Part shown: one piece after another, positions 1 to 32,000 of the stretch | Layout: each line of letters begins with the position of its first letter | Numbering within the stretch: position 1 is the stretch's first letter | Source of the DNA: Leptothoe kymatousa TAU-MAC 1615 | GTDB lineage: Bacteria; Cyanobacteriota; Cyanobacteriia; Phormidesmidales; Phormidesmidaceae | Length of the DNA stretch: 32,000 bases | Reading direction: 5' to 3' | Assembly (NCBI RefSeq): GCF_018739865.1 | Contig: NZ_JADOER010000001.1 | Coordinates: 61,899 to 93,898, forward strand | Made by a program: the position numbers and the translations under genes | Notes under the pieces: model-generated | Databases searched by the model: none | What the model was told of the DNA's origin: nothing | Seen by the model: the letters and a program-made list of their open reading frames with translations, nothing else

Positions 1-1473
1 GGGCTGGTGGTGAATTCTCATATTAGTGCTGAAAAAGCCTGGGATATTACTCGCGGGAGCCGTTCGGTGGTGGTGGCCGTTACGGATGATGCGTTTGATC
101 TAAATCATCCAGACTTGCAGGGCATGGGCAAGCTGGTGGGGCCGCGGGATTTGAAGAATAAGGATGGTTTGCCGATGCCGGCCCAATCCTATGAGAACCA
201 TGGCACGTCGGTGGCAGGGTTGGCGGTGGCCGAAGAAACGGGTAGCGGTGTGGTGGGGGTGGCGCCGGGCTGCAGTTTTATGCCGATTCAAACCACTGGT
301 TTTTTGGATGATGAGTCGATTGAGCAGCTATTTGACTGGGCCGTGGCCCAGGGGGCTGCGGTGATTTCTTGTAGCTGGTCGCCAGCGGCGGTTTATTTTC
401 CCCTCTCGTTTCGCCAGCGCAATGCGATTAATCGGGCGGCGACGCGGGGCCGCAATGGTAAAGGCTGTGTGGTGTTATTTTCGGCCGGGAATGCGAATCG
501 TCCTTTGAATGGCAAGGTCCAGGAATTGGGCTGGCCCAGGAATGCATTGCGGGGGGTAACCCAGTGGCTGGGCGGTTTTGCCATGCATCCGGATGTGATT
601 ACGGTGTCGGCCACCACGAGTTTGAATCGGAAGGCGGTGTATAGCAACTGGGGGAAGCAGGTATCGGTGGCGGCGCCGAGTAATAATGGCCCACCGAGTA
701 TGGCTTTGCCCAATGTGGGGCAGGTGGAAACGGGACCACCGGTGAAAGGTGCGATGGCGGGGTTGGGGATGACCACCTGCGATCGCACCGGGCAAACTGG
801 CTACAGCCGCAGCGACTACACCAGTTCCTTTGGCGGTACCTCCAGTGCCTGCCCTGTGGTTGCGGGGGTGGTGGGGCTAATGCTGTCGGCTAATCCAGAC
901 CTCTCGGCCGCAGAGGTGAAGCAAATTTTGCAAGACACCGCCGATAAAATTGAGGACACCAGTCCTGACCCGCAGCTGGGCTTAGCCTACGGTCGCTACG
1001 ACAATCGCGGCCATTCCCTGTGGTTTGGCTATGGCAAGGTCAATGCCTATCGAGCCGTTAAAGCTTGCCGCGATCGCTACCTATCCACACGACGGCTGAG
1101 CAAGACCCTAGAGCAAACGAGCGCCGTGACCTTAACCATTCCGGCTAGCCGCACTGACCTCCAACGCGCGGGCATTACGATCAATCAGCGGGGCAATTTG
1201 CAGGATATCCAAGTGTATGTGGACCTGCGCCATCCCTTCCTCGGTGACCTGAGCGTGTCGTTGCGTTCGCCCCAGGGTAGAACGGTTTTGCTCCAGGGAC
1301 GCACCCTGGGGCGTCAAACCCAGCTGCGTAAAACCTATACCTTTGAAAATACACCGGCCCTAACCCTAGTCATGCATGAGGGGATCCATGGCCGCTGGCA
1401 GTTGGACATTGTGGACCACACGGAGACGCACCCAGGCCAATTGTTGCAGTGGTCCCTCAAACTAGGCATCTAG
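1..1473 (+). CDS. Subtilisin/kexin-like serine peptidase (S8) with C-terminal proprotein-convertase P-domain; 5' end cut by the window edge
   Basis: ORF 7..1473 stays open back to base 1. Catalytic motifs occur in order: Asp 'VAVTDDAFD', His 'NHGTSVAG', oxyanion Asn 'FSAGNAN', Ser 'GGTSSACP'. The C-terminal ~100 aa ('VDLRHPFLGDLSVSLRSPQGRTVLL ... GRWQLDIVD ... WSLKL') fit the P/Homo-B domain pattern. Confidence 0.9.
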   Translation, partial: GLVVNSHISAEKAWDITRGSRSVVVAVTDDAFDLNHPDLQGMGKLVGPRDLKNKDGLPMPAQSYENHGTSVAGLAVAEETGSGVVGVAPGCSFMPIQTTGFLDDESIEQLFDWAVAQGAAVISCSWSPAAVYFPLSFRQRNAINRAATRGRNGKGCVVLFSAGNANRPLNGKVQELGWPRNALRGVTQWLGGFAMHPDVITVSATTSLNRKAVYSNWGKQVSVAAPSNNGPPSMALPNVGQVETGPPVKGAMAGLGMTTCDRTGQTGYSRSDYTSSFGGTSSACPVVAGVVGLMLSANPDLSAAEVKQILQDTADKIEDTSPDPQLGLAYGRYDNRGHSLWFGYGKVNAYRAVKACRDRYLSTRRLSKTLEQTSAVTLTIPASRTDLQRAGITINQRGNLQDIQVYVDLRHPFLGDLSVSLRSPQGRTVLLQGRTLGRQTQLRKTYTFENTPALTLVMHEGIHGRWQLDIVDHTETHPGQLLQWSLKLGI

Positions 1474-2196
1474 CGCACATTTATACGTAATTTGGCCTAT
1501 GGAGATTTCCATAGTGTTACAGGTGCACGGATATTTAGTGTGTGTAGTAATAAGGTTGGTAACACAGCTTACGCACATTCCTTTCTGAGAATGTTAAATT
1601 AGGGATATGACGCTTATTAAAGTGAAACACTACTGCTAATAGTCTTAGCAATTAGATTCACTAGTGTTGTTCCCCTATCCCTATCTACATTCATTAGATA
1701 TACGGATAGTCACAGTGAACATTGCCGAGAGGCAGAGACATCAGGGTTTGGTTTTTGGACTGGGGTATGTTTTGCCCCATTGTTGTATATCAGTCAGGTG
1801 TATATCAGTCAGGGTTAGCGGTTGAGTCAGTAGACCACGCACAGGGTAACGATTAGTTTGCTGTTACGGAGAATACGTAGCTGCCTGGCTGTAAAAGTTT
1901 TTACCAACTTCATCAGATTTTACCTGGGCCGAGAGATATTTCTTGAAAACCTTACCATCGGCGTTCGGAGATATTTGATTTGTCTAGGATTCTGGTGATG
2001 ATCACGGCTTGCTGGGATCTTTAACGCACCAGTATTAACTAGTTGGGACGTTTTGTTTTTGAATTTAGTTTCTCGAACATTTTCAATGGCCCCATGGCCA
2101 TTGACTGGGAAAAATCCAAATCGAATAGCTAGATACTTGCTTCAGCCATTCGAAAATGTCAGCAGCCTTAGGGCTACTGGGCGGAATTTTTCTAAA

Positions 2197-2270
2197 TCGG
2201 GATGACTGGATTCGAACCAGCGGCCCCTTCGTCCCGAACGAAGTGCGCTACCAAACTGCGCTACATCCCG
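2197..2270 (-). tRNA. tRNA-Pro (anticodon CGG)
   Basis: The minus-strand sequence is CGGGATG-TA-GCGC-AGTTTGGTA-GCGC-A-CTTCG-TTCGGGA-CGAAG-GGGCC-GCTGG-TTCGAAT-CCAGT-CATCCCG-A. It folds as a 74-nt cloverleaf with a 7-bp acceptor stem, a 5-bp anticodon stem and a TTCGAAT T-loop. The anticodon loop TTCGGGA gives CGG. No CCA is encoded. Confidence 0.93.
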
Positions 2271-2684
2271 TTTCAACAGCCTTCAGTCAAAGAATAAAAT
2301 ACTCGAACTACATTAAAATTCGAAGCTTTTATGTTGCTGACCGCTGTTACTAACCTAGGGTATCACAGGAGTTTATTGTGGTTCTTAGGTAAATCCTATC
2401 AGTATTTATTGATGGGGGACTGGGATGGCTACAGATGGTGCCATACCATGGCCAGGCGACTTTACCGATTTTTTACGGTTCAACGTCTGTGTTCGTTAGT
2501 TTCTTTATGCAACTAACGCTGCAACCTGGCTCTAGATGTGCATCCTGAGCCTGTGGGTGCATATTTTCCTCAGTTGACACACTTGTATAATTTTCCAGTT
2601 ACACGATGCTACTGATGGCCAAAATGCTTAGGGAATCACTAAGTTAACCGATGTAGCGGAATGTAACCGTTTAGGAGACAGTTC

Positions 2685-3176
2685 GTGATTGCCCTTAATA
2701 TTGATTGTTCACATACTGCCGATAAACTGAAAGCAGATGTACTGAACATTTCTGATGTTCCGACGGGATTAGACTTTCAATCGTTGGCGCCACTAGAAAT
2801 GGTGACTAATCAGTTTCCTAAGATTAGTTTTGGCTGTGCGATCGCGCTAATTCCATCTAATCCTAAGTTTATTGCCAAGGCAGGTGAACGGGTGCTGATG
2901 CCAACGGGTAATGACAATCGACTATCCATGGCTCTAGAAAATAGCGTTAACTCATTTTGTTTGTGGGGACGCTGTACTCAGCCCATGTTGCTCAAGGTCT
3001 TAGAAAGCACTGGTAAGGTCCTTCAAATCCATAGCGACAAAGGATTTCGCTGGCCAGGAGGATCCGAAATGAATCTGTTGCCACTGCAGATTTTGAAGCT
3101 GGAAAACATGGAGAATATCGCCATGATTGAGTTGTTTGCAGATGCCCCTTTCACCATTGAAGGGTTGTCTATATAG
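2685..3176 (+). CDS. Hypothetical protein (163 aa), no recognisable family
   Basis: The ORF has a GTG start at 2685, preceded by AGGAGA (2673-2678) with a 6-nt spacer. I recognise no motifs. It is AT-richer than its neighbours by eye. Confidence 0.5.
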   Translation: MIALNIDCSHTADKLKADVLNISDVPTGLDFQSLAPLEMVTNQFPKISFGCAIALIPSNPKFIAKAGERVLMPTGNDNRLSMALENSVNSFCLWGRCTQPMLLKVLESTGKVLQIHSDKGFRWPGGSEMNLLPLQILKLENMENIAMIELFADAPFTIEGLSI

Positions 3177-3433
3177 ATAGTGCGCTTAGTGCGACTAGTG
3201 CGATGTTTTGGCCGCAGTAATTGCGCCAAATCCCAGGTTTGAGATCAAATCTGTAATCTAGGCAACTCTTTTAGGCATTAGGTAGTCCATTTCAGTAAGG
3301 CTAAGTTCAAAAAAAACTATGTCGTCGAGTTCTACCCTCTGGCATTGACTAAGGTCACTGGTTAAACTGCTGGTGAGATCTAGCTTCTCGCTAGTATCTG
3401 TGAATCCTTAGATATGGCATTACTGAAATCATT

Positions 3434-4897
3434 ATGGCAACTGCATTATCTCCATCTGTATTTGTAGGTAAATCAATTAAATTTGGTACTGACGGCTGGC
3501 GCGGCATGATCGCAGCCGACTTTACCTTTGAGCGAGTGGATTTGGTCGCTGCCCTGTCCGCTAAAGTTTTAGAAGAATGTTACGGCAGCAATGGCAGCCG
3601 CACGGTAATTGTTGGTTACGACCGCCGATTCTTGTCTCCTGAATTTGCTAGTCACGCCGCTGAAGCCGTTGCCCAGGCTGGTTACGACGTACTACTGTCT
3701 GAGTGTTTTGCCCCCACCCCTGCATTTAGTTGGGCCGCCCATGAGAAGGGTGCCCTTGGCGCCATTGTGATTACGGCTAGCCATAACCCGGCTGCCTATT
3801 CTGGTCTGAAAGTTAAAGGCGCATTTGGGGGGTCTGTGCCACCGGATGTGACGAAAAAAGTTGAAGCCCTATTGCCCCAGGGTAAGCCGGTGGCTGATAC
3901 ACCAGGCACCATCACTGCTTTTGATCCCTGGCCCAGTTACTGCCAAGCATTGCAGAGCATGGTCGACATTGAGGCGATTCGCGGCGCTATTGCCAACGGC
4001 GAACTAACCGTATTTGCCGATGTGATGCATGGTTCAGCGGCAGGCGGCTTTGAGAAGATTTTGGGCATGCCCATTAACGAAATCAACGGTGACGCCGATC
4101 CCCTATTCGAAGGCGGTGCCCCCGAACCCTTGCCCCGATATATTCCTAAGCTCTACAAAGCGATTAAAGATCGTTACCAGGCCGGTGCCGATGGCCTGAC
4201 GGTGGGCATCATTTTTGATGGGGATAGCGATCGCGTTGCTGGCATGGATGGCCAGGGCGAATTCCTAAGTTCTCAAGTATTGATCCCAATTTTGATCGAT
4301 CACCTCAAAGCCAAACGTGGATTTGACGGCGAAGTGATTAAAACGATCAGCGGCTCTAACCTGATGCAAAAGGTGGCTGAGCTCCATGGTTTATCGGTCC
4401 ACGAAACCCCCATCGGCTATAAGTACATTGCCGATCGCATGCTAGAGGCCAAGGTGTTAATTGGTGGTGAAGAGTCCGGTGGTATTGGCTATGGCCACCA
4501 TATTCCTGAGCGCGATGCGTTGCTCTCGGCCCTTTACTTGCTAGAAGCCGTAGTCAAGAGTGGCAAAGACTTTGGCCAGTTGAATCAGTTTTTGCGCCAG
4601 CAAACTGGATTTACCGGTGCCTACGACCGGATCGATTTGCCCCTAGCCAATATGGATGTGCGGGCCAAGCTGTTGGATCAGCTACAAAATGCCACACCCA
4701 CTGAAGTGGCGGGTAAGACGGTCAGTGATGTTCTTTCCATCGATGGCTATAAGTTCTCCCTGGCGGATGGTAGCTGGTTGCTAATTCGCTTTAGTGGAAC
4801 TGAGCCCGTACTACGTCTTTATTCCGAGGCAGCCACCATTGAAGAAGTGCATAAGCACCTCAATTGGGCTAAGGATTGGGCTAGTTCTGTAGCTTAG
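3434..4897 (+). CDS. Alpha-D-phosphohexomutase (phosphoglucomutase/phosphomannomutase family)
   Basis: All four family motifs are present: active-site Ser loop 'TASHNPAAYSGLKV', Mg loop 'FDGDSDRV', sugar loop 'GGEESGG' and phosphate loop 'RFSGTEPVLRLY'. Confidence 0.93.
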   Translation: MATALSPSVFVGKSIKFGTDGWRGMIAADFTFERVDLVAALSAKVLEECYGSNGSRTVIVGYDRRFLSPEFASHAAEAVAQAGYDVLLSECFAPTPAFSWAAHEKGALGAIVITASHNPAAYSGLKVKGAFGGSVPPDVTKKVEALLPQGKPVADTPGTITAFDPWPSYCQALQSMVDIEAIRGAIANGELTVFADVMHGSAAGGFEKILGMPINEINGDADPLFEGGAPEPLPRYIPKLYKAIKDRYQAGADGLTVGIIFDGDSDRVAGMDGQGEFLSSQVLIPILIDHLKAKRGFDGEVIKTISGSNLMQKVAELHGLSVHETPIGYKYIADRMLEAKVLIGGEESGGIGYGHHIPERDALLSALYLLEAVVKSGKDFGQLNQFLRQQTGFTGAYDRIDLPLANMDVRAKLLDQLQNATPTEVAGKTVSDVLSIDGYKFSLADGSWLLIRFSGTEPVLRLYSEAATIEEVHKHLNWAKDWASSVA

Positions 4898-4990
4898 GAT
4901 GTTCAGAAACTACTTCATGGTTTAATCTGGGCTTTTTAAGCCATGATTTCCAGGCACAGGACCATGATTTAAGTTTTAACAAGCCCTTGG
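4893..4990 (-). repeat. Dispersed ~100-bp repeat, copy A (inverted relative to copies B and C)
   Basis: The reverse complement 'ccaagggcttgttaaaacttaaatcatggtcctgtgcctggaaatcatggcttaaaaagcccagattaaaccatgaagtagtttctgaacatcctaag' aligns along its length with 10775-10878 and 20983-21087. Its end overlaps the TAG stop (4895-4897) of the phosphohexomutase gene. Confidence 0.8.
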
Positions 4991-5068
4991 TCTAGGGTCC
5001 CCTCCAGCATTAGATAGCTTTGGAGGAGGGTCTCTTTCGACCGTTATTTTTCTCTTTGATTTGGGACT

Positions 5069-5100
5069 AGAACCATGCCCTGGGGTATGGTTCTTTTTTT
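5069..5100 (+). terminator. Rho-independent terminator downstream of the phosphohexomutase gene
   Basis: An 8-bp stem AGAACCAT/ATGGTTCT closes a 10-nt loop and is followed by a run of 7 T. Confidence 0.75.
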
Positions 5101-5136
5101 GTTATATCCTAAAAATGATTTTGATTGAGCTATTCC

Positions 5137-5862
5137 ATGGTCGCTGAGATTACATTTGCCCCCATTGCCCATATCCAATCTTGTTATCCCGATCGGTTTG
5201 GGATTCCCCGGCAGGCAGGGTTGGTAAAATCGGCCTATGCCGATATTGTTTTTGAGGCGACCGAAGAGAATAAGTTAGCCCTGCGGGGCATTGAAGAGTT
5301 TTCCCATCTGTGGATATTGTTCTTCTTCCATGGGCAGACCTATCGCAAATTTAAACCCTTAGTCAGGCCCCCTCGCCTGGGTGGCAACAAAAGTGTTGGT
5401 GTTTATGCTACCCGTAGTCCCAACCGCCCAAACCCCATTGGTATGAGCGCTGTGCAATTGTTAGGGGTGGTTGAACAACAAAAAACAATGCGACTGCAAG
5501 TACAGGGGGGAGACTTTTTAGATGGCACCCCCGTCATTGATGTGAAGCCTTATATACCCTATGCCGATGCCCTCAGCGATGCATCTAGTGCCTGGGCCAA
5601 TTATCAGGAGCCATCTTTGCCCGTGCACTGGTCTGCAGCCGCAGAGGCGGTTTTGTTGGCTGATGGGGCCGATGGCGCAGCAGAGAGACTACGGTGCTTG
5701 ATTGGTGAAACCATCGCCCAGGATCCACGACCGGGATATGAACGGGGAAAAGATGGTAAGCCAGGGCAGCGCTGGCATATGCAAATTAATAACTACAGCG
5801 TTTTTTGGACGGTGTATAACAATATTGCAGAGGTGATTGAGTTAATCAAAGTCGATGGCTAG
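5137..5862 (+). CDS. trmO: tRNA (N6-threonylcarbamoyladenosine37-N6)-methyltransferase TrmO (TsaA/YaeB family)
   Basis: Family-typical motifs are 'FGIPRQAG', 'HLWILFFFH', 'ATRSPNRPNPIGMS' and 'LDGTPVIDVKPYIPY'. The ATG at 5137 is preferred over the TTG at 5125 used by the ORF track. Confidence 0.85.
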   Translation: MVAEITFAPIAHIQSCYPDRFGIPRQAGLVKSAYADIVFEATEENKLALRGIEEFSHLWILFFFHGQTYRKFKPLVRPPRLGGNKSVGVYATRSPNRPNPIGMSAVQLLGVVEQQKTMRLQVQGGDFLDGTPVIDVKPYIPYADALSDASSAWANYQEPSLPVHWSAAAEAVLLADGADGAAERLRCLIGETIAQDPRPGYERGKDGKPGQRWHMQINNYSVFWTVYNNIAEVIELIKVDG

Positions 5863-7172
5863 GGCTGTTTGGGTTGTTCAAGGGGTAAGGTGATTTCAAA
5901 TGTTGTTCCCTGGTTGAAGCGCGATTGACAGCGAATATTGCCGTTGTGTCGTTTAATCGTTTGGTGGACGTTGGAAAGCCCTAGGCCGATACCCTGACCA
6001 ATGGGCTTGGTGGTAAAAAATGGATCGAAAATATGTGGATAGTGTTCTGGGGCAATACCGATGCCATTGTCCCGAATGCTAATAACGAGGGAATCTGCCT
6101 GCTGTTGTGTGGTAATTCTAATGGTTGGGGTGGTTATTGTTTCATTCGTTTCAGCTTTTTCATCAATGGCATCAATGGCATTGGTAATGAGCTGGAAGAG
6201 GGCTTGATTGAGTAACTGGGGAAAGCATTCAATTGTGTTAGGACTGAAGCGATAGTTTTTTTCGAGGGAAATTGTTCCCCTGGATGTGGATGTGTGCAAC
6301 CGATTGTTGACCATGAGTAGGCTGTAATCGAGGGCTTGGTGGATGTCGATGGTTTTTTCAGCGGCCTGGTCTAAATTGGCGAAGTTGCGTAGGCCTTGGA
6401 TGATGGTCGCTAAACGTGTGGCCCCACTTTTCATCGAACCTAAAATATGGGGGATATCCTGAAAGATAAAATCTAGGTCGATGGCCTCTAGCTGGGCTTG
6501 AATTGGTGTGGGTATTTTGAAGTCTAGGGACTGATAGAGGGTTAAGGCCTGTTGCAGATCGTTGATGTATCGAGACAAGGGGGCTAAATTACCCGTGATA
6601 AAGGTTAGGGGATTGTTCATTTCATGGGCGATGCCCCCCACCATTTTTCCGAGGCTAGAGAGTTTTGCCGCCTGAATCAGCTTGCCTTGGGCGGCCTTCA
6701 GTTCTATGAGGGCGGTGCGTAGTTTTTTTTCGGTGAGCTCTTGCTGGTGTATTTTTTCCTCTAACTTTTTGTTGGTGTTTTGGATATTTTGTAGGGCCTG
6801 ATGCAATTTTAGGTGAGTTTTTATCCGAGCAATAATTTCAGCTTCTTGAAAGGGTTTAGTGACGTAGTCTGCGGCACCCAGTTGGAAGGCTTTAACTTTG
6901 CTTTCGGTATCTGTTAAGGCCGTCATGAAAATAATGGGAATATGGGCTGTGTCAGGATTGGCCTTAAGCTGCTGGCAGGTTTCAAACCCACTGATTCCAG
7001 GCATCATTACGTCGAGTAAAATAACGTCTGGTGTAGCGTAAGCAACTTTTTCTAATGCACTCTCTCCTGACTTGGCAATTAACACCTCCAGGTTAGCGGT
7101 ATCTAAGCATTCAGAGATTACGCCTAGATTATGGGGATTGTCATCGACGACTAGAACGGTCCCTAAATACAT
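5859..7172 (-). CDS. Response-regulator receiver fused to a histidine kinase (REC-coiled coil-HisKA-HATPase)
   Basis: Receiver motifs are 'VLVVDDNPHN' and 'DVILLDVMMPG'. Kinase motifs are H-box 'GIAHEMNNPL', N-box 'LITNAIDAI', G1 'DNGIGI' and G2 'GQGIGLGLS'. Confidence 0.9.
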   Translation of the reverse strand: MYLGTVLVVDDNPHNLGVISECLDTANLEVLIAKSGESALEKVAYATPDVILLDVMMPGISGFETCQQLKANPDTAHIPIIFMTALTDTESKVKAFQLGAADYVTKPFQEAEIIARIKTHLKLHQALQNIQNTNKKLEEKIHQQELTEKKLRTALIELKAAQGKLIQAAKLSSLGKMVGGIAHEMNNPLTFITGNLAPLSRYINDLQQALTLYQSLDFKIPTPIQAQLEAIDLDFIFQDIPHILGSMKSGATRLATIIQGLRNFANLDQAAEKTIDIHQALDYSLLMVNNRLHTSTSRGTISLEKNYRFSPNTIECFPQLLNQALFQLITNAIDAIDEKAETNETITTPTIRITTQQQADSLVISIRDNGIGIAPEHYPHIFDPFFTTKPIGQGIGLGLSNVHQTIKRHNGNIRCQSRFNQGTTFEITLPLEQPKQP

Positions 7173-7199
7173 GGCTTGGTCGAGCGGATCATAGGTGCT

Positions 7200-9632
7200 T
7201 TATTCGGTGGTTCCCAGGGCGTCTTTTAAGAAAAGGGTTAATTCTTCTTCTTGGAATTCGGTGACAAATTTCTGAATCTGTTGGGTAAAGGCGGTATAAC
7301 TAGAATCTGTTTCCATCAGTTGCTCTGCCTGTAGTTTTATTTTTTTTAGATTACCTTGTAGGGCTAGATGGTGAAGTGATTGAAGAACCTTTTCGGGTGG
7401 GCAGTGGAGACCGCTCGTGGTTGAGGAAGCGATGGCTTTGGGGGCTAATGGCTGGTATACCCAAGTGAGGTTAAGGTGAGTTTGAAGGGCTTTGAACAGG
7501 CTATCGGCTTGTACCGGCTTGGGTAAAAAGTCACTGCTGCCTGCCATTAAGCTGTTTTGTTCATCCACAGCACTGACGCTAGCGGATGAGGTGATGATCG
7601 GAATGGTGTGCCATGCCGCTGACTGGCGGAGCTGTTTGATCAGGGTAAAGCCATCCATAATTGGCATCACTAAATCGGTGATAATGGCATCGGGTTGACA
7701 CTGGTCAAGTTTTTCGAGGGCGTCTTGTCCGTGAATGGCCTCAATAATTTCAAAGCCTACATCGGTGAGTAACCTTGTTAAAACATCGCGATTTTCCCAA
7801 TGGTCATCGACCACTAGAATATGGCGAGTGGGGCCGTCATAGCCGGTGATTTTTTCGTTAACGGCTGTGGCAATTGGGTCTATACTTTCGAGGCAATAGG
7901 GCACTGTAATGGTGAATTCAAAGGTGCTTCCTTGGCCGGGTTGGCTGTTCACCTCGATGGCGCCGCCCATGAGTGACACAATTTGTTGGCTGATGGCTAA
8001 GCCCAGCCCTGTTCCCTCCGCTTGTTTCTGTCGTTGGCCCACCTGTTCAAAGGGGGCAAAAATCTGTTGGCATTGTTCGGGTGAAATGCCAATGCCGGTG
8101 TCTTCTACCATAAAATGTAGCTGGCAGATGTTGTTGCTATGGTCACTGCGGTTAACGCGGAGGGCGACCTTGCCCTGGTCTGTAAATTTGATGGCGTTGC
8201 TCAGGAGATTTAGCAGTACCTGGCGTAGCCGTTTGACGTCGGTGATAATGCCGGTGGGCAATGTGTCGTCAAATAGGTATTGGAATTCAATGTTTTTTTG
8301 GTCGGCCTGGAGCTGACAAATTTCGACGATGCTTTGCAGTAGAGAGCCTAAATGGGCTTCCTTGGGATCTAGGGTGAGTTTACGGGCTTCAATTTTGGCA
8401 AGGTCGAGGATGTCGTTAATCAGGGTGAGGAGGTGGGAGCCGCATTGGTAGATGACCTTGAGCCCTTGTTGATCGCGGGCCCCTAGATGTTGCGATCGCA
8501 GCAAGATTTGAGCATAGCCCAAAATGCCATTGAGGGGAGTGCGCAGTTCGTGGCTCATATTTGCCAAAAACTCACTTTTTGCCTGGTTCGCAGCGTCGGC
8601 TAGTTCCTTCGACTTGCGCAGTTGTTGTTGCTTAAACTGTTGCACCCACCACAGCCCCACCAGCATGGCACTAACCAACCCCAGAATGAGAATGGCCATG
8701 AAGTTTAGTAACTGTAGCTGAGATTCAATATTTTGTTGAGGGATGACCAGGGCCAGGGACCAGTCTGCCTCTTGAATCGGCATATAGGCCACATACACGG
8801 GTTCACCATTTAAGGCCGTTCGATCGATCTTTTTACGACCGTCTACCATCTGTCGCGCGATGGTGGCCAGGGCTTTTTCATCACTGTCAACCAGGCTGGT
8901 TGGATTTTCGTCATTGATGGTACCCATCAATGTTTTGTCGGGATGGATGATGGGTAATCCCGTGGAGTTTAAGGCAAATGCATAGCTATTGGGGCCATAC
9001 TCCAATGCATTGACTTCCTGCTCTAGCTGGTCAATGTCGATCAGCCCAGCGGTGACACCAATGGGGCTGCCCTGTTGGTTGGCATCGGCCCAAATCGTGG
9101 ACGTTACCGCCACGATCGGGGTGTCTAGGGTTCTAGAAATAACAGGGTCAGATACGTAGGTATTACCCTTTAGGGCTTCTTTCACATGCTGACGGTCTTT
9201 TAGATTTTTACCCTCTGCATAACCAACTTTCGTGTTGTAGTAAGTCCCATCCGGGTTGATCATGGCAAAAAAGTAGAAGTCTGGAATGCGGGTGACTTCC
9301 GATTGCAAAAAGGGCTCGGCAATATACCAATCCATGGACCGCATCGACGGGGTGTTGGCGATGCTGGCCACCTCTGCTTTGCGCTGAATTAACCATTGAT
9401 CTAGGGTGTCTGTGCGCTGTTCGAGCTCTAGTAAAACATTGCGTTTGATATTGCTCAGCAGCAGCCCCCGCACAATGCGATAGCTCCAATAGCCGGTGAG
9501 GCCCACCCCAAGCGCCGCACCGAGGACGAGGACTCGCTTAATCCAGCTGCGCAGTCCTTGGCGAAAGGCTTGCTGCGCAGGGGATTCAGTGTTTTTGAGG
9601 TTAGATACTCCAGACAATGGTGCAGGGGTCAT
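7200..9632 (-). CDS. Hybrid sensor histidine kinase (TM - Cache-like periplasmic domain - TM - HisKA - HATPase - REC - helical C-terminal extension)
   Basis: Two hydrophobic segments ('[16 protein letters not shown]', '[20 protein letters not shown]') flank a ~270-aa Cache-like region. Kinase motifs are H-box 'SHELRTPLN', N-box 'LLSNAIKFT', G1 'DTGIGI' and G2 'GTGLGLAIS'. Receiver motifs are '[11 protein letters not shown]' and '[14 protein letters not shown]'. Confidence 0.9.
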
Positions 9633-9697
9633 AATGGCCTGATTAACTTAAAAAATGGGGACGATAGACCTTTCCGTATATTGCCCACCTAGAATAT

Positions 9698-10027
9698 TTA
9701 CCCACCAACAAAACTTTGCCAGAACAGAAAGGTACCCATGCCCACCAAGATGGTAATTAATAGGTTCTTTTTCCAGAGGCCCATCCCCAGTGCCACCAGC
9801 GCCCCCACCAGTCGAGGATTGGTGGGGGCAAGCCAGAGCCCGTCATCAGTGACTAAAACAGCGGGCACAACAATGGCCATCAGCACCGCAGGGGGCACAT
9901 AGTTGAGGGCCTGCAATAGGCGCGGGGGTAAGGTAATGCGATCGCTCATGGCCAGCACTGGGTAGCGGATCAAAAAGGTGACCAGGGTCATGCCCCCCAG
10001 CAGCAAGACTTCATCGGGATTAAACAT
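9698..10027 (-). CDS. azlD: AzlD-family branched-chain amino acid transport protein
   Basis: This is a small, very hydrophobic protein beginning '[26 protein letters not shown]'. It lies immediately downstream of azlC. Its ATG at 10027 overlaps the azlC stop (ATGTTTAA), which suggests translational coupling. Confidence 0.8.
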
Positions 10028-10739
10028 GGGTCTGCTCCAGATGGTTTTCCACCAGCATGCCGGTGACAATACCTGCGATCGCAGCCACCATTAACCCCAG
10101 CTGATGGGGCAGGCCTCTGGCCACCACGGCCCCTATCCCAGAAACAACCACCGTCGCCACCATCGGCCGACTAGAGAGATAGGGCACCACCATGCCAATA
10201 AACGTCGCCACCATGGCAAAGTCCAAACCCCAGCCCGCCGCATTCGGCATCGTCTGCCCCACCGTCAGACCAATCAGCGTACACAGCTGCCAGCTGGTAT
10301 ACATTGCCAACGCCGAGCCCAGCTGAAACCAATGCTTATGGCGAGACAAATCCCCCTGGCGATAGCGCTGGATCGCCACCATAAAATTCTCATCGGTCAG
10401 CCAAAAGCCCAGCGGCAATTTCCACCCCTGGTTTAAGTGCTTAATATAGGGCACCAAACTGACCGCATATAGCAAGTGGCGTAGATTGACCACCCAGGTC
10501 GTCAGCACAATCATGCCCATGGGGGTGCCCGCCGCCAGTAGCCCCAGGGCAATAAACTGAGAAGACCCCGCAAACACAATCACCGACATGCCCATGGCCC
10601 CCGCAAAAGAGAGACCGCTAGACTGGGCCAGGGTGCCAAAAATGATACCAAACGGAATCGCCCCAAAAATCAAAGGGACTGTTTGGCGGGCACCGGCCCA
10701 AAACTCACCCCAGGGGGTCGCATTGGAGACCGTGGTCAT
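10020..10739 (-). CDS. azlC: AzlC-family branched-chain amino acid exporter subunit
   Basis: This is a polytopic membrane protein with AzlC-like segments '[10 protein letters not shown]' and '[14 protein letters not shown]'. It is paired with azlD in the usual order. Confidence 0.82.
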
Positions 10740-10774
10740 AAAAAATACCAGGTAGATAAAAGGACCCCTCTAGC

Positions 10775-10878
10775 TTAAGGGCTTGTTAAAAATTAAAATC
10801 ATGGTCTTGTTCCTTCAATTCATGGCTTAACCAGCCTGTTCGCCCTAAACCGTGGGTAGTTTTTTGACAGCTCCCAAG
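10775..10878 (+). repeat. Dispersed ~105-bp repeat, copy B
   Basis: The sequence 'ttaagggcttgttaaaaattaaaatcatggtcttgttccttcaattcatggcttaaccagcctgttcgccctaaaccgtgggtagttttttgacagctcccaag' aligns with copy C in the same orientation, roughly three-quarters identical by eye. It also aligns with the reverse complement of copy A. It contains an internal inverted repeat, ggcttgttaa ... ttaaccagcc. Confidence 0.8.
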
Positions 10879-11162
10879 GGAACCCCACGGCAGCCATCCT
10901 GGGCAAGTTCTGTCACCGCTTTAGGGCATCCACTGTTGTTGTTCAACGCGCGCCCTAGCAACAAGCCCATAGCGTAATATTTGTAACGAAGGGTACTTTT
11001 TCATTAAAGCCACCGCCCCGAGGACTAAACAAACAGGTTAAATGGGCTCCTATGGGTTAAAACTTTACCCAAGAACTCGTGTGATTTAGTTATTAGGGCT
11101 GTAATCATGCGTAGCTTTCGGTAAAACACCCCATATCGATTGTTTGTGCATCGTTAGCCCCA

Positions 11163-12446
11163 ATGAAACAAGTTTTCACCAACAATACGGCAGTACCCAT
11201 TTCGCGGTTTGCCCCCACCAGTGTTAGTTCCAACCTTAACGTTGCCAATATTCCTGGATCGTTACAGCGCATTACGGTCACCCTCAACCTGGTGCACACC
11301 TTTACCGAAGATCTAAGCATCTCTCTATTAGCCCCCAATGGCTCGTCTATTCTATTAGTCGGTAATGAAGGCGGCAGTGGCGACAACTTTTTCGACACCA
11401 CCTTCGACGACGAAGCAGGGGTGCCCATCACCCAGGGCAGAGCGCCTTTTCAAGGTACATTTCGGCCAGAACAGCCCCTGGCCACCTTGCTCAGCAGTGA
11501 CCCCAACGGCACCTGGTCTTTACAGATTCAAGACCAGGCCTTTTTCGATGGCGGCGTGCTCAATCGCTGGTCCCTAGAGCTAGTTTTTGATAGCCCGGTG
11601 CCCGAGCCCGAGCCCACGCCAACTCCCACGCCAACTCCCACGCCCACGCCCACCCCGACGCCCACGCCTGCTCCAGTATCGCAGTTCACCATCGAAATCC
11701 GCTTCCTAGGTGGTCTCACCGCATCTCAGCGGGCCGTATTTGAAACCGCCGCCGCCCGTTGGCAAGAGATTATTATTGGCGATCTACCCACTACAACCAT
11801 CGACGGTGAGACCATCGATGATGTGCGGATCGAAGCGCGGGGCCTTTCCATCGATGGTCCCAACGGTGTGTTGGGGCGGGCAGGTCCCACCCGGTTGCGC
11901 AGTGGTTCGTTGTTGCCTGCCACCGGCGTGATGGAGTTCGACATTGGTGACCTAGCCCGACTAGAGGCCGAGGGGGGCCTGTTGGATGTCATTATCCACG
12001 AGATGGGCCATGTGCTAGGCATTGGCACCATCTGGCAAACCCAGAACTTGTTGGTGGGGGCAGGCACCGCCAACCCGCAATATGTGGGCCAAAATGGTAT
12101 GCGAGAGTTTTCTACCCTGATTGCGGCCCAAGGGATGACACCAATCCCCGTGGCCAATACCGGTGGCCAGGGCACCCGCGATGGCCATTGGCGCGAAGCT
12201 GTTTTTGGCAATGAGCTAATGACCGGCTTCTTAAACCGGGGGCCAAATCCCCTGAGTCGTTTGACCGTAGGTTCCTTAGAAGATTTGGGCTATGCGGTGA
12301 ACTATACGGCGGCAGATCCCTATGGGCTACCGTCGTCGCTAATGTTAGCGGTGATGGGCGTTAACACCGCTGGGGACTACGGCCATCGTCAGTGTCGCAT
12401 GTGCGATGCGGGCATATTGGGGAATCACTTTTTCCCTCAGGTGTAG
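11163..12446 (+). CDS. Zinc metalloprotease, leishmanolysin (M8)-like catalytic domain preceded by an N-terminal P-domain and a (Thr-Pro)n linker
   Basis: The N-terminal ~140 aa ('ITVTLNLVHTFTEDLSISLLAPNGSSILL ... GTWSLQIQD ... WSLELVF') fit the proprotein-convertase P-domain pattern. The linker is 'PEPEPTPTPTPTPTPTPTPTPAP'. The zinc site is 'VIIHEMGHVLG', with a further His 63 residues after the first in 'RDGHWREAVFGNELMTG', which is like the leishmanolysin family signature. There is no N-terminal hydrophobic signal segment. Confidence 0.8.
   Translation: MKQVFTNNTAVPISRFAPTSVSSNLNVANIPGSLQRITVTLNLVHTFTEDLSISLLAPNGSSILLVGNEGGSGDNFFDTTFDDEAGVPITQGRAPFQGTFRPEQPLATLLSSDPNGTWSLQIQDQAFFDGGVLNRWSLELVFDSPVPEPEPTPTPTPTPTPTPTPTPTPAPVSQFTIEIRFLGGLTASQRAVFETAAARWQEIIIGDLPTTTIDGETIDDVRIEARGLSIDGPNGVLGRAGPTRLRSGSLLPATGVMEFDIGDLARLEAEGGLLDVIIHEMGHVLGIGTIWQTQNLLVGAGTANPQYVGQNGMREFSTLIAAQGMTPIPVANTGGQGTRDGHWREAVFGNELMTGFLNRGPNPLSRLTVGSLEDLGYAVNYTAADPYGLPSSLMLAVMGVNTAGDYGHRQCRMCDAGILGNHFFPQV
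11601..11675 (+). repeat. Coding low-complexity (Pro-Glu)2(Thr-Pro)n tract
   Basis: The sequence is 'cccgagcccgagcccacgccaactcccacgccaactcccacgcccacgcccaccccgacgcccacgcctgctcca'. It includes a perfect 12-nt duplication (cccacgccaact x2). Confidence 0.9.
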
Positions 12447-12775
12447 GCCTGCGGGGAGTTGTGTAAGACTCTTAGGAGAGTTTGATGAGCACTCTCTTCT
12501 CTCAGCATATAATGGAGATTGACAACAAGTCTCCCCTCCTGGGAGGGACTGGGGTGGGTTATCAAGAAGCTTTTTCCTATCGGGGATCGGTTACTTGCGT
12601 TGGCGGTTAACCCACTCCGCCTGCGGCACCTCTCCCGAGAGGGGATGGCCTCCTACCACTATTATGTGCCTGTAACAAATATATTCGTGTCTAAATCCTC
12701 AAATTTGTATGTATAACCCCTGACCTAATCGAATACACAAGCTATAGTAAGAGCGAATTATCCTACGCTCAGTCA

Positions 12776-13855
12776 ATGCCTAAAATCCTGATTCTTGGGG
12801 CGAATCCTAACGGTACTACACGACTACGCTTAGATACAGAAGTCCGAGATATCAGCGATGGGTTAGAACGAGCCAAGCGGCGTGATGAGTTTCAGATTGC
12901 CCAGCGGTGGGCCGTGCGACCCCGCGACCTGCAGCGGGCCATGCTGGATGAACAGCCCCAAATCGTACATTTCTCTGGCCATGGGGAAGGGGAAACGGGG
13001 CTATATTTTGAGGATGAAGTTGGCAATGCGCAGCTGGTGACAGGGGACGCGTTGGCTGGGCTGTTTAAGTTATTTAAGAGCCAGCTACAGTGCGTGGTGC
13101 TAAATGGCTGCTATTCCGAAGTGCAGGCCGAAGCGATTTCGGCCCATATTCCCTATGTTATCGGCATGCGGGATGGGGTAAAGGATACGGCAGCCATTGA
13201 GTTTGCGGTTGGTTTCTATGACGCCCTAGGCACTGGGCAGTCGGTGGAGTTTGCCTTTGAGTTTGGCAAAGCGGCCATGGCCCTAGGCGGAGTGGGCGAC
13301 GAAGATTTGCCTGTGTTGCTCCAGTCGGAAACAGGCTCTGCTAGTGGTGGGTCGCCTGCAGCACCTGCCCCCTCGACCCCGTCAAAGCCGGTGGATCCCA
13401 ATCAGCCCTTGAACGTGTTTATTTCCTATTCCCATCGGGATGAAGACCTCAAGGAAGAGCTGGAGGTGCATCTGTCCACCCTGAAGCGACAAAAGAAAAT
13501 TAAACCCTGGCAGGATCGGTCCATTGAGGCCGGAACAGAATGGGACGATGAAATTAAAACCGCCCTGGAAAATGCCCAGATCATCCTGATGCTGGTAACA
13601 CCCCGGTTTATGGCCTCGGACTACATCAACGACATTGAGCTAGCCCATGCCATGAAACGCCACAATGCCGGCACCGCACGGGTGATTCCCATTATCCTCA
13701 AACCGTCGGATGTCAAAGATACGCCATTGAGTAACCTCCAGGCATTGCCCAAGGATGCCAAGCCAGTCACCCGCTGGGATGACCAGGATGAAGCCTTTTT
13801 GGATGTGGTCAAGGGCATTCGTCGGGTGGTAGATTCCCTCACTAAAAACCCTTAG
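12776..13855 (+). CDS. Two-domain effector protein: N-terminal compact caspase/CHAT-like domain + C-terminal TIR domain
   Basis: Residues 1-180 carry 'IVHFSGHG' (His65/His69) and 'VVLNGCYS' (Cys112), the His...Cys order of caspase-fold CHAT domains. Residues 181-210 are a Pro/Ser/Ala linker. Residues 211-345 show the TIR pattern: 'VFISYSHRD', 'WQDRSIEAGTEWDDEI' and 'IILMLVTPRFMASDYINDIELAHA', with candidate catalytic Glu288. Confidence 0.82.
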   Translation: MPKILILGANPNGTTRLRLDTEVRDISDGLERAKRRDEFQIAQRWAVRPRDLQRAMLDEQPQIVHFSGHGEGETGLYFEDEVGNAQLVTGDALAGLFKLFKSQLQCVVLNGCYSEVQAEAISAHIPYVIGMRDGVKDTAAIEFAVGFYDALGTGQSVEFAFEFGKAAMALGGVGDEDLPVLLQSETGSASGGSPAAPAPSTPSKPVDPNQPLNVFISYSHRDEDLKEELEVHLSTLKRQKKIKPWQDRSIEAGTEWDDEIKTALENAQIILMLVTPRFMASDYINDIELAHAMKRHNAGTARVIPIILKPSDVKDTPLSNLQALPKDAKPVTRWDDQDEAFLDVVKGIRRVVDSLTKNP

Positions 13856-13941
13856 CCGCCTCTTCGACTCCGGAGGATGCCCCTGCGGAGAGGCGAGATA
13901 CGGTATCAAAATCCCCAATTCCAGAGCAAACTCTGGGGTAT

Positions 13942-16020
13942 TTGTCCCCTAGCGTGCCGCGACTGCCACCCAAATTTTTACCAAGGTCAGAAGATTTAGG
14001 CGTGCTCAAAACGACAATCTTAGGGTCTAGTCAGCCGCCGGTGGCGGTCACCGGCACCCGACGGGGGCTTAGCATTCAGGGCATGGGGGGCATTGGCAAG
14101 TCGGTGTTGGCGGCGGCCCTTGCCCGGGATAGTGCGGTGCGTCAGGCATTTGCCGATGGGGTGTATTGGGTGTCCCTAGGCCAGGAGCCCAATGTGCTGT
14201 CGTTGCAGACGGAATTAGCACGGGAATTGGGTGACAAAACACCGGACTTTAGTGATGTGTCGGGGGGTAAAAAGTTTTTGACCGAGCTGCTGGCACCGCA
14301 GCGTTGTTTTGTGGTGTTGGATGATATTTGGGATGAACAACATCTGCGGGCATTTGATGTATTGGGGGACCAGGGCCAGATGCTGGTCACCACCCGCGAT
14401 AGTAGCTTGGTGACGGGCATTGGTGCGGTGGAGCACTCGTTGAATTTATTGTCGCCTGACCAGGCCAGGGTGTTGTTGGCGAGGTGGACCGGCTGTGGGG
14501 TAACGGAGCTGCCAACCGAGGCGGATAAGATTGCCAGGGAATGTGGCTATTTGCCCCTGGCGCTGGCCATGGCGGGGGCCATGCTGAAGAAAAGTCGTCG
14601 TTGGGAGTCGGTGTTGCAGCGGCTGCAGCGGGCAGACCTGGATAAGATTCGGCAACAGTTCCCGGACTATGACTATCCAGACCTGCTGAAGATGCTGCAG
14701 GTGAGTGTGGATGCTTTGGAGCCAGAGCTGCAGGAGAGATATTTAGACTTTGCGGTATTTCCAGAGGATGCGCGCATACCGGAGGCGGTATTGCAGACGC
14801 TGTGGGCACCTGTGGGCCTGGATGAGCTGGATGTGGTGGATATTTTGGATGACCTGGTGGCCAAGTCGTTGTTGCGACGGGACGATCAGGAGAATTTGTT
14901 TCTCCATGATTTGCAGTATGACTACATTGGTAAGCAGGTAAAGGATTTGCCTGGGCTGCATCAGCGGTGGTTGGATGCGTATAAAGAAAAATGTGGGCAG
15001 GGTTGGGCCAGCTGCCCCCAGGATGGCTACTTTTTTGGTCAGCTGACGCGGCATTTAAAAGAGGCGGGGCAGGTGGATCAGCTGCGCAGTTTGTTGTTTG
15101 ACTATGACTGGCTGCGGGCACAGCTAACGGCCAATGGCATCAATGGTTTGCTGGCAGATTATGACTGGCTAACGGATGACAAACTGTTGCAGCTGTTGCA
15201 GAGCACATTGCGGCTATCGGCCCATGTGTTGGCCACTAAACCACAACAGCTAAACCAGAGGCTCTGGGGCCACCTGAGGGATAGGGAACAACCAGAATTT
15301 AGCACGTTGTTAACCGAGGGGGCCGCGCAACAACCATCACTGTGGCTGCAACCCCAGCAAGCTAACCTGACGGCCCCCGATGGGGCATTGTTGCGTACCT
15401 TTGAGGGCCATAGCGGCGAGGTCATGTCCGTGGCGCTGAGTGAGGATGGCCGTCATGCGCTGTCAGGGTCATACGACAAGACGATGAAACTGTGGGATGT
15501 GACGACGGGAGAGGCGTTGCGCACCTTTGAGGGCCATAGCGGCGGGGTCAGGTCCGTGGCGCTGAGTGAGGATGGCCGTCATGCGCTGTCAGGGTCAGAA
15601 GACAAGACGATGAAACTGTGGGATGTGACGACGGGAGAGGCGTTGCGCACCTTTGAGGGCCATAGCGGCTGGGTCAGGTCCGTGGCGCTGAGTGAGGATG
15701 GCCGTCATGCGCTGTCAGGGTCATCCGACAATACGATGAAACTGTGGGATGTGACGACGGGAGAGGCGTTGCGCACCTTTGAGGGCCATAGCGGCTGGGT
15801 CGGGTCCGTGGCGCTGAGTGAGGATGGCCGTCATGCGCTGTCAGGGTCATCCGACAATACGATAAAACTGTGGGATCTGACCACGGACAACTGTTTAGCC
15901 ACCTTCTGTGGCGACCATTCATTCTATGCCTGTGACCTATCTGCCGATGGCGTCACCATTGTTGCGGGCGACCAAGCAGGCACCGTCCATTTCTTTTCTG
16001 TTATCACACCAGAGCCTTAG
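13942..16020 (+). CDS. STAND NTPase of the NB-ARC / Apaf-1 (AP-ATPase) type with C-terminal WD40 repeats and no N-terminal effector domain
   Basis: NB-ARC motifs are Walker A 'GMGGIGKS', Walker B 'CFVVLDDIWD', 'LVTTRD', 'GYLPLALAMAG' and the MHD-equivalent 'LFLHDL'. A helical region 'LLFDYDWLRAQL...LLADYDWL' resembles Apaf-1 HD2. Four near-identical WD40 units plus one degenerate unit follow. The start is uncertain: TTG 13942 or GTG 13954. The first ATG (14083) lies inside the Walker A motif. Confidence 0.85.
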   Translation: MSPSVPRLPPKFLPRSEDLGVLKTTILGSSQPPVAVTGTRRGLSIQGMGGIGKSVLAAALARDSAVRQAFADGVYWVSLGQEPNVLSLQTELARELGDKTPDFSDVSGGKKFLTELLAPQRCFVVLDDIWDEQHLRAFDVLGDQGQMLVTTRDSSLVTGIGAVEHSLNLLSPDQARVLLARWTGCGVTELPTEADKIARECGYLPLALAMAGAMLKKSRRWESVLQRLQRADLDKIRQQFPDYDYPDLLKMLQVSVDALEPELQERYLDFAVFPEDARIPEAVLQTLWAPVGLDELDVVDILDDLVAKSLLRRDDQENLFLHDLQYDYIGKQVKDLPGLHQRWLDAYKEKCGQGWASCPQDGYFFGQLTRHLKEAGQVDQLRSLLFDYDWLRAQLTANGINGLLADYDWLTDDKLLQLLQSTLRLSAHVLATKPQQLNQRLWGHLRDREQPEFSTLLTEGAAQQPSLWLQPQQANLTAPDGALLRTFEGHSGEVMSVALSEDGRHALSGSYDKTMKLWDVTTGEALRTFEGHSGGVRSVALSEDGRHALSGSEDKTMKLWDVTTGEALRTFEGHSGWVRSVALSEDGRHALSGSSDNTMKLWDVTTGEALRTFEGHSGWVGSVALSEDGRHALSGSSDNTIKLWDLTTDNCLATFCGDHSFYACDLSADGVTIVAGDQAGTVHFFSVITPEP
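15391..15894 (+). repeat. Four tandem 126-bp (42-codon) near-identical WD40-coding units
   Basis: Units start at 15391, 15517, 15643 and 15769. Units 1-3 differ from their neighbour at only 5 of 126 nt. Each encodes 'LRTFEGHSGxVxSVALSEDGRHALSGSxDxTMKLWDVTTGEA'. Confidence 0.97.
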
Positions 16021-16894
16021 CTGCCGACATATAAGCAAAGCTCCCCACTCCCCTACATCAAAAAATCTCTTGCCAACTGCACGACCTTTCCCCTTCAAAC
16101 TAACGGATCGCCTTGGCTCTTATCCAATTCTTTACCCAACCTTAAACGACAGTTTCATAAAAGCGCTCGTAACCAAAGACATTTTTTGATTTAAACATTA
16201 AAATAACAATAATTGTGTTGATATGTTAACTCGTTGTGGAGCTTGCTACAGGCCGGTTTGCACATGACACCCCAAAAAATATGCTTGGGTGAAAAGCGCA
16301 GGGAGAGCACGCCAACCCATAAAGCCTAGGAAAAGTCCCATATACATTACGTAAAGACATTGTATTTATACGTATTTGCTGATTTGCAGCACCAAGCCAT
16401 CTGAAAAAGTCTTATGTCCCATTTTTTTTCGGATTCCATCATCCCCTGGATAAGAATCAGTAACGCCCCCGGTCTTTACTTATCTTTTTGCAAGCCCCTG
16501 TCCTCAGGCGTATGCACAACAATAAAATCCCAACAGGATTCTGTTATGCCGCTTCTGCCTTAGGCAGGCATAAGTTAGAGAGGGCGGCTAAATCTCTTTT
16601 TTTTAATGGTTCCCAAATAGCCTAGGACAAGGATTCCCTTCGCAAGGCTGCCGTGTATACACATCAAAGGGGGATTTAGGGGGCCAGGGAGGGGGCTGGA
16701 TCACTTGCGCTAACGATCGAAGCCCCCTCCGTTGAGCTCCTGACGTAGGTTGGGTAGAACTCCGTGAAACCCAACACCCTAGGCTAGCAACAACAACTCT
16801 CCTAGGCACGCGAAAAATAACGCTCTACCCATAGTTCAACAACAGTTAATTCCTTACCCATAACACCCGTCTTTTTATTCATACGATCCTCCAT

Positions 16895-19800
16895 ATGCTG
16901 ACCTCTACTCCTATCGTTGATGTCACAACCCAACCAACATCGGTAGCCCTTCCAAACCAAACAACAACCCAACATACCGTTATCCTCGATTCACAAATTG
17001 AGGACCTAAACCTACTGCTGGATGGTTTACGAGCAGATGTCACAGCCCATGTGCTCACAGCCCATGAGGATGGATTACAGCAAATCACTGCGTTTCTAAC
17101 GCAACATCCCACACAGCACCTAACCCTCCTGGCCCATGGCTTCCCCGGTGGTATGCGCCTGGGGGCAACCACCGTAGACATTAACCACTTAGACACTCAC
17201 ACTCCGCAGCTGCAGCAGTGGTTTGCCCCCACCGCCCCGGCAAAACTAACTCTAATGGCTTGTAATGTGGCCCAAGGGGATGCGGGGCAGGCGTTTATTC
17301 AACAACTTGCGACCGTTACCGCCGCTGATGTTACGGCCAGCGTCAATGTTTTGGGTAATGGCGTTTGGCTACCCGCTGCTAAGGCGTTGTTTACGCCGGC
17401 AACCCTGGCGGCCTACCGTGGCACCCTGCAATGGTCAACTGTGGGTGCCGGGGCCATTGCCCCCCAGATTGACAACGACTTTGACATTGAAATAGACAGC
17501 CAGGGTACGCCCTATATTATTTTCCAGGATGATGCCAATGGCGTGACGGTGAAACGGTTCGATGGCCTCAATTGGGTGGATGTGGGGGTGCCCGGTTTTC
17601 CGGAGGGCAATGCTAGCTTTGTCGGCCTAGAATTTGGCCTGAATGATACCCCCTATGTGGTCTTTAAGGATGATGCCAATAACAGCCGGGCCACGGTGAT
17701 GCAGTTTAATGGCACCGACTGGGCCTATGTGGGTGATCCTGGCTTTTCGCCGGGAGGGTTTAAGGACATTAACATGAAGTTCTACGGTGATGCGCCCTAT
17801 GTGGTGTTCACCGATAGAACCCAAAATTCCCGGGCCACGGTGATGGTCTTTGATGGCCTCAGTTGGGAAACGGTGGGCAACCCTGGCTTTTCCACTGGGG
17901 CGGTGGCCGCCTCTGATATCAACATTGATGGCAACGGTGTGCCCTATGTGGCCTATGTGTCTGGGGAAGAGGGCTTCGAACAGGTCTCTGTGCAGCGATT
18001 TATCAATGGCCAGTGGAGCTTTGTTGGCGCGGAAGGATTTTCGGTGGGGGCGGAGGCTGCCAGACCGGATATTGAGTTTGATAATAACAATGTGCCCTAC
18101 CTTGTTTACCGGGCTCGGGGCAACGGCGAAGGCAATAAGGCCATTGTGCAATCGTTTAATGGCACCGACTGGATCAAAGTGGGCAGCAATGATGCGTCCA
18201 TTGCCGGTGGTTTCCACCCCGATCTGGAGTTTGACCAGAACAATGTTCTCAATCTGGCGATTGTGGACCAGGCTCTGAAAGATAAGGTCTCGGTGCGCAT
18301 CCTGAATCCAGATAATACCTGGGGCTATTTGGATGATAGTGGTTTCTCGTTGGGGCCAACAAACTTCCCAGACCTGGAGTTTGATAGCAACAACCTGCCC
18401 TATGTGCTCTATCGTGAGACGTTTGACGCCAATGGGGATGTTGCATCCAGCGCCGTGGTAAAACGTTTGGGCGAACCCGCTACGGTGGTGGATAATATCG
18501 CCCCTGTGTTGGCCAGTGTGAGTCGCAAAACTCCCCTTGGGGCGACGGTCCCTAGTGGCACTGTGGTGTTTGAGGCGCTCTTTAGTGAGGCGGTGGCCAA
18601 TGTTGGCCCAGAAGATTTTGTGATTAATGGGTTGCCCACGGCCACCATTGATGCGGTAACGACGACAGACAGCACTCGCTATGACATTGCGGTGACGGCC
18701 ACTGGCGCAGCCGGTAGCGTTTTTGGGCTAGATTTAGCTACGGTGTCTGACATTGTGGATATTGCGGGCAATGGGTTAACCCTGGCAGAGCCCACTGTGG
18801 ATGAGGCATATACCCTTGCGGGACCTTTGGTGGCCCCTGTGCTATCCAGCATCCGTCGCAAAACGCCCGTTGAGGCTGCGGTTACTGGTAATAGCACCCT
18901 GGTATTTGAGGCCACCTTTAGTGAGGGGGTGGTCAACGTTGGCCCAGAAGATTTTGTGATTAATGGGTTGCCCACGGCCACCATTGCCGGGGTAACGGCT
19001 GTGGACGCCACTCGCTATGACATTGCGGTGACGGCCAATGTGGGGGATGCCGCCAGTGGCACGGTTGGTTTAGATTTGGCCGCAGTTTCGGATATTGTCA
19101 ACGCTGCGGGGACGGCCTTAACGCTGGTCGAGCCGACGGTGGATCAGGCGTATACCGTTACGGCCCCAGGGACTGTGGCCCCAGCGCCTCCGGCCACCCC
19201 TGTGGTTGAGCCTCCTACCCCCCCCGTTGTATTGCCTGAGGTGGTAACGCCCGTTGCACCTGGTGCGCTGACGATTTTACCCAGTGTGAATCGGGTGGAA
19301 GTGACATCTCTAGGCACCGATAATACGCTGCAGCTAACATTTCGAGGGGGGCAGGTGACGAATGTCCCCGACATTCTGGTCTTTGATGAGGCGGATGCGC
19401 TGATTGGCCAGTTTTCCTTGCTGGATTCTGATGACCTAGCTGCGGGGTATACGTCTCGGTTTACCATCAGTAGCAATGCCATTAGTGTTGGTCAGAGTTT
19501 GCAGTTTGCGATTCAGGATGGGGAGACGACCTGGTTTGCAGACCCCGCAAGGCTATCCGACTCTGAAGCTCTGTTGAGGTTTGGCAATGGGTTTAGCTTT
19601 AATGTGGGATTGGCGACCGAAACGGGTAGTACGAACCTATTGGTAAATGATGCGGAGTCTATTGACCTGACGGGGCAGGCGTCTGGCACCATCAGTTTCT
19701 CGGTGTATCGAGAGGCGGCGATGGATAATACGGTGGATTTGTATACAACTGATTTTGCCGATGGTGGCATTGTTGATGCGTTCACTGGGCGCACCTTGAT

Positions 19801-20107
19801 GCCCGGTGATGCTGGCTATAGGGCAGCGGCCATTTCTAATCGGTTAAATCTCAACCTATCGGGCACCAACGGTCAGGTTAATACGGTGGATGCGGCGGTT
19901 ACCGGCGGCATGCATCTCGGCATTTTTGTGGTGATCGATGGCATAGACCCTGCCGTTGGCGAGGTTGTGTTTAGCCACAGTGGAGCCAATGCCAATGGGG
20001 CGGACCACATTAAACACCTGGGCGACAATTCTTTTGGCATTGAAGATCAGGCTGGGTTGGGCGATAAAGACTTTGACGATATTGTTTTACAGTTTTCTGT
20101 TGCCTAG
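16895..20107 (+). CDS. Large multidomain protein: DUF4347-like N-terminus, seven ~50-aa propeller-like repeats, two Ig-like repeats, Pro-rich linker, DUF4114-like C-terminus
   Basis: The N-terminus 'VILDSQIEDL...LTLLAHGFPGGMRLG...LTLMACNVAQGDAGQAFIQQLA' has a DUF4347-like pattern. Seven repeats follow the form 'D(I/L)EFDxxxxPYVxY...xATVxxFNGTDWxxVGxPGFS' (aa ~190-528). Two ~112-aa repeats ('RKTP...VFEA.FSE.V.NVGPEDFVINGLPTATI...RYDIAVTA') share a 49-nt identical block. The C-terminal 'FGIEDQAGLGDKDFDDIVLQF' is DUF4114-like. There is no signal peptide. Confidence 0.8.
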   Translation: MLTSTPIVDVTTQPTSVALPNQTTTQHTVILDSQIEDLNLLLDGLRADVTAHVLTAHEDGLQQITAFLTQHPTQHLTLLAHGFPGGMRLGATTVDINHLDTHTPQLQQWFAPTAPAKLTLMACNVAQGDAGQAFIQQLATVTAADVTASVNVLGNGVWLPAAKALFTPATLAAYRGTLQWSTVGAGAIAPQIDNDFDIEIDSQGTPYIIFQDDANGVTVKRFDGLNWVDVGVPGFPEGNASFVGLEFGLNDTPYVVFKDDANNSRATVMQFNGTDWAYVGDPGFSPGGFKDINMKFYGDAPYVVFTDRTQNSRATVMVFDGLSWETVGNPGFSTGAVAASDINIDGNGVPYVAYVSGEEGFEQVSVQRFINGQWSFVGAEGFSVGAEAARPDIEFDNNNVPYLVYRARGNGEGNKAIVQSFNGTDWIKVGSNDASIAGGFHPDLEFDQNNVLNLAIVDQALKDKVSVRILNPDNTWGYLDDSGFSLGPTNFPDLEFDSNNLPYVLYRETFDANGDVASSAVVKRLGEPATVVDNIAPVLASVSRKTPLGATVPSGTVVFEALFSEAVANVGPEDFVINGLPTATIDAVTTTDSTRYDIAVTATGAAGSVFGLDLATVSDIVDIAGNGLTLAEPTVDEAYTLAGPLVAPVLSSIRRKTPVEAAVTGNSTLVFEATFSEGVVNVGPEDFVINGLPTATIAGVTAVDATRYDIAVTANVGDAASGTVGLDLAAVSDIVNAAGTALTLVEPTVDQAYTVTAPGTVAPAPPATPVVEPPTPPVVLPEVVTPVAPGALTILPSVNRVEVTSLGTDNTLQLTFRGGQVTNVPDILVFDEADALIGQFSLLDSDDLAAGYTSRFTISSNAISVGQSLQFAIQDGETTWFADPARLSDSEALLRFGNGFSFNVGLATETGSTNLLVNDAESIDLTGQASGTISFSVYREAAMDNTVDLYTTDFADGGIVDAFTGRTLMPGDAGYRAAAISNRLNLNLSGTNGQVNTVDAAVTGGMHLGIFVVIDGIDPAVGEVVFSHSGANANGADHIKHLGDNSFGIEDQAGLGDKDFDDIVLQFSVA

Positions 20108-20164
20108 GGGCCCCCTGAATCGATAAATATTCTATAGATAAGAACAAACGCAATTAAGCACTTG

Positions 20165-20210
20165 CACGTCGAGCAATGGACCATCCATTGCTCGACGTGT
20201 TTTAAAGTTT
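20165..20210 (+). terminator. Strong rho-independent terminator after the 1070-aa gene
   Basis: A perfect 15-bp stem CACGTCGAGCAATGG / CCATTGCTCGACGTG closes a 5-nt loop and is followed by TTTTAAAGTTTT. Confidence 0.8.
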
Positions 20211-20871
20211 TGGTGATACGGATTGGGTGGTGCTTAAACGTGGGGCTACCGAGTAAAAATACCCATGGCTTTGAGACCCTGGTAGGACGACTTCATTGCC
20301 TAACTAATGTTGATAGGTCTTTATACGCAGGGGCCAAAAGCCTTGCACTACAAAGAGTCATGAAACTGTAACAAAAAAGTTAACTATTCCGGAGAAGTCT
20401 GGAAGTGTACGAAGAGTAGAACGAGCAGAAAGTCTTATAGACAAGACTGCATCGAATAGCATTTATCACCTTGGGGTCAGATTATCTGACTACCTGAAAA
20501 TCGATCACTTCAGACATCAGCCCCCTGTCTGCCCGATAAATTCACCTCTGATCTAAAGATACCCTTTTCTGGGTCTTGCAAAATGCTTTTATAAGTCTTC
20601 CTGGGAGAAAACTTCTGGGGTATATAATCCAGCAGCTTTGTCTATGCTTTCTGCCGACTGTGTTGTCGTAGCTCGGTTTATAGCAACTTGTCATGAAACA
20701 ACAACGATTTTGGCACGCTAAGCGTCGTTGCCATCTCTATCTAGCCGTTTCCAATTCCCCCGGTATGTTTATGTTTATGGGTAAACCTTGGTCCTCCAAA
20801 GCATTGCAGGCCCTTGGTTTTGTTCAAGAACCTAACGAACAGAAACTTCAACAACCTAAGCTTGCTTTTGG

Positions 20872-20900
20872 CGATCCCTCTCGATTCCAGGGATCGTTTT
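20872..20900 (+). terminator. Terminator-like hairpin with no annotated gene upstream (possible 3' end of an unannotated transcript)
   Basis: An 8-bp stem CGATCCCT/AGGGATCG closes a 9-nt loop and is followed by TTTTG. It lies in a gene-less region. Confidence 0.35.
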
Positions 20901-20982
20901 GCAAGACCCAGGGGAAGGGATCTTCTCCTACCTGGGGTGCCCGAGGTGGCTCCGGTGGTAAGGTCACTCGATCGCCTAAAAG

Positions 20983-21087
20983 TTAAGGGTTTGTTAAAAA
21001 ATAAAAACATGGCTTTGTTCCTTGAAACCTTGGCGTAACAAGCCTTTCGGGACTAAACCGTGAAGCAGTTGCTTAACAACTCCTAAG
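20983..21087 (+). repeat. Dispersed ~105-bp repeat, copy C
   Basis: The sequence 'ttaagggtttgttaaaaaataaaaacatggctttgttccttgaaaccttggcgtaacaagcctttcgggactaaaccgtgaagcagttgcttaacaactcctaag' aligns with copy B in the same orientation. Confidence 0.8.
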
Positions 21088-21109
21088 TTAAGAGTTGCAA
21101 AGAGTGATG

Positions 21110-21144
21110 GTTAAGATCTGAGCTCTCTTCTGCCAGATCTTAAC
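21110..21144. other. Perfect 11-bp-stem hairpin in non-coding DNA
   Basis: GTTAAGATCTG - 13-nt loop - CAGATCTTAAC. No T-tract follows on either strand. Confidence 0.6.
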
Positions 21145-21237
21145 TATGCTCGCTAGGCGAAGCAGCGTGGCTATTGGTCAGGCTCGGGCAAAGGGGCTTT
21201 AGTCCCTAGTTTTGTCGAACAGACCATATGGCTTAAA

Positions 21238-21277
21238 AGCCCCCTGTCGTTACCCAATTGGGTAACGACAGGGGGCT
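21238..21277. other. 40-nt perfect palindrome (18-bp arms around AATT) about 230 bp upstream of por
   Basis: The sequence is AGCCCCCTGTCGTTACCC-AATT-GGGTAACGACAGGGGGCT. On the minus strand it is followed by TTTTAAGCC. Confidence 0.7.
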
Positions 21278-21487
21278 AATTAATGGCTGGCTGGAATCTG
21301 TCAAAGCCCCAGTTGTTCGGTTTGGGGTTTGGGCTCTGGAGCTTCAGCAATGGACGGATGTAATATTGCGTTACTTAACCCCGCAATCCATAACATTGCC
21401 CCACATTGCTTAAGGTTTATTTCGGATAACCGTTACGGTTCAACCGTGTGAGAATCTAGTGTATTCACGGATTCATACCAATTTTAG

Positions 21488-22468
<981 letters not shown>

Positions 22469-22500
22469 GGCTTGAACGCCTCATAGGGTATACGGTCGGT

Positions 22501-22534
22501 CCCGTAGGGGCATTGCACGCAATGCCCCTACGGG
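22501..22534 (+). terminator. G/C-rich hairpin downstream of por (probable terminator; typical cyanobacterial 'GTAGGGGC...GCCCCTAC' hairpin)
   Basis: CCCGTAGGGGCATTGC-AC-GCAATGCCCCTACGGG gives a ~14-bp effective stem. It is followed by the weak T-tract TGGTTT. Confidence 0.5.
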
Positions 22535-22647
22535 TGGTTTCCATCTATAAACAGATTCCAAAAAATCAACGTTTCTGTAGATAACTTCGGTACTATGGCC
22601 TGCGGACCACTGTGGTCTAGTACCCACATTTATTGCAGGTTATCTCC

Positions 22648-23520
22648 ATGGCGCAAGCAGACATCGGTATTATCGGCGGCAGCGGTCTCTATAGGATGGA
22701 TGCCCTCACTGATATTGAAGAGGTCACCGTTGAAACACCGTTTGGTGAGCCTTCCGATGCGTTTATTTGCGGCAAGCTAGATGGTACTCCGGTGGTCTTT
22801 TTGGCGCGTCATGGTCGGGGGCATCGTTTGTTGCCGACGGAGCTGCCGTTTCAGGCCAACATTTACGGCATGAAGAGCCTCGGGGTGAAGTATTTGATTT
22901 CGGCATCGGCGGTGGGCTCTCTCAAGGAAGAGGTAAAGCCAGTGGACATGGTGATCCCCGATCAGTTTATTGACCGGACTAAAAATCGGACAGCCACGTT
23001 TTTTGGTGAAGGCATTGTGGCCCATATTGCCTTTGGCGATCCGGTGTGTAAAAACTTGGCGACAGTTTTGGGCGATGCCGTGGAAAGCTTGAACCTGGAG
23101 GGTGTAACCCTACACCGGGGGGGCACCTATGTGTGTATGGAAGGGCCGGCATTTTCCACTAAGGCGGAGTCGCATTTGTATCGTAGCTGGGGGGCCACGG
23201 TCATTGGGATGACTAATTTGACTGAGGCAAAACTGGCGCGCGAAGCGGAAATTGCCTATGCCACCTTGGCCATGGCCACTGATTATGATTGTTGGCACCC
23301 GGACCACGATAGTGTGACGGTGGAGATGGTGATTGGGAATTTACAAAAGAATGCGGTTAATGCCCAGCGGGTGATTCAAGATGTGGTTTGTCGTTTGACG
23401 GAGAACCCCCCTGAATCTGAGGCCCATTCGGCGTTGAAATATGCGGTGTTTACCCCTCTGGATACGGCGCCTGTGGCAACGAAAAATAAGCTTAAGCTTA
23501 TTTTGGAAAAGTATATGTAG
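22648..23520 (+). CDS. mtnP: S-methyl-5'-thioadenosine phosphorylase
   Basis: Supporting motifs are '[10 protein letters not shown]', '[11 protein letters not shown]', '[11 protein letters not shown]', '[10 protein letters not shown]' and '[18 protein letters not shown]'. The ATG at 22648 is preferred to the TTG at 22633. Confidence 0.9.
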
Positions 23521-23521
23521 G

Positions 23522-23556
23522 CCCTGGCCAGGATGTCCGCATGGCAGGGTGGTTTT
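23522..23556 (+). terminator. Terminator-like hairpin after mtnP
   Basis: The stem CCCTG(G)CCA / TGGCAGGG has one bulge and an 11-nt loop. It is followed by TGGTTTTGGG. Confidence 0.45.
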
Positions 23557-23656
23557 GGGCTGCATGTTGTAGCAATTTGCTGAATAGCGCTGTACCTGTA
23601 GGGTGAACTGTGGGCGCAAGGCTATATTTAATGTTGGAGACGCTTCTAAACAGCTT

Positions 23657-24244
23657 ATGACCGGTGAACTTGGTTATTCCTTACCCCCCGCTATCCGTCG
23701 CATTGCGAATAACTTTCGCCTGGTTGGCTGGGTGAGCTTTTGGGTGCAGATCGTCAGTGGCGTCATTGCTACGCTGCTGTTTGTCACATCATTGCTGGGG
23801 CTGCAGTCTGTTTCGAGCCGTAGCGGTGCCGAAAATGCAGCGGCAGGAAGTGGTTTTCTGTTGGCGGCGCTGGGTTTGGCGGCCGTATATGTGGGTGTGT
23901 TTTGGGCGTTTCAATATACTCGGTTTGCCCGCAAACTTAAGTCTAGTAATCCGGACCTGCGACCTAAGCCGAAAAATGCGGCAAAAATCGTTGCCACTGG
24001 TTTAACGATTAGTGTGCTGGGGATGTTTTTTGGCCTATTGGGCTCTGGAGGCGTGGTGGGGTCACTGATGCTGAAGGTGATTTCCCAACCCCAAAGTGGC
24101 AATATTGCTGTGGTTAATCCCACTTTGGCTGTGGAGCCGTTGGATGTGTTTCTGGTGCAGGCAACCATCAACACGTTGATTTCTCACTTTGCTGGCATTG
24201 TGGGGTCGCTGTGGTTGTCGCGGACGATTAATAAGCAGTCCTAA
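23657..24244 (+). CDS. Four-TM membrane protein, DUF3611-like (conserved cyanobacterial/plastid-lineage family)
   Basis: Starting from the ATG at 23657, the protein reads 'MTGELGYSLPPAIRRIANNFRLVGWVSFWVQIV' followed by four hydrophobic segments. The family assignment is from memory of the N-terminal pattern, not from a search. Confidence 0.6.
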   Translation: MTGELGYSLPPAIRRIANNFRLVGWVSFWVQIVSGVIATLLFVTSLLGLQSVSSRSGAENAAAGSGFLLAALGLAAVYVGVFWAFQYTRFARKLKSSNPDLRPKPKNAAKIVATGLTISVLGMFFGLLGSGGVVGSLMLKVISQPQSGNIAVVNPTLAVEPLDVFLVQATINTLISHFAGIVGSLWLSRTINKQS

Positions 24245-24276
24245 GGTGGGGGAGGGGTTAGTGAAGGTGAGAAATA

Positions 24277-24297
24277 AGGAATTAGGAATTAGGAATT
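24277..24297 (+). repeat. Short tandem heptamer repeat (AGGAATT x3)
   Basis: The sequence is 'aggaattaggaattaggaatt'. It belongs to the STRR-type heptamer class common in cyanobacterial intergenic DNA. Confidence 0.9.
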
Positions 24298-24643
24298 AAG
24301 TGGGTTGACCCAATTAGCTATCAGATGTCGAGGCCCCTTCTGTCCTCCAATTTTGGGGGGGACTAGATCCAAAGCCCTAAAAAAAATGGGGGGTTGGGGC
24401 AAAGGACGCGAAGTCCAAATGCCTGTGCGTATCTTAATAAAAGATTGATTCACCTACTTGGTAAGGGGGTTTTTCTGTCTCCTTTAATTAATAATTGTGG
24501 TCGGGAACGGGGTTGAACCGATGTGTAGCATCCCTTGAAGGGCTGTTGCTGCCATTGACCAGTATTCTGGTTGGCACGTCCAGGCGTTGCTTTTTGTGGA
24601 GCTTCGCTAGGGTGGACATAGCCCATTTCTGGGAGATGAGACC

Positions 24644-24784
24644 ATGAAAAAAGGAGTTTGTGACCGAGTCTGGTTACTCTATCTACAAGGACGCCTATCC
24701 CCGGTACAGCTGTTGGCATTGTGTAAGCTATCTGCAGTGAATAGCCAGGCAAACAATGACCATCAATCATCTACTGCTGCATAG
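24644..24784 (+). CDS. Candidate small ORF (46 aa), not in the supplied ORF track
   Basis: The ATG at 24644 is preceded by GGGAGA (24631-24636). It translates to MKKGVCDRVWLLYLQGRLSPVQLLALCKLSAVNSQANNDHQSSTAA. I recognise no family. Confidence 0.25.
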   Translation: MKKGVCDRVWLLYLQGRLSPVQLLALCKLSAVNSQANNDHQSSTAA

Positions 24785-24913
24785 TTTTTTGGGTGCTGAG
24801 CCGGGCCAGGATTTTACGGGCCACCATCGGTCGGTTTATCCCCTAGCTCAGCAACGGCATTTTGTGCTTACGATCTTTCCCAGCTGGCTGCTGCTCGCCG
24901 CGTAGTGCAGCCC

Positions 24914-25765
24914 ATGGAACAATCTTTGACAGATCGTATCCCAGCGCCGACGCTGGTAATTTTGGCGGGTTTAACGGTGCAGCTGGGGTCGGCCCTGGCA
25001 AAGTCTGTTTTTGTTTTGGCGGGCCCCCTGGGCACTGTGTTTCTGCGGGTGGCCCTGTCGGCGGTGCTGTTGACCCTGATCTGGCGGCCGCGCTGGCAGC
25101 CAATTCGGTCCCACTGGCCCCTGGTGCTGGCCTATGGGGCGGTGCTGGCGGTCATGAATACTTGCTTTTATTTGGCCATTGATCGGATTCCCCTGGGTAT
25201 TGCGGTGGCCATTGAGTTTACGGGACCCTTGGGGCTGGCGGTGCTGAAGTCGCGGCGCTGGCTAGATTTGGTGTGGGTCACCCTGGCGGCGGTGGGGGTG
25301 CTGTTGCTAGCACCCTTGCAGGGCAGTGGTTTAGACCCGCTGGGGTTGATGTTTGCAGCGCTGGCGGCGCTGGCCTGGGCTGGATATATTGTGCTGGCGG
25401 CGGCGGCGGGCCAGGTGATACCAGGCCTTGAGGGACTGGTGTGGGCGATGATTTTTGGTGGCTTGTTGTTAATGCCCGTGGGTATCGGTGTGGCGGGGGC
25501 TTCGTTATTCAATGGGCAATTGTTGCTGATGTCTGTGGCGGTGGCGACCCTATCGTCGGTTACCTATGCCTTGGAGCTGATGGCGTTGCGACGGCTGCCG
25601 GTGAATGTGTTTGGGGTGTTGCTGAGTGTGGAACCGATGCTGGCGGCAACCTCTGGCTTTTTTGTGTTGGGGGAAACGTTGACGCTGCGATCGCTAATGG
25701 CCATTGTCTTAATTTCCATCGCAGCGGCTGGGGCCGCCCGCTATGGCGTCTCAGCGGTTGAGTAA
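24914..25765 (+). CDS. EamA/DMT-family transporter, RhtA (threonine/homoserine exporter)-like
   Basis: The protein has ten hydrophobic segments. It resembles E. coli RhtA as I remember it in 'LAKSVF', 'RIPLGIAVAIEFTGPL', 'WAGYIV' and 'LSVEPMLAATSGFFVLGETLT'. The start is either the ATG at 24914 or the GTG at 24905. Confidence 0.82.
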   Translation: MEQSLTDRIPAPTLVILAGLTVQLGSALAKSVFVLAGPLGTVFLRVALSAVLLTLIWRPRWQPIRSHWPLVLAYGAVLAVMNTCFYLAIDRIPLGIAVAIEFTGPLGLAVLKSRRWLDLVWVTLAAVGVLLLAPLQGSGLDPLGLMFAALAALAWAGYIVLAAAAGQVIPGLEGLVWAMIFGGLLLMPVGIGVAGASLFNGQLLLMSVAVATLSSVTYALELMALRRLPVNVFGVLLSVEPMLAATSGFFVLGETLTLRSLMAIVLISIAAAGAARYGVSAVE

Positions 25766-25791
25766 GTCGGGTAAACCGCCTATATACAAAG

Positions 25792-25826
25792 GCAAAGGCC
25801 CGGGGAATAGCGCCCCGGGCCTTTGC
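25792..25826. terminator. Bidirectional terminator-like hairpin between convergent genes
   Basis: A 14-bp perfect stem GCAAAGGCCCGGGG / CCCCGGGCCTTTGC closes a 7-nt loop. It lies between the EamA stop (25765) and the NDP-sugar pyrophosphorylase stop (25875). There is no long T-tract. Confidence 0.55.
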
Positions 25827-25874
25827 AATCATGTCGATGGAGTTGTTGAACTAGCGTTCATTAAAACGCAGCGT

Positions 25875-27038
25875 TCATACAACGGCTTCGTTGAGCAGTT
25901 CAGTAATGGCCCGATGCTCAATGGGGGGCTCCATCACCTCCTGGCGAGTATCCGTAATCAGCCAGTCTAGGGCCGCTTGCTTCATATCGATGGAGGCGCC
26001 AGTCTTGTCAACGCAATAGCGACCGAACACAAGCTTGTCGATCAAACGTACGCCGGAACCAATGCGGGAATATTCGAAGACGACGCTCTTGTCCACCAGG
26101 GCACCGCTGCAAATGCAGCTATTGGGGCCGATCATAGTAGGTCCAATGATGGTGGCACCATCTTCGATTTCCGCCATGCCGCCAATGTAAACTGGACCTT
26201 CGATATTGATCTTATCCCAGTTGGCCTTCACGTTTAGACCGGTGTAAACACCAGGCTTTACTTCATGGCCCGGAATGCTAACGCCCTTGACCTGGCCCGT
26301 GAGCACATCTTGGATGGCCTGCCAATAGTCGGGGACCTTACCAATGTCAACCCACTCAAAGTCCATGGTGATGCCATAGAACGCTTCGTTGGCTTCCACT
26401 AGCTTGGGGAAGAGGTCGCCACCGATGTCAAACTCTTGACCGGAGGGGATGTAGTTAAAGATTTCGGGCTCGAAAATGTAAATACCGGTGTTGATGTTGG
26501 TGCTCAGGGCCTCCTCAACCGTAGGCTTTTCTTGGAAGGACTTGATGCGGCCAGTGTCATCCGTGACCACCACACCGTAGCTGGGCACCTGCTTGAGGGG
26601 CACCGACTTCATGACGATGGTGGCGATGGAACCCTTTTCCTTGTGCTGACGAACCGCTTCGGTGAGGTCCAGGTCAATCAGGGCGTCGCCGCAGAGGACG
26701 ACGAAGGTATCATCAAAGAACGGGGAAAAGTCCTGGATTTTGCGCATACCACCGGCGGAACCGAGGGCATCTCCAACTAGTTCACCATTGGTAATGCGAC
26801 CTTCAAAGGAATAGGCTAGATCTACACCGAAGCGCTGACCATCTCTGAAGTAGCCTTCAATTTCATTGGCCAAGTGGCTAACGTTGGCTACGATTTCAGT
26901 AAAACCGTGCTGTTTTAGTAGTTCTAATAGAAACTCCATCACTGGCTTTTGCAGGATGGGGATCATCGGCTTAGGAATGGTGTACGTGATGGGACGTACA
27001 CGAGTACCTTTCCCTGCCGCCAAGATCATGGCTTTCAT
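25875..27038 (-). CDS. NDP-sugar pyrophosphorylase (mannose-1-phosphate guanylyltransferase-like) with C-terminal left-handed beta-helix
   Basis: The N-terminal signature is 'MKAMILAAGKGTRVRPITYTIPKPMIPI'. 'VLCGDALIDLDL' is also present. The C-terminal hexapeptide-like region is 'GPVYIGGMAEIEDGATIIGPTMIGPNSCICSGALV'. The ATG at 27038 is preferred to the longer ORF start at 27119. Confidence 0.88.
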   Translation of the reverse strand: MKAMILAAGKGTRVRPITYTIPKPMIPILQKPVMEFLLELLKQHGFTEIVANVSHLANEIEGYFRDGQRFGVDLAYSFEGRITNGELVGDALGSAGGMRKIQDFSPFFDDTFVVLCGDALIDLDLTEAVRQHKEKGSIATIVMKSVPLKQVPSYGVVVTDDTGRIKSFQEKPTVEEALSTNINTGIYIFEPEIFNYIPSGQEFDIGGDLFPKLVEANEAFYGITMDFEWVDIGKVPDYWQAIQDVLTGQVKGVSIPGHEVKPGVYTGLNVKANWDKINIEGPVYIGGMAEIEDGATIIGPTMIGPNSCICSGALVDKSVVFEYSRIGSGVRLIDKLVFGRYCVDKTGASIDMKQAALDWLITDTRQEVMEPPIEHRAITELLNEAVV

Positions 27039-27394
27039 AAATGCTCTCTCTATTCCTAAATAACAGCTAAGAGGTAAAAATAACCGGACGTTGCGATCGC
27101 GAGCGACCGCAATAAGCATAAGGCTTTAACTACAGGTCTCACTATCGCAGGACAAACTTTAGTAGAGGGTCTAAAATTTGCCATTGCCAATCACCATTGG
27201 CACCTGACAGGAATCATCGGTTTGGCAACGTCAAGATAGTAACAAGCGCCCTTAAAGTATACCCACGCATATTGTCGGACTTCATTACTGCCTCACAGAC
27301 GTCCAGGCAAATATTGATTTTTATGCATCCCATCCCCAGAATGACACCTATGGAATGTCCTTTGTTCCGGACAGGTGATTAGGGCCTTTGGGGC

Positions 27395-28255
27395 TTAATC
27401 GGGTAAAACATAGGCGGGCACATCCGCTAGGGTGGCTGCGTTGAGTTGTCTGACTTTCAGATCGCGGTAGAAACGGTCCTGAGCAAGTTCCACTTTGGAC
27501 TGTGAGGATAAAAAGAGTAGGCCCCAAAATACGCCAACTTTTTCATGGCGATAGTCTTCATCACTTAATTCGTTAGTGATGGGGCCACCCAGAACATCTG
27601 GACGAAAATGGGCCCAATGTTCTAGTAAACGCTCAAAATCCATCCATTCGATGGCACTTTCTAATTCTTCCCAATATTTATCCAAGAATGTGGCCAGGGC
27701 ATCCGCAATTTCTGACAAATTTTCTTGGTGAGCCAGCTGGGCAATCGTGCTAATGGCCTTGCGCTTGGAGTGGGGTTTGGCGCCCCGATTGCGATTGCGC
27801 GGCGTGGGGTTGGCCATGGCAACGGCCATCATTTCCAACTGGGCGATCAGCTCCTGCAGCGTCACCTGGCGCTTTTCTGGGGGGCTGGCCACGGCTCGGC
27901 GGTGGATATAGTTTTCCAGGTTGCGCGGTAGCCGTCTGGCGTAGCCCTGGGGCTCAAAGCCCTCTTCGTCTTCTTCGAAGTCCACGACTTCTTCTTCGAT
28001 TTCGCTGCGAATTAGGGTGTCGGCTTTGAGCAGCACCAACATGGAGGCATAGAGAAAGGCCTGCCCCGATTCCGAGAGATTTTTTTCGTAGGGTGAGCGA
28101 CCATTAGCGGCAACGAGCTCTTGTTCTTTAAGGCTTTTGAGAAAACGATCGACGACATCAATTACGTTTACGTCCCAGGGGTTAATCTCACCCCGTTCGG
28201 ACAGGTCAATCAAAAATGCGATCGCTCGTTGAGCTAAGGAATTGGCCATAGACAC
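27395..28255 (-). CDS. scpA: Segregation and condensation protein A
   Basis: The ScpA-typical N-terminus is 'AIAFLIDLSERGEINPWDVNVIDVVDRFL'. An acidic central linker and C-terminal 'FWGLLFLSSQSKVELAQDRFYRDLKV' follow. Confidence 0.85.
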   Translation of the reverse strand: MSMANSLAQRAIAFLIDLSERGEINPWDVNVIDVVDRFLKSLKEQELVAANGRSPYEKNLSESGQAFLYASMLVLLKADTLIRSEIEEEVVDFEEDEEGFEPQGYARRLPRNLENYIHRRAVASPPEKRQVTLQELIAQLEMMAVAMANPTPRNRNRGAKPHSKRKAISTIAQLAHQENLSEIADALATFLDKYWEELESAIEWMDFERLLEHWAHFRPDVLGGPITNELSDEDYRHEKVGVFWGLLFLSSQSKVELAQDRFYRDLKVRQLNAATLADVPAYVLPD

Positions 28256-28478
28256 AACCTTATTAAAAACTAGTTGACGCTACTGGTGTGAAATGAGCTG
28301 ACGCTACATCTAGCGTGAACAGATGCACTATAGCTTAGAAGAAATGAAAATTCAAAAAAAAGTGTCAAATTCAGTTACAAAGACCCCTTTGCCCCTTTAA
28401 AAAGCGGTAAAAAACCGGCTGAAATGACTAGGGCGCTTACCACTAGGACTAGATAATTAATTTTTCTTAATAAAAGAA

Positions 28479-28527
28479 AGAAGAAGGAACCCGACAAGGT
28501 GTGGTTTAACCTGGGGTTTCTTCTTCT
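28479..28527 (-). terminator. Terminator-like hairpin downstream of the LapA-domain gene
   Basis: On the minus strand, a ~14-bp stem (AGAAGAAGAAACCC / GGGTTCCTTCTTCT, one G-U pair) closes a 21-nt loop. It is followed by TTCTTTTATT, about 40 nt after the stop. Confidence 0.45.
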
Positions 28528-28567
28528 AAATCGTTTGCTTGCTTGGCAGGTTTTATTCAACCGGGCG

Positions 28568-28930
28568 CTACGCTACGGCTTCTCCTGTGCCTGCGTCTTT
28601 GGCCGCCCCAGGCAGCATGGGCTGAAGATCCTCTAGCTCCACACGGTAGCGCTCCACATCTTCCTCCAGCTGCTGGATGCGCAATTCTCGCTGTTGAACC
28701 TGGGGATTCACGTTGAAATATCCCTGGAGCTGGACCCAAACACTAAATACCCAGGCCAGCACAGCACCCACACCGAGGGACACCATTAGCTCGATGCACA
28801 GGGGTGCCTCGATATCTATACCCCTAACAATGTGAATTGTGGCTGTGTCGGTATTTTCAATGCCAAATAAGACGAGGGCTAAACAGATGACAAAGATGAC
28901 GACGAAATTCACCTGGCGCATAGCGGTCAC
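28568..28930 (-). CDS. LapA-domain (DUF1049) small membrane protein with C-terminal coiled coil
   Basis: It has two TM segments ('VNFVVIFVICLALVLFGI', 'LMVSLGVGAVLAWVFSVWV') followed by 'QQRELRIQQLEEDVERYRVELEDL'. The start could instead be the second ATG at 28921. Confidence 0.7.
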   Translation of the reverse strand: MTAMRQVNFVVIFVICLALVLFGIENTDTATIHIVRGIDIEAPLCIELMVSLGVGAVLAWVFSVWVQLQGYFNVNPQVQQRELRIQQLEEDVERYRVELEDLQPMLPGAAKDAGTGEAVA

Positions 28931-29027
28931 CTCTCAATCACGATGAAACAGCTACAGGCTACTACAGGAATGTCAAGATTGATCGAATTTTTTATTTATT
29001 AAAAGAGTTGCGGTCGGAATTTAGGTG

Positions 29028-29687
29028 TTATGGCCGGTTCAACAGCCCATGGCGAACGCCATAGCCCCCGGCGCACAGCAAAATAATTACCCCGGCACCA
29101 ATGCCGATGGGGCTAGGAATCCAAAAGGTGGCATCCAGGGTGTTGACCTCGCCAGGGGTGAGGGGCCAGTGGCTGGCGTCGGCAATGGAGTCAATGTCAA
29201 AGCTGAGGGACAGGGTGCGCCAGCCATCTAGGGCACCGCCTTCGCCGATGGCCTGATCGGCGGATAGGCCCCGCAGGTCGATCTCCGCTTGGAGATGATT
29301 GAGCAAGGCCACGCCAAAGTTTTGTTGGCTCAGGTCTAGGTGGGCGAGCAGCGGCGGTGCGCCGGGCACCTGGGTCATGGGGCCATCGGCCGCAAACAGC
29401 TGGTTAAATTTTTTGACTAGGTCAGCGCCATTGTTAAAGTCGATGGTCACCTGGAGCGTGCCATCATCCAGGGATGTGGCTTTGCCAGAAAAGGTTTTGG
29501 CTTCTTGGATAAAGACCTGTAGCCACTGTTGGCGCACGTCGCTATTGAGGCTGACAAACTGGTCGTTGAGGTGCAGGGTTTGCACCAGGGTGCCATGGGT
29601 TTGGCTATCAAAGTCGATGCCTAGCTCATAGTCCACACAGCCGCTCAAACATATGGATAGGGCTGCGATCGCAATCAGCCGCATCAT
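29028..29687 (-). CDS. Lipoprotein, DUF3153-like, with C-terminal TM anchor
   Basis: From the ATG at 29687 the sequence has a lipobox-like signal, 'MMRLIAIAALSICLSGC'. The mature part begins 'VDYELGIDFDSQTHGTLVQTLHL'. The C-terminal hydrophobic segment is 'IGIGAGVIILLCAGGYGV'. The family call is from memory. Confidence 0.6.
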   Translation of the reverse strand: MMRLIAIAALSICLSGCVDYELGIDFDSQTHGTLVQTLHLNDQFVSLNSDVRQQWLQVFIQEAKTFSGKATSLDDGTLQVTIDFNNGADLVKKFNQLFAADGPMTQVPGAPPLLAHLDLSQQNFGVALLNHLQAEIDLRGLSADQAIGEGGALDGWRTLSLSFDIDSIADASHWPLTPGEVNTLDATFWIPSPIGIGAGVIILLCAGGYGVRHGLLNRP

Positions 29688-29695
29688 CAGCGTCC

Positions 29696-30202
29696 TTAGC
29701 TGAACCACCATAGACCTCCTAGCAACAGGGCGGCACCCACCAGGGCAACCCACACAAATCCGTTATCTTCCGTATTCACTTCACTCAGGGGCAGCGGTGG
29801 CGGTGGGGGCTTCAGGGGGCGAGGCTTAACGGGGCGATTTTGCCACGGTTTATCATCGCCATTTTCCAGGTCCGCTAAATCGGGGATTTTAGTCAGGCAT
29901 TCTTCTTTTACCTGCAATTTGGGCGCATTGATGATGTATAGCACCCGTTTGCTTTGTTTGCGCACATCCAGGTCTGGGTGCAGCGCCAGTTTGCCACATA
30001 GTTCAATGGCTTCCTGGCGTCGGTCTGTGGCCGCTAGGGCATTTACCAGCCACAGTTTTAACTCCCCGTCTAATGAAATGCTAGGGTTTTCGGCGATGCC
30101 CTGTTCAAAGGCTTGTACGGCATCGGCATATCGGCCTCGCTCAAAGGCTTTTTGACCCAGTTCAAAGGCTGTTCGCGCACTCTGATTGGCTGCATCTGGC
30201 AT
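29696..30202 (-). CDS. TPR-like repeat protein with Pro-rich segment and C-terminal TM helix
   Basis: TPR-like helices are 'AFELGQKAFERGRYADAVQAFEQGI' and 'LWLVNALAATDRRQEAIELCGKL'. 'KPRPLKPPPPPLPL' follows, then 'FVWVALVGAALLLGGLWWF'. Confidence 0.65.
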   Translation of the reverse strand: MPDAANQSARTAFELGQKAFERGRYADAVQAFEQGIAENPSISLDGELKLWLVNALAATDRRQEAIELCGKLALHPDLDVRKQSKRVLYIINAPKLQVKEECLTKIPDLADLENGDDKPWQNRPVKPRPLKPPPPPLPLSEVNTEDNGFVWVALVGAALLLGGLWWFS

Positions 30203-30293
30203 TGCGGCTAATCGCTAATTTAACTATCTTCTGCTCAGATATTTTACGGCGAACCTAGTTGAATGCAACTAAAAAACAGCGGGTGGGTTGGAA

Positions 30294-32000
30294 TTATGTC
30301 TGGGCAGAATCGGTGGTCTGGTGCCCTTCGGGCTTTGGCATGGGTAGGGTGATGGTTAACGTTGTGCCCGCTGTAGACGACTCACAGGTTAGCGTTCCAT
30401 CGTGCTGTTGGGTGACGATTTGATAGGCAATGGAAAGGCCTAGGCCGGTGCCTTTGCCCACGGATTTTGTGGTGAAAAATGGATCAAAGATTTTTTCCCG
30501 CAGGGCCTCGGGAATGCCAGGGCCATTATCCGAGATTTGAATTTCGTAGTGGGTGGCTAAACGGCGGGTTTGAATGTGGATGTGTGGGGTAAAGCTATCT
30601 AGGGCTTTAGTCTGTGCTTCTCGCAACGCATCAATGGCATTGCTCAAAATGTTCATAAATACCTGGTTTAGCTGGGAGGCGTAACAGCTAATGGGGGGCA
30701 ATGGGCCATAGTCTTTCTGGATGTCGATGGCATCAAAATCGCTATTTTCCTTGAGGCGATTTTGTAAAATCAGCAGGGTGCTGTCTAGCCCCTCGTGGAT
30801 ATCCACGGGCTTTTGTTCGGCCTCATCGAGGCGAGAGAAATTTCGCAGGGAGGTGATAATGTCGGCGATGCGTTCTGCCCCCACCGTCATGGAATTTAGC
30901 AGGCTGGGTAAATCCTCTTTGATGTAGGTGATGTCGATTTTTTGGGCCAAGGCCGTAATGTCGGCGGCGGGGTCTGGGTAGTGGTGCTGGTACTGCTCAA
31001 TTAGGGACAGCAGATCGTCGGTATATTCCTGGGCCGGTTCTAGGTTGCCATAGATAAAGCTGACCGGGTTGTTGATTTCATGGGCAATGCCCGCCACCAT
31101 TTGCCCCAAGCTGGACATTTTTTCGGTTTGGATCAGCTGAATTTGGGTTTGTTTTAGCTGATCTAGCGTATCGGAGAGTCGGGTGTTTTTCTCGGCTAGG
31201 GCCTGGGTGCGATCGCGCACTTTCTGTTCCAGTTCCTGGTTCGCCGTAGCCAGGGTTTGGCGAGCCTGGCTCAAATTATCAAACAAAATTGAGTTTTGGA
31301 TGGAGATCGCTGCCTGGGCCGACAGAATGCTCAGCATTTCCACATGCTGATGGGTAAATGCCTGGGCCATCAGGTTGTTTTCTAAATAAATCAGGCCCAC
31401 TAGTTCTGCCTGGCGCAGGATGGGGGCACACACAATGGACTTGGGCCCATGGGTTTGAATATACCTATCCTGGGAAAACTGTTGGCTCTCCTGGGCATTG
31501 TCCAGCACCATGGGGCGTTGGGTGCGCACCACATACTGAACCAGGCTTTGGGGCAAATAGGGATAGTCCGTCGCCACGGTTGTAGCCAGTAGCGATTGAT
31601 CGACCTGCGGGTCTGGAAAATGGCCATGGGTGACTTCAACCGTGAGTCGATCGGTGCGGTTTAGGAGCAACACCCCCGATTGTCCCCCCGCATTTTCCAG
31701 CGCCAGCGCCAGCAGTTTGCTCAGCAGGTTTGGCAACAGAATCTCGCTGGAGAGGGCCTGGGATGCCTTGATGACCGTTTCGCGATCCAAAATATGGTCG
31801 GAATAGTCACTGCGAACGCTAATGCTTTGGCCTTGGCCCAGGGAGGTCAGGGGGGGTAACCCTAGCTGGGGGGTGATCAACTGGGGATATTGCTTTGCCA
31901 TGAGGGCAACTTTGCTCTGTGCCCCCCACCGTTGATAGAGCTGATGGGCTTTTTGTCTGAAAAATTGGGCATTTTCCAGCTGCTGCCGACTGTGTAGCAG
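30294..32000 (-). CDS. GAF-HisKA-HATPase C-terminal part of a larger sensor kinase; 5' end beyond the window
   Basis: The reading frame stays open from the ATG at 31901 to base 32000, translating as '[41 protein letters not shown]'. The GAF-like region is '[21 protein letters not shown]...[12 protein letters not shown]'. Kinase motifs are H-box '[12 protein letters not shown]', N-box 'ILSNAIDAL', G1 'DNGPGI' and G2 'GKGTGLGLS'. Confidence 0.88.

What the first reader, a model, noticed from the sequence alone, without database searches (positions are those of the whole stretch)
10775..21087. Candidate ~10-kb accessory island: HIP1-free stretch bracketed by two direct copies of a ~105-bp repeat
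Seen in sequence:
- I found GCGATCGC at 779, 1070, 2838, 4227, 8492, 9938, 10075, 22284, 25687, 27093, 28218, 29665 and 31209.
- That is 13 copies in about 19.8 kb, roughly one per 1.5 kb, and none between 10083 and 22283 (12.2 kb). At the flanking density about 8 would be expected there.
- Inside this gap, same-orientation repeat copies B (10775-10878) and C (20983-21087) bracket four same-strand genes. These are the P-domain metalloprotease, CHAT-TIR, NB-ARC-WD40 and the DUF4347 giant protein. The interval also holds long gene-less spacers (16021-16894 and 20108-20982).

Established knowledge:
- HIP1 is a genome-wide over-represented palindrome in many cyanobacteria. Its local absence is compatible with foreign or recently acquired DNA.

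Inference:
- The block may have been inserted as a unit, or may be excisable by recombination between the direct repeats.

Caveats:
- The counts were made by eye.
- The gap also covers azlC and part of por.
- I did not compute GC content or codon usage.
Basis: partly seen in the sequence, partly recalled or inferred. Interest (0 to 1): 0.62.

Follow-up and report, generated by a model that had tools for sequence, protein, structure and literature searches.

The report
Old variable locus, not a mobile island
The proposed 10-kb "island" is not mobile or foreign DNA: the stretch without the cyanobacterial HIP1 motif is no longer than chance allows, the two "bracketing repeats" are unrelated copies of a 97-bp miniature transposon present about 79 times in the genome, and the genes between them have sat at this chromosomal site since the genus arose.

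Summary
The raw observations are correct. The 13 HIP1 positions and the 12.2-kb gap are exact, and B and C are real direct repeats.

1. HIP1 gap. The genome has 10 HIP1-free gaps of at least 12 kb, against 8.8 expected from a Poisson model.
2. Synteny. The azlCD...por neighbourhood is conserved across the genus (Leptolyngbya sp. PCC 7375 / Adonisia). One member of another subclade carries all four genes in the same order. The CHAT-TIR tree matches the tree of the flanking genes.
3. Composition. GC, tetranucleotide content and codon usage are all ordinary.

B and C are two of about 79 copies of a 97-bp MITE with 3-bp TNA-type target duplications. They are only 77% identical to each other, and each is closer to dozens of other copies. 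Both are absent from the same sites in every relative examined. B sits on the junction of a lineage-specific deletion of an efflux-pump gene pair.

What is really there is an old, vertically inherited slot of variable content. It carries NLR-like (CHAT-TIR, NB-ARC-WD40) and secreted-protein genes and has been shaped by differential loss and cassette replacement. This is ordinary and of low interest. No closely similar case on other DNA was looked for in the scan's notes.

The parts
10083..22283 (.). HIP1-free interval (12.2 kb)
   Evidence: The positions are exact. Genome-wide there are 10 gaps of at least 12 kb against 8.8 expected. HIP1 sites present in DUF4347 and sORF orthologs are replaced here by mostly synonymous or one-base variants, for example GCCATTGC at 17453 and TCGATCGC at 20968.
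10776..10877 (+). MITE copy B. The element is 10779-10874, with flanking triplets TAA (10776-10778) and CAA (10875-10877) that do not match.
   Evidence: Family alignment and target-duplication analysis. B is absent from all relatives' loci. Homology to sister genome G004 upstream of azlC ends at 10777, at B's flanking TAA triplet and two bases before the element starts. B therefore sits on the junction of the MFP-RND deletion.
20984..21086 (+). MITE copy C. The element is 20987-21083, with a perfect TAA/TAA target duplication. The left TAA is the stop codon of the 97-aa ORF.
   Evidence: Alignment with 8 relatives, and with L053, shows an empty site '...AGT TAA' with no element.
4894..4989 (-). 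MITE copy A (element 4897-4986), a third copy in inverted orientation that abuts the phosphoglucomutase stop codon
9698..10739 (-). azlD and azlC, the conserved left anchor of the locus
   Evidence: Pfam AzlC at 8e-42 and AzlD at 1e-23. Syntenic in all relatives that cover this region.
11163..12446 (+). P-domain plus leishmanolysin-like (M8) metalloprotease
   Evidence: Pfam. Orthologs lie at the same position in G009, G015, G017 and G006, with a remnant in G003. Codon usage is at the 49th percentile.
12776..13855 (+). CHAT(caspase-like)-TIR protein
   Evidence: Pfam CHAT and TIR_2. PADLOC ThsB-like TIR at 3e-50. The His/Cys dyad motifs HFSGHG and LNGC align to the CHAT structure 8tl0. The gene tree is congruent with the flank tree.
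13942..16020 (+). NB-ARC (Apaf-1-type STAND) WD40 protein
   Evidence: Pfam NB-ARC at 2e-31, APAF1_C and WD40. Orthologs follow CHAT-TIR in G009, G016, G006, G001, G007 and G012.
16895..20107 (+). 1070-aa DUF4347...DUF4114 protein
   Evidence: Pfam. Orthologs at the same position in G002, G010, G009, G011 and L053 carry 2-4 HIP1 sites each.
20693..20986 (+). Conserved 97-aa ORF always linked to por. This is the true right anchor of the variable slot.
   Evidence: Intact at 77-90% amino-acid identity in every relative examined. Annotated as a hypothetical protein in NCBI MAGs.
21497..22468 (+). por (light-dependent protochlorophyllide reductase-type SDR), a core gene
   Evidence: Pfam adh_short. 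91-93% amino-acid identity in all relatives.

Best explanation
The interval is a chromosomal slot of variable gene content that is native to the genus. It has been inherited vertically since the common ancestor of the sampled Leptolyngbya PCC 7375 / Adonisia genomes.

Anchors and ancestral content (inferred):
- The slot is anchored on the left by azlDC and an MFP-RND efflux pair.
- It is anchored on the right by a conserved 97-aa gene plus por.
- The ancestral content was probably close to that of G009: protease, CHAT-TIR, NB-ARC-WD40 and DUF4347.

How the lineages diverged:
- Lineages differ through loss of individual genes. In some, a cassette was replaced by another STAND/TIR system.
- This genome kept all four genes but lost the MFP-RND pair.

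The two signals that prompted the finding are incidental:
- The HIP1 gap is the ordinary tail of a near-random spacing distribution. It was produced by point-mutational turnover of HIP1 sites. The sites that orthologs carry are replaced here by mostly synonymous or one-base variants.
- Repeats B and C are two independent, lineage-specific insertions of a 97-bp non-autonomous transposon (MITE). The element targets TNA triplets and has about 79 copies.

Shown versus inferred:
- Shown: the statistics, the synteny, the congruent trees, the empty sites and the target duplications.
- Inferred: the ancestral gene set, that losses rather than gains explain the patchiness, and that MITE B took part in the MFP-RND deletion.
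For: HIP1 statistics:
- 1768 sites with a mean spacing of 2301 bp. There are 10 gaps of at least 12 kb against 8.8 expected.

Composition:
- GC is 0.53 (89th percentile) and tetranucleotide distance is at the 82nd percentile of 10-kb windows.
- Codon-usage scores of the four genes fall at the 39th-74th percentile of 1470 long ORFs.
- Other HIP1-free gaps with a truly foreign look (GC 0.37-0.45, tetranucleotide distance 0.018-0.037) show what an alien island looks like in this genome.

Synteny:
- The order azlDC-(MFP-RND)-cassette-sORF-por-PNP is colinear in G002, G010, G009, G004 and G015. It is also seen in G003 (as far as its contig reaches) and in G016 and G011, where it is split over two contigs.
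- G009 has all four genes in the same order.

Phylogeny:
- The tree of por+azlC+azlD DNA gives {G000,G004} at 99/99 support, {G002,G010} and {G009,G011}.
- The CHAT-TIR tree gives {G000,G004,G001} at 100/99 and {G002,G010} at 100/98, placed in an unresolved group with G009, G011 and G031 at 88/96.

HIP1 turnover:
- DUF4347 orthologs hold 10 HIP1 sites in 10.8 kb. The whole cassette in relatives has 12 against 15.8 expected.
- At those aligned sites the window has GCCATTGC and similar variants.
- The end of the sORF is a perfect HIP1 in L053 and G015 but TCGATCGC here.

Repeats:
- 79 copies with sharp 97-bp boundaries.
- In 36 of 54 copies the flanking triplets match, against 15.4 under shuffling, p<5e-5.
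- B-C identity is at the 18th percentile.
- There are no copies in any orthologous locus.
- The family is abundant only in G000, G004, G008, G001 and G012.

Mobility genes:
- No mobility genes are found in the window.
Against: - The patchy distribution could also arise from lateral exchange between congeners, which trees with 11 taxa cannot exclude gene by gene. The protease is present here but absent in the two nearest relatives G004 and G001. NB-ARC is absent in G004.
- Across relatives, the protease, CHAT-TIR and NB-ARC orthologs together carry only 2 HIP1 sites in 22 kb, against 10.7 expected. These genes may therefore be intrinsically HIP1-poor. The core genes PNP (0 in 9.2 kb) and DUF3611 (0 in 5.3 kb) are equally poor, and orthologs are not independent samples.
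- The sister genome G004 also has a roughly 12.2-kb HIP1-free stretch at this locus.
- The genome is a 75%-complete MAG, so the absence of MFP-RND elsewhere, and of an autonomous transposase, is not proven.
Confidence: 0.85

Rival explanations
1. A roughly 10-kb block of foreign or recently acquired DNA was inserted as a unit. It is bounded by direct repeats B and C that mark its ends, and it can be excised by recombination between them.
For: - There are no HIP1 sites in 12.2 kb.
- Two same-orientation repeat copies flank four same-strand genes.
- The gene content is of a kind often found in accessory DNA, for example TIR and STAND domains.
Against: - The gap occurs at the chance rate.
- Composition and codon usage are native.
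- The repeats are 2 of 79 MITE copies at 77% identity, with a longest identical run of 10 nt.
- Both MITEs are missing in all relatives, while the genes between them are present there in the same order.
- C lies outside the conserved sORF that belongs to the por side.
- No integrase or att-like tRNA is present.
- CHAT-TIR co-diverges with the flanks.
Confidence: 0.02
2. A recombination hot spot. The slot is a genus-wide 'defence-island' site where whole cassettes are repeatedly swapped between related strains. The swaps occur by homologous recombination in the conserved flanks (RND or CHAT-TIR on one side, sORF-por on the other). On this view part of the present content, for example the protease or NB-ARC-WD40/DUF4347, arrived laterally from a congener rather than by unbroken vertical descent.
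For: - Different genomes hold alternative cassettes in the same slot. G004, and apparently G013 and G031, carry TIR-iSTAND + MoxR AAA + VWA + a 680-aa protein on the opposite strand.
- G015 and G003 carry the protease only, and G016, G006 and G007 lack DUF4347.
- The protease is present here but not in the nearest relatives G004 and G001.
- G006 has a co-divergent CHAT-TIR/NB-ARC pair at 62% and 57% identity, on a long branch.
Against: - The CHAT-TIR tree is congruent with the flank tree for every well-supported clade.
- All patterns can be derived from a G009-like ancestor by losses alone.
- Transfer from a congener would be invisible to composition tests, so nothing positively demands it.
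Confidence: 0.12

Closest known systems
Integrase-mediated genomic islands / integrative elements flanked by att direct repeats
   Same: A block of accessory-type genes lies between two same-orientation repeats, inside a stretch that lacks a genome-signature motif.
   Different: There is no integrase or recombinase and no tRNA target. The repeats are 77% identical and are members of a 79-copy family. Composition is native. No empty site exists in relatives. The genes are older than both repeat insertions.
Prokaryotic MITEs, for example Nezha of Nostocales cyanobacteria and Correia elements (reviewed in PMC10969869). The 3-bp TNA target duplication recalls the IS5 family (IS1031/ISL2-type groups) and eukaryotic PIF/Harbinger-Tourist elements, from my own knowledge.
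   Same: The element is 97 bp and non-coding, with imperfect 11-nt terminal inverted repeats (GGGCTTGTTAA / GGAGCTGTTAA). It has 3-bp target duplications, tens of copies, lineage-specific expansion, and insertion polymorphism at orthologous sites.
   Different: No autonomous partner with the same ends was found in this incomplete genome. There is no Rfam family match. Assignment to a particular IS family is untested.
Chromosomal 'defence islands' or variable hot spots between conserved core genes
   Same: The flanks are conserved and the interior is variable. The interior is enriched in TIR, caspase-like, STAND (NB-ARC, iSTAND) and MoxR-VWA genes, and alternative cassettes occupy one slot in different strains.
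   Different: No defence function has been shown. One resident gene (CHAT-TIR) co-diverges with the flanks instead of turning over. The slot also holds a protease and a large DUF4347 protein with no defence annotation (no PADLOC hit).
HIP1 scarcity as a marker of xenologous genes (Delaye et al. 2011, PMC3025956)
   Different: That study describes the per-gene HIP1 distribution as apparently random. It accepts a gene as alien only when HIP1 scarcity is combined with unusual codon usage. Here codon usage is ordinary.

Membership tests
Mobile genomic island (integrative element) | Encodes an integrase, recombinase or other mobility gene | tested here: not met
   Pfam scans of 19 of the larger ORFs, including all four genes of the block, found none. 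The three ORFs at 28568-31901, at the far right of the window, were not scanned.
Mobile genomic island (integrative element) | Flanked by near-identical direct repeats (att sites) created by the integration, often at a tRNA gene | tested here: not met
   B and C are 76.7% identical, at the 18th percentile of family pairs, with a longest identical run of 10 nt. The only tRNA lies at 2197-2270, 8.5 kb away.
Mobile genomic island (integrative element) | Atypical base composition or codon usage | tested here: not met
   GC is at the 89th percentile, tetranucleotide distance at the 82nd, and codon usage at the 39th-74th.
Mobile genomic island (integrative element) | An empty site in relatives (flanks adjacent, one repeat copy) | tested here: not met
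   No relative has azlCD or RND next to sORF/por. All carry part of the cassette and none carries the repeat.
MITE (non-autonomous DNA transposon) | Short, non-coding and multi-copy with sharp common boundaries | tested here: met
   The core is 97 bp (43 of 54 copies are exactly 97 bp). There are 79 copies, 67 of them full length.
MITE (non-autonomous DNA transposon) | Terminal inverted repeats | tested here: met
   GGGCTTGTTAA at the left end against the reverse complement of the right end, GGAGCTGTTAA. They match at 8 of 11 positions ungapped, or 10 with one offset.
MITE (non-autonomous DNA transposon) | Target-site duplications that differ between copies | tested here: met
   The 3-bp flanks match in 36 of 54 copies against 15.4 under shuffling, p<5e-5. 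They include TAA, TTA, TAT, TGA and ATA.
MITE (non-autonomous DNA transposon) | Presence/absence polymorphism at orthologous sites | tested here: met
   Copy C has an empty site in 8 genus genomes and in L053. Copy B is absent in G004 and G009.
MITE (non-autonomous DNA transposon) | An autonomous IS with the same ends that encodes the transposase | tested here: inconclusive
   No pair of ends 0.3-5 kb apart enclosing a transposase was found in G000. The genome is only 75% complete, and the relatives were not searched.
Composite transposon (two repeat copies mobilising the DNA between them) | The interior DNA is foreign to the site and the outer flanks are contiguous in relatives | tested here: not met
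   The sequence just inside B (protease upstream region) and just inside C (sORF) is syntenic with the outside flanks in relatives.
Chromosomal defence or variable hot spot | Conserved flanking core genes with different gene sets between them in related genomes | tested here: met
   At least five architectures occur between RND and sORF-por across 14 genomes.
Chromosomal defence or variable hot spot | The content protects against phage or other invaders | not testable with these tools
   There is domain-level similarity only: ThsB-like TIR at 3e-50, CHAT, NB-ARC, iSTAND and MoxR-VWA.

The most novel reading that the evidence does not exclude
The slot between RND/azlCD and the 97-aa gene/por may be a genus-wide immune-type hot spot. 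In it, a resident dual-effector gene (caspase-like CHAT + TIR) is inherited vertically. The neighbouring sensor cassette is interchangeable: NB-ARC-WD40 in some species, TIR-iSTAND + MoxR + VWA in others, and none in PCC 7375. MITE activity would sculpt the locus, as in the MFP-RND deletion at copy B. That would make it a natural experiment in modular NLR-like immunity in marine filamentous cyanobacteria.
Probability: 0.25. Interest if true: 0.5.

Novelty: new member of a known kind. Interest (0 to 1): 0.15.

Why it matters
The result is mainly a caution. In HIP1-rich cyanobacteria, a 12-kb HIP1-free stretch is by itself no evidence of foreign DNA when the genome-wide density is about one site per 2.3 kb. 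A pair of short direct repeats is meaningless until the repeat's genome-wide copy number is known.

The positive by-products are modest:
- A probably undescribed 97-bp MITE family with a TNA target preference, expanded in one subclade of the PCC 7375 / Adonisia group.
- A conserved small gene upstream of por.
- A well-defined variable slot carrying NLR-like genes, which could serve for comparative work on cyanobacterial STAND/TIR systems.

Tried and rejected
- Rfam scan of the window. Only one tRNA was found, and nothing matched the repeats or spacers.
- Search for an autonomous IS with the MITE ends. Only neighbouring MITE copies were found.
- Composite-transposon reading of B...C. It is rejected because the DNA just inside both copies is syntenic with the outside flanks in relatives.
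- Idea that the cassette is HIP1-depleted across the whole genus.
  - It is not for the cassette as a whole: 12 sites against 15.8 expected.
  - It is nominally so for the protease, CHAT-TIR and NB-ARC genes: 2 against 10.7.
  - The core genes PNP and DUF3611 have zero sites too, and orthologs are not independent. I therefore treat this as gene-specific heterogeneity rather than a sign of foreignness.
- Looking for the missing MFP-RND pair elsewhere in G000. Only paralogs at 24-27% identity were found.
- PADLOC on the protease, DUF4347 and sORF proteins gave no hits.

Full report
**Observation**

The two repeat copies are real: 80 nt at 80% identity, and about 103 nt at 77%. A third, inverted copy lies at about 4894-4989. 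Pfam confirms the gene content:
- azlD and azlC (minus strand)
- a P-domain/M8-like protease
- a CHAT-TIR protein
- an NB-ARC-WD40 protein
- a 1070-aa DUF4347...DUF4114 protein
- por, then a purine-nucleoside-phosphorylase-family gene

**Is the HIP1 gap more than chance?**

The window lies on contig C17 of a 4.07-Mb, 18-contig assembly that is 75% complete. The genome holds 1768 HIP1 sites at a mean spacing of 2301 bp. The flanks of the window, at one site per 1.5 kb, are richer than average. The gap is therefore expected to hold 5.3 sites, not 8.

Across the genome, 10 inter-site gaps are at least 12 kb, against 8.8 expected from a Poisson process. This gap is the tenth largest.

HIP1-free 10-kb windows are on average compositionally odd, with a tetranucleotide distance of 0.021 against 0.011. 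The long gaps fall into two classes:
- Clearly alien stretches, with GC of 0.37-0.45 and distance of 0.018-0.037.
- Normal stretches.

This gap, with GC of 0.528 and distance of 0.011, belongs to the normal class.

**Composition**

The 10.1-kb interval between the repeats has a GC of 0.53, at the 89th percentile of 10-kb windows. Its tetranucleotide distance is at the 82nd percentile. Codon-usage scores of the four genes fall at the 39th-74th percentile of 1470 long ORFs, similar to the flanking core genes.

Delaye et al. (PMC3025956) used HIP1 scarcity to find alien genes in S. elongatus. They describe the per-gene distribution as apparently random, and they required unusual codon usage as well. 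That second criterion is not met here.

**The repeats are MITE copies**

BLAST of B and C against the genome finds a dispersed family. With the consensus as query there are 79 copies, 67 of them full length.

An alignment of 57 full-length copies shows sharp common boundaries around a 97-bp core:
- The ends are GGGCTTGTTAA... and ...TTAACAGCTCC, which form imperfect terminal inverted repeats.
- The three bases on either side are identical in 36 of 54 copies, against 15.4 when the right flanks are shuffled (p<5e-5).
- These triplets vary between copies: TAA 20 times, TTA 10 times, and also TAT, TGA, ATA, AAA and TTT.

These are target-site duplications, so the element is a MITE with a TNA-like target.

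B and C are not a special pair:
- Their identity of 76.7% is at the 18th percentile of all pairs.
- Each ranks the other about 40th of 56.
- Both are closer to the consensus (88% and 86%) than to each other.
- Their longest shared identical run is 10 nt.

MITE copies are clustered. 23 adjacent pairs lie within 10.3 kb, against 11.4 expected, and 11 of those are in the same orientation.

The family is abundant only in G000, G004, G008, G001 and G012. It is absent or rare in the other genus genomes, including PCC 7375. No Rfam family matches it, and no autonomous partner was found in this incomplete genome.

**Synteny**

Organism names place the genus around Leptolyngbya sp. PCC 7375 (G002), Adonisia turfae CCMR0081 (G010) and Leptolyngbya sp. 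Heron Island J (G031).

A DNA search with window 7200-24300, followed by tblastn on fetched loci, shows the same neighbourhood throughout the genus. The common order is azlDC, MFP-RND, a variable cassette, the 97-aa ORF, por, PNP and DUF3611. The cassette differs between genomes:

| Genome(s) | Cassette content |
|---|---|
| G009 | protease, CHAT-TIR, NB-ARC-WD40, DUF4347 (the same four genes in the same order as here) |
| G002, G010 | CHAT-TIR, DUF4347 |
| G016, G006 | CHAT-TIR, NB-ARC-WD40; G006 also keeps the protease 3' end at its contig start |
| G007 | NB-ARC-WD40; the contig begins inside this gene |
| G015 | protease only |
| G003 | a decayed remnant of the protease |
| G004 (G013 and G031 appear similar) | CHAT-TIR, plus an opposite-strand set of TIR-iSTAND, MoxR-type AAA, VWA and a 680-aa protein |

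No relative has azlCD or RND adjacent to por. CHAT-TIR orthologs occur in 12 of 21 relatives and NB-ARC orthologs in 6-7 of 21. The content is therefore 'accessory' in the pangenome sense, but the locus is fixed.

**Vertical descent**

A tree of por+azlC+azlD DNA (2037 columns) gives {G000,G004} at 99/99 support, {G002,G010} at 100/100, {G009,G011} at 100/100 and {G015,G003} at 100/100.

The CHAT-TIR protein tree gives {G000,G004,G001} at 100/99 and {G002,G010} at 100/98. The latter sits in an unresolved group with G009, G011 and G031 at 88/96.

The G000/G004/G001 grouping is echoed by the genome-wide MITE expansion. G000 and G009 lie on opposite sides of the midpoint-rooted flank tree yet share all four genes in order. 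The simplest history is therefore an ancestral four-gene cassette followed by differential loss. This step is an inference.

**HIP1 turnover inside the 'island'**

In relatives the DUF4347 orthologs are HIP1-rich, with 10 sites in 10.8 kb. The cassette as a whole is not depleted, with 12 sites against 15.8 expected.

At the aligned positions, this genome's gene has mostly synonymous or near variants. One example is GCC ATT GCC where G009 and G011 have GCG ATC GCA. The last codons of the 97-aa ORF are a perfect HIP1 in L053 and G015, but read TCGATCGC here at 20968. A single base difference would split the gap.

The protease, CHAT-TIR and NB-ARC orthologs are HIP1-poor across the genus, with 2 sites against 10.7 expected. 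The core genes PNP and DUF3611 have zero. HIP1 density is therefore strongly gene-specific. The sister genome G004 also shows a roughly 12.2-kb HIP1-free stretch at this locus.

**What the two MITE copies actually mark**

Copy C is inserted exactly at the TAA stop codon of the 97-aa ORF at 20693-20986. That TAA is the left target duplication, and a second TAA follows the element at 21084-21086. Eight genus genomes, and the closer relative L053 (P01_D01_bin.56, por DNA 85% identical), have the uninterrupted site '...AGT TAA'.

The ORF itself is intact at 77-90% amino-acid identity in every relative. It is annotated as a hypothetical protein in NCBI MAGs. It always accompanies por, whatever the cassette. 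C therefore lies on the core side of the true boundary of the variable region.

Copy B lies where all relatives, including the nearest (G004, G001), carry an MFP (465 aa) and RND (1056 aa, about 90% identical among relatives) efflux pair. That pair is missing here, and only paralogs at 24-27% identity exist elsewhere in the assembly.
- Homology to G004 upstream of azlC ends at 10777, at B's flanking TAA triplet and two bases before the element starts at 10779.
- Homology to the RND-to-protease spacer of G009 and G015 resumes at about 10975.
- B's flanking triplets do not match (TAA/CAA).

This fits, but does not prove, a MITE-associated deletion of about 5 kb. If repeats removed anything here, it was the pump genes and not the 'island'.

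**Function of the content (brief, domain-level only)**

- CHAT-TIR keeps the caspase-type His and Cys motifs (HFSGHG, LNGC), which align to a solved CHAT protein (8tl0). It also has a ThsB-like TIR domain with the conserved Glu region.
- NB-ARC-WD40 is an Apaf-1-type STAND NTPase.
- Together they resemble two-gene NLR-like conflict systems.
- The protease and the DUF4347 protein have no defence-family match.
- The CHAT-like N-terminal module recurs, fused to other domains, at four or more other loci of this genome.

**Verdict**

The locus is an old, vertically inherited slot of variable content, decorated by two recent and independent MITE insertions. Interest is low. The by-products are the MITE family, the conserved small gene, the pump deletion and the alternative STAND/TIR cassettes. 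These are new members of known kinds.

**Limits**

- The genome is a 75%-complete MAG.
- The trees have only 11 taxa.

Noticed in passing
window 20693-20986 (+): A 97-aa ORF (MKQQRFWH...GKVTRSPKS) directly upstream of por is intact at 77-90% identity in every genus genome examined. It always travels with por. It has no Pfam or PADLOC match, and homologs seem confined to this lineage.
   Followed up: partly
window 10740-11162, compared with L012:4492-10070 and L015: The MFP + RND efflux pair that lies between azlC and the cassette in every relative (RND about 90% amino-acid identity) is missing here and from the rest of the assembly. MITE copy B sits exactly on the left breakpoint and has unmatched flanking triplets (TAA/CAA). 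This suggests a MITE-associated deletion of about 5 kb.
   Followed up: partly
window 4894-4989 (-): MITE copy A abuts the 3' end of the phosphoglucomutase gene. The TAG stop (4895-4897) spans the junction of the target triplet and the first base of the element. Like copy C, this fits a TAA/TTA target preference that often hits stop codons.
   Followed up: no
L014:4308-9935 (G004), also L026 (G013): In the sister genome, the slot between CHAT-TIR and the 97-aa ORF holds TIR-iSTAND, a MoxR-type AAA ATPase, a VWA protein and a 680-aa protein without Pfam match, all on the opposite strand. This looks like a MoxR-VWA ternary-type conflict system in place of NB-ARC-WD40/DUF4347.
   Followed up: partly
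G000 contigs C10:80792-99240, C14:151405-168973, C11:327317-344158, C6:124996-142714; whole contig C7: These HIP1-free stretches of 17-18 kb have GC of 0.37-0.45 and tetranucleotide distances 2-3 times the median. Contig C7 (34.7 kb, GC 0.458) has a single HIP1 site. These are much better candidates for foreign DNA, or for mis-binned contigs, than the stretch under study.
   Followed up: no
L016:11399-11807 (G003), between por and PNP: Five HIP1 sites are spaced exactly 102 bp apart, so a tandem repeat array carries HIP1. It lies inside an insertion of about 6 kb between por and PNP that G015 shares in part (there with a WD40 protein).
   Followed up: no
G000 C11:34424-34984, C4:648780-649391, C3:225979-226539, C6:42748-43701: The CHAT-like N-terminal module (residues 1-190 of CHAT-TIR) recurs at 39-56% identity in open frames of 584-1065 aa at other loci. 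This indicates domain shuffling of this effector module in the genus.
   Followed up: no
window 21087-21360: The roughly 270 bp between MITE C and the conserved por promoter-proximal block, including the perfect 40-nt palindrome at 21238-21277, has no counterpart in most relatives. It is a lineage-specific insertion next to the MITE.
   Followed up: no

Follow-up and report, generated by a model that had tools for sequence, protein, structure and literature searches.

In the 32,000-nt stretch of Leptothoe kymatousa DNA analysed here (the window), sequence signals suggest that two ORFs on the forward strand, one encoding CHAT and TIR effector domains (ORF1, 12776-13855) and the other an NB-ARC/WHD/HD2/WD40 STAND NTPase (ORF2, 13942-16020), yield one joint protein through programmed ribosomal frameshifting. 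That is, the locus is probably a single NLR-like gene of the Apaf-1-type STAND class, laid out in two reading frames and decoded by a −1 programmed shift, and at the junction all the sequence features typical of a dnaX-type site for programmed −1 frameshifting are present. Both ORFs are present where a sequence-only reading of this DNA had placed them. That reading took them for two proteins with a trans-activated effector; the functional linkage it proposed holds, whereas the frameshift hallmarks of the junction speak against separate polypeptides.

ORF1 defines the zero frame and encodes the short product, a CHAT-TIR dual-effector protein of 359 aa that ends at a TAG codon (13853-13855) and is 100% identical to an NCBI 'TIR domain-containing protein' of L. 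kymatousa. Residues 1-185 (12776-13330) were assigned to a CHAT domain of compact caspase fold. The Pfam CHAT match covers aa 40-158 (5.7e-10) and only positions 123-256 of the 289 in the profile, the PADLOC 'chat' model matched at 2.6e-20, and a PDB profile search aligned ORF1 with the SAVED-CHAT structure 8TL0 (E 2.4e-22), including the His/Cys dyad. For the AF2 model of aa 1-185 (pLDDT 87), the best Foldseek match was the CHAT domain in the SAVED-CHAT filament 8TL0 (TM 0.84, E 6e-14), followed by caspases. The candidate catalytic residues His69 (12980-12982) and Cys112 (13109-13111) align, with a constant numbering offset of +20, with H375 and C422 of SAVED-CHAT, which are mutated in its catalytically dead form; across 83 related domains the His is conserved in 81 of 82 and the Cys in 83 of 83. 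The TIR domain (aa 211-359, 13406-13852) was identified by TIR_2 (aa 214-324, 1.4e-17), by the ThsB-type TIR model of PADLOC (3.4e-50) and by PDB matches to Cat1, TLR and plant TIRs. Its candidate catalytic Glu288 (13637-13639) is invariant and aligns with the conserved Glu position of TIRs. The earlier description of ORF1 as caspase/CHAT-like plus TIR was thus borne out, as was its choice of catalytic residues, all three being conserved and alignable with the SAVED-CHAT dyad or the TIR Glu. Upstream of ORF1, a consensus scan returned a sigma-70-like promoter match on the same strand (12720-12748, 9/12), to which little weight is given; such sites are no more numerous in the region than in shuffles.

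ORF2, which is read in the −1 frame with respect to ORF1, would encode 692 aa from TTG 13942, with GTG 13954 as an alternative start; the start annotated by NCBI (P0121, 672 aa) removes the conserved motif PRLPPKFLPR. The NB-ARC core (aa 43-257, 14068-14712; Pfam 1.7e-31) carries Walker A GMGGIGKS, Walker B VVLDDIWD, TTRD and GYLPLAL, and an LHD motif (about aa 321-323) stands just upstream of the Apaf-1 HD2-type helical domain APAF1_C (aa 336-434, 14947-15243; Pfam 2.6e-12). Residues 32-430 align with residues 143-559 of human Apaf-1 (8e-46), and full-length Apaf-1 was the first Foldseek match of the predicted ORF2 structure (1.7e-43). No effector domain was found within ORF2, and none of the PADLOC Avs or NLR models matched it. 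Motifs, Pfam, the Apaf-1 alignment and Foldseek therefore agree with the effector-less, Apaf-1-type NB-ARC STAND protein that had been proposed, and the Pfam profile check matched CHAT, TIR_2, NB-ARC, APAF1_C and WD40 alike. WD40 blades are also present, as had been read, with the correction that there are five only (15373-16017; Pfam WD40, 20 beta-strands): four near-identical 126-nt units and one degenerate unit. The tandem array (15390-15886) comprises 3.9 copies of the 126-nt unit at 96% identity, and the differences between repeats are mostly nonsynonymous and clustered at repeat positions 10, 12, 28 and 30. Five is an unusual count for a propeller and could reflect either assembly collapse of the 96%-identical repeats or a degenerate sensor.

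The 86 nt between the two ORFs are not just a neutral gap: the frame of ORF2 is already open ahead of the stop codon of ORF1, from 13846 onwards, and the region holds a slippery heptamer and a covarying hairpin. The heptamer A_AAC_CCU (13846-13852, of the X_XXY_YYZ form) is in phase, being read in the zero frame as AAC CCT with the TAG directly after it. From 13852 to 13941 the −1 frame runs without a stop through a 30-codon linker, LAASSTPEDAPAERRDTVSKSPIPEQTLGY, which would join ORF1 to ORF2. Five nucleotides after the heptamer begins a stem-loop (13858-13894), a putative −1 stimulator conserved in alignment A4, with arms GCCUCUUCG (13858-13866) and CGGAGAGGC (13886-13894). The junction region of the window folds with a dG of −23.4 kcal/mol (z −2.18), a minimum-free-energy fold that departs in detail from the covarying helix. 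Among 17 sequences, 92.9% of the cells of the helix are paired versus 73.8% in shuffles, none of 500 shuffles reaching the observed value, and slid controls give 43-52%; compensatory changes occur at 8 of the 10 base pairs. The hairpin is not followed by a T-run, no terminator was called here on the + strand, no Rfam family matched the hairpin, and no upstream SD-like stimulator was identified at the site.

Across related pairs, an in-phase A_AAC_CCU or A_AAA_AAG is found at or near the ORF1 stop. The heptamer of the window recurs in L002, L082, L075, L079, L102, L096 and L146, most of the distant relatives have A_AAA_AAG in its place, L003, L004 and L083 keep only a C_CCU tetramer, and L086 has no recognisable slippery motif at the junction. 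Both C_CCU and A_AAA_AAG are shift-prone in Escherichia coli, whereas A_AAC_CCA, akin to the heptamer of the window, is ineffective there (PMC4066793), and A_AAC_CCU is not among the top-ranked bacterial heptamers. In all of the 13 related pairs, ORF2 is in the −1 frame, and this frame stays open where ORF1 ends; the gap, which ranges from 14 to 272 nt, equals 2 mod 3 in every one (binomial p 6e-7, for loci that are akin to one another and hence not fully independent). For the 55 nt that follow the site, the mean folding z is −2.3 (11 of 20 below −2), as against +0.1 (0 of 23 below −2) in CHAT-TIR genes without a long −1 ORF. Moreover, in 80 metagenome loci slippery ends accompany long −1 ORFs encoding NB-ARC, NACHT, AAA_16 or VMAP (pooled odds ratio 12.7, p 3e-8), a long +1 ORF occurs in none of 30 heptamer-bearing genes, and a covariance model of the site, run over about 0.5 Mb, matches nowhere but at the ends of ORFs with a CHAT domain. 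A dnaX-type arrangement with the zero-frame stop behind the site, in which only shifted ribosomes make the long product, has been described (PMC5009743).

Judging from fusions, co-divergence and conserved gene order, ORF1 and ORF2 belong together functionally, as parts of an NLR-like conflict or cell-death system, which upholds the class assignment made earlier. At least 10 genomes keep the gene order. Downstream of CHAT-TIR, on the same strand, close NB-ARC(-WD40) homologues occur in L002, L003, L004, L006, L029, L082 and L086, and more distant NB-ARC-TPR genes in L008, L011, L015 and L022. The CHAT, TIR and NB-ARC identities track together, from 83/88/82% (L002) down to 56/50/54% (L029). Furthermore, P0127 is an in-frame TIR-NB-ARC-WD40 fusion, 69% (TIR) and 64% (NB-ARC-WD40) identical to ORF1 and ORF2, and in-frame fusions are also found for CHAT-NB-ARC (P0161, L008, L040) and CHAT-TIR-STAND (L019, L027, L061). 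The close relatives L001, L010, L084, L085 and L087 have kept CHAT-TIR intact but lack the NB-ARC part, and L083 has a broken NB-ARC gene beside its CHAT-TIR; the short product can therefore exist independently of an intact NB-ARC part. Elsewhere the CHAT-TIR cassette adjoins TIR-CHASE2, TIR-TPR, iSTAND, VMAP and nSTAND, nearly all alternative partners, fused or adjacent, being themselves STAND-type NTPases. Some ORF1 relatives carry EAD1 or EAD9, or adjoin EAD9-iSTAND or EAD9-VMAP genes. No further defence genes were found in the window.

The domains with their catalytic residues, the linkage, fusions and co-divergence of the genes and the features of the junction are shown by the sequences; that ribosomes shift and how often, how the products assemble, what triggers them and what phenotype follows is inferred. 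Most ribosomes would stop at TAG 13853 and release free CHAT-TIR, while a fraction would slip back one base on the heptamer, favoured by the adjacent stop codon and the hairpin, and cross the linker into NB-ARC-WHD-HD2-WD40, giving a CHAT-TIR-NB-ARC-WD40 protein of 1081 aa with the expected junction peptide ...SLTKNPLAASSTPEDAPAER... The WD40 blades would bind the trigger, and the NB-ARC module would exchange nucleotide and oligomerise, as in Apaf-1. Oligomerisation would bring the N-terminal effectors together, the TIRs into NAD+-cleaving assemblies, and may switch on the compact CHAT protease, as in its closest solved relative, SAVED-CHAT, which becomes active on forming filaments (bioRxiv 10.1101/2023.06.23.546230). 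Through TIR-TIR or CHAT-CHAT contacts, the short isoform may also enter the assemblies in its free form and amplify the output; growth arrest or cell death would follow.

Alternatively, ORF2 could be translated by itself from TTG 13942 or GTG 13954 and activate CHAT-TIR non-covalently in trans, the hairpin tuning coupling or mRNA stability. The possible start codons in the window, the annotation of two genes by NCBI and other gene callers, the calling of the close homologues P0122-P0124 from 'MPRLPPKF' and the known operonic pairs of caspase and AP-ATPase genes (PMC8195603) would all fit such a two-protein system. However, we consider it rather unlikely: reinitiation or independent starts predict neither the −1 frame in all 13 pairs nor the open frame across the stop, in-phase slippery heptamers with a covarying hairpin 5 nt downstream would not be expected, and no shared EAD or bDLD adaptor and no amyloid motif was found in the ORF1 and ORF2 proteins. 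Moreover, conserved NB-ARC sequence precedes the available starts in three relatives, the P-loop lying before the first start codon in L022 and the conserved N-terminal motif before any ATG, GTG or TTG in L083 and L086.

It is far less probable that CHAT-TIR is autonomous, for example with the TIR product activating in cis the protease to which it is fused, in loose analogy to type IV Thoeris, and that the NB-ARC-WD40 gene has no relation to it and only happens to lie alongside in a variable spot. For type IV Thoeris, signalling from TIR to caspase has been established (bioRxiv 10.1101/2024.10.24.620036), and the relatives with CHAT-TIR alone or beside a broken NB-ARC gene, as well as the many partners of the cassette, could be read in the same way. 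Yet the same TIR and CHAT domains are fused to the same NB-ARC clade, the pair co-diverges, the junction carries recoding signals, and nearly all of the alternative partners are STAND-type NTPases. Least credible of all is a decaying gene, that is, an ancestral in-frame CHAT-TIR-NB-ARC-WD40 fusion that a frameshift mutation or an error in sequencing has disrupted and whose ORF2 part has ceased to be expressed. In-frame fusions in relatives, the short WD40 sensor and the loss or breakage of the NB-ARC part in several relatives are compatible with decay, but the −1 arrangement is kept across genomes with 50-88% identical proteins and different STAND classes, the junction has distinct slippery heptamers and a hairpin with compensatory changes, and the motifs of ORF2 are all intact.

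Compared with known systems, ORF2 shares with Apaf-1 and its bacterial orthologues the order NBD-HD1-WHD-HD2 then WD40, although it lacks a CARD, has five blades versus 7+8, and has its effectors upstream in another reading frame. SAVED-CHAT (from the type III-B CRISPR/CBASS hybrid of Haliangium ochraceum) has the same compact CHAT fold with an aligned dyad and is activated by oligomerisation, but through a cA3-binding SAVED domain instead of a STAND NTPase, and its substrate PCaspase is without counterpart in the window. In plant TNLs and bacterial TIR-STAND proteins (e.g. TIR-bearing Avs), too, a TIR stands N-terminally of a STAND NTPase that carries a repeat sensor, and P0127 has exactly this layout; at the locus described here, a protease domain comes before the TIR, and a stop codon and a change of frame lie between the TIR and NB-ARC. 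The NTP-dependent conflict systems of Kaur, Burroughs, Iyer and Aravind (2020, 2021) combine caspase-like or TIR effectors with AP-ATPase, iSTAND or VMAP in multicellular cyanobacteria; in ORF1/ORF2, which are without EAD or bDLD, coupling appears to occur by recoding and not by homotypic adaptors. Type IV Thoeris likewise unites a TIR and a caspase-fold protease in one defence module, but as two separate proteins with a diffusible N7-cADPR signal and no STAND NTPase, whereas ORF1 has both domains in one protein, with a compact CHAT protease that among solved structures is closest to the SAVED-CHAT domain. With dnaX-type frameshifting, also used by IS3/IS911 transposases and phage tail chaperones (G/GT), the junction shares an X_XXY_YYZ heptamer (A_AAA_AAG in many relatives), a 5-nt spacer, a 3′ stem-loop and two products with a common N-terminal part; it differs in its heptamer A_AAC_CCU, in its NLR-like immune/cell-death gene class and in being known from sequence alone.

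The building blocks and the operonic links between caspases and AP-ATPases have been described computationally (PMC7159879, PMC8195603, PMC13581612). In the literature we found no report of an experimentally characterised CHAT-TIR/NB-ARC-WD40 system, nor of frameshifting in immune or cell-death genes of this type; the set of domains is known, and the recoding link is the part for which no report was found. On the frameshift reading, the gene would be one of the NLR-like conflict or programmed-cell-death kind in a filamentous cyanobacterium, L. kymatousa.

Both genes described in the sequence-only reading were recovered on the forward strand: ORF1 (12776-13855; 359 aa) and ORF2 (13942-16020; 692 aa), with 86 nt between them. 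A "TIR domain-containing protein" of the filamentous cyanobacterium Leptothoe kymatousa (Nodosilineales) matches ORF1 at 100% identity, and homologues of ORF1 are abundant, more than 100 of them at 58-84% identity. The combination of a caspase/CHAT-like domain with a TIR domain that had been read from the sequence was borne out by Pfam, which matched CHAT at aa 40-158 (5.7e-10; catalytic core only) and TIR_2 at aa 214-324 (1.4e-17), and PADLOC gave its 'chat' model (2.6e-20) and a ThsB-type TIR model (3.4e-50). When the PDB was searched with a profile built from 16 homologues, ORF1 matched the CHAT domain of the SAVED-CHAT protease (PDB 8TL0; 2.4e-22), with H69 and C112 of ORF1 falling on chain positions 355 and 402. 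These are H375 and C422 of SAVED-CHAT at a constant offset of +20. SAVED-CHAT is an active protease switched on by oligomerisation, and mutating H375 and C422 kills the enzyme (bioRxiv 10.1101/2023.06.23.546230). An AlphaFold2 model of ORF1 aa 1-185 (pLDDT 87, pTM 0.87) was placed closest to 8TL0 by Foldseek (TM 0.84, E 6e-14), followed by caspases-11, -4, -1, -6 and -3, and the caspase/CHAT fold proposed for the N-terminal ~180 aa was thereby recovered. Among 83 related CHAT domains from the 79 genome loci surveyed, the catalytic dyad is kept (His in 81 of 82, Cys in 83 of 83). Since the dyad is kept across related domains and the fold matches that of caspases, the CHAT part of ORF1 is a minimal caspase-fold protease domain of ~180 aa, and one that is very likely active. 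In the profile search, the TIR part matched Cat1, TLR and plant TIR structures, and E288, which is invariant in homologues, fell on the Glu within W-C-x-D-E-L of the Cat1 and TLR TIRs, the catalytic residue of those proteins. The candidate catalytic residues named earlier hence all found counterparts, H69/C112 in the SAVED-CHAT dyad and E288 in the conserved TIR Glu.

ORF2 matched NB-ARC (1.7e-31), APAF1_C (2.6e-12) and WD40 in Pfam, and each of the expected NB-ARC hallmarks (GMGGIGKS, VVLDDIWD, TTRD, GYLPLAL and LHD) was found in its translation. The features of the STAND AP-ATPase/NB-ARC clade, i.e. Walker A, Walker B, sensor-1 Arg, GxP/GLPL and winged-helix His, are all present, and the MHD-like His (H318) is invariant in alignment A3. 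Residues 143-559 of human Apaf-1 align to ORF2 aa 32-430 (8e-46), whereas the matches to plant NLRs (1e-19) and Dark (1e-5) are far poorer. Furthermore, the top Foldseek match of the AF2 model (pLDDT 88) is full-length Apaf-1 (3sfz; 1.7e-43), with 1z6t also matched (TM 0.66, normalised to target). The Apaf-1-type assignment, that is, an APAF1_C HD2 domain followed by a WD40 sensor, consequently stands, with Apaf-1 closest in both sequence and structure. In the AF2 model the sensor has only 5 WD40 blades (20 strands), 4 of which form a tandem array of 126-nt units that are 96% identical (window 15390-15886). The differences between units are mostly nonsynonymous, with 3-4 nonsynonymous versus 0-1 synonymous codons when units 1-3 are compared, and are located at repeat positions 10, 12, 28 and 30. 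In fungal NLR WD40 repeats, such concentrated variability marks ligand-contact positions. The repeat sequences suggest concerted evolution of the units together with diversification of their ligand-contact residues. Because copy number differs greatly among ORF2 orthologues, whose lengths range from 563 to 1090 aa, it is possible that repeats collapsed during assembly and that the blade count here is too low. The start chosen by NCBI for ORF2 (P0121; 672 aa, from MLKTT) lies 20 codons downstream of the earliest in-frame one (window 13942-14001), and the motif PRLPPKFLPR is missing from P0121 yet conserved in orthologues and fused relatives.

Linkage of the two genes was surveyed in 79 cyanobacterial genome loci, with two more (L082 and L086) added through look-ups by protein identity. 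A close NB-ARC(-WD40) homologue lies 3′ of CHAT-TIR in L002, L003, L004, L006, L029, L082 and L086, and NB-ARC-TPR genes lie there in L008, L011, L015 and L022. The identities of the partners fall in parallel, from 83/88/82% (CHAT/TIR/NB-ARC) in L002 to 56/50/54% in L029. In-frame fusions were found as well. In protein P0127, a TIR domain 69% identical to that of ORF1 up to the last residues is followed by a Ser/Pro-rich linker and an NB-ARC-WD40 part 64% identical to ORF2 (there is no CHAT-only gene upstream of this TIR-NB-ARC-WD40 fusion), and in-frame CHAT-NB-ARC-(WD40 or TPR) arrangements are encoded by P0161, L008 and L040. Conservation of the genes as neighbours had been set as a check, and gene order, co-falling identities and in-frame fusions do indicate that ORF1 and ORF2 form a unit. 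CHAT-TIR-STAND also occurs in a single ORF (L019, L027 and L061), and other CHAT-TIR genes adjoin iSTAND, VMAP, nSTAND or a second TIR protein. To judge from this occurrence fused to or beside various STAND-type partners, CHAT-TIR is a promiscuous effector cassette of STAND-type systems, which fits the systems of Kaur et al. (PMC7159879, PMC8195603); cyanobacterial Apaf-1 orthologues bearing a caspase have also been noted (PMC13581612).

The locus lies on the chromosome and shares synteny with relatives (AzlCD ... CHAT-TIR ... DUF4347 ... SDR/PNP). It is also a variable spot, in which NB-ARC-WD40 is present or lost among relatives. No NB-ARC remnants were detected by tblastn in the syntenic NB-ARC-less loci L010 (Adonisia turfae) and L001, no NB-ARC-WD40 was found 3′ of CHAT-TIR in L084, L085 and L087, and in L083 it lies in fragments with a DDE transposase gene just downstream. 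CHAT-TIR is intact in all of these NB-ARC-less or broken loci (L001, L010, L083, L084, L085 and L087). A role of the NTPase as an obligatory inhibitor of a toxic effector is disfavoured by these loci, since the NTPase was lost repeatedly while the effector was kept. NB-ARC is absent from L087 (Leptolyngbya sp. Heron Island J), and CHAT-TIR is bordered there by a convergent MoxR-type AAA/vWA/WD40 set (5176-9098) that corresponds to what Kaur et al. call a 'ternary system'; in L001 an unannotated 680-aa gene sits at the corresponding position.

Within the window no other defence gene or defence island was found, nor any further copy of CHAT, TIR or NB-ARC, and the only RNA gene is a tRNA-Pro. 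Two predicted proteases with proprotein-convertase P-domains are encoded, a subtilase (7-1473) and, directly upstream of ORF1, a leishmanolysin-like M8 peptidase with a (PT)n linker (11163-12446), the 3′ end of which also lies upstream of CHAT-TIR in L. spongobia (L006). On the other side, ~875 nt (16021-16894) that are AT-richer (GC about 0.45), carry promoter-like matches and are without a sizeable ORF separate ORF2 from the gene of a giant DUF4347/DUF4114 protein (16895-20107), which is present in Adonisia and absent at this position in L. spongobia.

In an alignment of five genomes, the "intergenic" DNA between ORF1 and ORF2 was more conserved than the flanking genes. ORF2 lies in the -1 frame relative to ORF1 in 13 of 13 CHAT-TIR/NB-ARC pairs (binomial p 6e-7; the pairs and loci are phylogenetically related, so that the p-values of this study overstate independence). 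The gap between the paired ORFs varies from 14 to 272 nt yet is always 2 mod 3, and the open stretch of the ORF2 frame starts 10-82 nt before the ORF1 stop. In the window the two frames overlap only at 13846-13855, a stretch of 10 nt consisting of A_AAC_CCU (13846-13852; underscores mark zero-frame codons) and TAG, which makes a perfect, in-phase X_XXY_YYZ heptamer. Ten more distant pairs have the classic dnaX heptamer A_AAA_AAG, with a stop directly after it in nine of the ten; in L022 it stands four codons before the stop. All ten have -1 ORFs, of 194-1102 codons, and the presence of this heptamer at the ORF end accounts for the widespread "KK" C-termini in the CHAT-TIR family. The slippery motif is reduced to a C_CCU tetramer in three close relatives, and none is recognisable in L086. 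The NB-ARC-less L010 keeps the variant A_ACC_CCT TAG, the hairpin and the -1 ORF being gone. At non-slippery CHAT-TIR ends the -1 frames are only 2-40 codons long, the exceptions being L014, an ordinary ATGA stop-start overlap, and L027/L028, with a 131-codon -1 frame.

A stem-loop begins 5 nt 3′ of the heptamer. The 55 nt 3′ of the site gave a mean fold z of -2.3 (11/20 below -2), as against +0.1 (0/23 below -2) for a control of 23 CHAT-TIR genes without a long -1 ORF. In an alignment of 17 sequences, 92.9% of the cells of the 10-bp helix are paired, versus 73.8% in shuffles and 43-52% when slid, and compensatory changes affect 8 of its 10 pairs, with 35 cells changed on both sides, a level of covariation reached by 0/500 shuffles. 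The hairpin loop of the window (13872-13879), GGAGGATG, contains an SD-like GGAGG directly before an ATG that lies in the third frame and opens a short ORF only; GGAGGATG is common to the window and L082 only, and other close relatives have GGAT then A, or a different sequence. The junction therefore combines an in-phase heptamer in the overlap, a covarying hairpin at 5 nt and a conserved frame relation, as dnaX-type -1 sites do, and these signals suggest a dnaX-type programmed -1 frameshift site with the zero-frame stop placed after it. Sites of dnaX type with the zero-frame stop placed behind them and a long product that depends on the shift have been described (PMC5009743). In E. coli, measurements place both A_AAA_AAG and the tetramer C_CCU among shift-prone motifs (PMC4066793); A_AAC_CCU is not among the top bacterial heptamers.

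The junction analysis was repeated on 80 independent metagenome loci. Six of the eight ORFs ending in an A-run or A_AAC_CCU heptamer have long -1 ORFs, and no long ORF was found behind heptamers of other types or in the +1 frame. Pooling the genome and metagenome sets gave an odds ratio of 12.7 (p 2.7e-8) and, for -1 versus +1, p 5e-8. The metagenome -1 ORFs encode NB-ARC, NB-ARC-WD40, NACHT, AAA_16, VMAP-C or TPR. Searched against 0.5 Mb, a covariance model of heptamer plus hairpin matched only ends of CHAT-domain ORFs, namely in L102, L105, L146 and the window. At L146 (4106-4160), A_AAC_CCT, TAA and a hairpin with a different but complementary stem stand at the end of a CHAT-only ORF; the -1 frame encodes an apparent LuxR or sigma-70 region-4 type helix-turn-helix, and the upstream CHAT ORF has an internal stop. 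Judging by this locus, the cassette may serve non-STAND partners too.

Two further observations concern the CHAT domain itself. The only CHAT without the catalytic His (1/82) reads HFAGRG, with His changed to Arg, and is part of a CHAT-NB-ARC-WD40 fusion on the Acaryochloris marina plasmid pREB7 (L008 2969-6850, identical to L081 1969-5850). The gene directly 3′ of this fusion encodes an intact CHAT-TIR, from which a putative A_AAA_AAG frameshift site leads into NB-ARC-TPR. From this single case, the inactive CHAT on the NLR could be a homotypic docking domain for the active CHAT-TIR. The compact CHAT (aa 1-181, 52-64% identical) was also matched on many Nostocales plasmids (matches H9-H25), under SAVED, NACHT, AAA-like, metallophosphoesterase or pentapeptide-repeat annotations, and these occurrences suggest a highly mobile effector module.

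Other explanations of the junction were weighed against frameshifting. Independent translation of ORF2 may exist beside it in the window, since ORF2 has possible starts of its own there; in L022, by contrast, no ATG, GTG or TTG of the ORF2 frame precedes the P-loop, and in L083 and L086 none precedes the conserved motif LGYLSPSVPRLPPKFLPR, which means that ordinary initiation cannot yield intact proteins from these loci. A pseudogene or sequencing error was rejected because of the conservation of the arrangement across divergent genomes with different heptamers. Transcriptional slippage is unlikely in the window, where the run is only A5C3, and could act at L097 (~2385-2395) and L155 (~4348-4358), which have runs of 9-10 A and no heptamer at the junction, instead of ribosomal frameshifting. 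As for the hairpin, no intrinsic terminator was found between the ORFs on the + strand, no T-run following it, and no Rfam family matched the junction credibly even at an E limit of 10, the single match (E 3.6, 12 bits, opposite strand) being due to chance. An upstream SD-like stimulator was also considered, as some relatives have a GGAGG ~22-24 nt upstream of the site; it was judged to be too far away and falls within conserved coding sequence.

Known modes of coupling an effector to its partner were compared in the same way. In Thoeris types I/II, the ThsB TIR stands beside a ThsA-type effector (SIR2/SLOG or Macro-TM), whereas the window has no ThsA-like gene despite the ThsB-model TIR in ORF1. 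In type IV Thoeris, separate TIR and caspase-like genes are coupled by N7-cADPR, whereas in the window a single ORF carries both domains. NCBIfam reported just one Thoeris family for the locus at E <= 0.1, type III ThcB4 (8.9e-4, far below its cut-off). The EAD/bDLD systems of Kaur et al. have the same adaptor on effector and NTPase, and relatives of ORF1 carry EAD1 or EAD9; in ORF1 and ORF2, Pfam matched neither EAD nor bDLD, and BLASTP of one against the other returned no segment in common. BASS systems (NLR-associated amyloid pairs) have a short motif common to the effector C-terminus and the NLR N-terminus. Amyloid pairing of this type was rejected, given the lack of ORF1-ORF2 similarity and the occurrence of PRLPPKFLPR also internally in the fused P0127 and P0161. 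PADLOC gave no Avs/AVAST or other catalogued anti-phage STAND model for ORF2, its only match being a weak WD40-type one (HEAT-ARM_XIII). A catalogued defence system was likewise rejected, as the PADLOC and NCBIfam matches are domain-level only (ThsB-type TIR, 'chat', weak FxsC and FxSxx_TPR).

The sequence-only reading had pictured the effector and the sensor/switch as two proteins, with ORF2 activating ORF1 in trans. The functional unit stands; the separation does not agree with the junction signals, which match a -1 frameshift joining the ORFs. Two products are predicted, free CHAT-TIR (359 aa, about 40 kDa) and CHAT-TIR-linker-NB-ARC-WD40 (1081 aa, about 118 kDa), the junction peptide of the latter after the -1 shift being ...DSLTKNPLAASSTPEDAPAER.... 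The domain order of this predicted long product is also found in ordinary single ORFs with other STAND modules. A frameshift-joined product would remove the puzzle of how an effector-less NLR recruits its effector without an adaptor. The arrangement of the locus suggests a two-isoform design, in which oligomerisation of the long form would cluster TIR and CHAT, and the short form may co-assemble via homotypic contacts. On balance, we lean towards the view that many cyanobacterial NLR-like genes share a portable recoding cassette, which would set a fixed ratio of free to sensor-fused effector and so provide a translationally encoded amplifier. The elements of the cassette, namely slippery heptamer, stop codon and hairpin, would mark the ends of CHAT or CHAT-TIR ORFs and serve NB-ARC, NACHT, nSTAND, AAA_16 and VMAP modules. 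Once a ligand is recognised, assembly would start from the sensor-fused isoform and grow by polymerisation of the free one, with gamma/tau of dnaX and the phage G/GT proteins as analogues.

Bacterial NLR-like STAND proteins are regarded as relatives of animal and plant immune receptors, and a central question is how effector and sensor are coupled, the known modes being direct fusion, adaptor domains, amyloid motifs and small-molecule signals. Comparative genomics had already described both the domain kit and the associations of CHAT, TIR and AP-ATPase. Our literature search on frameshifting in STAND, NLR or TIR systems returned nothing relevant, these families go unmentioned in the 2013 GeneTack survey, and no report was found of effector and STAND ORFs joined by programmed frameshifting in an immune or cell-death receptor family. 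If the frameshift reading is true, recoding would be a fifth coupling mode for NLR-like proteins, in which one mRNA yields both free and sensor-tethered effector at a ratio hard-wired in the RNA. Current annotation, with an orphan "TIR domain-containing protein" and an N-terminally truncated "NB-ARC protein", would then be systematically wrong, defence-system catalogues would overlook or mis-split these loci, and the 55-nt element would be open to direct reporter assay. Cyanobacteria have been reported to hold the closest Apaf-1 homologues (PMC13581612). Recoding aside, because the compact, predicted caspase-plus-TIR dual effector sits on an Apaf-1-type switch from cyanobacteria, the system would be a useful model for the origin of apoptosome-like signalling.

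Follow-up and report, generated by a model that had tools for sequence, protein, structure and literature searches.

STAND/NLR-like conflict systems of multicellular bacteria combine an effector, such as TIR or the caspase-like CHAT, with a STAND NTPase and WD40 or TPR repeats (PMC7159879), effector and NTPase being joined in one protein or encoded side by side (PMC7159879; Kaur, Burroughs, Iyer, Aravind 2020). The locus described here, which lies in a 32,000-nt stretch of Leptothoe kymatousa TAU-MAC 1615 DNA (the window), has the domain order of these systems, whose NTPases include the NB-ARC, nSTAND and iSTAND kinds. In contrast to independent or adaptor-paired genes, the 'adjacent gene' state at this locus appears to be a recoded fusion; a term search of PMC7159879 for frameshifting gave 0 matches. 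CHAT-TIR and NB-ARC-WD40 are most likely joined purposefully here, by a conserved putative −1 slip site.

The CHAT-TIR effector ORF (12776..13855, forward strand, zero frame) encodes a termination product of 359 aa and ends with UAG. It matches CHAT (5.7e-10) and TIR_2 (1.4e-17) and is 100% identical to an NCBI entry named 'TIR domain-containing protein [Leptothoe kymatousa]'. Nearly all of the best 120 homologues listed are 340-400 aa long, and the presumed catalytic residues (H69, C112 and E288) do not vary among 32 homologues. The genes around CHAT-TIR encode a leishmanolysin-like peptidase, the NB-ARC-WD40 protein and a DUF4347 protein. The sensor ORF (NB-ARC/APAF1 helical/WD40; 13846..16020, forward strand) lies in the −1 frame relative to TIR; a TAA at 13843-45 closes this frame, which is then open between 13846 and 16017. 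It was delimited by the ORF and its matches to NB-ARC (1.9e-31), APAF1_C (2.8e-12) and WD40 (1.9e-50), and carries the Walker A motif GMGGIGKS (14080-14103) and the sequence VVLDDIW. Its WD40 repeat array (15390..15886, forward strand; 126 nt × 3.9 copies, 96% identical) is presumed to form the ligand-sensing propeller. The two ORFs together provide the parts of a STAND/NLR-like protein, i.e. an N-terminal effector (CHAT and TIR), a STAND NTPase bearing both Walker motifs (A and B), a winged-helix/helical module and a C-terminal repeat sensor (WD40). PADLOC gave no system-level match for the NB-ARC ORF.

The CHAT-TIR ORF terminates with ACT AAA AAC CCT TAG, the A5 run being located at 13844-48 and the stop codon at 13853-55. 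Both positions had been given correctly in a preliminary description of this DNA, as had the continuous 1081-aa protein that results from a −1 shift. That description placed the possible slip at U_AAA_AAC, found no canonical slippery site and ranked regulated slippage as the weakest explanation. U_AAA_AAC was rejected here, its −1 codon being UAA (13843-45). The overlapping heptamer A_AAC_CCU (13846..13852, forward strand), however, has the X_XXY_YYZ form, contains the conserved core tetramer C_CCU (13849-13852) and abuts the zero-frame stop UAG (13853..13855, forward strand), which is in a 'shifty stop' context. With the site moved from U_AAA_AAC to A_AAC_CCU/C_CCU and UAG, slippage became the best supported explanation, and on comparative evidence we consider it probable that this junction works as a cassette for programmed −1 ribosomal frameshifting. 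A C_CCU shift site does not require the A5 run. The slip motif is conserved, synonymous positions included, in the clade of the window, in a sister family and in a group of loci with A_AAA_AAG. Only six tetramers, including C_CC.U and A_AA.G, are prone to −1 shifts in E. coli when a stimulator is present, and A_AA.C_CC.A, a relative of A_AAC_CCU, is below the threshold (PMC4066793). C_CCU and A_AAC_CCU are weak motifs in E. coli, which counts against frameshifting (PMC4066793). A search across the loci for an upstream SD-like stimulator revealed no conserved element, which counts against it as well.

According to the proposed mechanism, most ribosomes translating CHAT-TIR would stop at UAG (13853-55), yielding the 359-aa effector in free form, whereas a minority would slip back by one base. 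The tRNA-Pro on CCU (13850-52) would re-pair to CCC (13849-51), and tRNA-Asn may slip too in this genome, from AAC to AAA; the adjoining stop and the hairpin at 13857-13895, 4-5 nt downstream, would favour the slip. The slipped ribosomes would decode UUA GCC GCC onward and produce the 1081-aa protein composed of CHAT-TIR, linker, NB-ARC and WD40, with the predicted junction peptide NPLAASSTPEDAPAER. A sensor-only product starting at GTG 13954 or TTG 13942 may be made as well. The earlier suggestion that slippage determines how much free effector is made relative to the full-length protein is reasonable, and the cassette would in this way fix how much of the effector is free and how much is tethered to the sensor. 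Ligand-driven oligomerisation of the STAND sensor would gather the tethered TIR and CHAT domains, which may in turn draw in the pool of free effector or activate it.

The same two-ORF layout with the −1 phase was found at seven independently assembled orthologous junctions, whose NB-ARC proteins share 61-87% aa identity. In all seven, in-frame indels notwithstanding, the NB-ARC frame has kept its −1 phase and is not interrupted where the TIR frame stops. This open −1 frame encodes a functional domain in the window, in the 7 orthologues and in 12 of the 13 A_AAA_AAG loci. The sequence C CCT TAR is invariant (7/7), the slip motif runs straight into the stop in every clade member (7/7), and the codon preceding CCT always ends with C (AAC three times, GAC once, ACC three times). 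The A-run is missing in four clade members (L003, L006, L007 and L008), e.g. GCA AAC CCT TAG in L003 and GCA GAC CCT TAA in L006, and the architecture is retained in all of them.

These junctions bear on three other explanations. The homopolymer sequencing error suggested in the preliminary description, by which the real sequence would be A6 within a single ORF, has the A5 run in its favour and nothing further. It is refuted by the same stop and phase in seven independent assemblies, several of them without the A-run, and by the termination of more than 60 homologous proteins at the equivalent position; its probability is negligible. RNA polymerase slippage from A5 to A6, which would produce a fused mRNA, could draw on the A5 run at 13844-48 and on the A6 inside the A_AAA_AAG of the wider family. 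Runs of A5 to A6 are, in general, short for efficient transcriptional slippage. Since the four loci lacking the A-run have the same architecture, and the conserved downstream hairpin and adjacent stop fit ribosomal slippage instead, this explanation is very improbable. A genuine frameshift mutation might have split a fused gene and left a pseudogene or a degenerating pair, and fused TIR-NB-ARC relatives do exist (P0127 and others). The break is, however, common to lineages with identities as low as 61%, neither ORF is damaged, and the junction is more constrained than the neighbouring coding sequence; the recent inactivating event proposed earlier is refuted by this, and we give such a mutation only a very slight chance. 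The frame break, which is present in 7 clade assemblies and at least 12 further loci, is not unique to one assembly or lineage. Aligning the orthologues to see whether they are fused, as had been proposed, gave two ORFs at −1 in all seven, and one relative, P0127, proved to be fused.

A stem-loop that is a candidate frameshift stimulator (13857..13895, forward strand) is formed by the arms 13857-13866 (CGCCUCUUCG) and 13886-13895 (CGGAGAGGCG). The stem has 10 bp and is separated from the slip site by 4-5 nt, a spacing which we counted as agreeing with a stimulatory structure about 5-9 nt downstream. The window hairpin has a folding energy of −21.0 kcal/mol (z = −1.98). Because the z-scores from single-sequence folding of 85-nt windows are only modest (0 to −3.3), a comparison of candidate and control loci was needed: the mean z was −2.41 for 18 candidate loci and +0.36 for 20 control loci without a −1 ORF (Mann-Whitney p = 3.6e-7). 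The 18 candidate loci have the hairpin at the right spacing, and the sequence of its stem varies from lineage to lineage. In the clade, pairing was found in 88% of cells, compared with at most 60% when the partners were slid, and the outermost pair occurs as four pair types. Covariation within the clade is limited because the stem core GCCUCU/AGAGGC never varies, a point against the frameshift reading; the TIR tail immediately upstream is wholly variable. An Rfam scan of positions 13600-14100 yielded nothing meaningful.

Nowhere in the region is conservation higher than at the junction, 26 of 52 columns being invariant in the 50 nt past the slip site versus 0 of 26 in the preceding TIR tail, and the hairpin is conserved above the flanking coding sequence. 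Since this high conservation goes along with a linker that lacks significant codon periodicity, it points to constraint at the RNA level. The trans-frame linker (13852..13953, forward strand, −1 frame; LAASSTPEDAPAERRDTVSKSPIPEQTLGYLSPS) is open in all orthologues, each of its indels is a multiple of 3, and it is collinear with the in-frame linker of the fusion protein P0127. Codon-phase enrichment was significant neither overall (p = 0.55) nor downstream of the hairpin (p = 0.07), which counts against frameshifting, and the predicted linker is regarded as a weakly constrained peptide. A small zero-frame ORF starting with GGAGGATG at 13877 (MPLRRGEIRY...) seemed conserved in the three closest loci; it is absent in L010, L007 and L008 and was rejected, apparently being a by-product of DNA conservation.

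The NB-ARC frame, which reads KPLAASSTPEDAPAERRDTVSKSPIPEQTLGY, contains no ATG, GTG or TTG within 86 nt past the CHAT-TIR stop. We can confirm from the window that TTG 13942 is the first in-frame start candidate and that no ATG occurs in frame before 14083, where it encodes the Met of the Walker A sequence GMGGIGKS, both as previously described. GTG 13954 and GTG 14002 are the next candidates, and no good Shine-Dalgarno sequence precedes any of the three. An ordinary coupled gene pair would have a start at or near the upstream stop; the window junction has none, in contrast to the ATGA overlap of L020 and the TAA-AATG of L022.

Independent initiation of NB-ARC-WD40 at GTG 13954, TTG 13942 or GTG 14002 would nevertheless make the locus two ordinary genes. 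The hairpin would then have some other role, for example in mRNA processing, stability or coupling, and frameshifting would be an unused relic of an ancestral A_AAA_AAG cassette in this clade. Among the 7 clade members, 6 share the GTG that encodes the Val of VPRLPP, TTG 13942 and GTG 13954 precede the entire NB-ARC domain, and public annotations give two genes, the NCBI sensor being a 672-aa product from GTG 14002 (P0121). In L173, where the change of CCT to CAT abolishes C_CCU, the hairpin persists and the ORF of 637 codons is intact, and in Nostoc L022 the pair is already resolved into two separate genes (TAA then ATG). The weakness of the C_CCU motif (PMC4066793) speaks for two genes as well. 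Two genes would, however, leave unexplained the invariant C_CCU and stop, the C-ending preceding codon, and the constant −1 phase with a frame open across the stop in every lineage. Moreover, the hairpin is located 4-6 nt past the slip site and not at a start codon, the same design recurs in the sister CHAT family, and the start candidates lack a good SD sequence. We consider two independently initiated genes unlikely.

Programmed −1 frameshifting, which we prefer, is also suggested by the wider CHAT-TIR family. The motif is exactly A_AAA_AAG in all 13 loci that have one; its preceding codon ends with A in 13/13, although the encoded amino acids vary (L, A, T, P, S, G), and a stop follows directly in 12/13. 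The stop after the slip motif is mostly TAG, both in the clade and in the A_AAA_AAG loci. Most of the latter continue with a GC hairpin and then the −1 ORF, which has 194-1102 codons in 12/13 and encodes diverse STAND NTPases (NB-ARC-WD40, NB-ARC-TPR, nSTAND1, iSTAND and AAA_16). In one relative, L028, the first possible start codon of the −1 ORF is only found downstream of the P-loop. The terminus 'KK*' is present in 62 of 95 homologues. Similarly, a −1 NTPase ORF and a hairpin of 9-10 bp that shows covariation come after C_CCU_CAR_UAG in the sister CHAT family, with C_CCU 6 nt before the hairpin and the motif present in 5/5. P0127 (locus L171) is a hard-wired natural fusion, an in-frame TIR-NB-ARC-WD40 protein, and its junction AAA CCC TCA GTC GCC TTT TCG is collinear with the −1 reading AAA CCC TTA GCC GCC TCT TCG of the window. 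On the other side, CHAT-TIR occurs without any sensor in L001, L172 and L174, which speaks against frameshifting. A metagenome scan with the CHAT-TIR alignment found chiefly CHAT-only relatives and one new A_AAA_AAG locus (L092).

Taking these loci jointly, we tentatively suggest, as a possibility about which we are somewhat doubtful, that programmed −1 frameshifting is a general, hitherto unnoticed design of cyanobacterial NLR-like immune or cell-death systems, with a portable cassette, a low fixed ratio and seeded polymerisation. An effector, slip site and hairpin, with a motif of either the A_AAA_AAG or the C_CCU class, would form a portable unit placed before at least five kinds of STAND sensor. 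Upon activation, the tethered copies would nucleate the assembly of free CHAT-TIR and thereby amplify the signal.

If confirmed, recoding would join the ways in which bacterial NLR-like systems link sensing and killing, and hundreds of 'orphan' CHAT-TIR and 'N-terminally truncated' STAND genes would be mis-annotated halves of a recoded gene. The loci would display four evolutionary states of one module, namely the fusion (P0127), the frameshift cassette, two genes (Nostoc L022) and the effector alone. They would also provide a natural system for relating effector-to-sensor stoichiometry to activation threshold and autoimmunity, as well as a rare natural bacterial −1 site in which a stop adjoins the C_CCU tetramer.

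Frameshifting in TIR, CHAT, STAND or NLR systems was described nowhere in the literature searched in full text, which included publications of the Aravind lab on such systems, the GeneTack survey and the review Atkins 2016; this does not in itself prove novelty. The TIR domain matches the ThsB-type model of PADLOC (3.4e-50) and in this respect resembles Thoeris ThsB. Unlike in Thoeris, it shares a polypeptide with CHAT and has been coupled to a STAND NTPase, and membership in Thoeris was rejected as no ThsA (SIR2 or Macro/SLOG) adjoins. The cassette itself is comparable to those of dnaX (tau/gamma) and IS3/IS911, which likewise have a slippery motif with a stem-loop about 5-6 nt downstream, use an A_AAA_AAG identical to that of the wider CHAT-TIR family, and make two products with a common N-terminus, as proposed here. 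IS3 (OrfA/OrfAB) makes its longer, fused product by the shift, as this locus would. Those are, however, replication and transposition genes, whereas an immune-like effector and a STAND sensor are encoded here; moreover, unlike in dnaX and IS3/IS911, the heptamer is immediately followed by the zero-frame stop, the search for an upstream SD-like stimulator found none, and the weaker C_CCU/A_AAC_CCU replaces A_AAA_AAG in the window's clade. The phage lambda G/GT genes are unrelated and have another slip sequence, and a role in assembly is only proposed for the present locus. The proposed design is nevertheless similar: a short protein and its C-terminally extended fusion are made at a fixed low ratio, and the domain they share would permit both forms to co-assemble.

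The CHAT-TIR ORF of the window (12776-13855, 359 aa) ends with ACT AAA AAC CCT TAG, and the NB-ARC-WD40 frame, which is in −1 phase to it, is closed by a TAA at 13843-45 and open from 13846. The first ATG, GTG or TTG of this frame is the TTG at 13942, followed by GTG codons at 13954 and 14002, and the earliest in-frame ATG encodes the Met of Walker A. All these features of the preliminary description were present when the window was re-checked. CHAT, TIR_2, NB-ARC, APAF1_C and WD40 domains were found with Pfam in the window ORFs, and the residues presumed to be catalytic, H69 and C112 in CHAT and E288 in TIR, do not vary among 32 homologues. Each ORF product matches an NCBI protein of Leptothoe kymatousa at 100% identity; the NB-ARC-WD40 protein (the sensor) is started there at GTG 14002, giving 672 aa. 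Similarly, the Acaryochloris marina pREB7 pair (AM1_RS36240/AM1_RS36235) is given as two genes in RefSeq, the second of which starts at a TTG 52 codons into the −1 ORF. The 'intergenic' gap of 86-149 nt left by the NCBI/RefSeq starts is actually open in frame. These sensor-gene starts in public annotations are arbitrary internal codons (13942-14004 in the window; 13201-13351 in the pREB7 locus L090, NC_009932.1).

This arrangement had been ascribed either to a homopolymer sequencing error in the A run, to a recent frameshift splitting or inactivating the gene or, as the weakest alternative, to regulated slippage. The 120 best CHAT-TIR homologues are 58-84% identical, and almost all of them are free-standing, with lengths of 340-400 aa. 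Seven independent junctions with an NB-ARC-WD40 gene were compared, namely the window and the loci L003, L004/L005, L006 (on a contig shared with L010), L007, L008 and L009; L011 was a later addition to the set. The orthologues are not fused; in all seven junctions there are two ORFs, with an NB-ARC frame that is in −1 phase to CHAT-TIR and remains open when traced back past the TIR stop. Several junctions have no A run at all (GCA AAC CCT TAG in L003, GCA GAC CCT TAA in L006). A homopolymer error is refuted by this common −1 layout together with the missing A run, and the phase and open frame shared by all seven junctions refute a recent inactivating mutation.

As to slippage, only U_AAA_AAC had been considered, and the overlapping A_AAC_CCU (13846-52) was missed. 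It has the X_XXY_YYZ form, abuts the stop and is followed by a hairpin of 10 bp (13857-66 with 13886-95, −21 kcal/mol). In the clade comprising the window and the orthologous junctions with C_CCU, the sequence C CCT TAR is invariant, the codon before it always ends with C (AAC, GAC or ACC) and the zero-frame stop is TAG in five of seven members. Upstream of the site, the approximately 26 alignment columns of the TIR tail are all variable; from the heptamer onward, 26 of 52 columns are invariant, and the invariant positions are those of the stem, GCCUCU paired with AGAGGC. In the stem, 88% of the cells are paired, compared with at most 60% when the partners are slid, and the outermost pair varies (C-G, U-G, G-C, A-U). 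The linker (13852-13953) exhibited no significant codon periodicity (p = 0.55), which is present after TTG 13942 (p = 0.001); all linker indels are multiples of three. From the lack of significant periodicity in the linker and the invariant junction columns, we read the junction as conserved at the RNA level. The tryptic peptide spanning the junction of the predicted −1 product is NPLAASSTPEDAPAER. Since a GTG occurs at the Val of VPRLPP in six of seven clade members, a sensor-only product starting there is also possible.

A relative which needs no shift is P0127 of Leptolyngbyaceae MO_188.B28 (locus L171, 3001-5139), a single in-frame TIR-NB-ARC-WD40 protein without a CHAT domain, whose NB-ARC region is 65% identical. 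Its junction, GAC AAA CCC TCA GTC GCC TTT TCG, aligns without indels to AAA CCC TTA GCC GCC TCT TCG in the −1 frame of the window, and the predicted trans-frame product thus matches the architecture of a real protein. One extra nucleotide 5' of AAACCC puts TIR in the NB-ARC frame in L171, which makes the shift unnecessary. Locus L173 (4620-4640) is near-identical to L007 but has CCT changed to CAT (Pro to His) at the proposed slip codon, while the hairpin and an intact NB-ARC ORF of 637 codons are kept. This change may have arisen recently by mutation, may be an error of the assembly, or may speak against a requirement for C_CCU.

In the wider CHAT-TIR family, which numbers ~5,600 homologues, 62 of 95 homologues of 340-400 aa end exactly with KK*. 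The motif was A_AAA_AAG in all 13 motif-carrying loci with DNA, directly followed by a stop in 12 (TAG in 11, TAA in one); in L028 the stop is located four codons further on. The codon before the motif ends with A in every case, whether it stands for L, A, T, P, S or G, and five of the six Leu cases use the rare CTA. The −1 frame runs on for 194-1102 codons in 12 of the 13 loci and encodes different STAND NTPases (NB-ARC-WD40, NB-ARC-TPR, nSTAND1, iSTAND, AAA_16). The earliest possible start of this ORF falls past the P-loop in L028 and within the NB-ARC domain in L017. Most loci have a GC-rich stem of 9-13 bp located 0-3 nt after the stop, with a lineage-specific sequence, e.g. ACUCUCCGU/ACGGAGAGU, GGUUCUCCGC/GCGGAGAACC and CCCGUUCUCGAC/GUUGAGGACGGG. 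When the 48 nt 3' of the stop were folded and compared with dinucleotide shuffles, the mean z was −2.41 for 18 candidate loci and +0.36 for 20 control CHAT-TIR loci without a −1 ORF (Mann-Whitney p = 3.6e-7). Simple probabilities overstate independence because the lineages are phylogenetically related; the fact that the flanking codons, the stems and the NTPase partners change suggests that several samples are independent.

In four Nostoc loci, CHAT-TIR is cut short by an in-frame TAA ('..NSL*'), and an ATG lies 2 nt on (TAAAATG). The former tcAAAAAAGTAG site is still visible just 3' in L018, L019 and L044, where the following ORF is short. In L022 (~5018-5060) one A of the site has been lost (ttcAAAAAGTAG); as the downstream ORF comprises 686 codons, this cassette seems to have been resolved into two ordinary genes. 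CHAT-TIR alone persists in L001, L172 and L174.

A sister family of CHAT-only ORFs (~290-320 aa) ends with NNC CCT CAR/CGC TAG ('..NPQ*' with CAR). Its junctions (L056 ~4835-4900, L066 ~4853-4920, L074 ~3752-3820, L075 ~4880-4950 and L077 ~4829-4890) have a 9-10-bp hairpin immediately 3' of the stop, CCCCUYCNN...NNGGAGGGG, whose inner pairs covary, and in four of the five loci a −1 ORF of 322-691 codons encodes a P-loop NTPase. C_CCU and the stem are 6 nt apart here, compared with 4-5 nt in the window. The junction looks like a second frameshift cassette using C_CCU.

The pair is non-syntenic between the window and L172, L003, L004 and L009. Upstream of it are RND efflux genes in the relatives and a leishmanolysin-like peptidase gene with a P-domain (11163-12446) in the window, in which the hexanucleotide GCCCAC is repeated 9.5 times (11612-11668), encoding a Pro-Thr linker. 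L172 has the downstream DUF4347/DUF4114 gene (16895-20107) in common with the window but has lost the NB-ARC gene by deletion. The pair seems to move or to be lost as a module. The WD40 region of the window (15390-15886) consists of tandem 126-nt units (3.9 copies, 96% identical), which suggests recent homogenisation or turnover of the repeats in the presumed ligand-binding propeller. In L003, a run of N (X in the translation) at ~8700-8800 breaks the WD40 array; the assembly probably has a gap there because the repeats are near-identical.

What the comparison shows is conservation of the slip motif, the stop, the hairpin, the phase and the open frame. Judging from these sequence features, programmed −1 ribosomal frameshifting very probably operates in the A_AAA_AAG family, and it is rather likely to operate at the window locus. 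Most ribosomes would terminate and release free CHAT-TIR of ~39 kDa, whereas a minority, with the hairpin causing a pause and UAG next, would slip on CCU and produce the 1081-aa fusion of ~118 kDa; a sensor initiated internally would be ~76 kDa. The system would be tuned by the ratio of fusion to free protein. Oligomerisation of the sensor would bring tethered TIR and CHAT domains into clusters, which may recruit the free pool.

IS895 is an element of Anabaena. It was reported with the same A_AAA_AAG motif (PMC2246112). In E. coli, only six Z_ZZ.N tetramers were clearly prone to −1 shifting with a downstream stimulator, in the order A_AA.G >> U_UU.C > U_UU.U > C_CC.U = C_CC.C > A_AA.A; C_CCU is a weak motif there, and a strong stimulator acted on nearly all X_XXZ_ZZN heptamers, A_AA.C_CC.A being among the three non-responders (PMC4066793). 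According to this ranking, the clade of the window appears to have swapped the strongest motif for a weaker but recognised one, with the stop and hairpin retained. Frameshifting in TIR, CHAT, STAND or NLR systems was not reported in the literature covered by full-text and within-paper term searches, which included the papers defining these conflict systems, a review on recoding, the GeneTack survey and a preprint of 2025. The frameshifting mechanism itself is already known, but its use for coupling an immune-like effector to a sensor appears to be new.

What the first reader, a model, noticed from the sequence alone, without database searches (positions are those of the whole stretch)
15391..15894. 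WD40 sensor built from near-identical 126-bp units whose few differences are almost all non-synonymous and fall on predicted top-face hotspot codons
Seen in sequence:
- There are four tandem 126-bp units. Units 1-3 differ from their neighbour at 5 of 126 nt.
- Among units 1-3 only one difference is synonymous (cgt/cgc). The rest change codons 10 (E/G/W), 12 (M/R/R), 28 (Y/E/S) and 30 (K/K/N) of the 42-codon unit.
- Unit 4 adds W/G at codons 10/12 and M->I at codon 32, then diverges at its 3' end.

Established knowledge:
- In WD40 propellers, the two residues at the start of strand a (here GHSG-x-V-x) and the residue before the conserved Asp of the b-c turn (S-x-D) are the classic top-face interaction hotspots.
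- Fungal NLR-type STAND proteins (the HET-E/NWD class) show the same combination. Their repeats are homogenised by concerted evolution, with diversifying selection at these positions.

Inference:
- This is a rapidly evolving recognition surface generated by repeat shuffling. That fits a non-self sensor.
- Only 4 clear blades plus 1 degenerate blade are present, fewer than the usual 7. Either the propeller is unusual or oligomer-completed, or near-identical repeats were collapsed during assembly.
Basis: partly seen in the sequence, partly recalled or inferred. Interest (0 to 1): 0.72.

Follow-up and report, generated by a model that had tools for sequence, protein, structure and literature searches.

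The report
Self-similar WD40 sensor of cyanobacterial NLR
The repeats are real: they are the sensor end of an Apaf-1-like immune-type ATPase of the cyanobacterium Leptothoe kymatousa, near-identical except at the ligand-contacting positions, a pattern already described in fungi and noted in bacteria, and the low repeat count is probably a short-read assembly artefact.

Summary
Observation confirmed. Positions 15391-15894 hold four in-frame 126-bp units, then a degenerate cap unit to 16020. Units 1-3 differ at 8 sites: one synonymous, seven in codons 10, 12, 28 and 30.

The ORF (13942-16020) is NB-ARC + APAF1_C + WD40. It matches a Leptothoe kymatousa protein at 100%. A CHAT-like/TIR effector ORF lies directly upstream.

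Codons 10, 12 and 28 are the published top-face hotspots R1-2, R1 and D-1. In 20 high-identity arrays of this family, the same codons (28, 12, 9, 10, 30) are the variable ones. Their non-synonymous divergence exceeds synonymous divergence in 20 of 20 arrays, and the rest of the unit is under purifying selection.

The count of 4+1 units is doubtful:
- The genome was assembled from 100-nt Illumina reads.
- The closest complete relatives have 13+1 units.
- The AlphaFold model superposes on five blades of seven-bladed propellers.

Unexpected extra: in 26 of 26 split loci the NB-ARC ORF lies in the -1 frame of the effector ORF. The junction carries a slip-prone site (C CCT TAG here; A AAA AAG or A9 elsewhere). 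This suggests programmed frameshifting or transcriptional slippage.

The parts
12776..13855 (+). ORF1, 359 aa. It has an N-terminal small CHAT/caspase-like protease domain (His in HFSGHG at 12968-12985, Cys in LNGCYS at 13100-13117) and a TIR domain (about 13412-13843). The stop is TAG at 13853-13855.
   Evidence: Pfam gives TIR_2 at 1.4e-17 and CHAT at 5.7e-10. PADLOC gives ThsB-like TIR at 3.4e-50. dN/dS against L001 is 0.11.
13843..13855 (+). Candidate -1 recoding site, TAAAAACCCTTAG. The 0 frame reads ACT AAA AAC CCT TAG. The -1 frame has a TAA stop at 13843-13845 and then reads AAA CCC TTA GCC. The two open frames therefore overlap only at 13846-13852. The likely slip is tRNA-Pro moving from CCT to CCC with TAG in the A site.
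   Evidence: Read directly from the sequence. C CCT TAR is conserved in L007, L001, L064, L067, L002 and L003.
13857..13895 (+). Conserved stem-loop (CGCCUCUUCG...CGGAGAGGCG) starting two nucleotides after the ORF1 stop (the invariant GCCUCU/AGAGGC core starts three after). It is a candidate frameshift stimulator.
   Evidence: MFE is -21.4 kcal/mol, z=-2.0. The structure is conserved in 7 loci, but 8 of 10 basal pairs never vary, so covariation is inconclusive.
13846..13941 (+). Linker translated in the ORF2 frame (KPLAASSTPEDAPAERRDTVSKSPIPEQTLGY). It has no ATG, GTG or TTG before 13942.
   Evidence: The distance from the ORF1 stop to the VPxLP codon is 59-215 nt in 11 loci and always 2 mod 3. 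Linker dN/dS is 0.26-0.72 in 9 of 10 pairs (1.21 in one), with lower pS than the flanking genes.
13942..16020 (+). ORF2 as listed mechanically (692 aa from TTG). It encodes the NB-ARC - APAF1_C - WD40 receptor.
   Evidence: It is 100% identical to P0001, an NB-ARC protein of Leptothoe kymatousa.
14068..14712 (+). NB-ARC NTPase domain. Motifs: Walker A GMGGIGKS (14080-14103), Walker B VVLDDIW (14311-14331), TTRD, GYLPLAL and LHD (14902-).
   Evidence: Pfam NB-ARC at 1.7e-31. Motif positions. dN/dS is 0.06-0.09 against L001 and L002.
14947..15243 (+). APAF-1 helical domain (PF17908).
   Evidence: Pfam at 2.6e-12.
15343..15357 (+). Beta-strand (WLQPQ) predicted upstream of the first repeat. It is a candidate closure strand of the propeller.
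   Evidence: DSSP strand E38-42 of model m7d85abf1f61c.
15391..15894 (+). Four near-identical 126-bp WD40 units. Hot codons 10, 12, 28, 30 lie at 15418-20, 15424-26, 15472-74, 15478-80 in unit 1, and at +126 nt for each following unit.
   Evidence: Pfam WD40 at 1.4e-50 with 4 stretches.
15895..16020 (+). Degenerate C-terminal cap WD unit (LATFCGD...DGVTIVAGDQAGTVHFF), conserved throughout the family, plus the stop codon.

Best explanation
What it is (shown):
- The array is the C-terminal ligand-sensing WD40 domain of an Apaf-1-like STAND NTPase (a bacterial NLR-type receptor) of Leptothoe kymatousa.
- The repeats form WD40 blades whose framework is kept almost identical within the gene.
- Within-gene framework identity is higher than identity to the orthologue's repeats, so the units have been homogenised or re-duplicated recently.
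- The three published top-face contact positions (R1-2, R1, D-1) and the residue after the conserved Asp are kept different from blade to blade. Non-synonymous change there exceeds synonymous change, across the whole family.

How the pattern arises (inferred):
- Homogenisation most plausibly works by unequal crossing-over or gene conversion between units.
- Selection for new binding specificities keeps the hotspot residues diverse.

How the receptor works (inferred by analogy with Apaf-1, Avs/bNACHT and plant TIR-NLRs):
- A foreign protein binds the variable top face.
- Binding releases the NB-ARC module to oligomerise.
- Oligomerisation brings the CHAT-like protease and TIR domains together and triggers a suicidal or growth-arresting response.

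Repeat number:
- The assembled count of four units plus cap is probably a lower bound, not the true number.
For: Identity and architecture:
- NB-ARC at 1.7e-31, APAF1_C at 2.6e-12 and WD40 at 1.4e-50, with intact Walker A and B motifs.
- ORF1 is CHAT-like + TIR.
- NOD dN/dS is 0.06-0.09 and ORF1 dN/dS is 0.11, so both genes are under purifying selection.

Hotspots:
- Codons 10, 12 and 28 are R1-2, R1 and D-1 by the published rule.
- Secondary structure in the AlphaFold2 model (pLDDT 85.8, pTM 0.79) puts them at the start of strand a and in the b-c turn.
- In 20 high-identity arrays the top five variable codons are 28, 12, 9, 10 and 30.
- Pooled dN/dS is 1.82 for hot codons and 0.39 for the rest.
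- Hot-codon pN exceeds array-wide pS in 20 of 20 arrays.
- The window's variable sites fall in those codons with P=7e-7.

Homogenisation:
- Framework nucleotide identity is 0.95 within the window array and 0.87 against L001 units. The NOD region is only 76% identical.

Variation among relatives:
- Relatives such as P0087, L001, P0008 and P0009 share the framework but carry other hotspot residues.

Literature:
- The same regime is described for fungal NWD genes.
- Hotspot diversity is noted in prokaryotic highly repetitive WD40 proteins.
- The regime is proposed for bacterial NLRs.
- Apaf-1-like WD40 STANDs are reported in cyanobacteria.
Against: - There are no functional data. The ligand, the oligomerisation and the effector activity are all inferred.
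- With four units there is no four-gamete conflict, so shuffling within this gene is not demonstrated.
- Hot codons were chosen from the same 19 arrays on which most of the dN/dS contrast is computed. Only the window test is independent.
- Many arrays are related Nostocales paralogues, so the 20 of 20 result is not 20 independent trials.
- Within-array pN/pS under gene conversion is not a standard phylogenetic test.
- The order and number of units in a 100-nt-read assembly may be wrong.
- The model's coordinates could not be inspected. 'Top face' therefore rests on secondary structure plus the published rule.
Confidence: 0.72

Rival explanations
1. The array is under-assembled. The real gene has more near-identical units (7 or 14 in total), and short reads collapsed those that could not be told apart. 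This rivals the '4+1 blades' reading, not the diversification reading.
For: - The strain was sequenced with Illumina paired-end 100-nt reads and assembled with SPAdes 3.5 plus Platanus.
- The longest exact repeat in the assembled array is 69 nt and every 77-mer is unique. The assembly therefore holds exactly the units that 100-nt reads can distinguish.
- The closest complete relatives (L002, L005, L006) have 13 units plus cap. Nearly complete reference genomes and one long-contig MAG carry 13-15 units plus cap behind full-length NOD matches (L023, L024, L034, L033).
- In the window's own clade every other assembly breaks or collapses in the array: L001 and P0003 end at a contig end, and P0004, P0005 and P0087 have 1 unit plus cap.
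- P0008 and P0009 are nearly identical proteins whose single internal unit differs mainly at three hot codons and one flanking codon.
- The model superposes on about 200 residues of 7-bladed propellers at 1.3 A rmsd. The first LRTFEG segment is not in a strand. This indicates an open five-of-seven arc.
- Long reads were needed to reconstruct the analogous fungal alleles (PMC12222747).
Against: - Arrays of 4+cap and 3+cap also occur where units are only 70-80% identical and less likely to collapse (P0013, L017).
- Read depth could not be examined.
Confidence: 0.55
2. The locus is decaying. The array has truly contracted and the effector ORF has been separated by a frameshift mutation, so the pattern is a relic and not a working sensor.
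For: - In long-contig assemblies the short arrays seen belong to degraded genes. L055 (4+cap, complete genome) lacks the whole P-loop half. L057 (1+cap) and L056 (2+cap) give fragmentary NOD matches.
- L063 keeps ORF1 but has lost the NB-ARC gene.
Against: - NOD and ORF1 are under strong purifying selection (dN/dS 0.06-0.11) and all motifs are intact.
- The ORF1/ORF2 -1 arrangement is conserved in 26 loci with slip-prone sites, which is not a random lesion.
Confidence: 0.12
3. Neutral recent duplication. The units are simply young copies, and the variable positions are unconstrained surface loops, not positively selected ones.
For: - Hu 2017 interprets high internal identity as recent duplication.
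- The window alone shows no significant excess of non-synonymous change (P=0.24).
Against: - Relaxed constraint gives dN/dS up to 1. Hot codons give 1.82 pooled, and their pN is 1.2-6.3 times array-wide pS in 20 of 20 arrays.
- Codon 28 differs at two or three nucleotides between every pair of units 1-3 (all three between units 1 and 2), while the 111-nt framework of units 1-3 has one change.
- The same codons vary in distant lineages, including archaea.
Confidence: 0.08
4. Targeted mutagenesis (DGR-like), or a 'eukaryotic-like protein' used by the sponge symbiont to manipulate its host, rather than an intracellular immune sensor.
For: - DGRs diversify sensors of NLR-like proteins in multicellular bacteria (PMC10907252).
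- The genome paper lists WD40 proteins among the eukaryotic-like repeat proteins it looked for in these sponge symbionts.
Against: - No template copy of the unit exists elsewhere in the window, and no reverse transcriptase was found among the ORFs scanned.
- Substitutions are not confined to adenine-templated positions.
- The family is widespread in free-living cyanobacteria and filamentous methanogens, always behind an NB-ARC module.
Confidence: 0.03

Closest known systems
Podospora anserina HET-E / HET-D / HET-R and the NWD family (fungal NACHT-WD40 NLRs)
   Same: - 42-residue WD40 units with high internal conservation.
- Concerted evolution of the units.
- Repeat-number variation.
- Diversifying selection on a few positions per unit that map to the interaction surface.
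- An N-terminal death or effector domain, since HET is reported to be related to TIR.
   Different: - The NOD here is NB-ARC/Apaf-1-type, not NACHT.
- The effectors are a CHAT-like protease plus TIR, in a separate -1-frame ORF.
- The organism is a cyanobacterium.
- No allorecognition phenotype is known.
- RIP (repeat-induced point mutation, a fungus-specific mutagenic process) cannot contribute.
Apaf-1 / bacterial Apaf-1-like STANDs with WD40 propeller sensors
   Same: - NB-ARC + APAF1_C helical domain + C-terminal WD40 repeats.
- Relatives have 14-16 units, like the 7+8 blades of Apaf-1.
- Cyanobacterial homologues with caspase-like N-termini were reported in 2026 (PMC13581612).
   Different: - Apaf-1 repeats are divergent and recognise one conserved ligand, cytochrome c.
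- Here the repeats are near-identical with variable contact residues.
- The effector is built in or adjacent, not recruited through a CARD domain.
Prokaryotic 'highly repetitive' WD40 proteins (Hu et al. 2017; Thermomonospora curvata WD40, PDB 5YZV)
   Same: - High internal identity with diversity at the predicted hotspot sites.
- 5YZV is the best structural match of the model.
   Different: That study catalogued the proteins and emphasised stability and young age. It did not link the pattern to NLR architecture, compute selection, or address assembly collapse.
Anti-phage STAND NTPases (Avs, bNACHT) and TIR-based abortive infection systems
   Same: A tripartite effector-NTPase-sensor logic and a TIR effector. 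ORF1 matches ThsB-type TIR models.
   Different: - Most characterised sensors are TPR-like, not WD40.
- ORF2 matches no PADLOC system model beyond a weak repeat hit.
- No defence phenotype has been tested.
dnaX, IS3 OrfAB and phage G/GT -1 frameshifting; Thermus dnaX A9 transcriptional slippage (for the junction)
   Same: - An in-phase A AAA AAG or A9 run immediately before the 0-frame stop.
- A narrow overlap of the two frames.
- A downstream hairpin 5-6 nt away in L045.
- In-frame fused orthologues exist.
   Different: - The window itself has the non-canonical C CCT TAG site.
- No experimental evidence exists.
- I found no report of recoding in a STAND/NLR gene in the searched library.

Membership tests
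WD40 repeat (PF00400) | [quoted passage not shown] | tested here: met
   Pfam WD40 at 1.4e-50 with 4 stretches. H7, S25, D29 and W35 are present in all four units. The model matches WD40 propellers at 1.3 A rmsd.
WD40 repeat (PF00400) | A closed propeller, usually of 7 (or 8) blades | tested here: not met
   Only 4 units plus cap are assembled. The model superposes on about five blades of 7-bladed propellers, and the first d-strand is unpaired. This may reflect assembly collapse.
NB-ARC / AP-ATPase STAND NTPase (Apaf-1-like) | P-loop NTPase with Walker A and B motifs matching the NB-ARC profile | tested here: met
   PF00931 at 1.7e-31. GMGGIGKS and VVLDDIW are present.
NB-ARC / AP-ATPase STAND NTPase (Apaf-1-like) | Helical and winged-helix extension (APAF1_C) followed by a C-terminal repeat sensor | tested here: met
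   PF17908 at 2.6e-12 over residues 336-434, followed by the WD40 repeats.
NB-ARC / AP-ATPase STAND NTPase (Apaf-1-like) | N-terminal effector or adaptor domain on the same polypeptide | tested here: inconclusive
   The CHAT-like/TIR module is a separate ORF in the 0 frame and the NOD is in the -1 frame. Fusion would need recoding. Relatives P0007, L040 and L015 are fused in frame.
Repeats with high internal conservation (criterion of Dyrka et al. 2014: over 85% amino-acid identity over at least 100 residues) | Repeat units over 85% identical across at least 100 residues | tested here: met
   Units 1-3 (126 aa) are 90.5-92.9% identical pairwise, and unit 3 vs unit 4 is 85.7%. Units 1 and 2 vs unit 4 fall to about 79-81% because of unit 4's diverged 3' end. 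The criterion is quoted.
Fungal HET-E/NWD family | NACHT-type NOD with an N-terminal HET (or other fungal) domain, in a fungal genome | tested here: not met
   The NOD is NB-ARC, the effectors are CHAT-like and TIR, and the organism is a cyanobacterium. It works like this family but is not a member.
Fungal HET-E/NWD family | Diversifying selection on a few surface positions per repeat, together with concerted evolution | tested here: met
   The tests are within-array pN/pS with the caveats stated in the report, not a site-model test.
Anti-phage defence system (Avs/bNACHT/Thoeris type) | Protection against phage, and recognition by curated defence-system models | not testable with these tools
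   PADLOC: ORF1 matches ThsB-like TIR at 3.4e-50, and ORF2 gives only a weak repeat hit. None of the window ORFs scanned is ThsA-like. The phenotype cannot be tested here.
Programmed -1 ribosomal frameshift site | In-phase slippery sequence within the overlap of the two frames | tested here: inconclusive
   Relatives carry canonical A AAA AAG (L005, L045, L057) or an A9 run (about 20 Nostocales loci). The window has only C CCT TAG, a P-site slip at a stop codon, which is non-canonical.
Programmed -1 ribosomal frameshift site | Downstream stimulatory RNA structure supported by covariation | tested here: inconclusive
   A conserved hairpin has its invariant core three nucleotides after the stop. 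Eight of 10 basal pairs never vary. The covariation score is 0.133 against 0.100 in shuffles, with 16 of 500 shuffles reaching it.
Programmed -1 ribosomal frameshift site | Trans-frame protein product | not testable with these tools
   This needs a western blot, mass spectrometry or a reporter assay.

The most novel reading that the evidence does not exclude
The receptor is made only by recoding.
- A programmed -1 frameshift at C CCT TAG (13849-13855) fuses the CHAT-like/TIR effector to the NB-ARC-WD40 sensor. In relatives the equivalent event would be a slip at A AAA AAG, or transcriptional slippage on A9.
- Most ribosomes would then make free effector, and a minority would make sensor-tethered effector.
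- This would be a conserved, previously undescribed way of setting the stoichiometry, or keeping tight control, of a suicidal immune receptor whose sensor surface is diversified by repeat recombination.
Probability: 0.4. Interest if true: 0.72.

Novelty: new member of a known kind. Interest (0 to 1): 0.45.

Why it matters
For the finding as given:
- It adds a clear bacterial example, plus a 20-array family-level test, to a regime so far demonstrated mainly in fungi: near-identical repeats that vary only at contact residues. For bacterial NLRs this had only been proposed.
- It supports the idea that multicellular prokaryotes diversify intracellular receptors by repeat recombination.

Practical point:
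- Such genes are systematically mis-assembled from short reads.
- Repeat counts and 'unusual propellers' in draft genomes and MAGs should not be taken at face value.

The recoding junction:
- If real, it would be the more consequential result.
- It would be a conserved frameshift or slippage signal between the effector and sensor halves of an NLR-type receptor in many cyanobacteria.
- It would also explain why these genes are annotated as two ORFs, or with wrong start codons.

Tried and rejected
- Excess of non-synonymous change in the window alone: not significant (P=0.24). I relied on clustering and family data instead.
- Four-gamete reasoning on the four units: no conflict, so no direct evidence of shuffling inside this gene.
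- L055, a 4+cap array in a complete genome, looked like proof that five units are real. It is a 5'-truncated remnant without the P-loop.
- Closed five-bladed propeller: not supported. The model fits seven-bladed geometry over about 200 residues.
- DGR-type mutagenesis: no template repeat in the window, no reverse transcriptase among the ORFs scanned, and no adenine-specific pattern.
- Rfam: the only match in the window is a tRNA, so no known frameshift element was found.
- Covariation for the junction hairpin: inconclusive.
- ORF2 starting at the conserved Val codon of VPRLPP: rejected as a general explanation. That codon is GTA in L007 and ATC in L003.
- Amyloid-motif effector/NLR gene pair (Dyrka 2020): by eye I saw no similarity between the ORF1 C-terminus and the ORF2 N-terminus. 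This was not tested formally.
- Literature searches for recoding in STAND/NLR genes found nothing. The library is incomplete, so this is not proof of novelty.
Full report
**1. The observation**

Tandem Repeats Finder reports one long-period array in the window: 15390-15886, period 126, 3.9 copies, 96% matches, no indels, score 889.

Slicing from 15391 gives four in-frame 42-codon units. All begin LRTFEGHSG.

| Comparison | Differences (nt of 126) |
|---|---|
| Unit 1 vs 2 | 5 |
| Unit 2 vs 3 | 5 |
| Unit 1 vs 3 | 6 |
| Unit 3 vs 4 | 11 (9 in the last 18 nt) |

Among units 1-3 only position 6 (CGT/CGC) is synonymous. The other seven variable sites sit in four codons:

| Codon | Unit 1 | Unit 2 | Unit 3 |
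|---|---|---|---|
| 10 | E | G | W |
| 12 | M | R | R |
| 28 | Y | E | S |
| 30 | K | K | N |

Unit 4 has W, G and I at codons 10, 12 and 32. A fifth, degenerate unit runs to the stop at 16020. Every statement in the finding is therefore correct.

Two statistical points need separating:
- One synonymous change out of ten variable sites is not an unusual ratio (binomial P=0.24).
- The clustering of eight of ten variable sites in 15 nt is highly unusual. With the hot codons defined from other genes, the hypergeometric P is 7e-7.

**2. What the gene is**

- The ORF 13942-16020 (692 aa) contains NB-ARC (1.7e-31), the APAF-1 helical domain (2.6e-12) and WD40 repeats (1.4e-50).
- Walker A (GMGGIGKS), Walker B (VVLDDIW) and the LHD motif are intact.
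- It is 100% identical to an NB-ARC protein of Leptothoe kymatousa, a sponge-associated filamentous cyanobacterium.
- Directly upstream, ORF 12776-13855 encodes a small CHAT/caspase-like domain with His and Cys motifs, plus a TIR domain. PADLOC scores the TIR as ThsB-like at 3.4e-50.
- Both genes are under strong purifying selection against their closest relatives. dN/dS is 0.06-0.09 for the NOD and 0.11 for ORF1.
- The flanking genes are ordinary housekeeping and signalling genes.
- The locus is therefore an Apaf-1-like STAND or 'bacterial NLR' receptor. Such receptors were recently reported in cyanobacteria (PMC13581612).

**3. Are the variable codons the contact positions?**

- The unit has the DHSW tetrad and the V-x-S-V pattern.
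- By the published rule (PMC3419727), codon 12 is R1, codon 10 is R1-2 and codon 28 is D-1. These are the three top-face hotspots.
- An AlphaFold2 model of residues 431-692 (pLDDT 85.8, pTM 0.79) agrees. Codon 10 lies just before strand a, codon 12 is its second residue, and codons 28 and 30 are in the b-c turn.
- I could not inspect the coordinates. The 'top face' assignment therefore rests on topology and the published rule.

**4. Does the pattern hold when more units are sampled?**

A scan of species-representative genomes gave 62 related loci. A metagenome scan gave 13 more.

- An HMM of the unit found arrays of 1 to 15 internal units.
- All complete arrays end in the same degenerate cap unit.
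- In the 20 arrays with at least 82% mean internal nucleotide identity, within-array amino-acid entropy and pN peak at codons 28, 12, 9, 10 and 30. The ranking is the same when the window is left out.
- Pooled dN/dS is 1.82 at these codons and 0.39 elsewhere.
- Hot-codon pN exceeds array-wide pS in 20 of 20 arrays, with ratios of 1.2-6.3. The rest of the unit is at 0.13-0.82.

Caveats:
- The arrays are related to one another.
- The hot codons were chosen from the same data, except for the window test.
- Gene conversion complicates pN/pS.

Homogenisation is shown comparatively. With hot codons masked:

| Comparison | Nucleotide identity |
|---|---|
| Window units among themselves | 95% |
| Window units vs units of the closest orthologue (L001) | 87% |
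| NOD region, window vs L001 | 76% |

Relatives keep the framework but carry other hotspot residues. P0087, for example, has the same SVALSEDGRHALSGS framework with G/W/D/N at the hot positions.

**5. How many blades?**

The assembled 4+cap is suspicious for five reasons.

- *Sequencing.* The genome was sequenced with paired-end 100-nt Illumina reads and assembled with SPAdes 3.5 and Platanus (PMC8225149).
- *Resolvability.* The longest exact repeat within the array is 69 nt and all 77-mers are unique. The assembly contains exactly the units such reads can distinguish.
- *Relatives.* The closest complete relatives (L002, L005 Leptothoe spongobia, L006) have 13+cap. Nearly complete reference genomes and one long-contig MAG carry 13-15+cap behind full-length NOD matches.
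- *The window's own clade.* Every other assembly there ends at a contig break inside the array or has a single chimeric unit (L001, P0003, P0004, P0005, P0087). P0008 and P0009 are near-identical proteins whose single internal unit differs mainly at three hot codons and one flanking codon.
- *Structure.* The model superposes on about 200 residues of seven-bladed propellers (5YZV, WDR5) at 1.3 A rmsd. The first LRTFEG segment is not in a strand. The model therefore looks like an open five-of-seven arc and not a closed five-bladed ring.

Evidence on the other side:
- A 4+cap array in a complete genome (L055) turned out to be a 5'-truncated remnant, so it does not help either way.
- Short arrays with only 70-80% identical units do exist (P0013, L017). 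Real contraction cannot be excluded.

I put collapse at about 55%.

**6. Mechanism**

Shown:
- The domain architecture.
- Hotspot-restricted variation.
- Within-gene homogenisation.
- Purifying selection on the rest of the protein.

Inferred:
- Unequal crossing-over or gene conversion among units keeps the framework uniform.
- Selection maintains different contact residues.
- A foreign protein binding the top face releases NB-ARC oligomerisation.
- Oligomerisation activates the CHAT-like protease and TIR domains by proximity.

The four units alone fit a simple duplication tree. 'Shuffling' inside this gene is therefore not demonstrated.

**7. Comparison with what is known**

- The regime is that of the fungal HET-E/NWD genes (PMC1805685, PMC4986451). 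The gene is not a member of that family because it has NB-ARC and not NACHT, and it is cyanobacterial.
- Hu et al. 2017 already noted that prokaryotic highly repetitive WD40 proteins are conserved except at predicted hotspot sites.
- Dyrka et al. 2020 noted high internal conservation in bacterial NLR repeats and proposed the same evolutionary regime.
- The need for long reads to reconstruct such alleles is documented for Podospora (PMC12222747).
- The finding is therefore a new member of a known kind.

**8. An unexpected feature: the junction between the two ORFs**

In the window:
- ORF1 ends ACT AAA AAC CCT TAG.
- The ORF2 frame is -1 relative to ORF1. It is closed by TAA at 13843-13845 and open from 13846. 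The two frames therefore overlap by only 7 nt.
- The ORF2 frame has no ATG, GTG or TTG before 13942.

Across related loci:
- In 26 of 26 loci where a long effector ORF ends just upstream of the NOD, the NOD is in the -1 frame.
- The distance from the ORF1 stop to the conserved VPxLP codon takes eight different values (59-215 nt) in 11 loci. It is always 2 mod 3, so indels in the linker preserve the frame.
- That Val codon is not a start codon in L007 (GTA) or L003 (ATC).

| Junction type | Loci | Notes |
|---|---|---|
| C CCT TAR | window clade, 7 loci | conserved hairpin just after the stop (invariant core at +3) |
| CTA AAA AAG TAR | L005, L045, L057 | in-phase dnaX-type heptamer; in L045 an 11-bp hairpin follows 5 nt later |
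| A9-A10 run | about 20 Nostocales loci | frame overlap confined to the run and the two codons after it, up to the 0-frame stop |

- Variants with one more A (L015) or two fewer nucleotides (L040) are fused in frame.
- L065 has an ATGA stop/start overlap.
- Covariation for the hairpin is inconclusive.
- I found no report of this in the searched literature.

The most economical reading is programmed -1 frameshifting, or transcriptional slippage on the A runs. Either would produce an effector-sensor fusion. Translational coupling of two separate proteins remains possible.

**9. Verdict**

- The phenomenon is already known in kind.
- The low blade count is probably an assembly artefact.
- The recoding junction deserves its own follow-up.

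Noticed in passing
window 13843-13941, and the junctions of L001-L003, L005, L007, L008, L010, L012, L013, L016, L017, L019, L020, L023-L025, L027, L029, L032, L034, L045, L046, L056, L057, L064, L065: The NB-ARC ORF is always in the -1 frame of the upstream CHAT/TIR effector ORF (26 of 26 split loci). The junction carries a slip-prone sequence: C CCT TAG here, A AAA AAG or an A9-A10 run elsewhere. Linker indels are only in multiples of three. Some orthologues are fused in frame. This is a candidate programmed -1 frameshift or transcriptional slippage, and I found no report of it.
   Followed up: yes
window 14002 (annotated start of P0001) versus 13846-13960: The public annotation starts the protein at MLKTTILG. 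That start lies downstream of the family-wide conserved N-terminal motif VPRLPPKFLPRSEDL, which is evidently coding. The annotated start is probably wrong because no ordinary start codon precedes the motif.
   Followed up: partly
P0008 and P0009 (ENA metagenome proteins, 577 aa each): These are two nearly identical proteins, each with a single internal WD unit. The units differ mainly at three hot codons and one flanking codon (W/G, M/R, K/N, M/L). This looks like two different collapses of the same multi-unit array.
   Followed up: partly
L021, L031, L049, L050: Close family members occur in methanogenic archaea (Methanocrinis, Methanosaeta/Methanotrichaceae, Methanomassiliicoccales). They include high-identity arrays: 93% in L031 with 4+cap, and at least 5.7 units in L021. 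This suggests transfer between cyanobacteria and filamentous archaea.
   Followed up: no
L063 5540-5660: A relative keeps the CHAT/TIR ORF and a degraded copy of the junction hairpin but has lost the NB-ARC-WD40 gene. The effector ORF can therefore persist alone.
   Followed up: no
L065 5605-5830: A relative has a 110-nt low-complexity insertion, including an A13 run, at the junction, and an ATGA stop/start overlap. The old junction sequence survives downstream with its stop mutated (CCCCTTCATAGCCTCTGCGG).
   Followed up: partly
L055 4040-5428: In a complete Phormidium genome the homologue is a 5'-truncated remnant. It lacks the P-loop half but still carries four 95%-identical units plus cap.
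   Followed up: yes
window 11612-11668: A hexamer repeat (GCCCAC x 9.5) encodes a (Pro-Thr)n linker inside a secreted-type protease ORF (P-domain plus leishmanolysin-like, 11163-12446). This is ordinary.
   Followed up: yes
window 2197-2270 (- strand): A tRNA-Pro (CGG) gene. It is the only Rfam or ARAGORN hit in the window.
   Followed up: yes
window 16895-20107: A large ORF (1070 aa) with DUF4347 and DUF4114 domains lies immediately downstream of the receptor gene. Any relation to the receptor is unknown.
   Followed up: no
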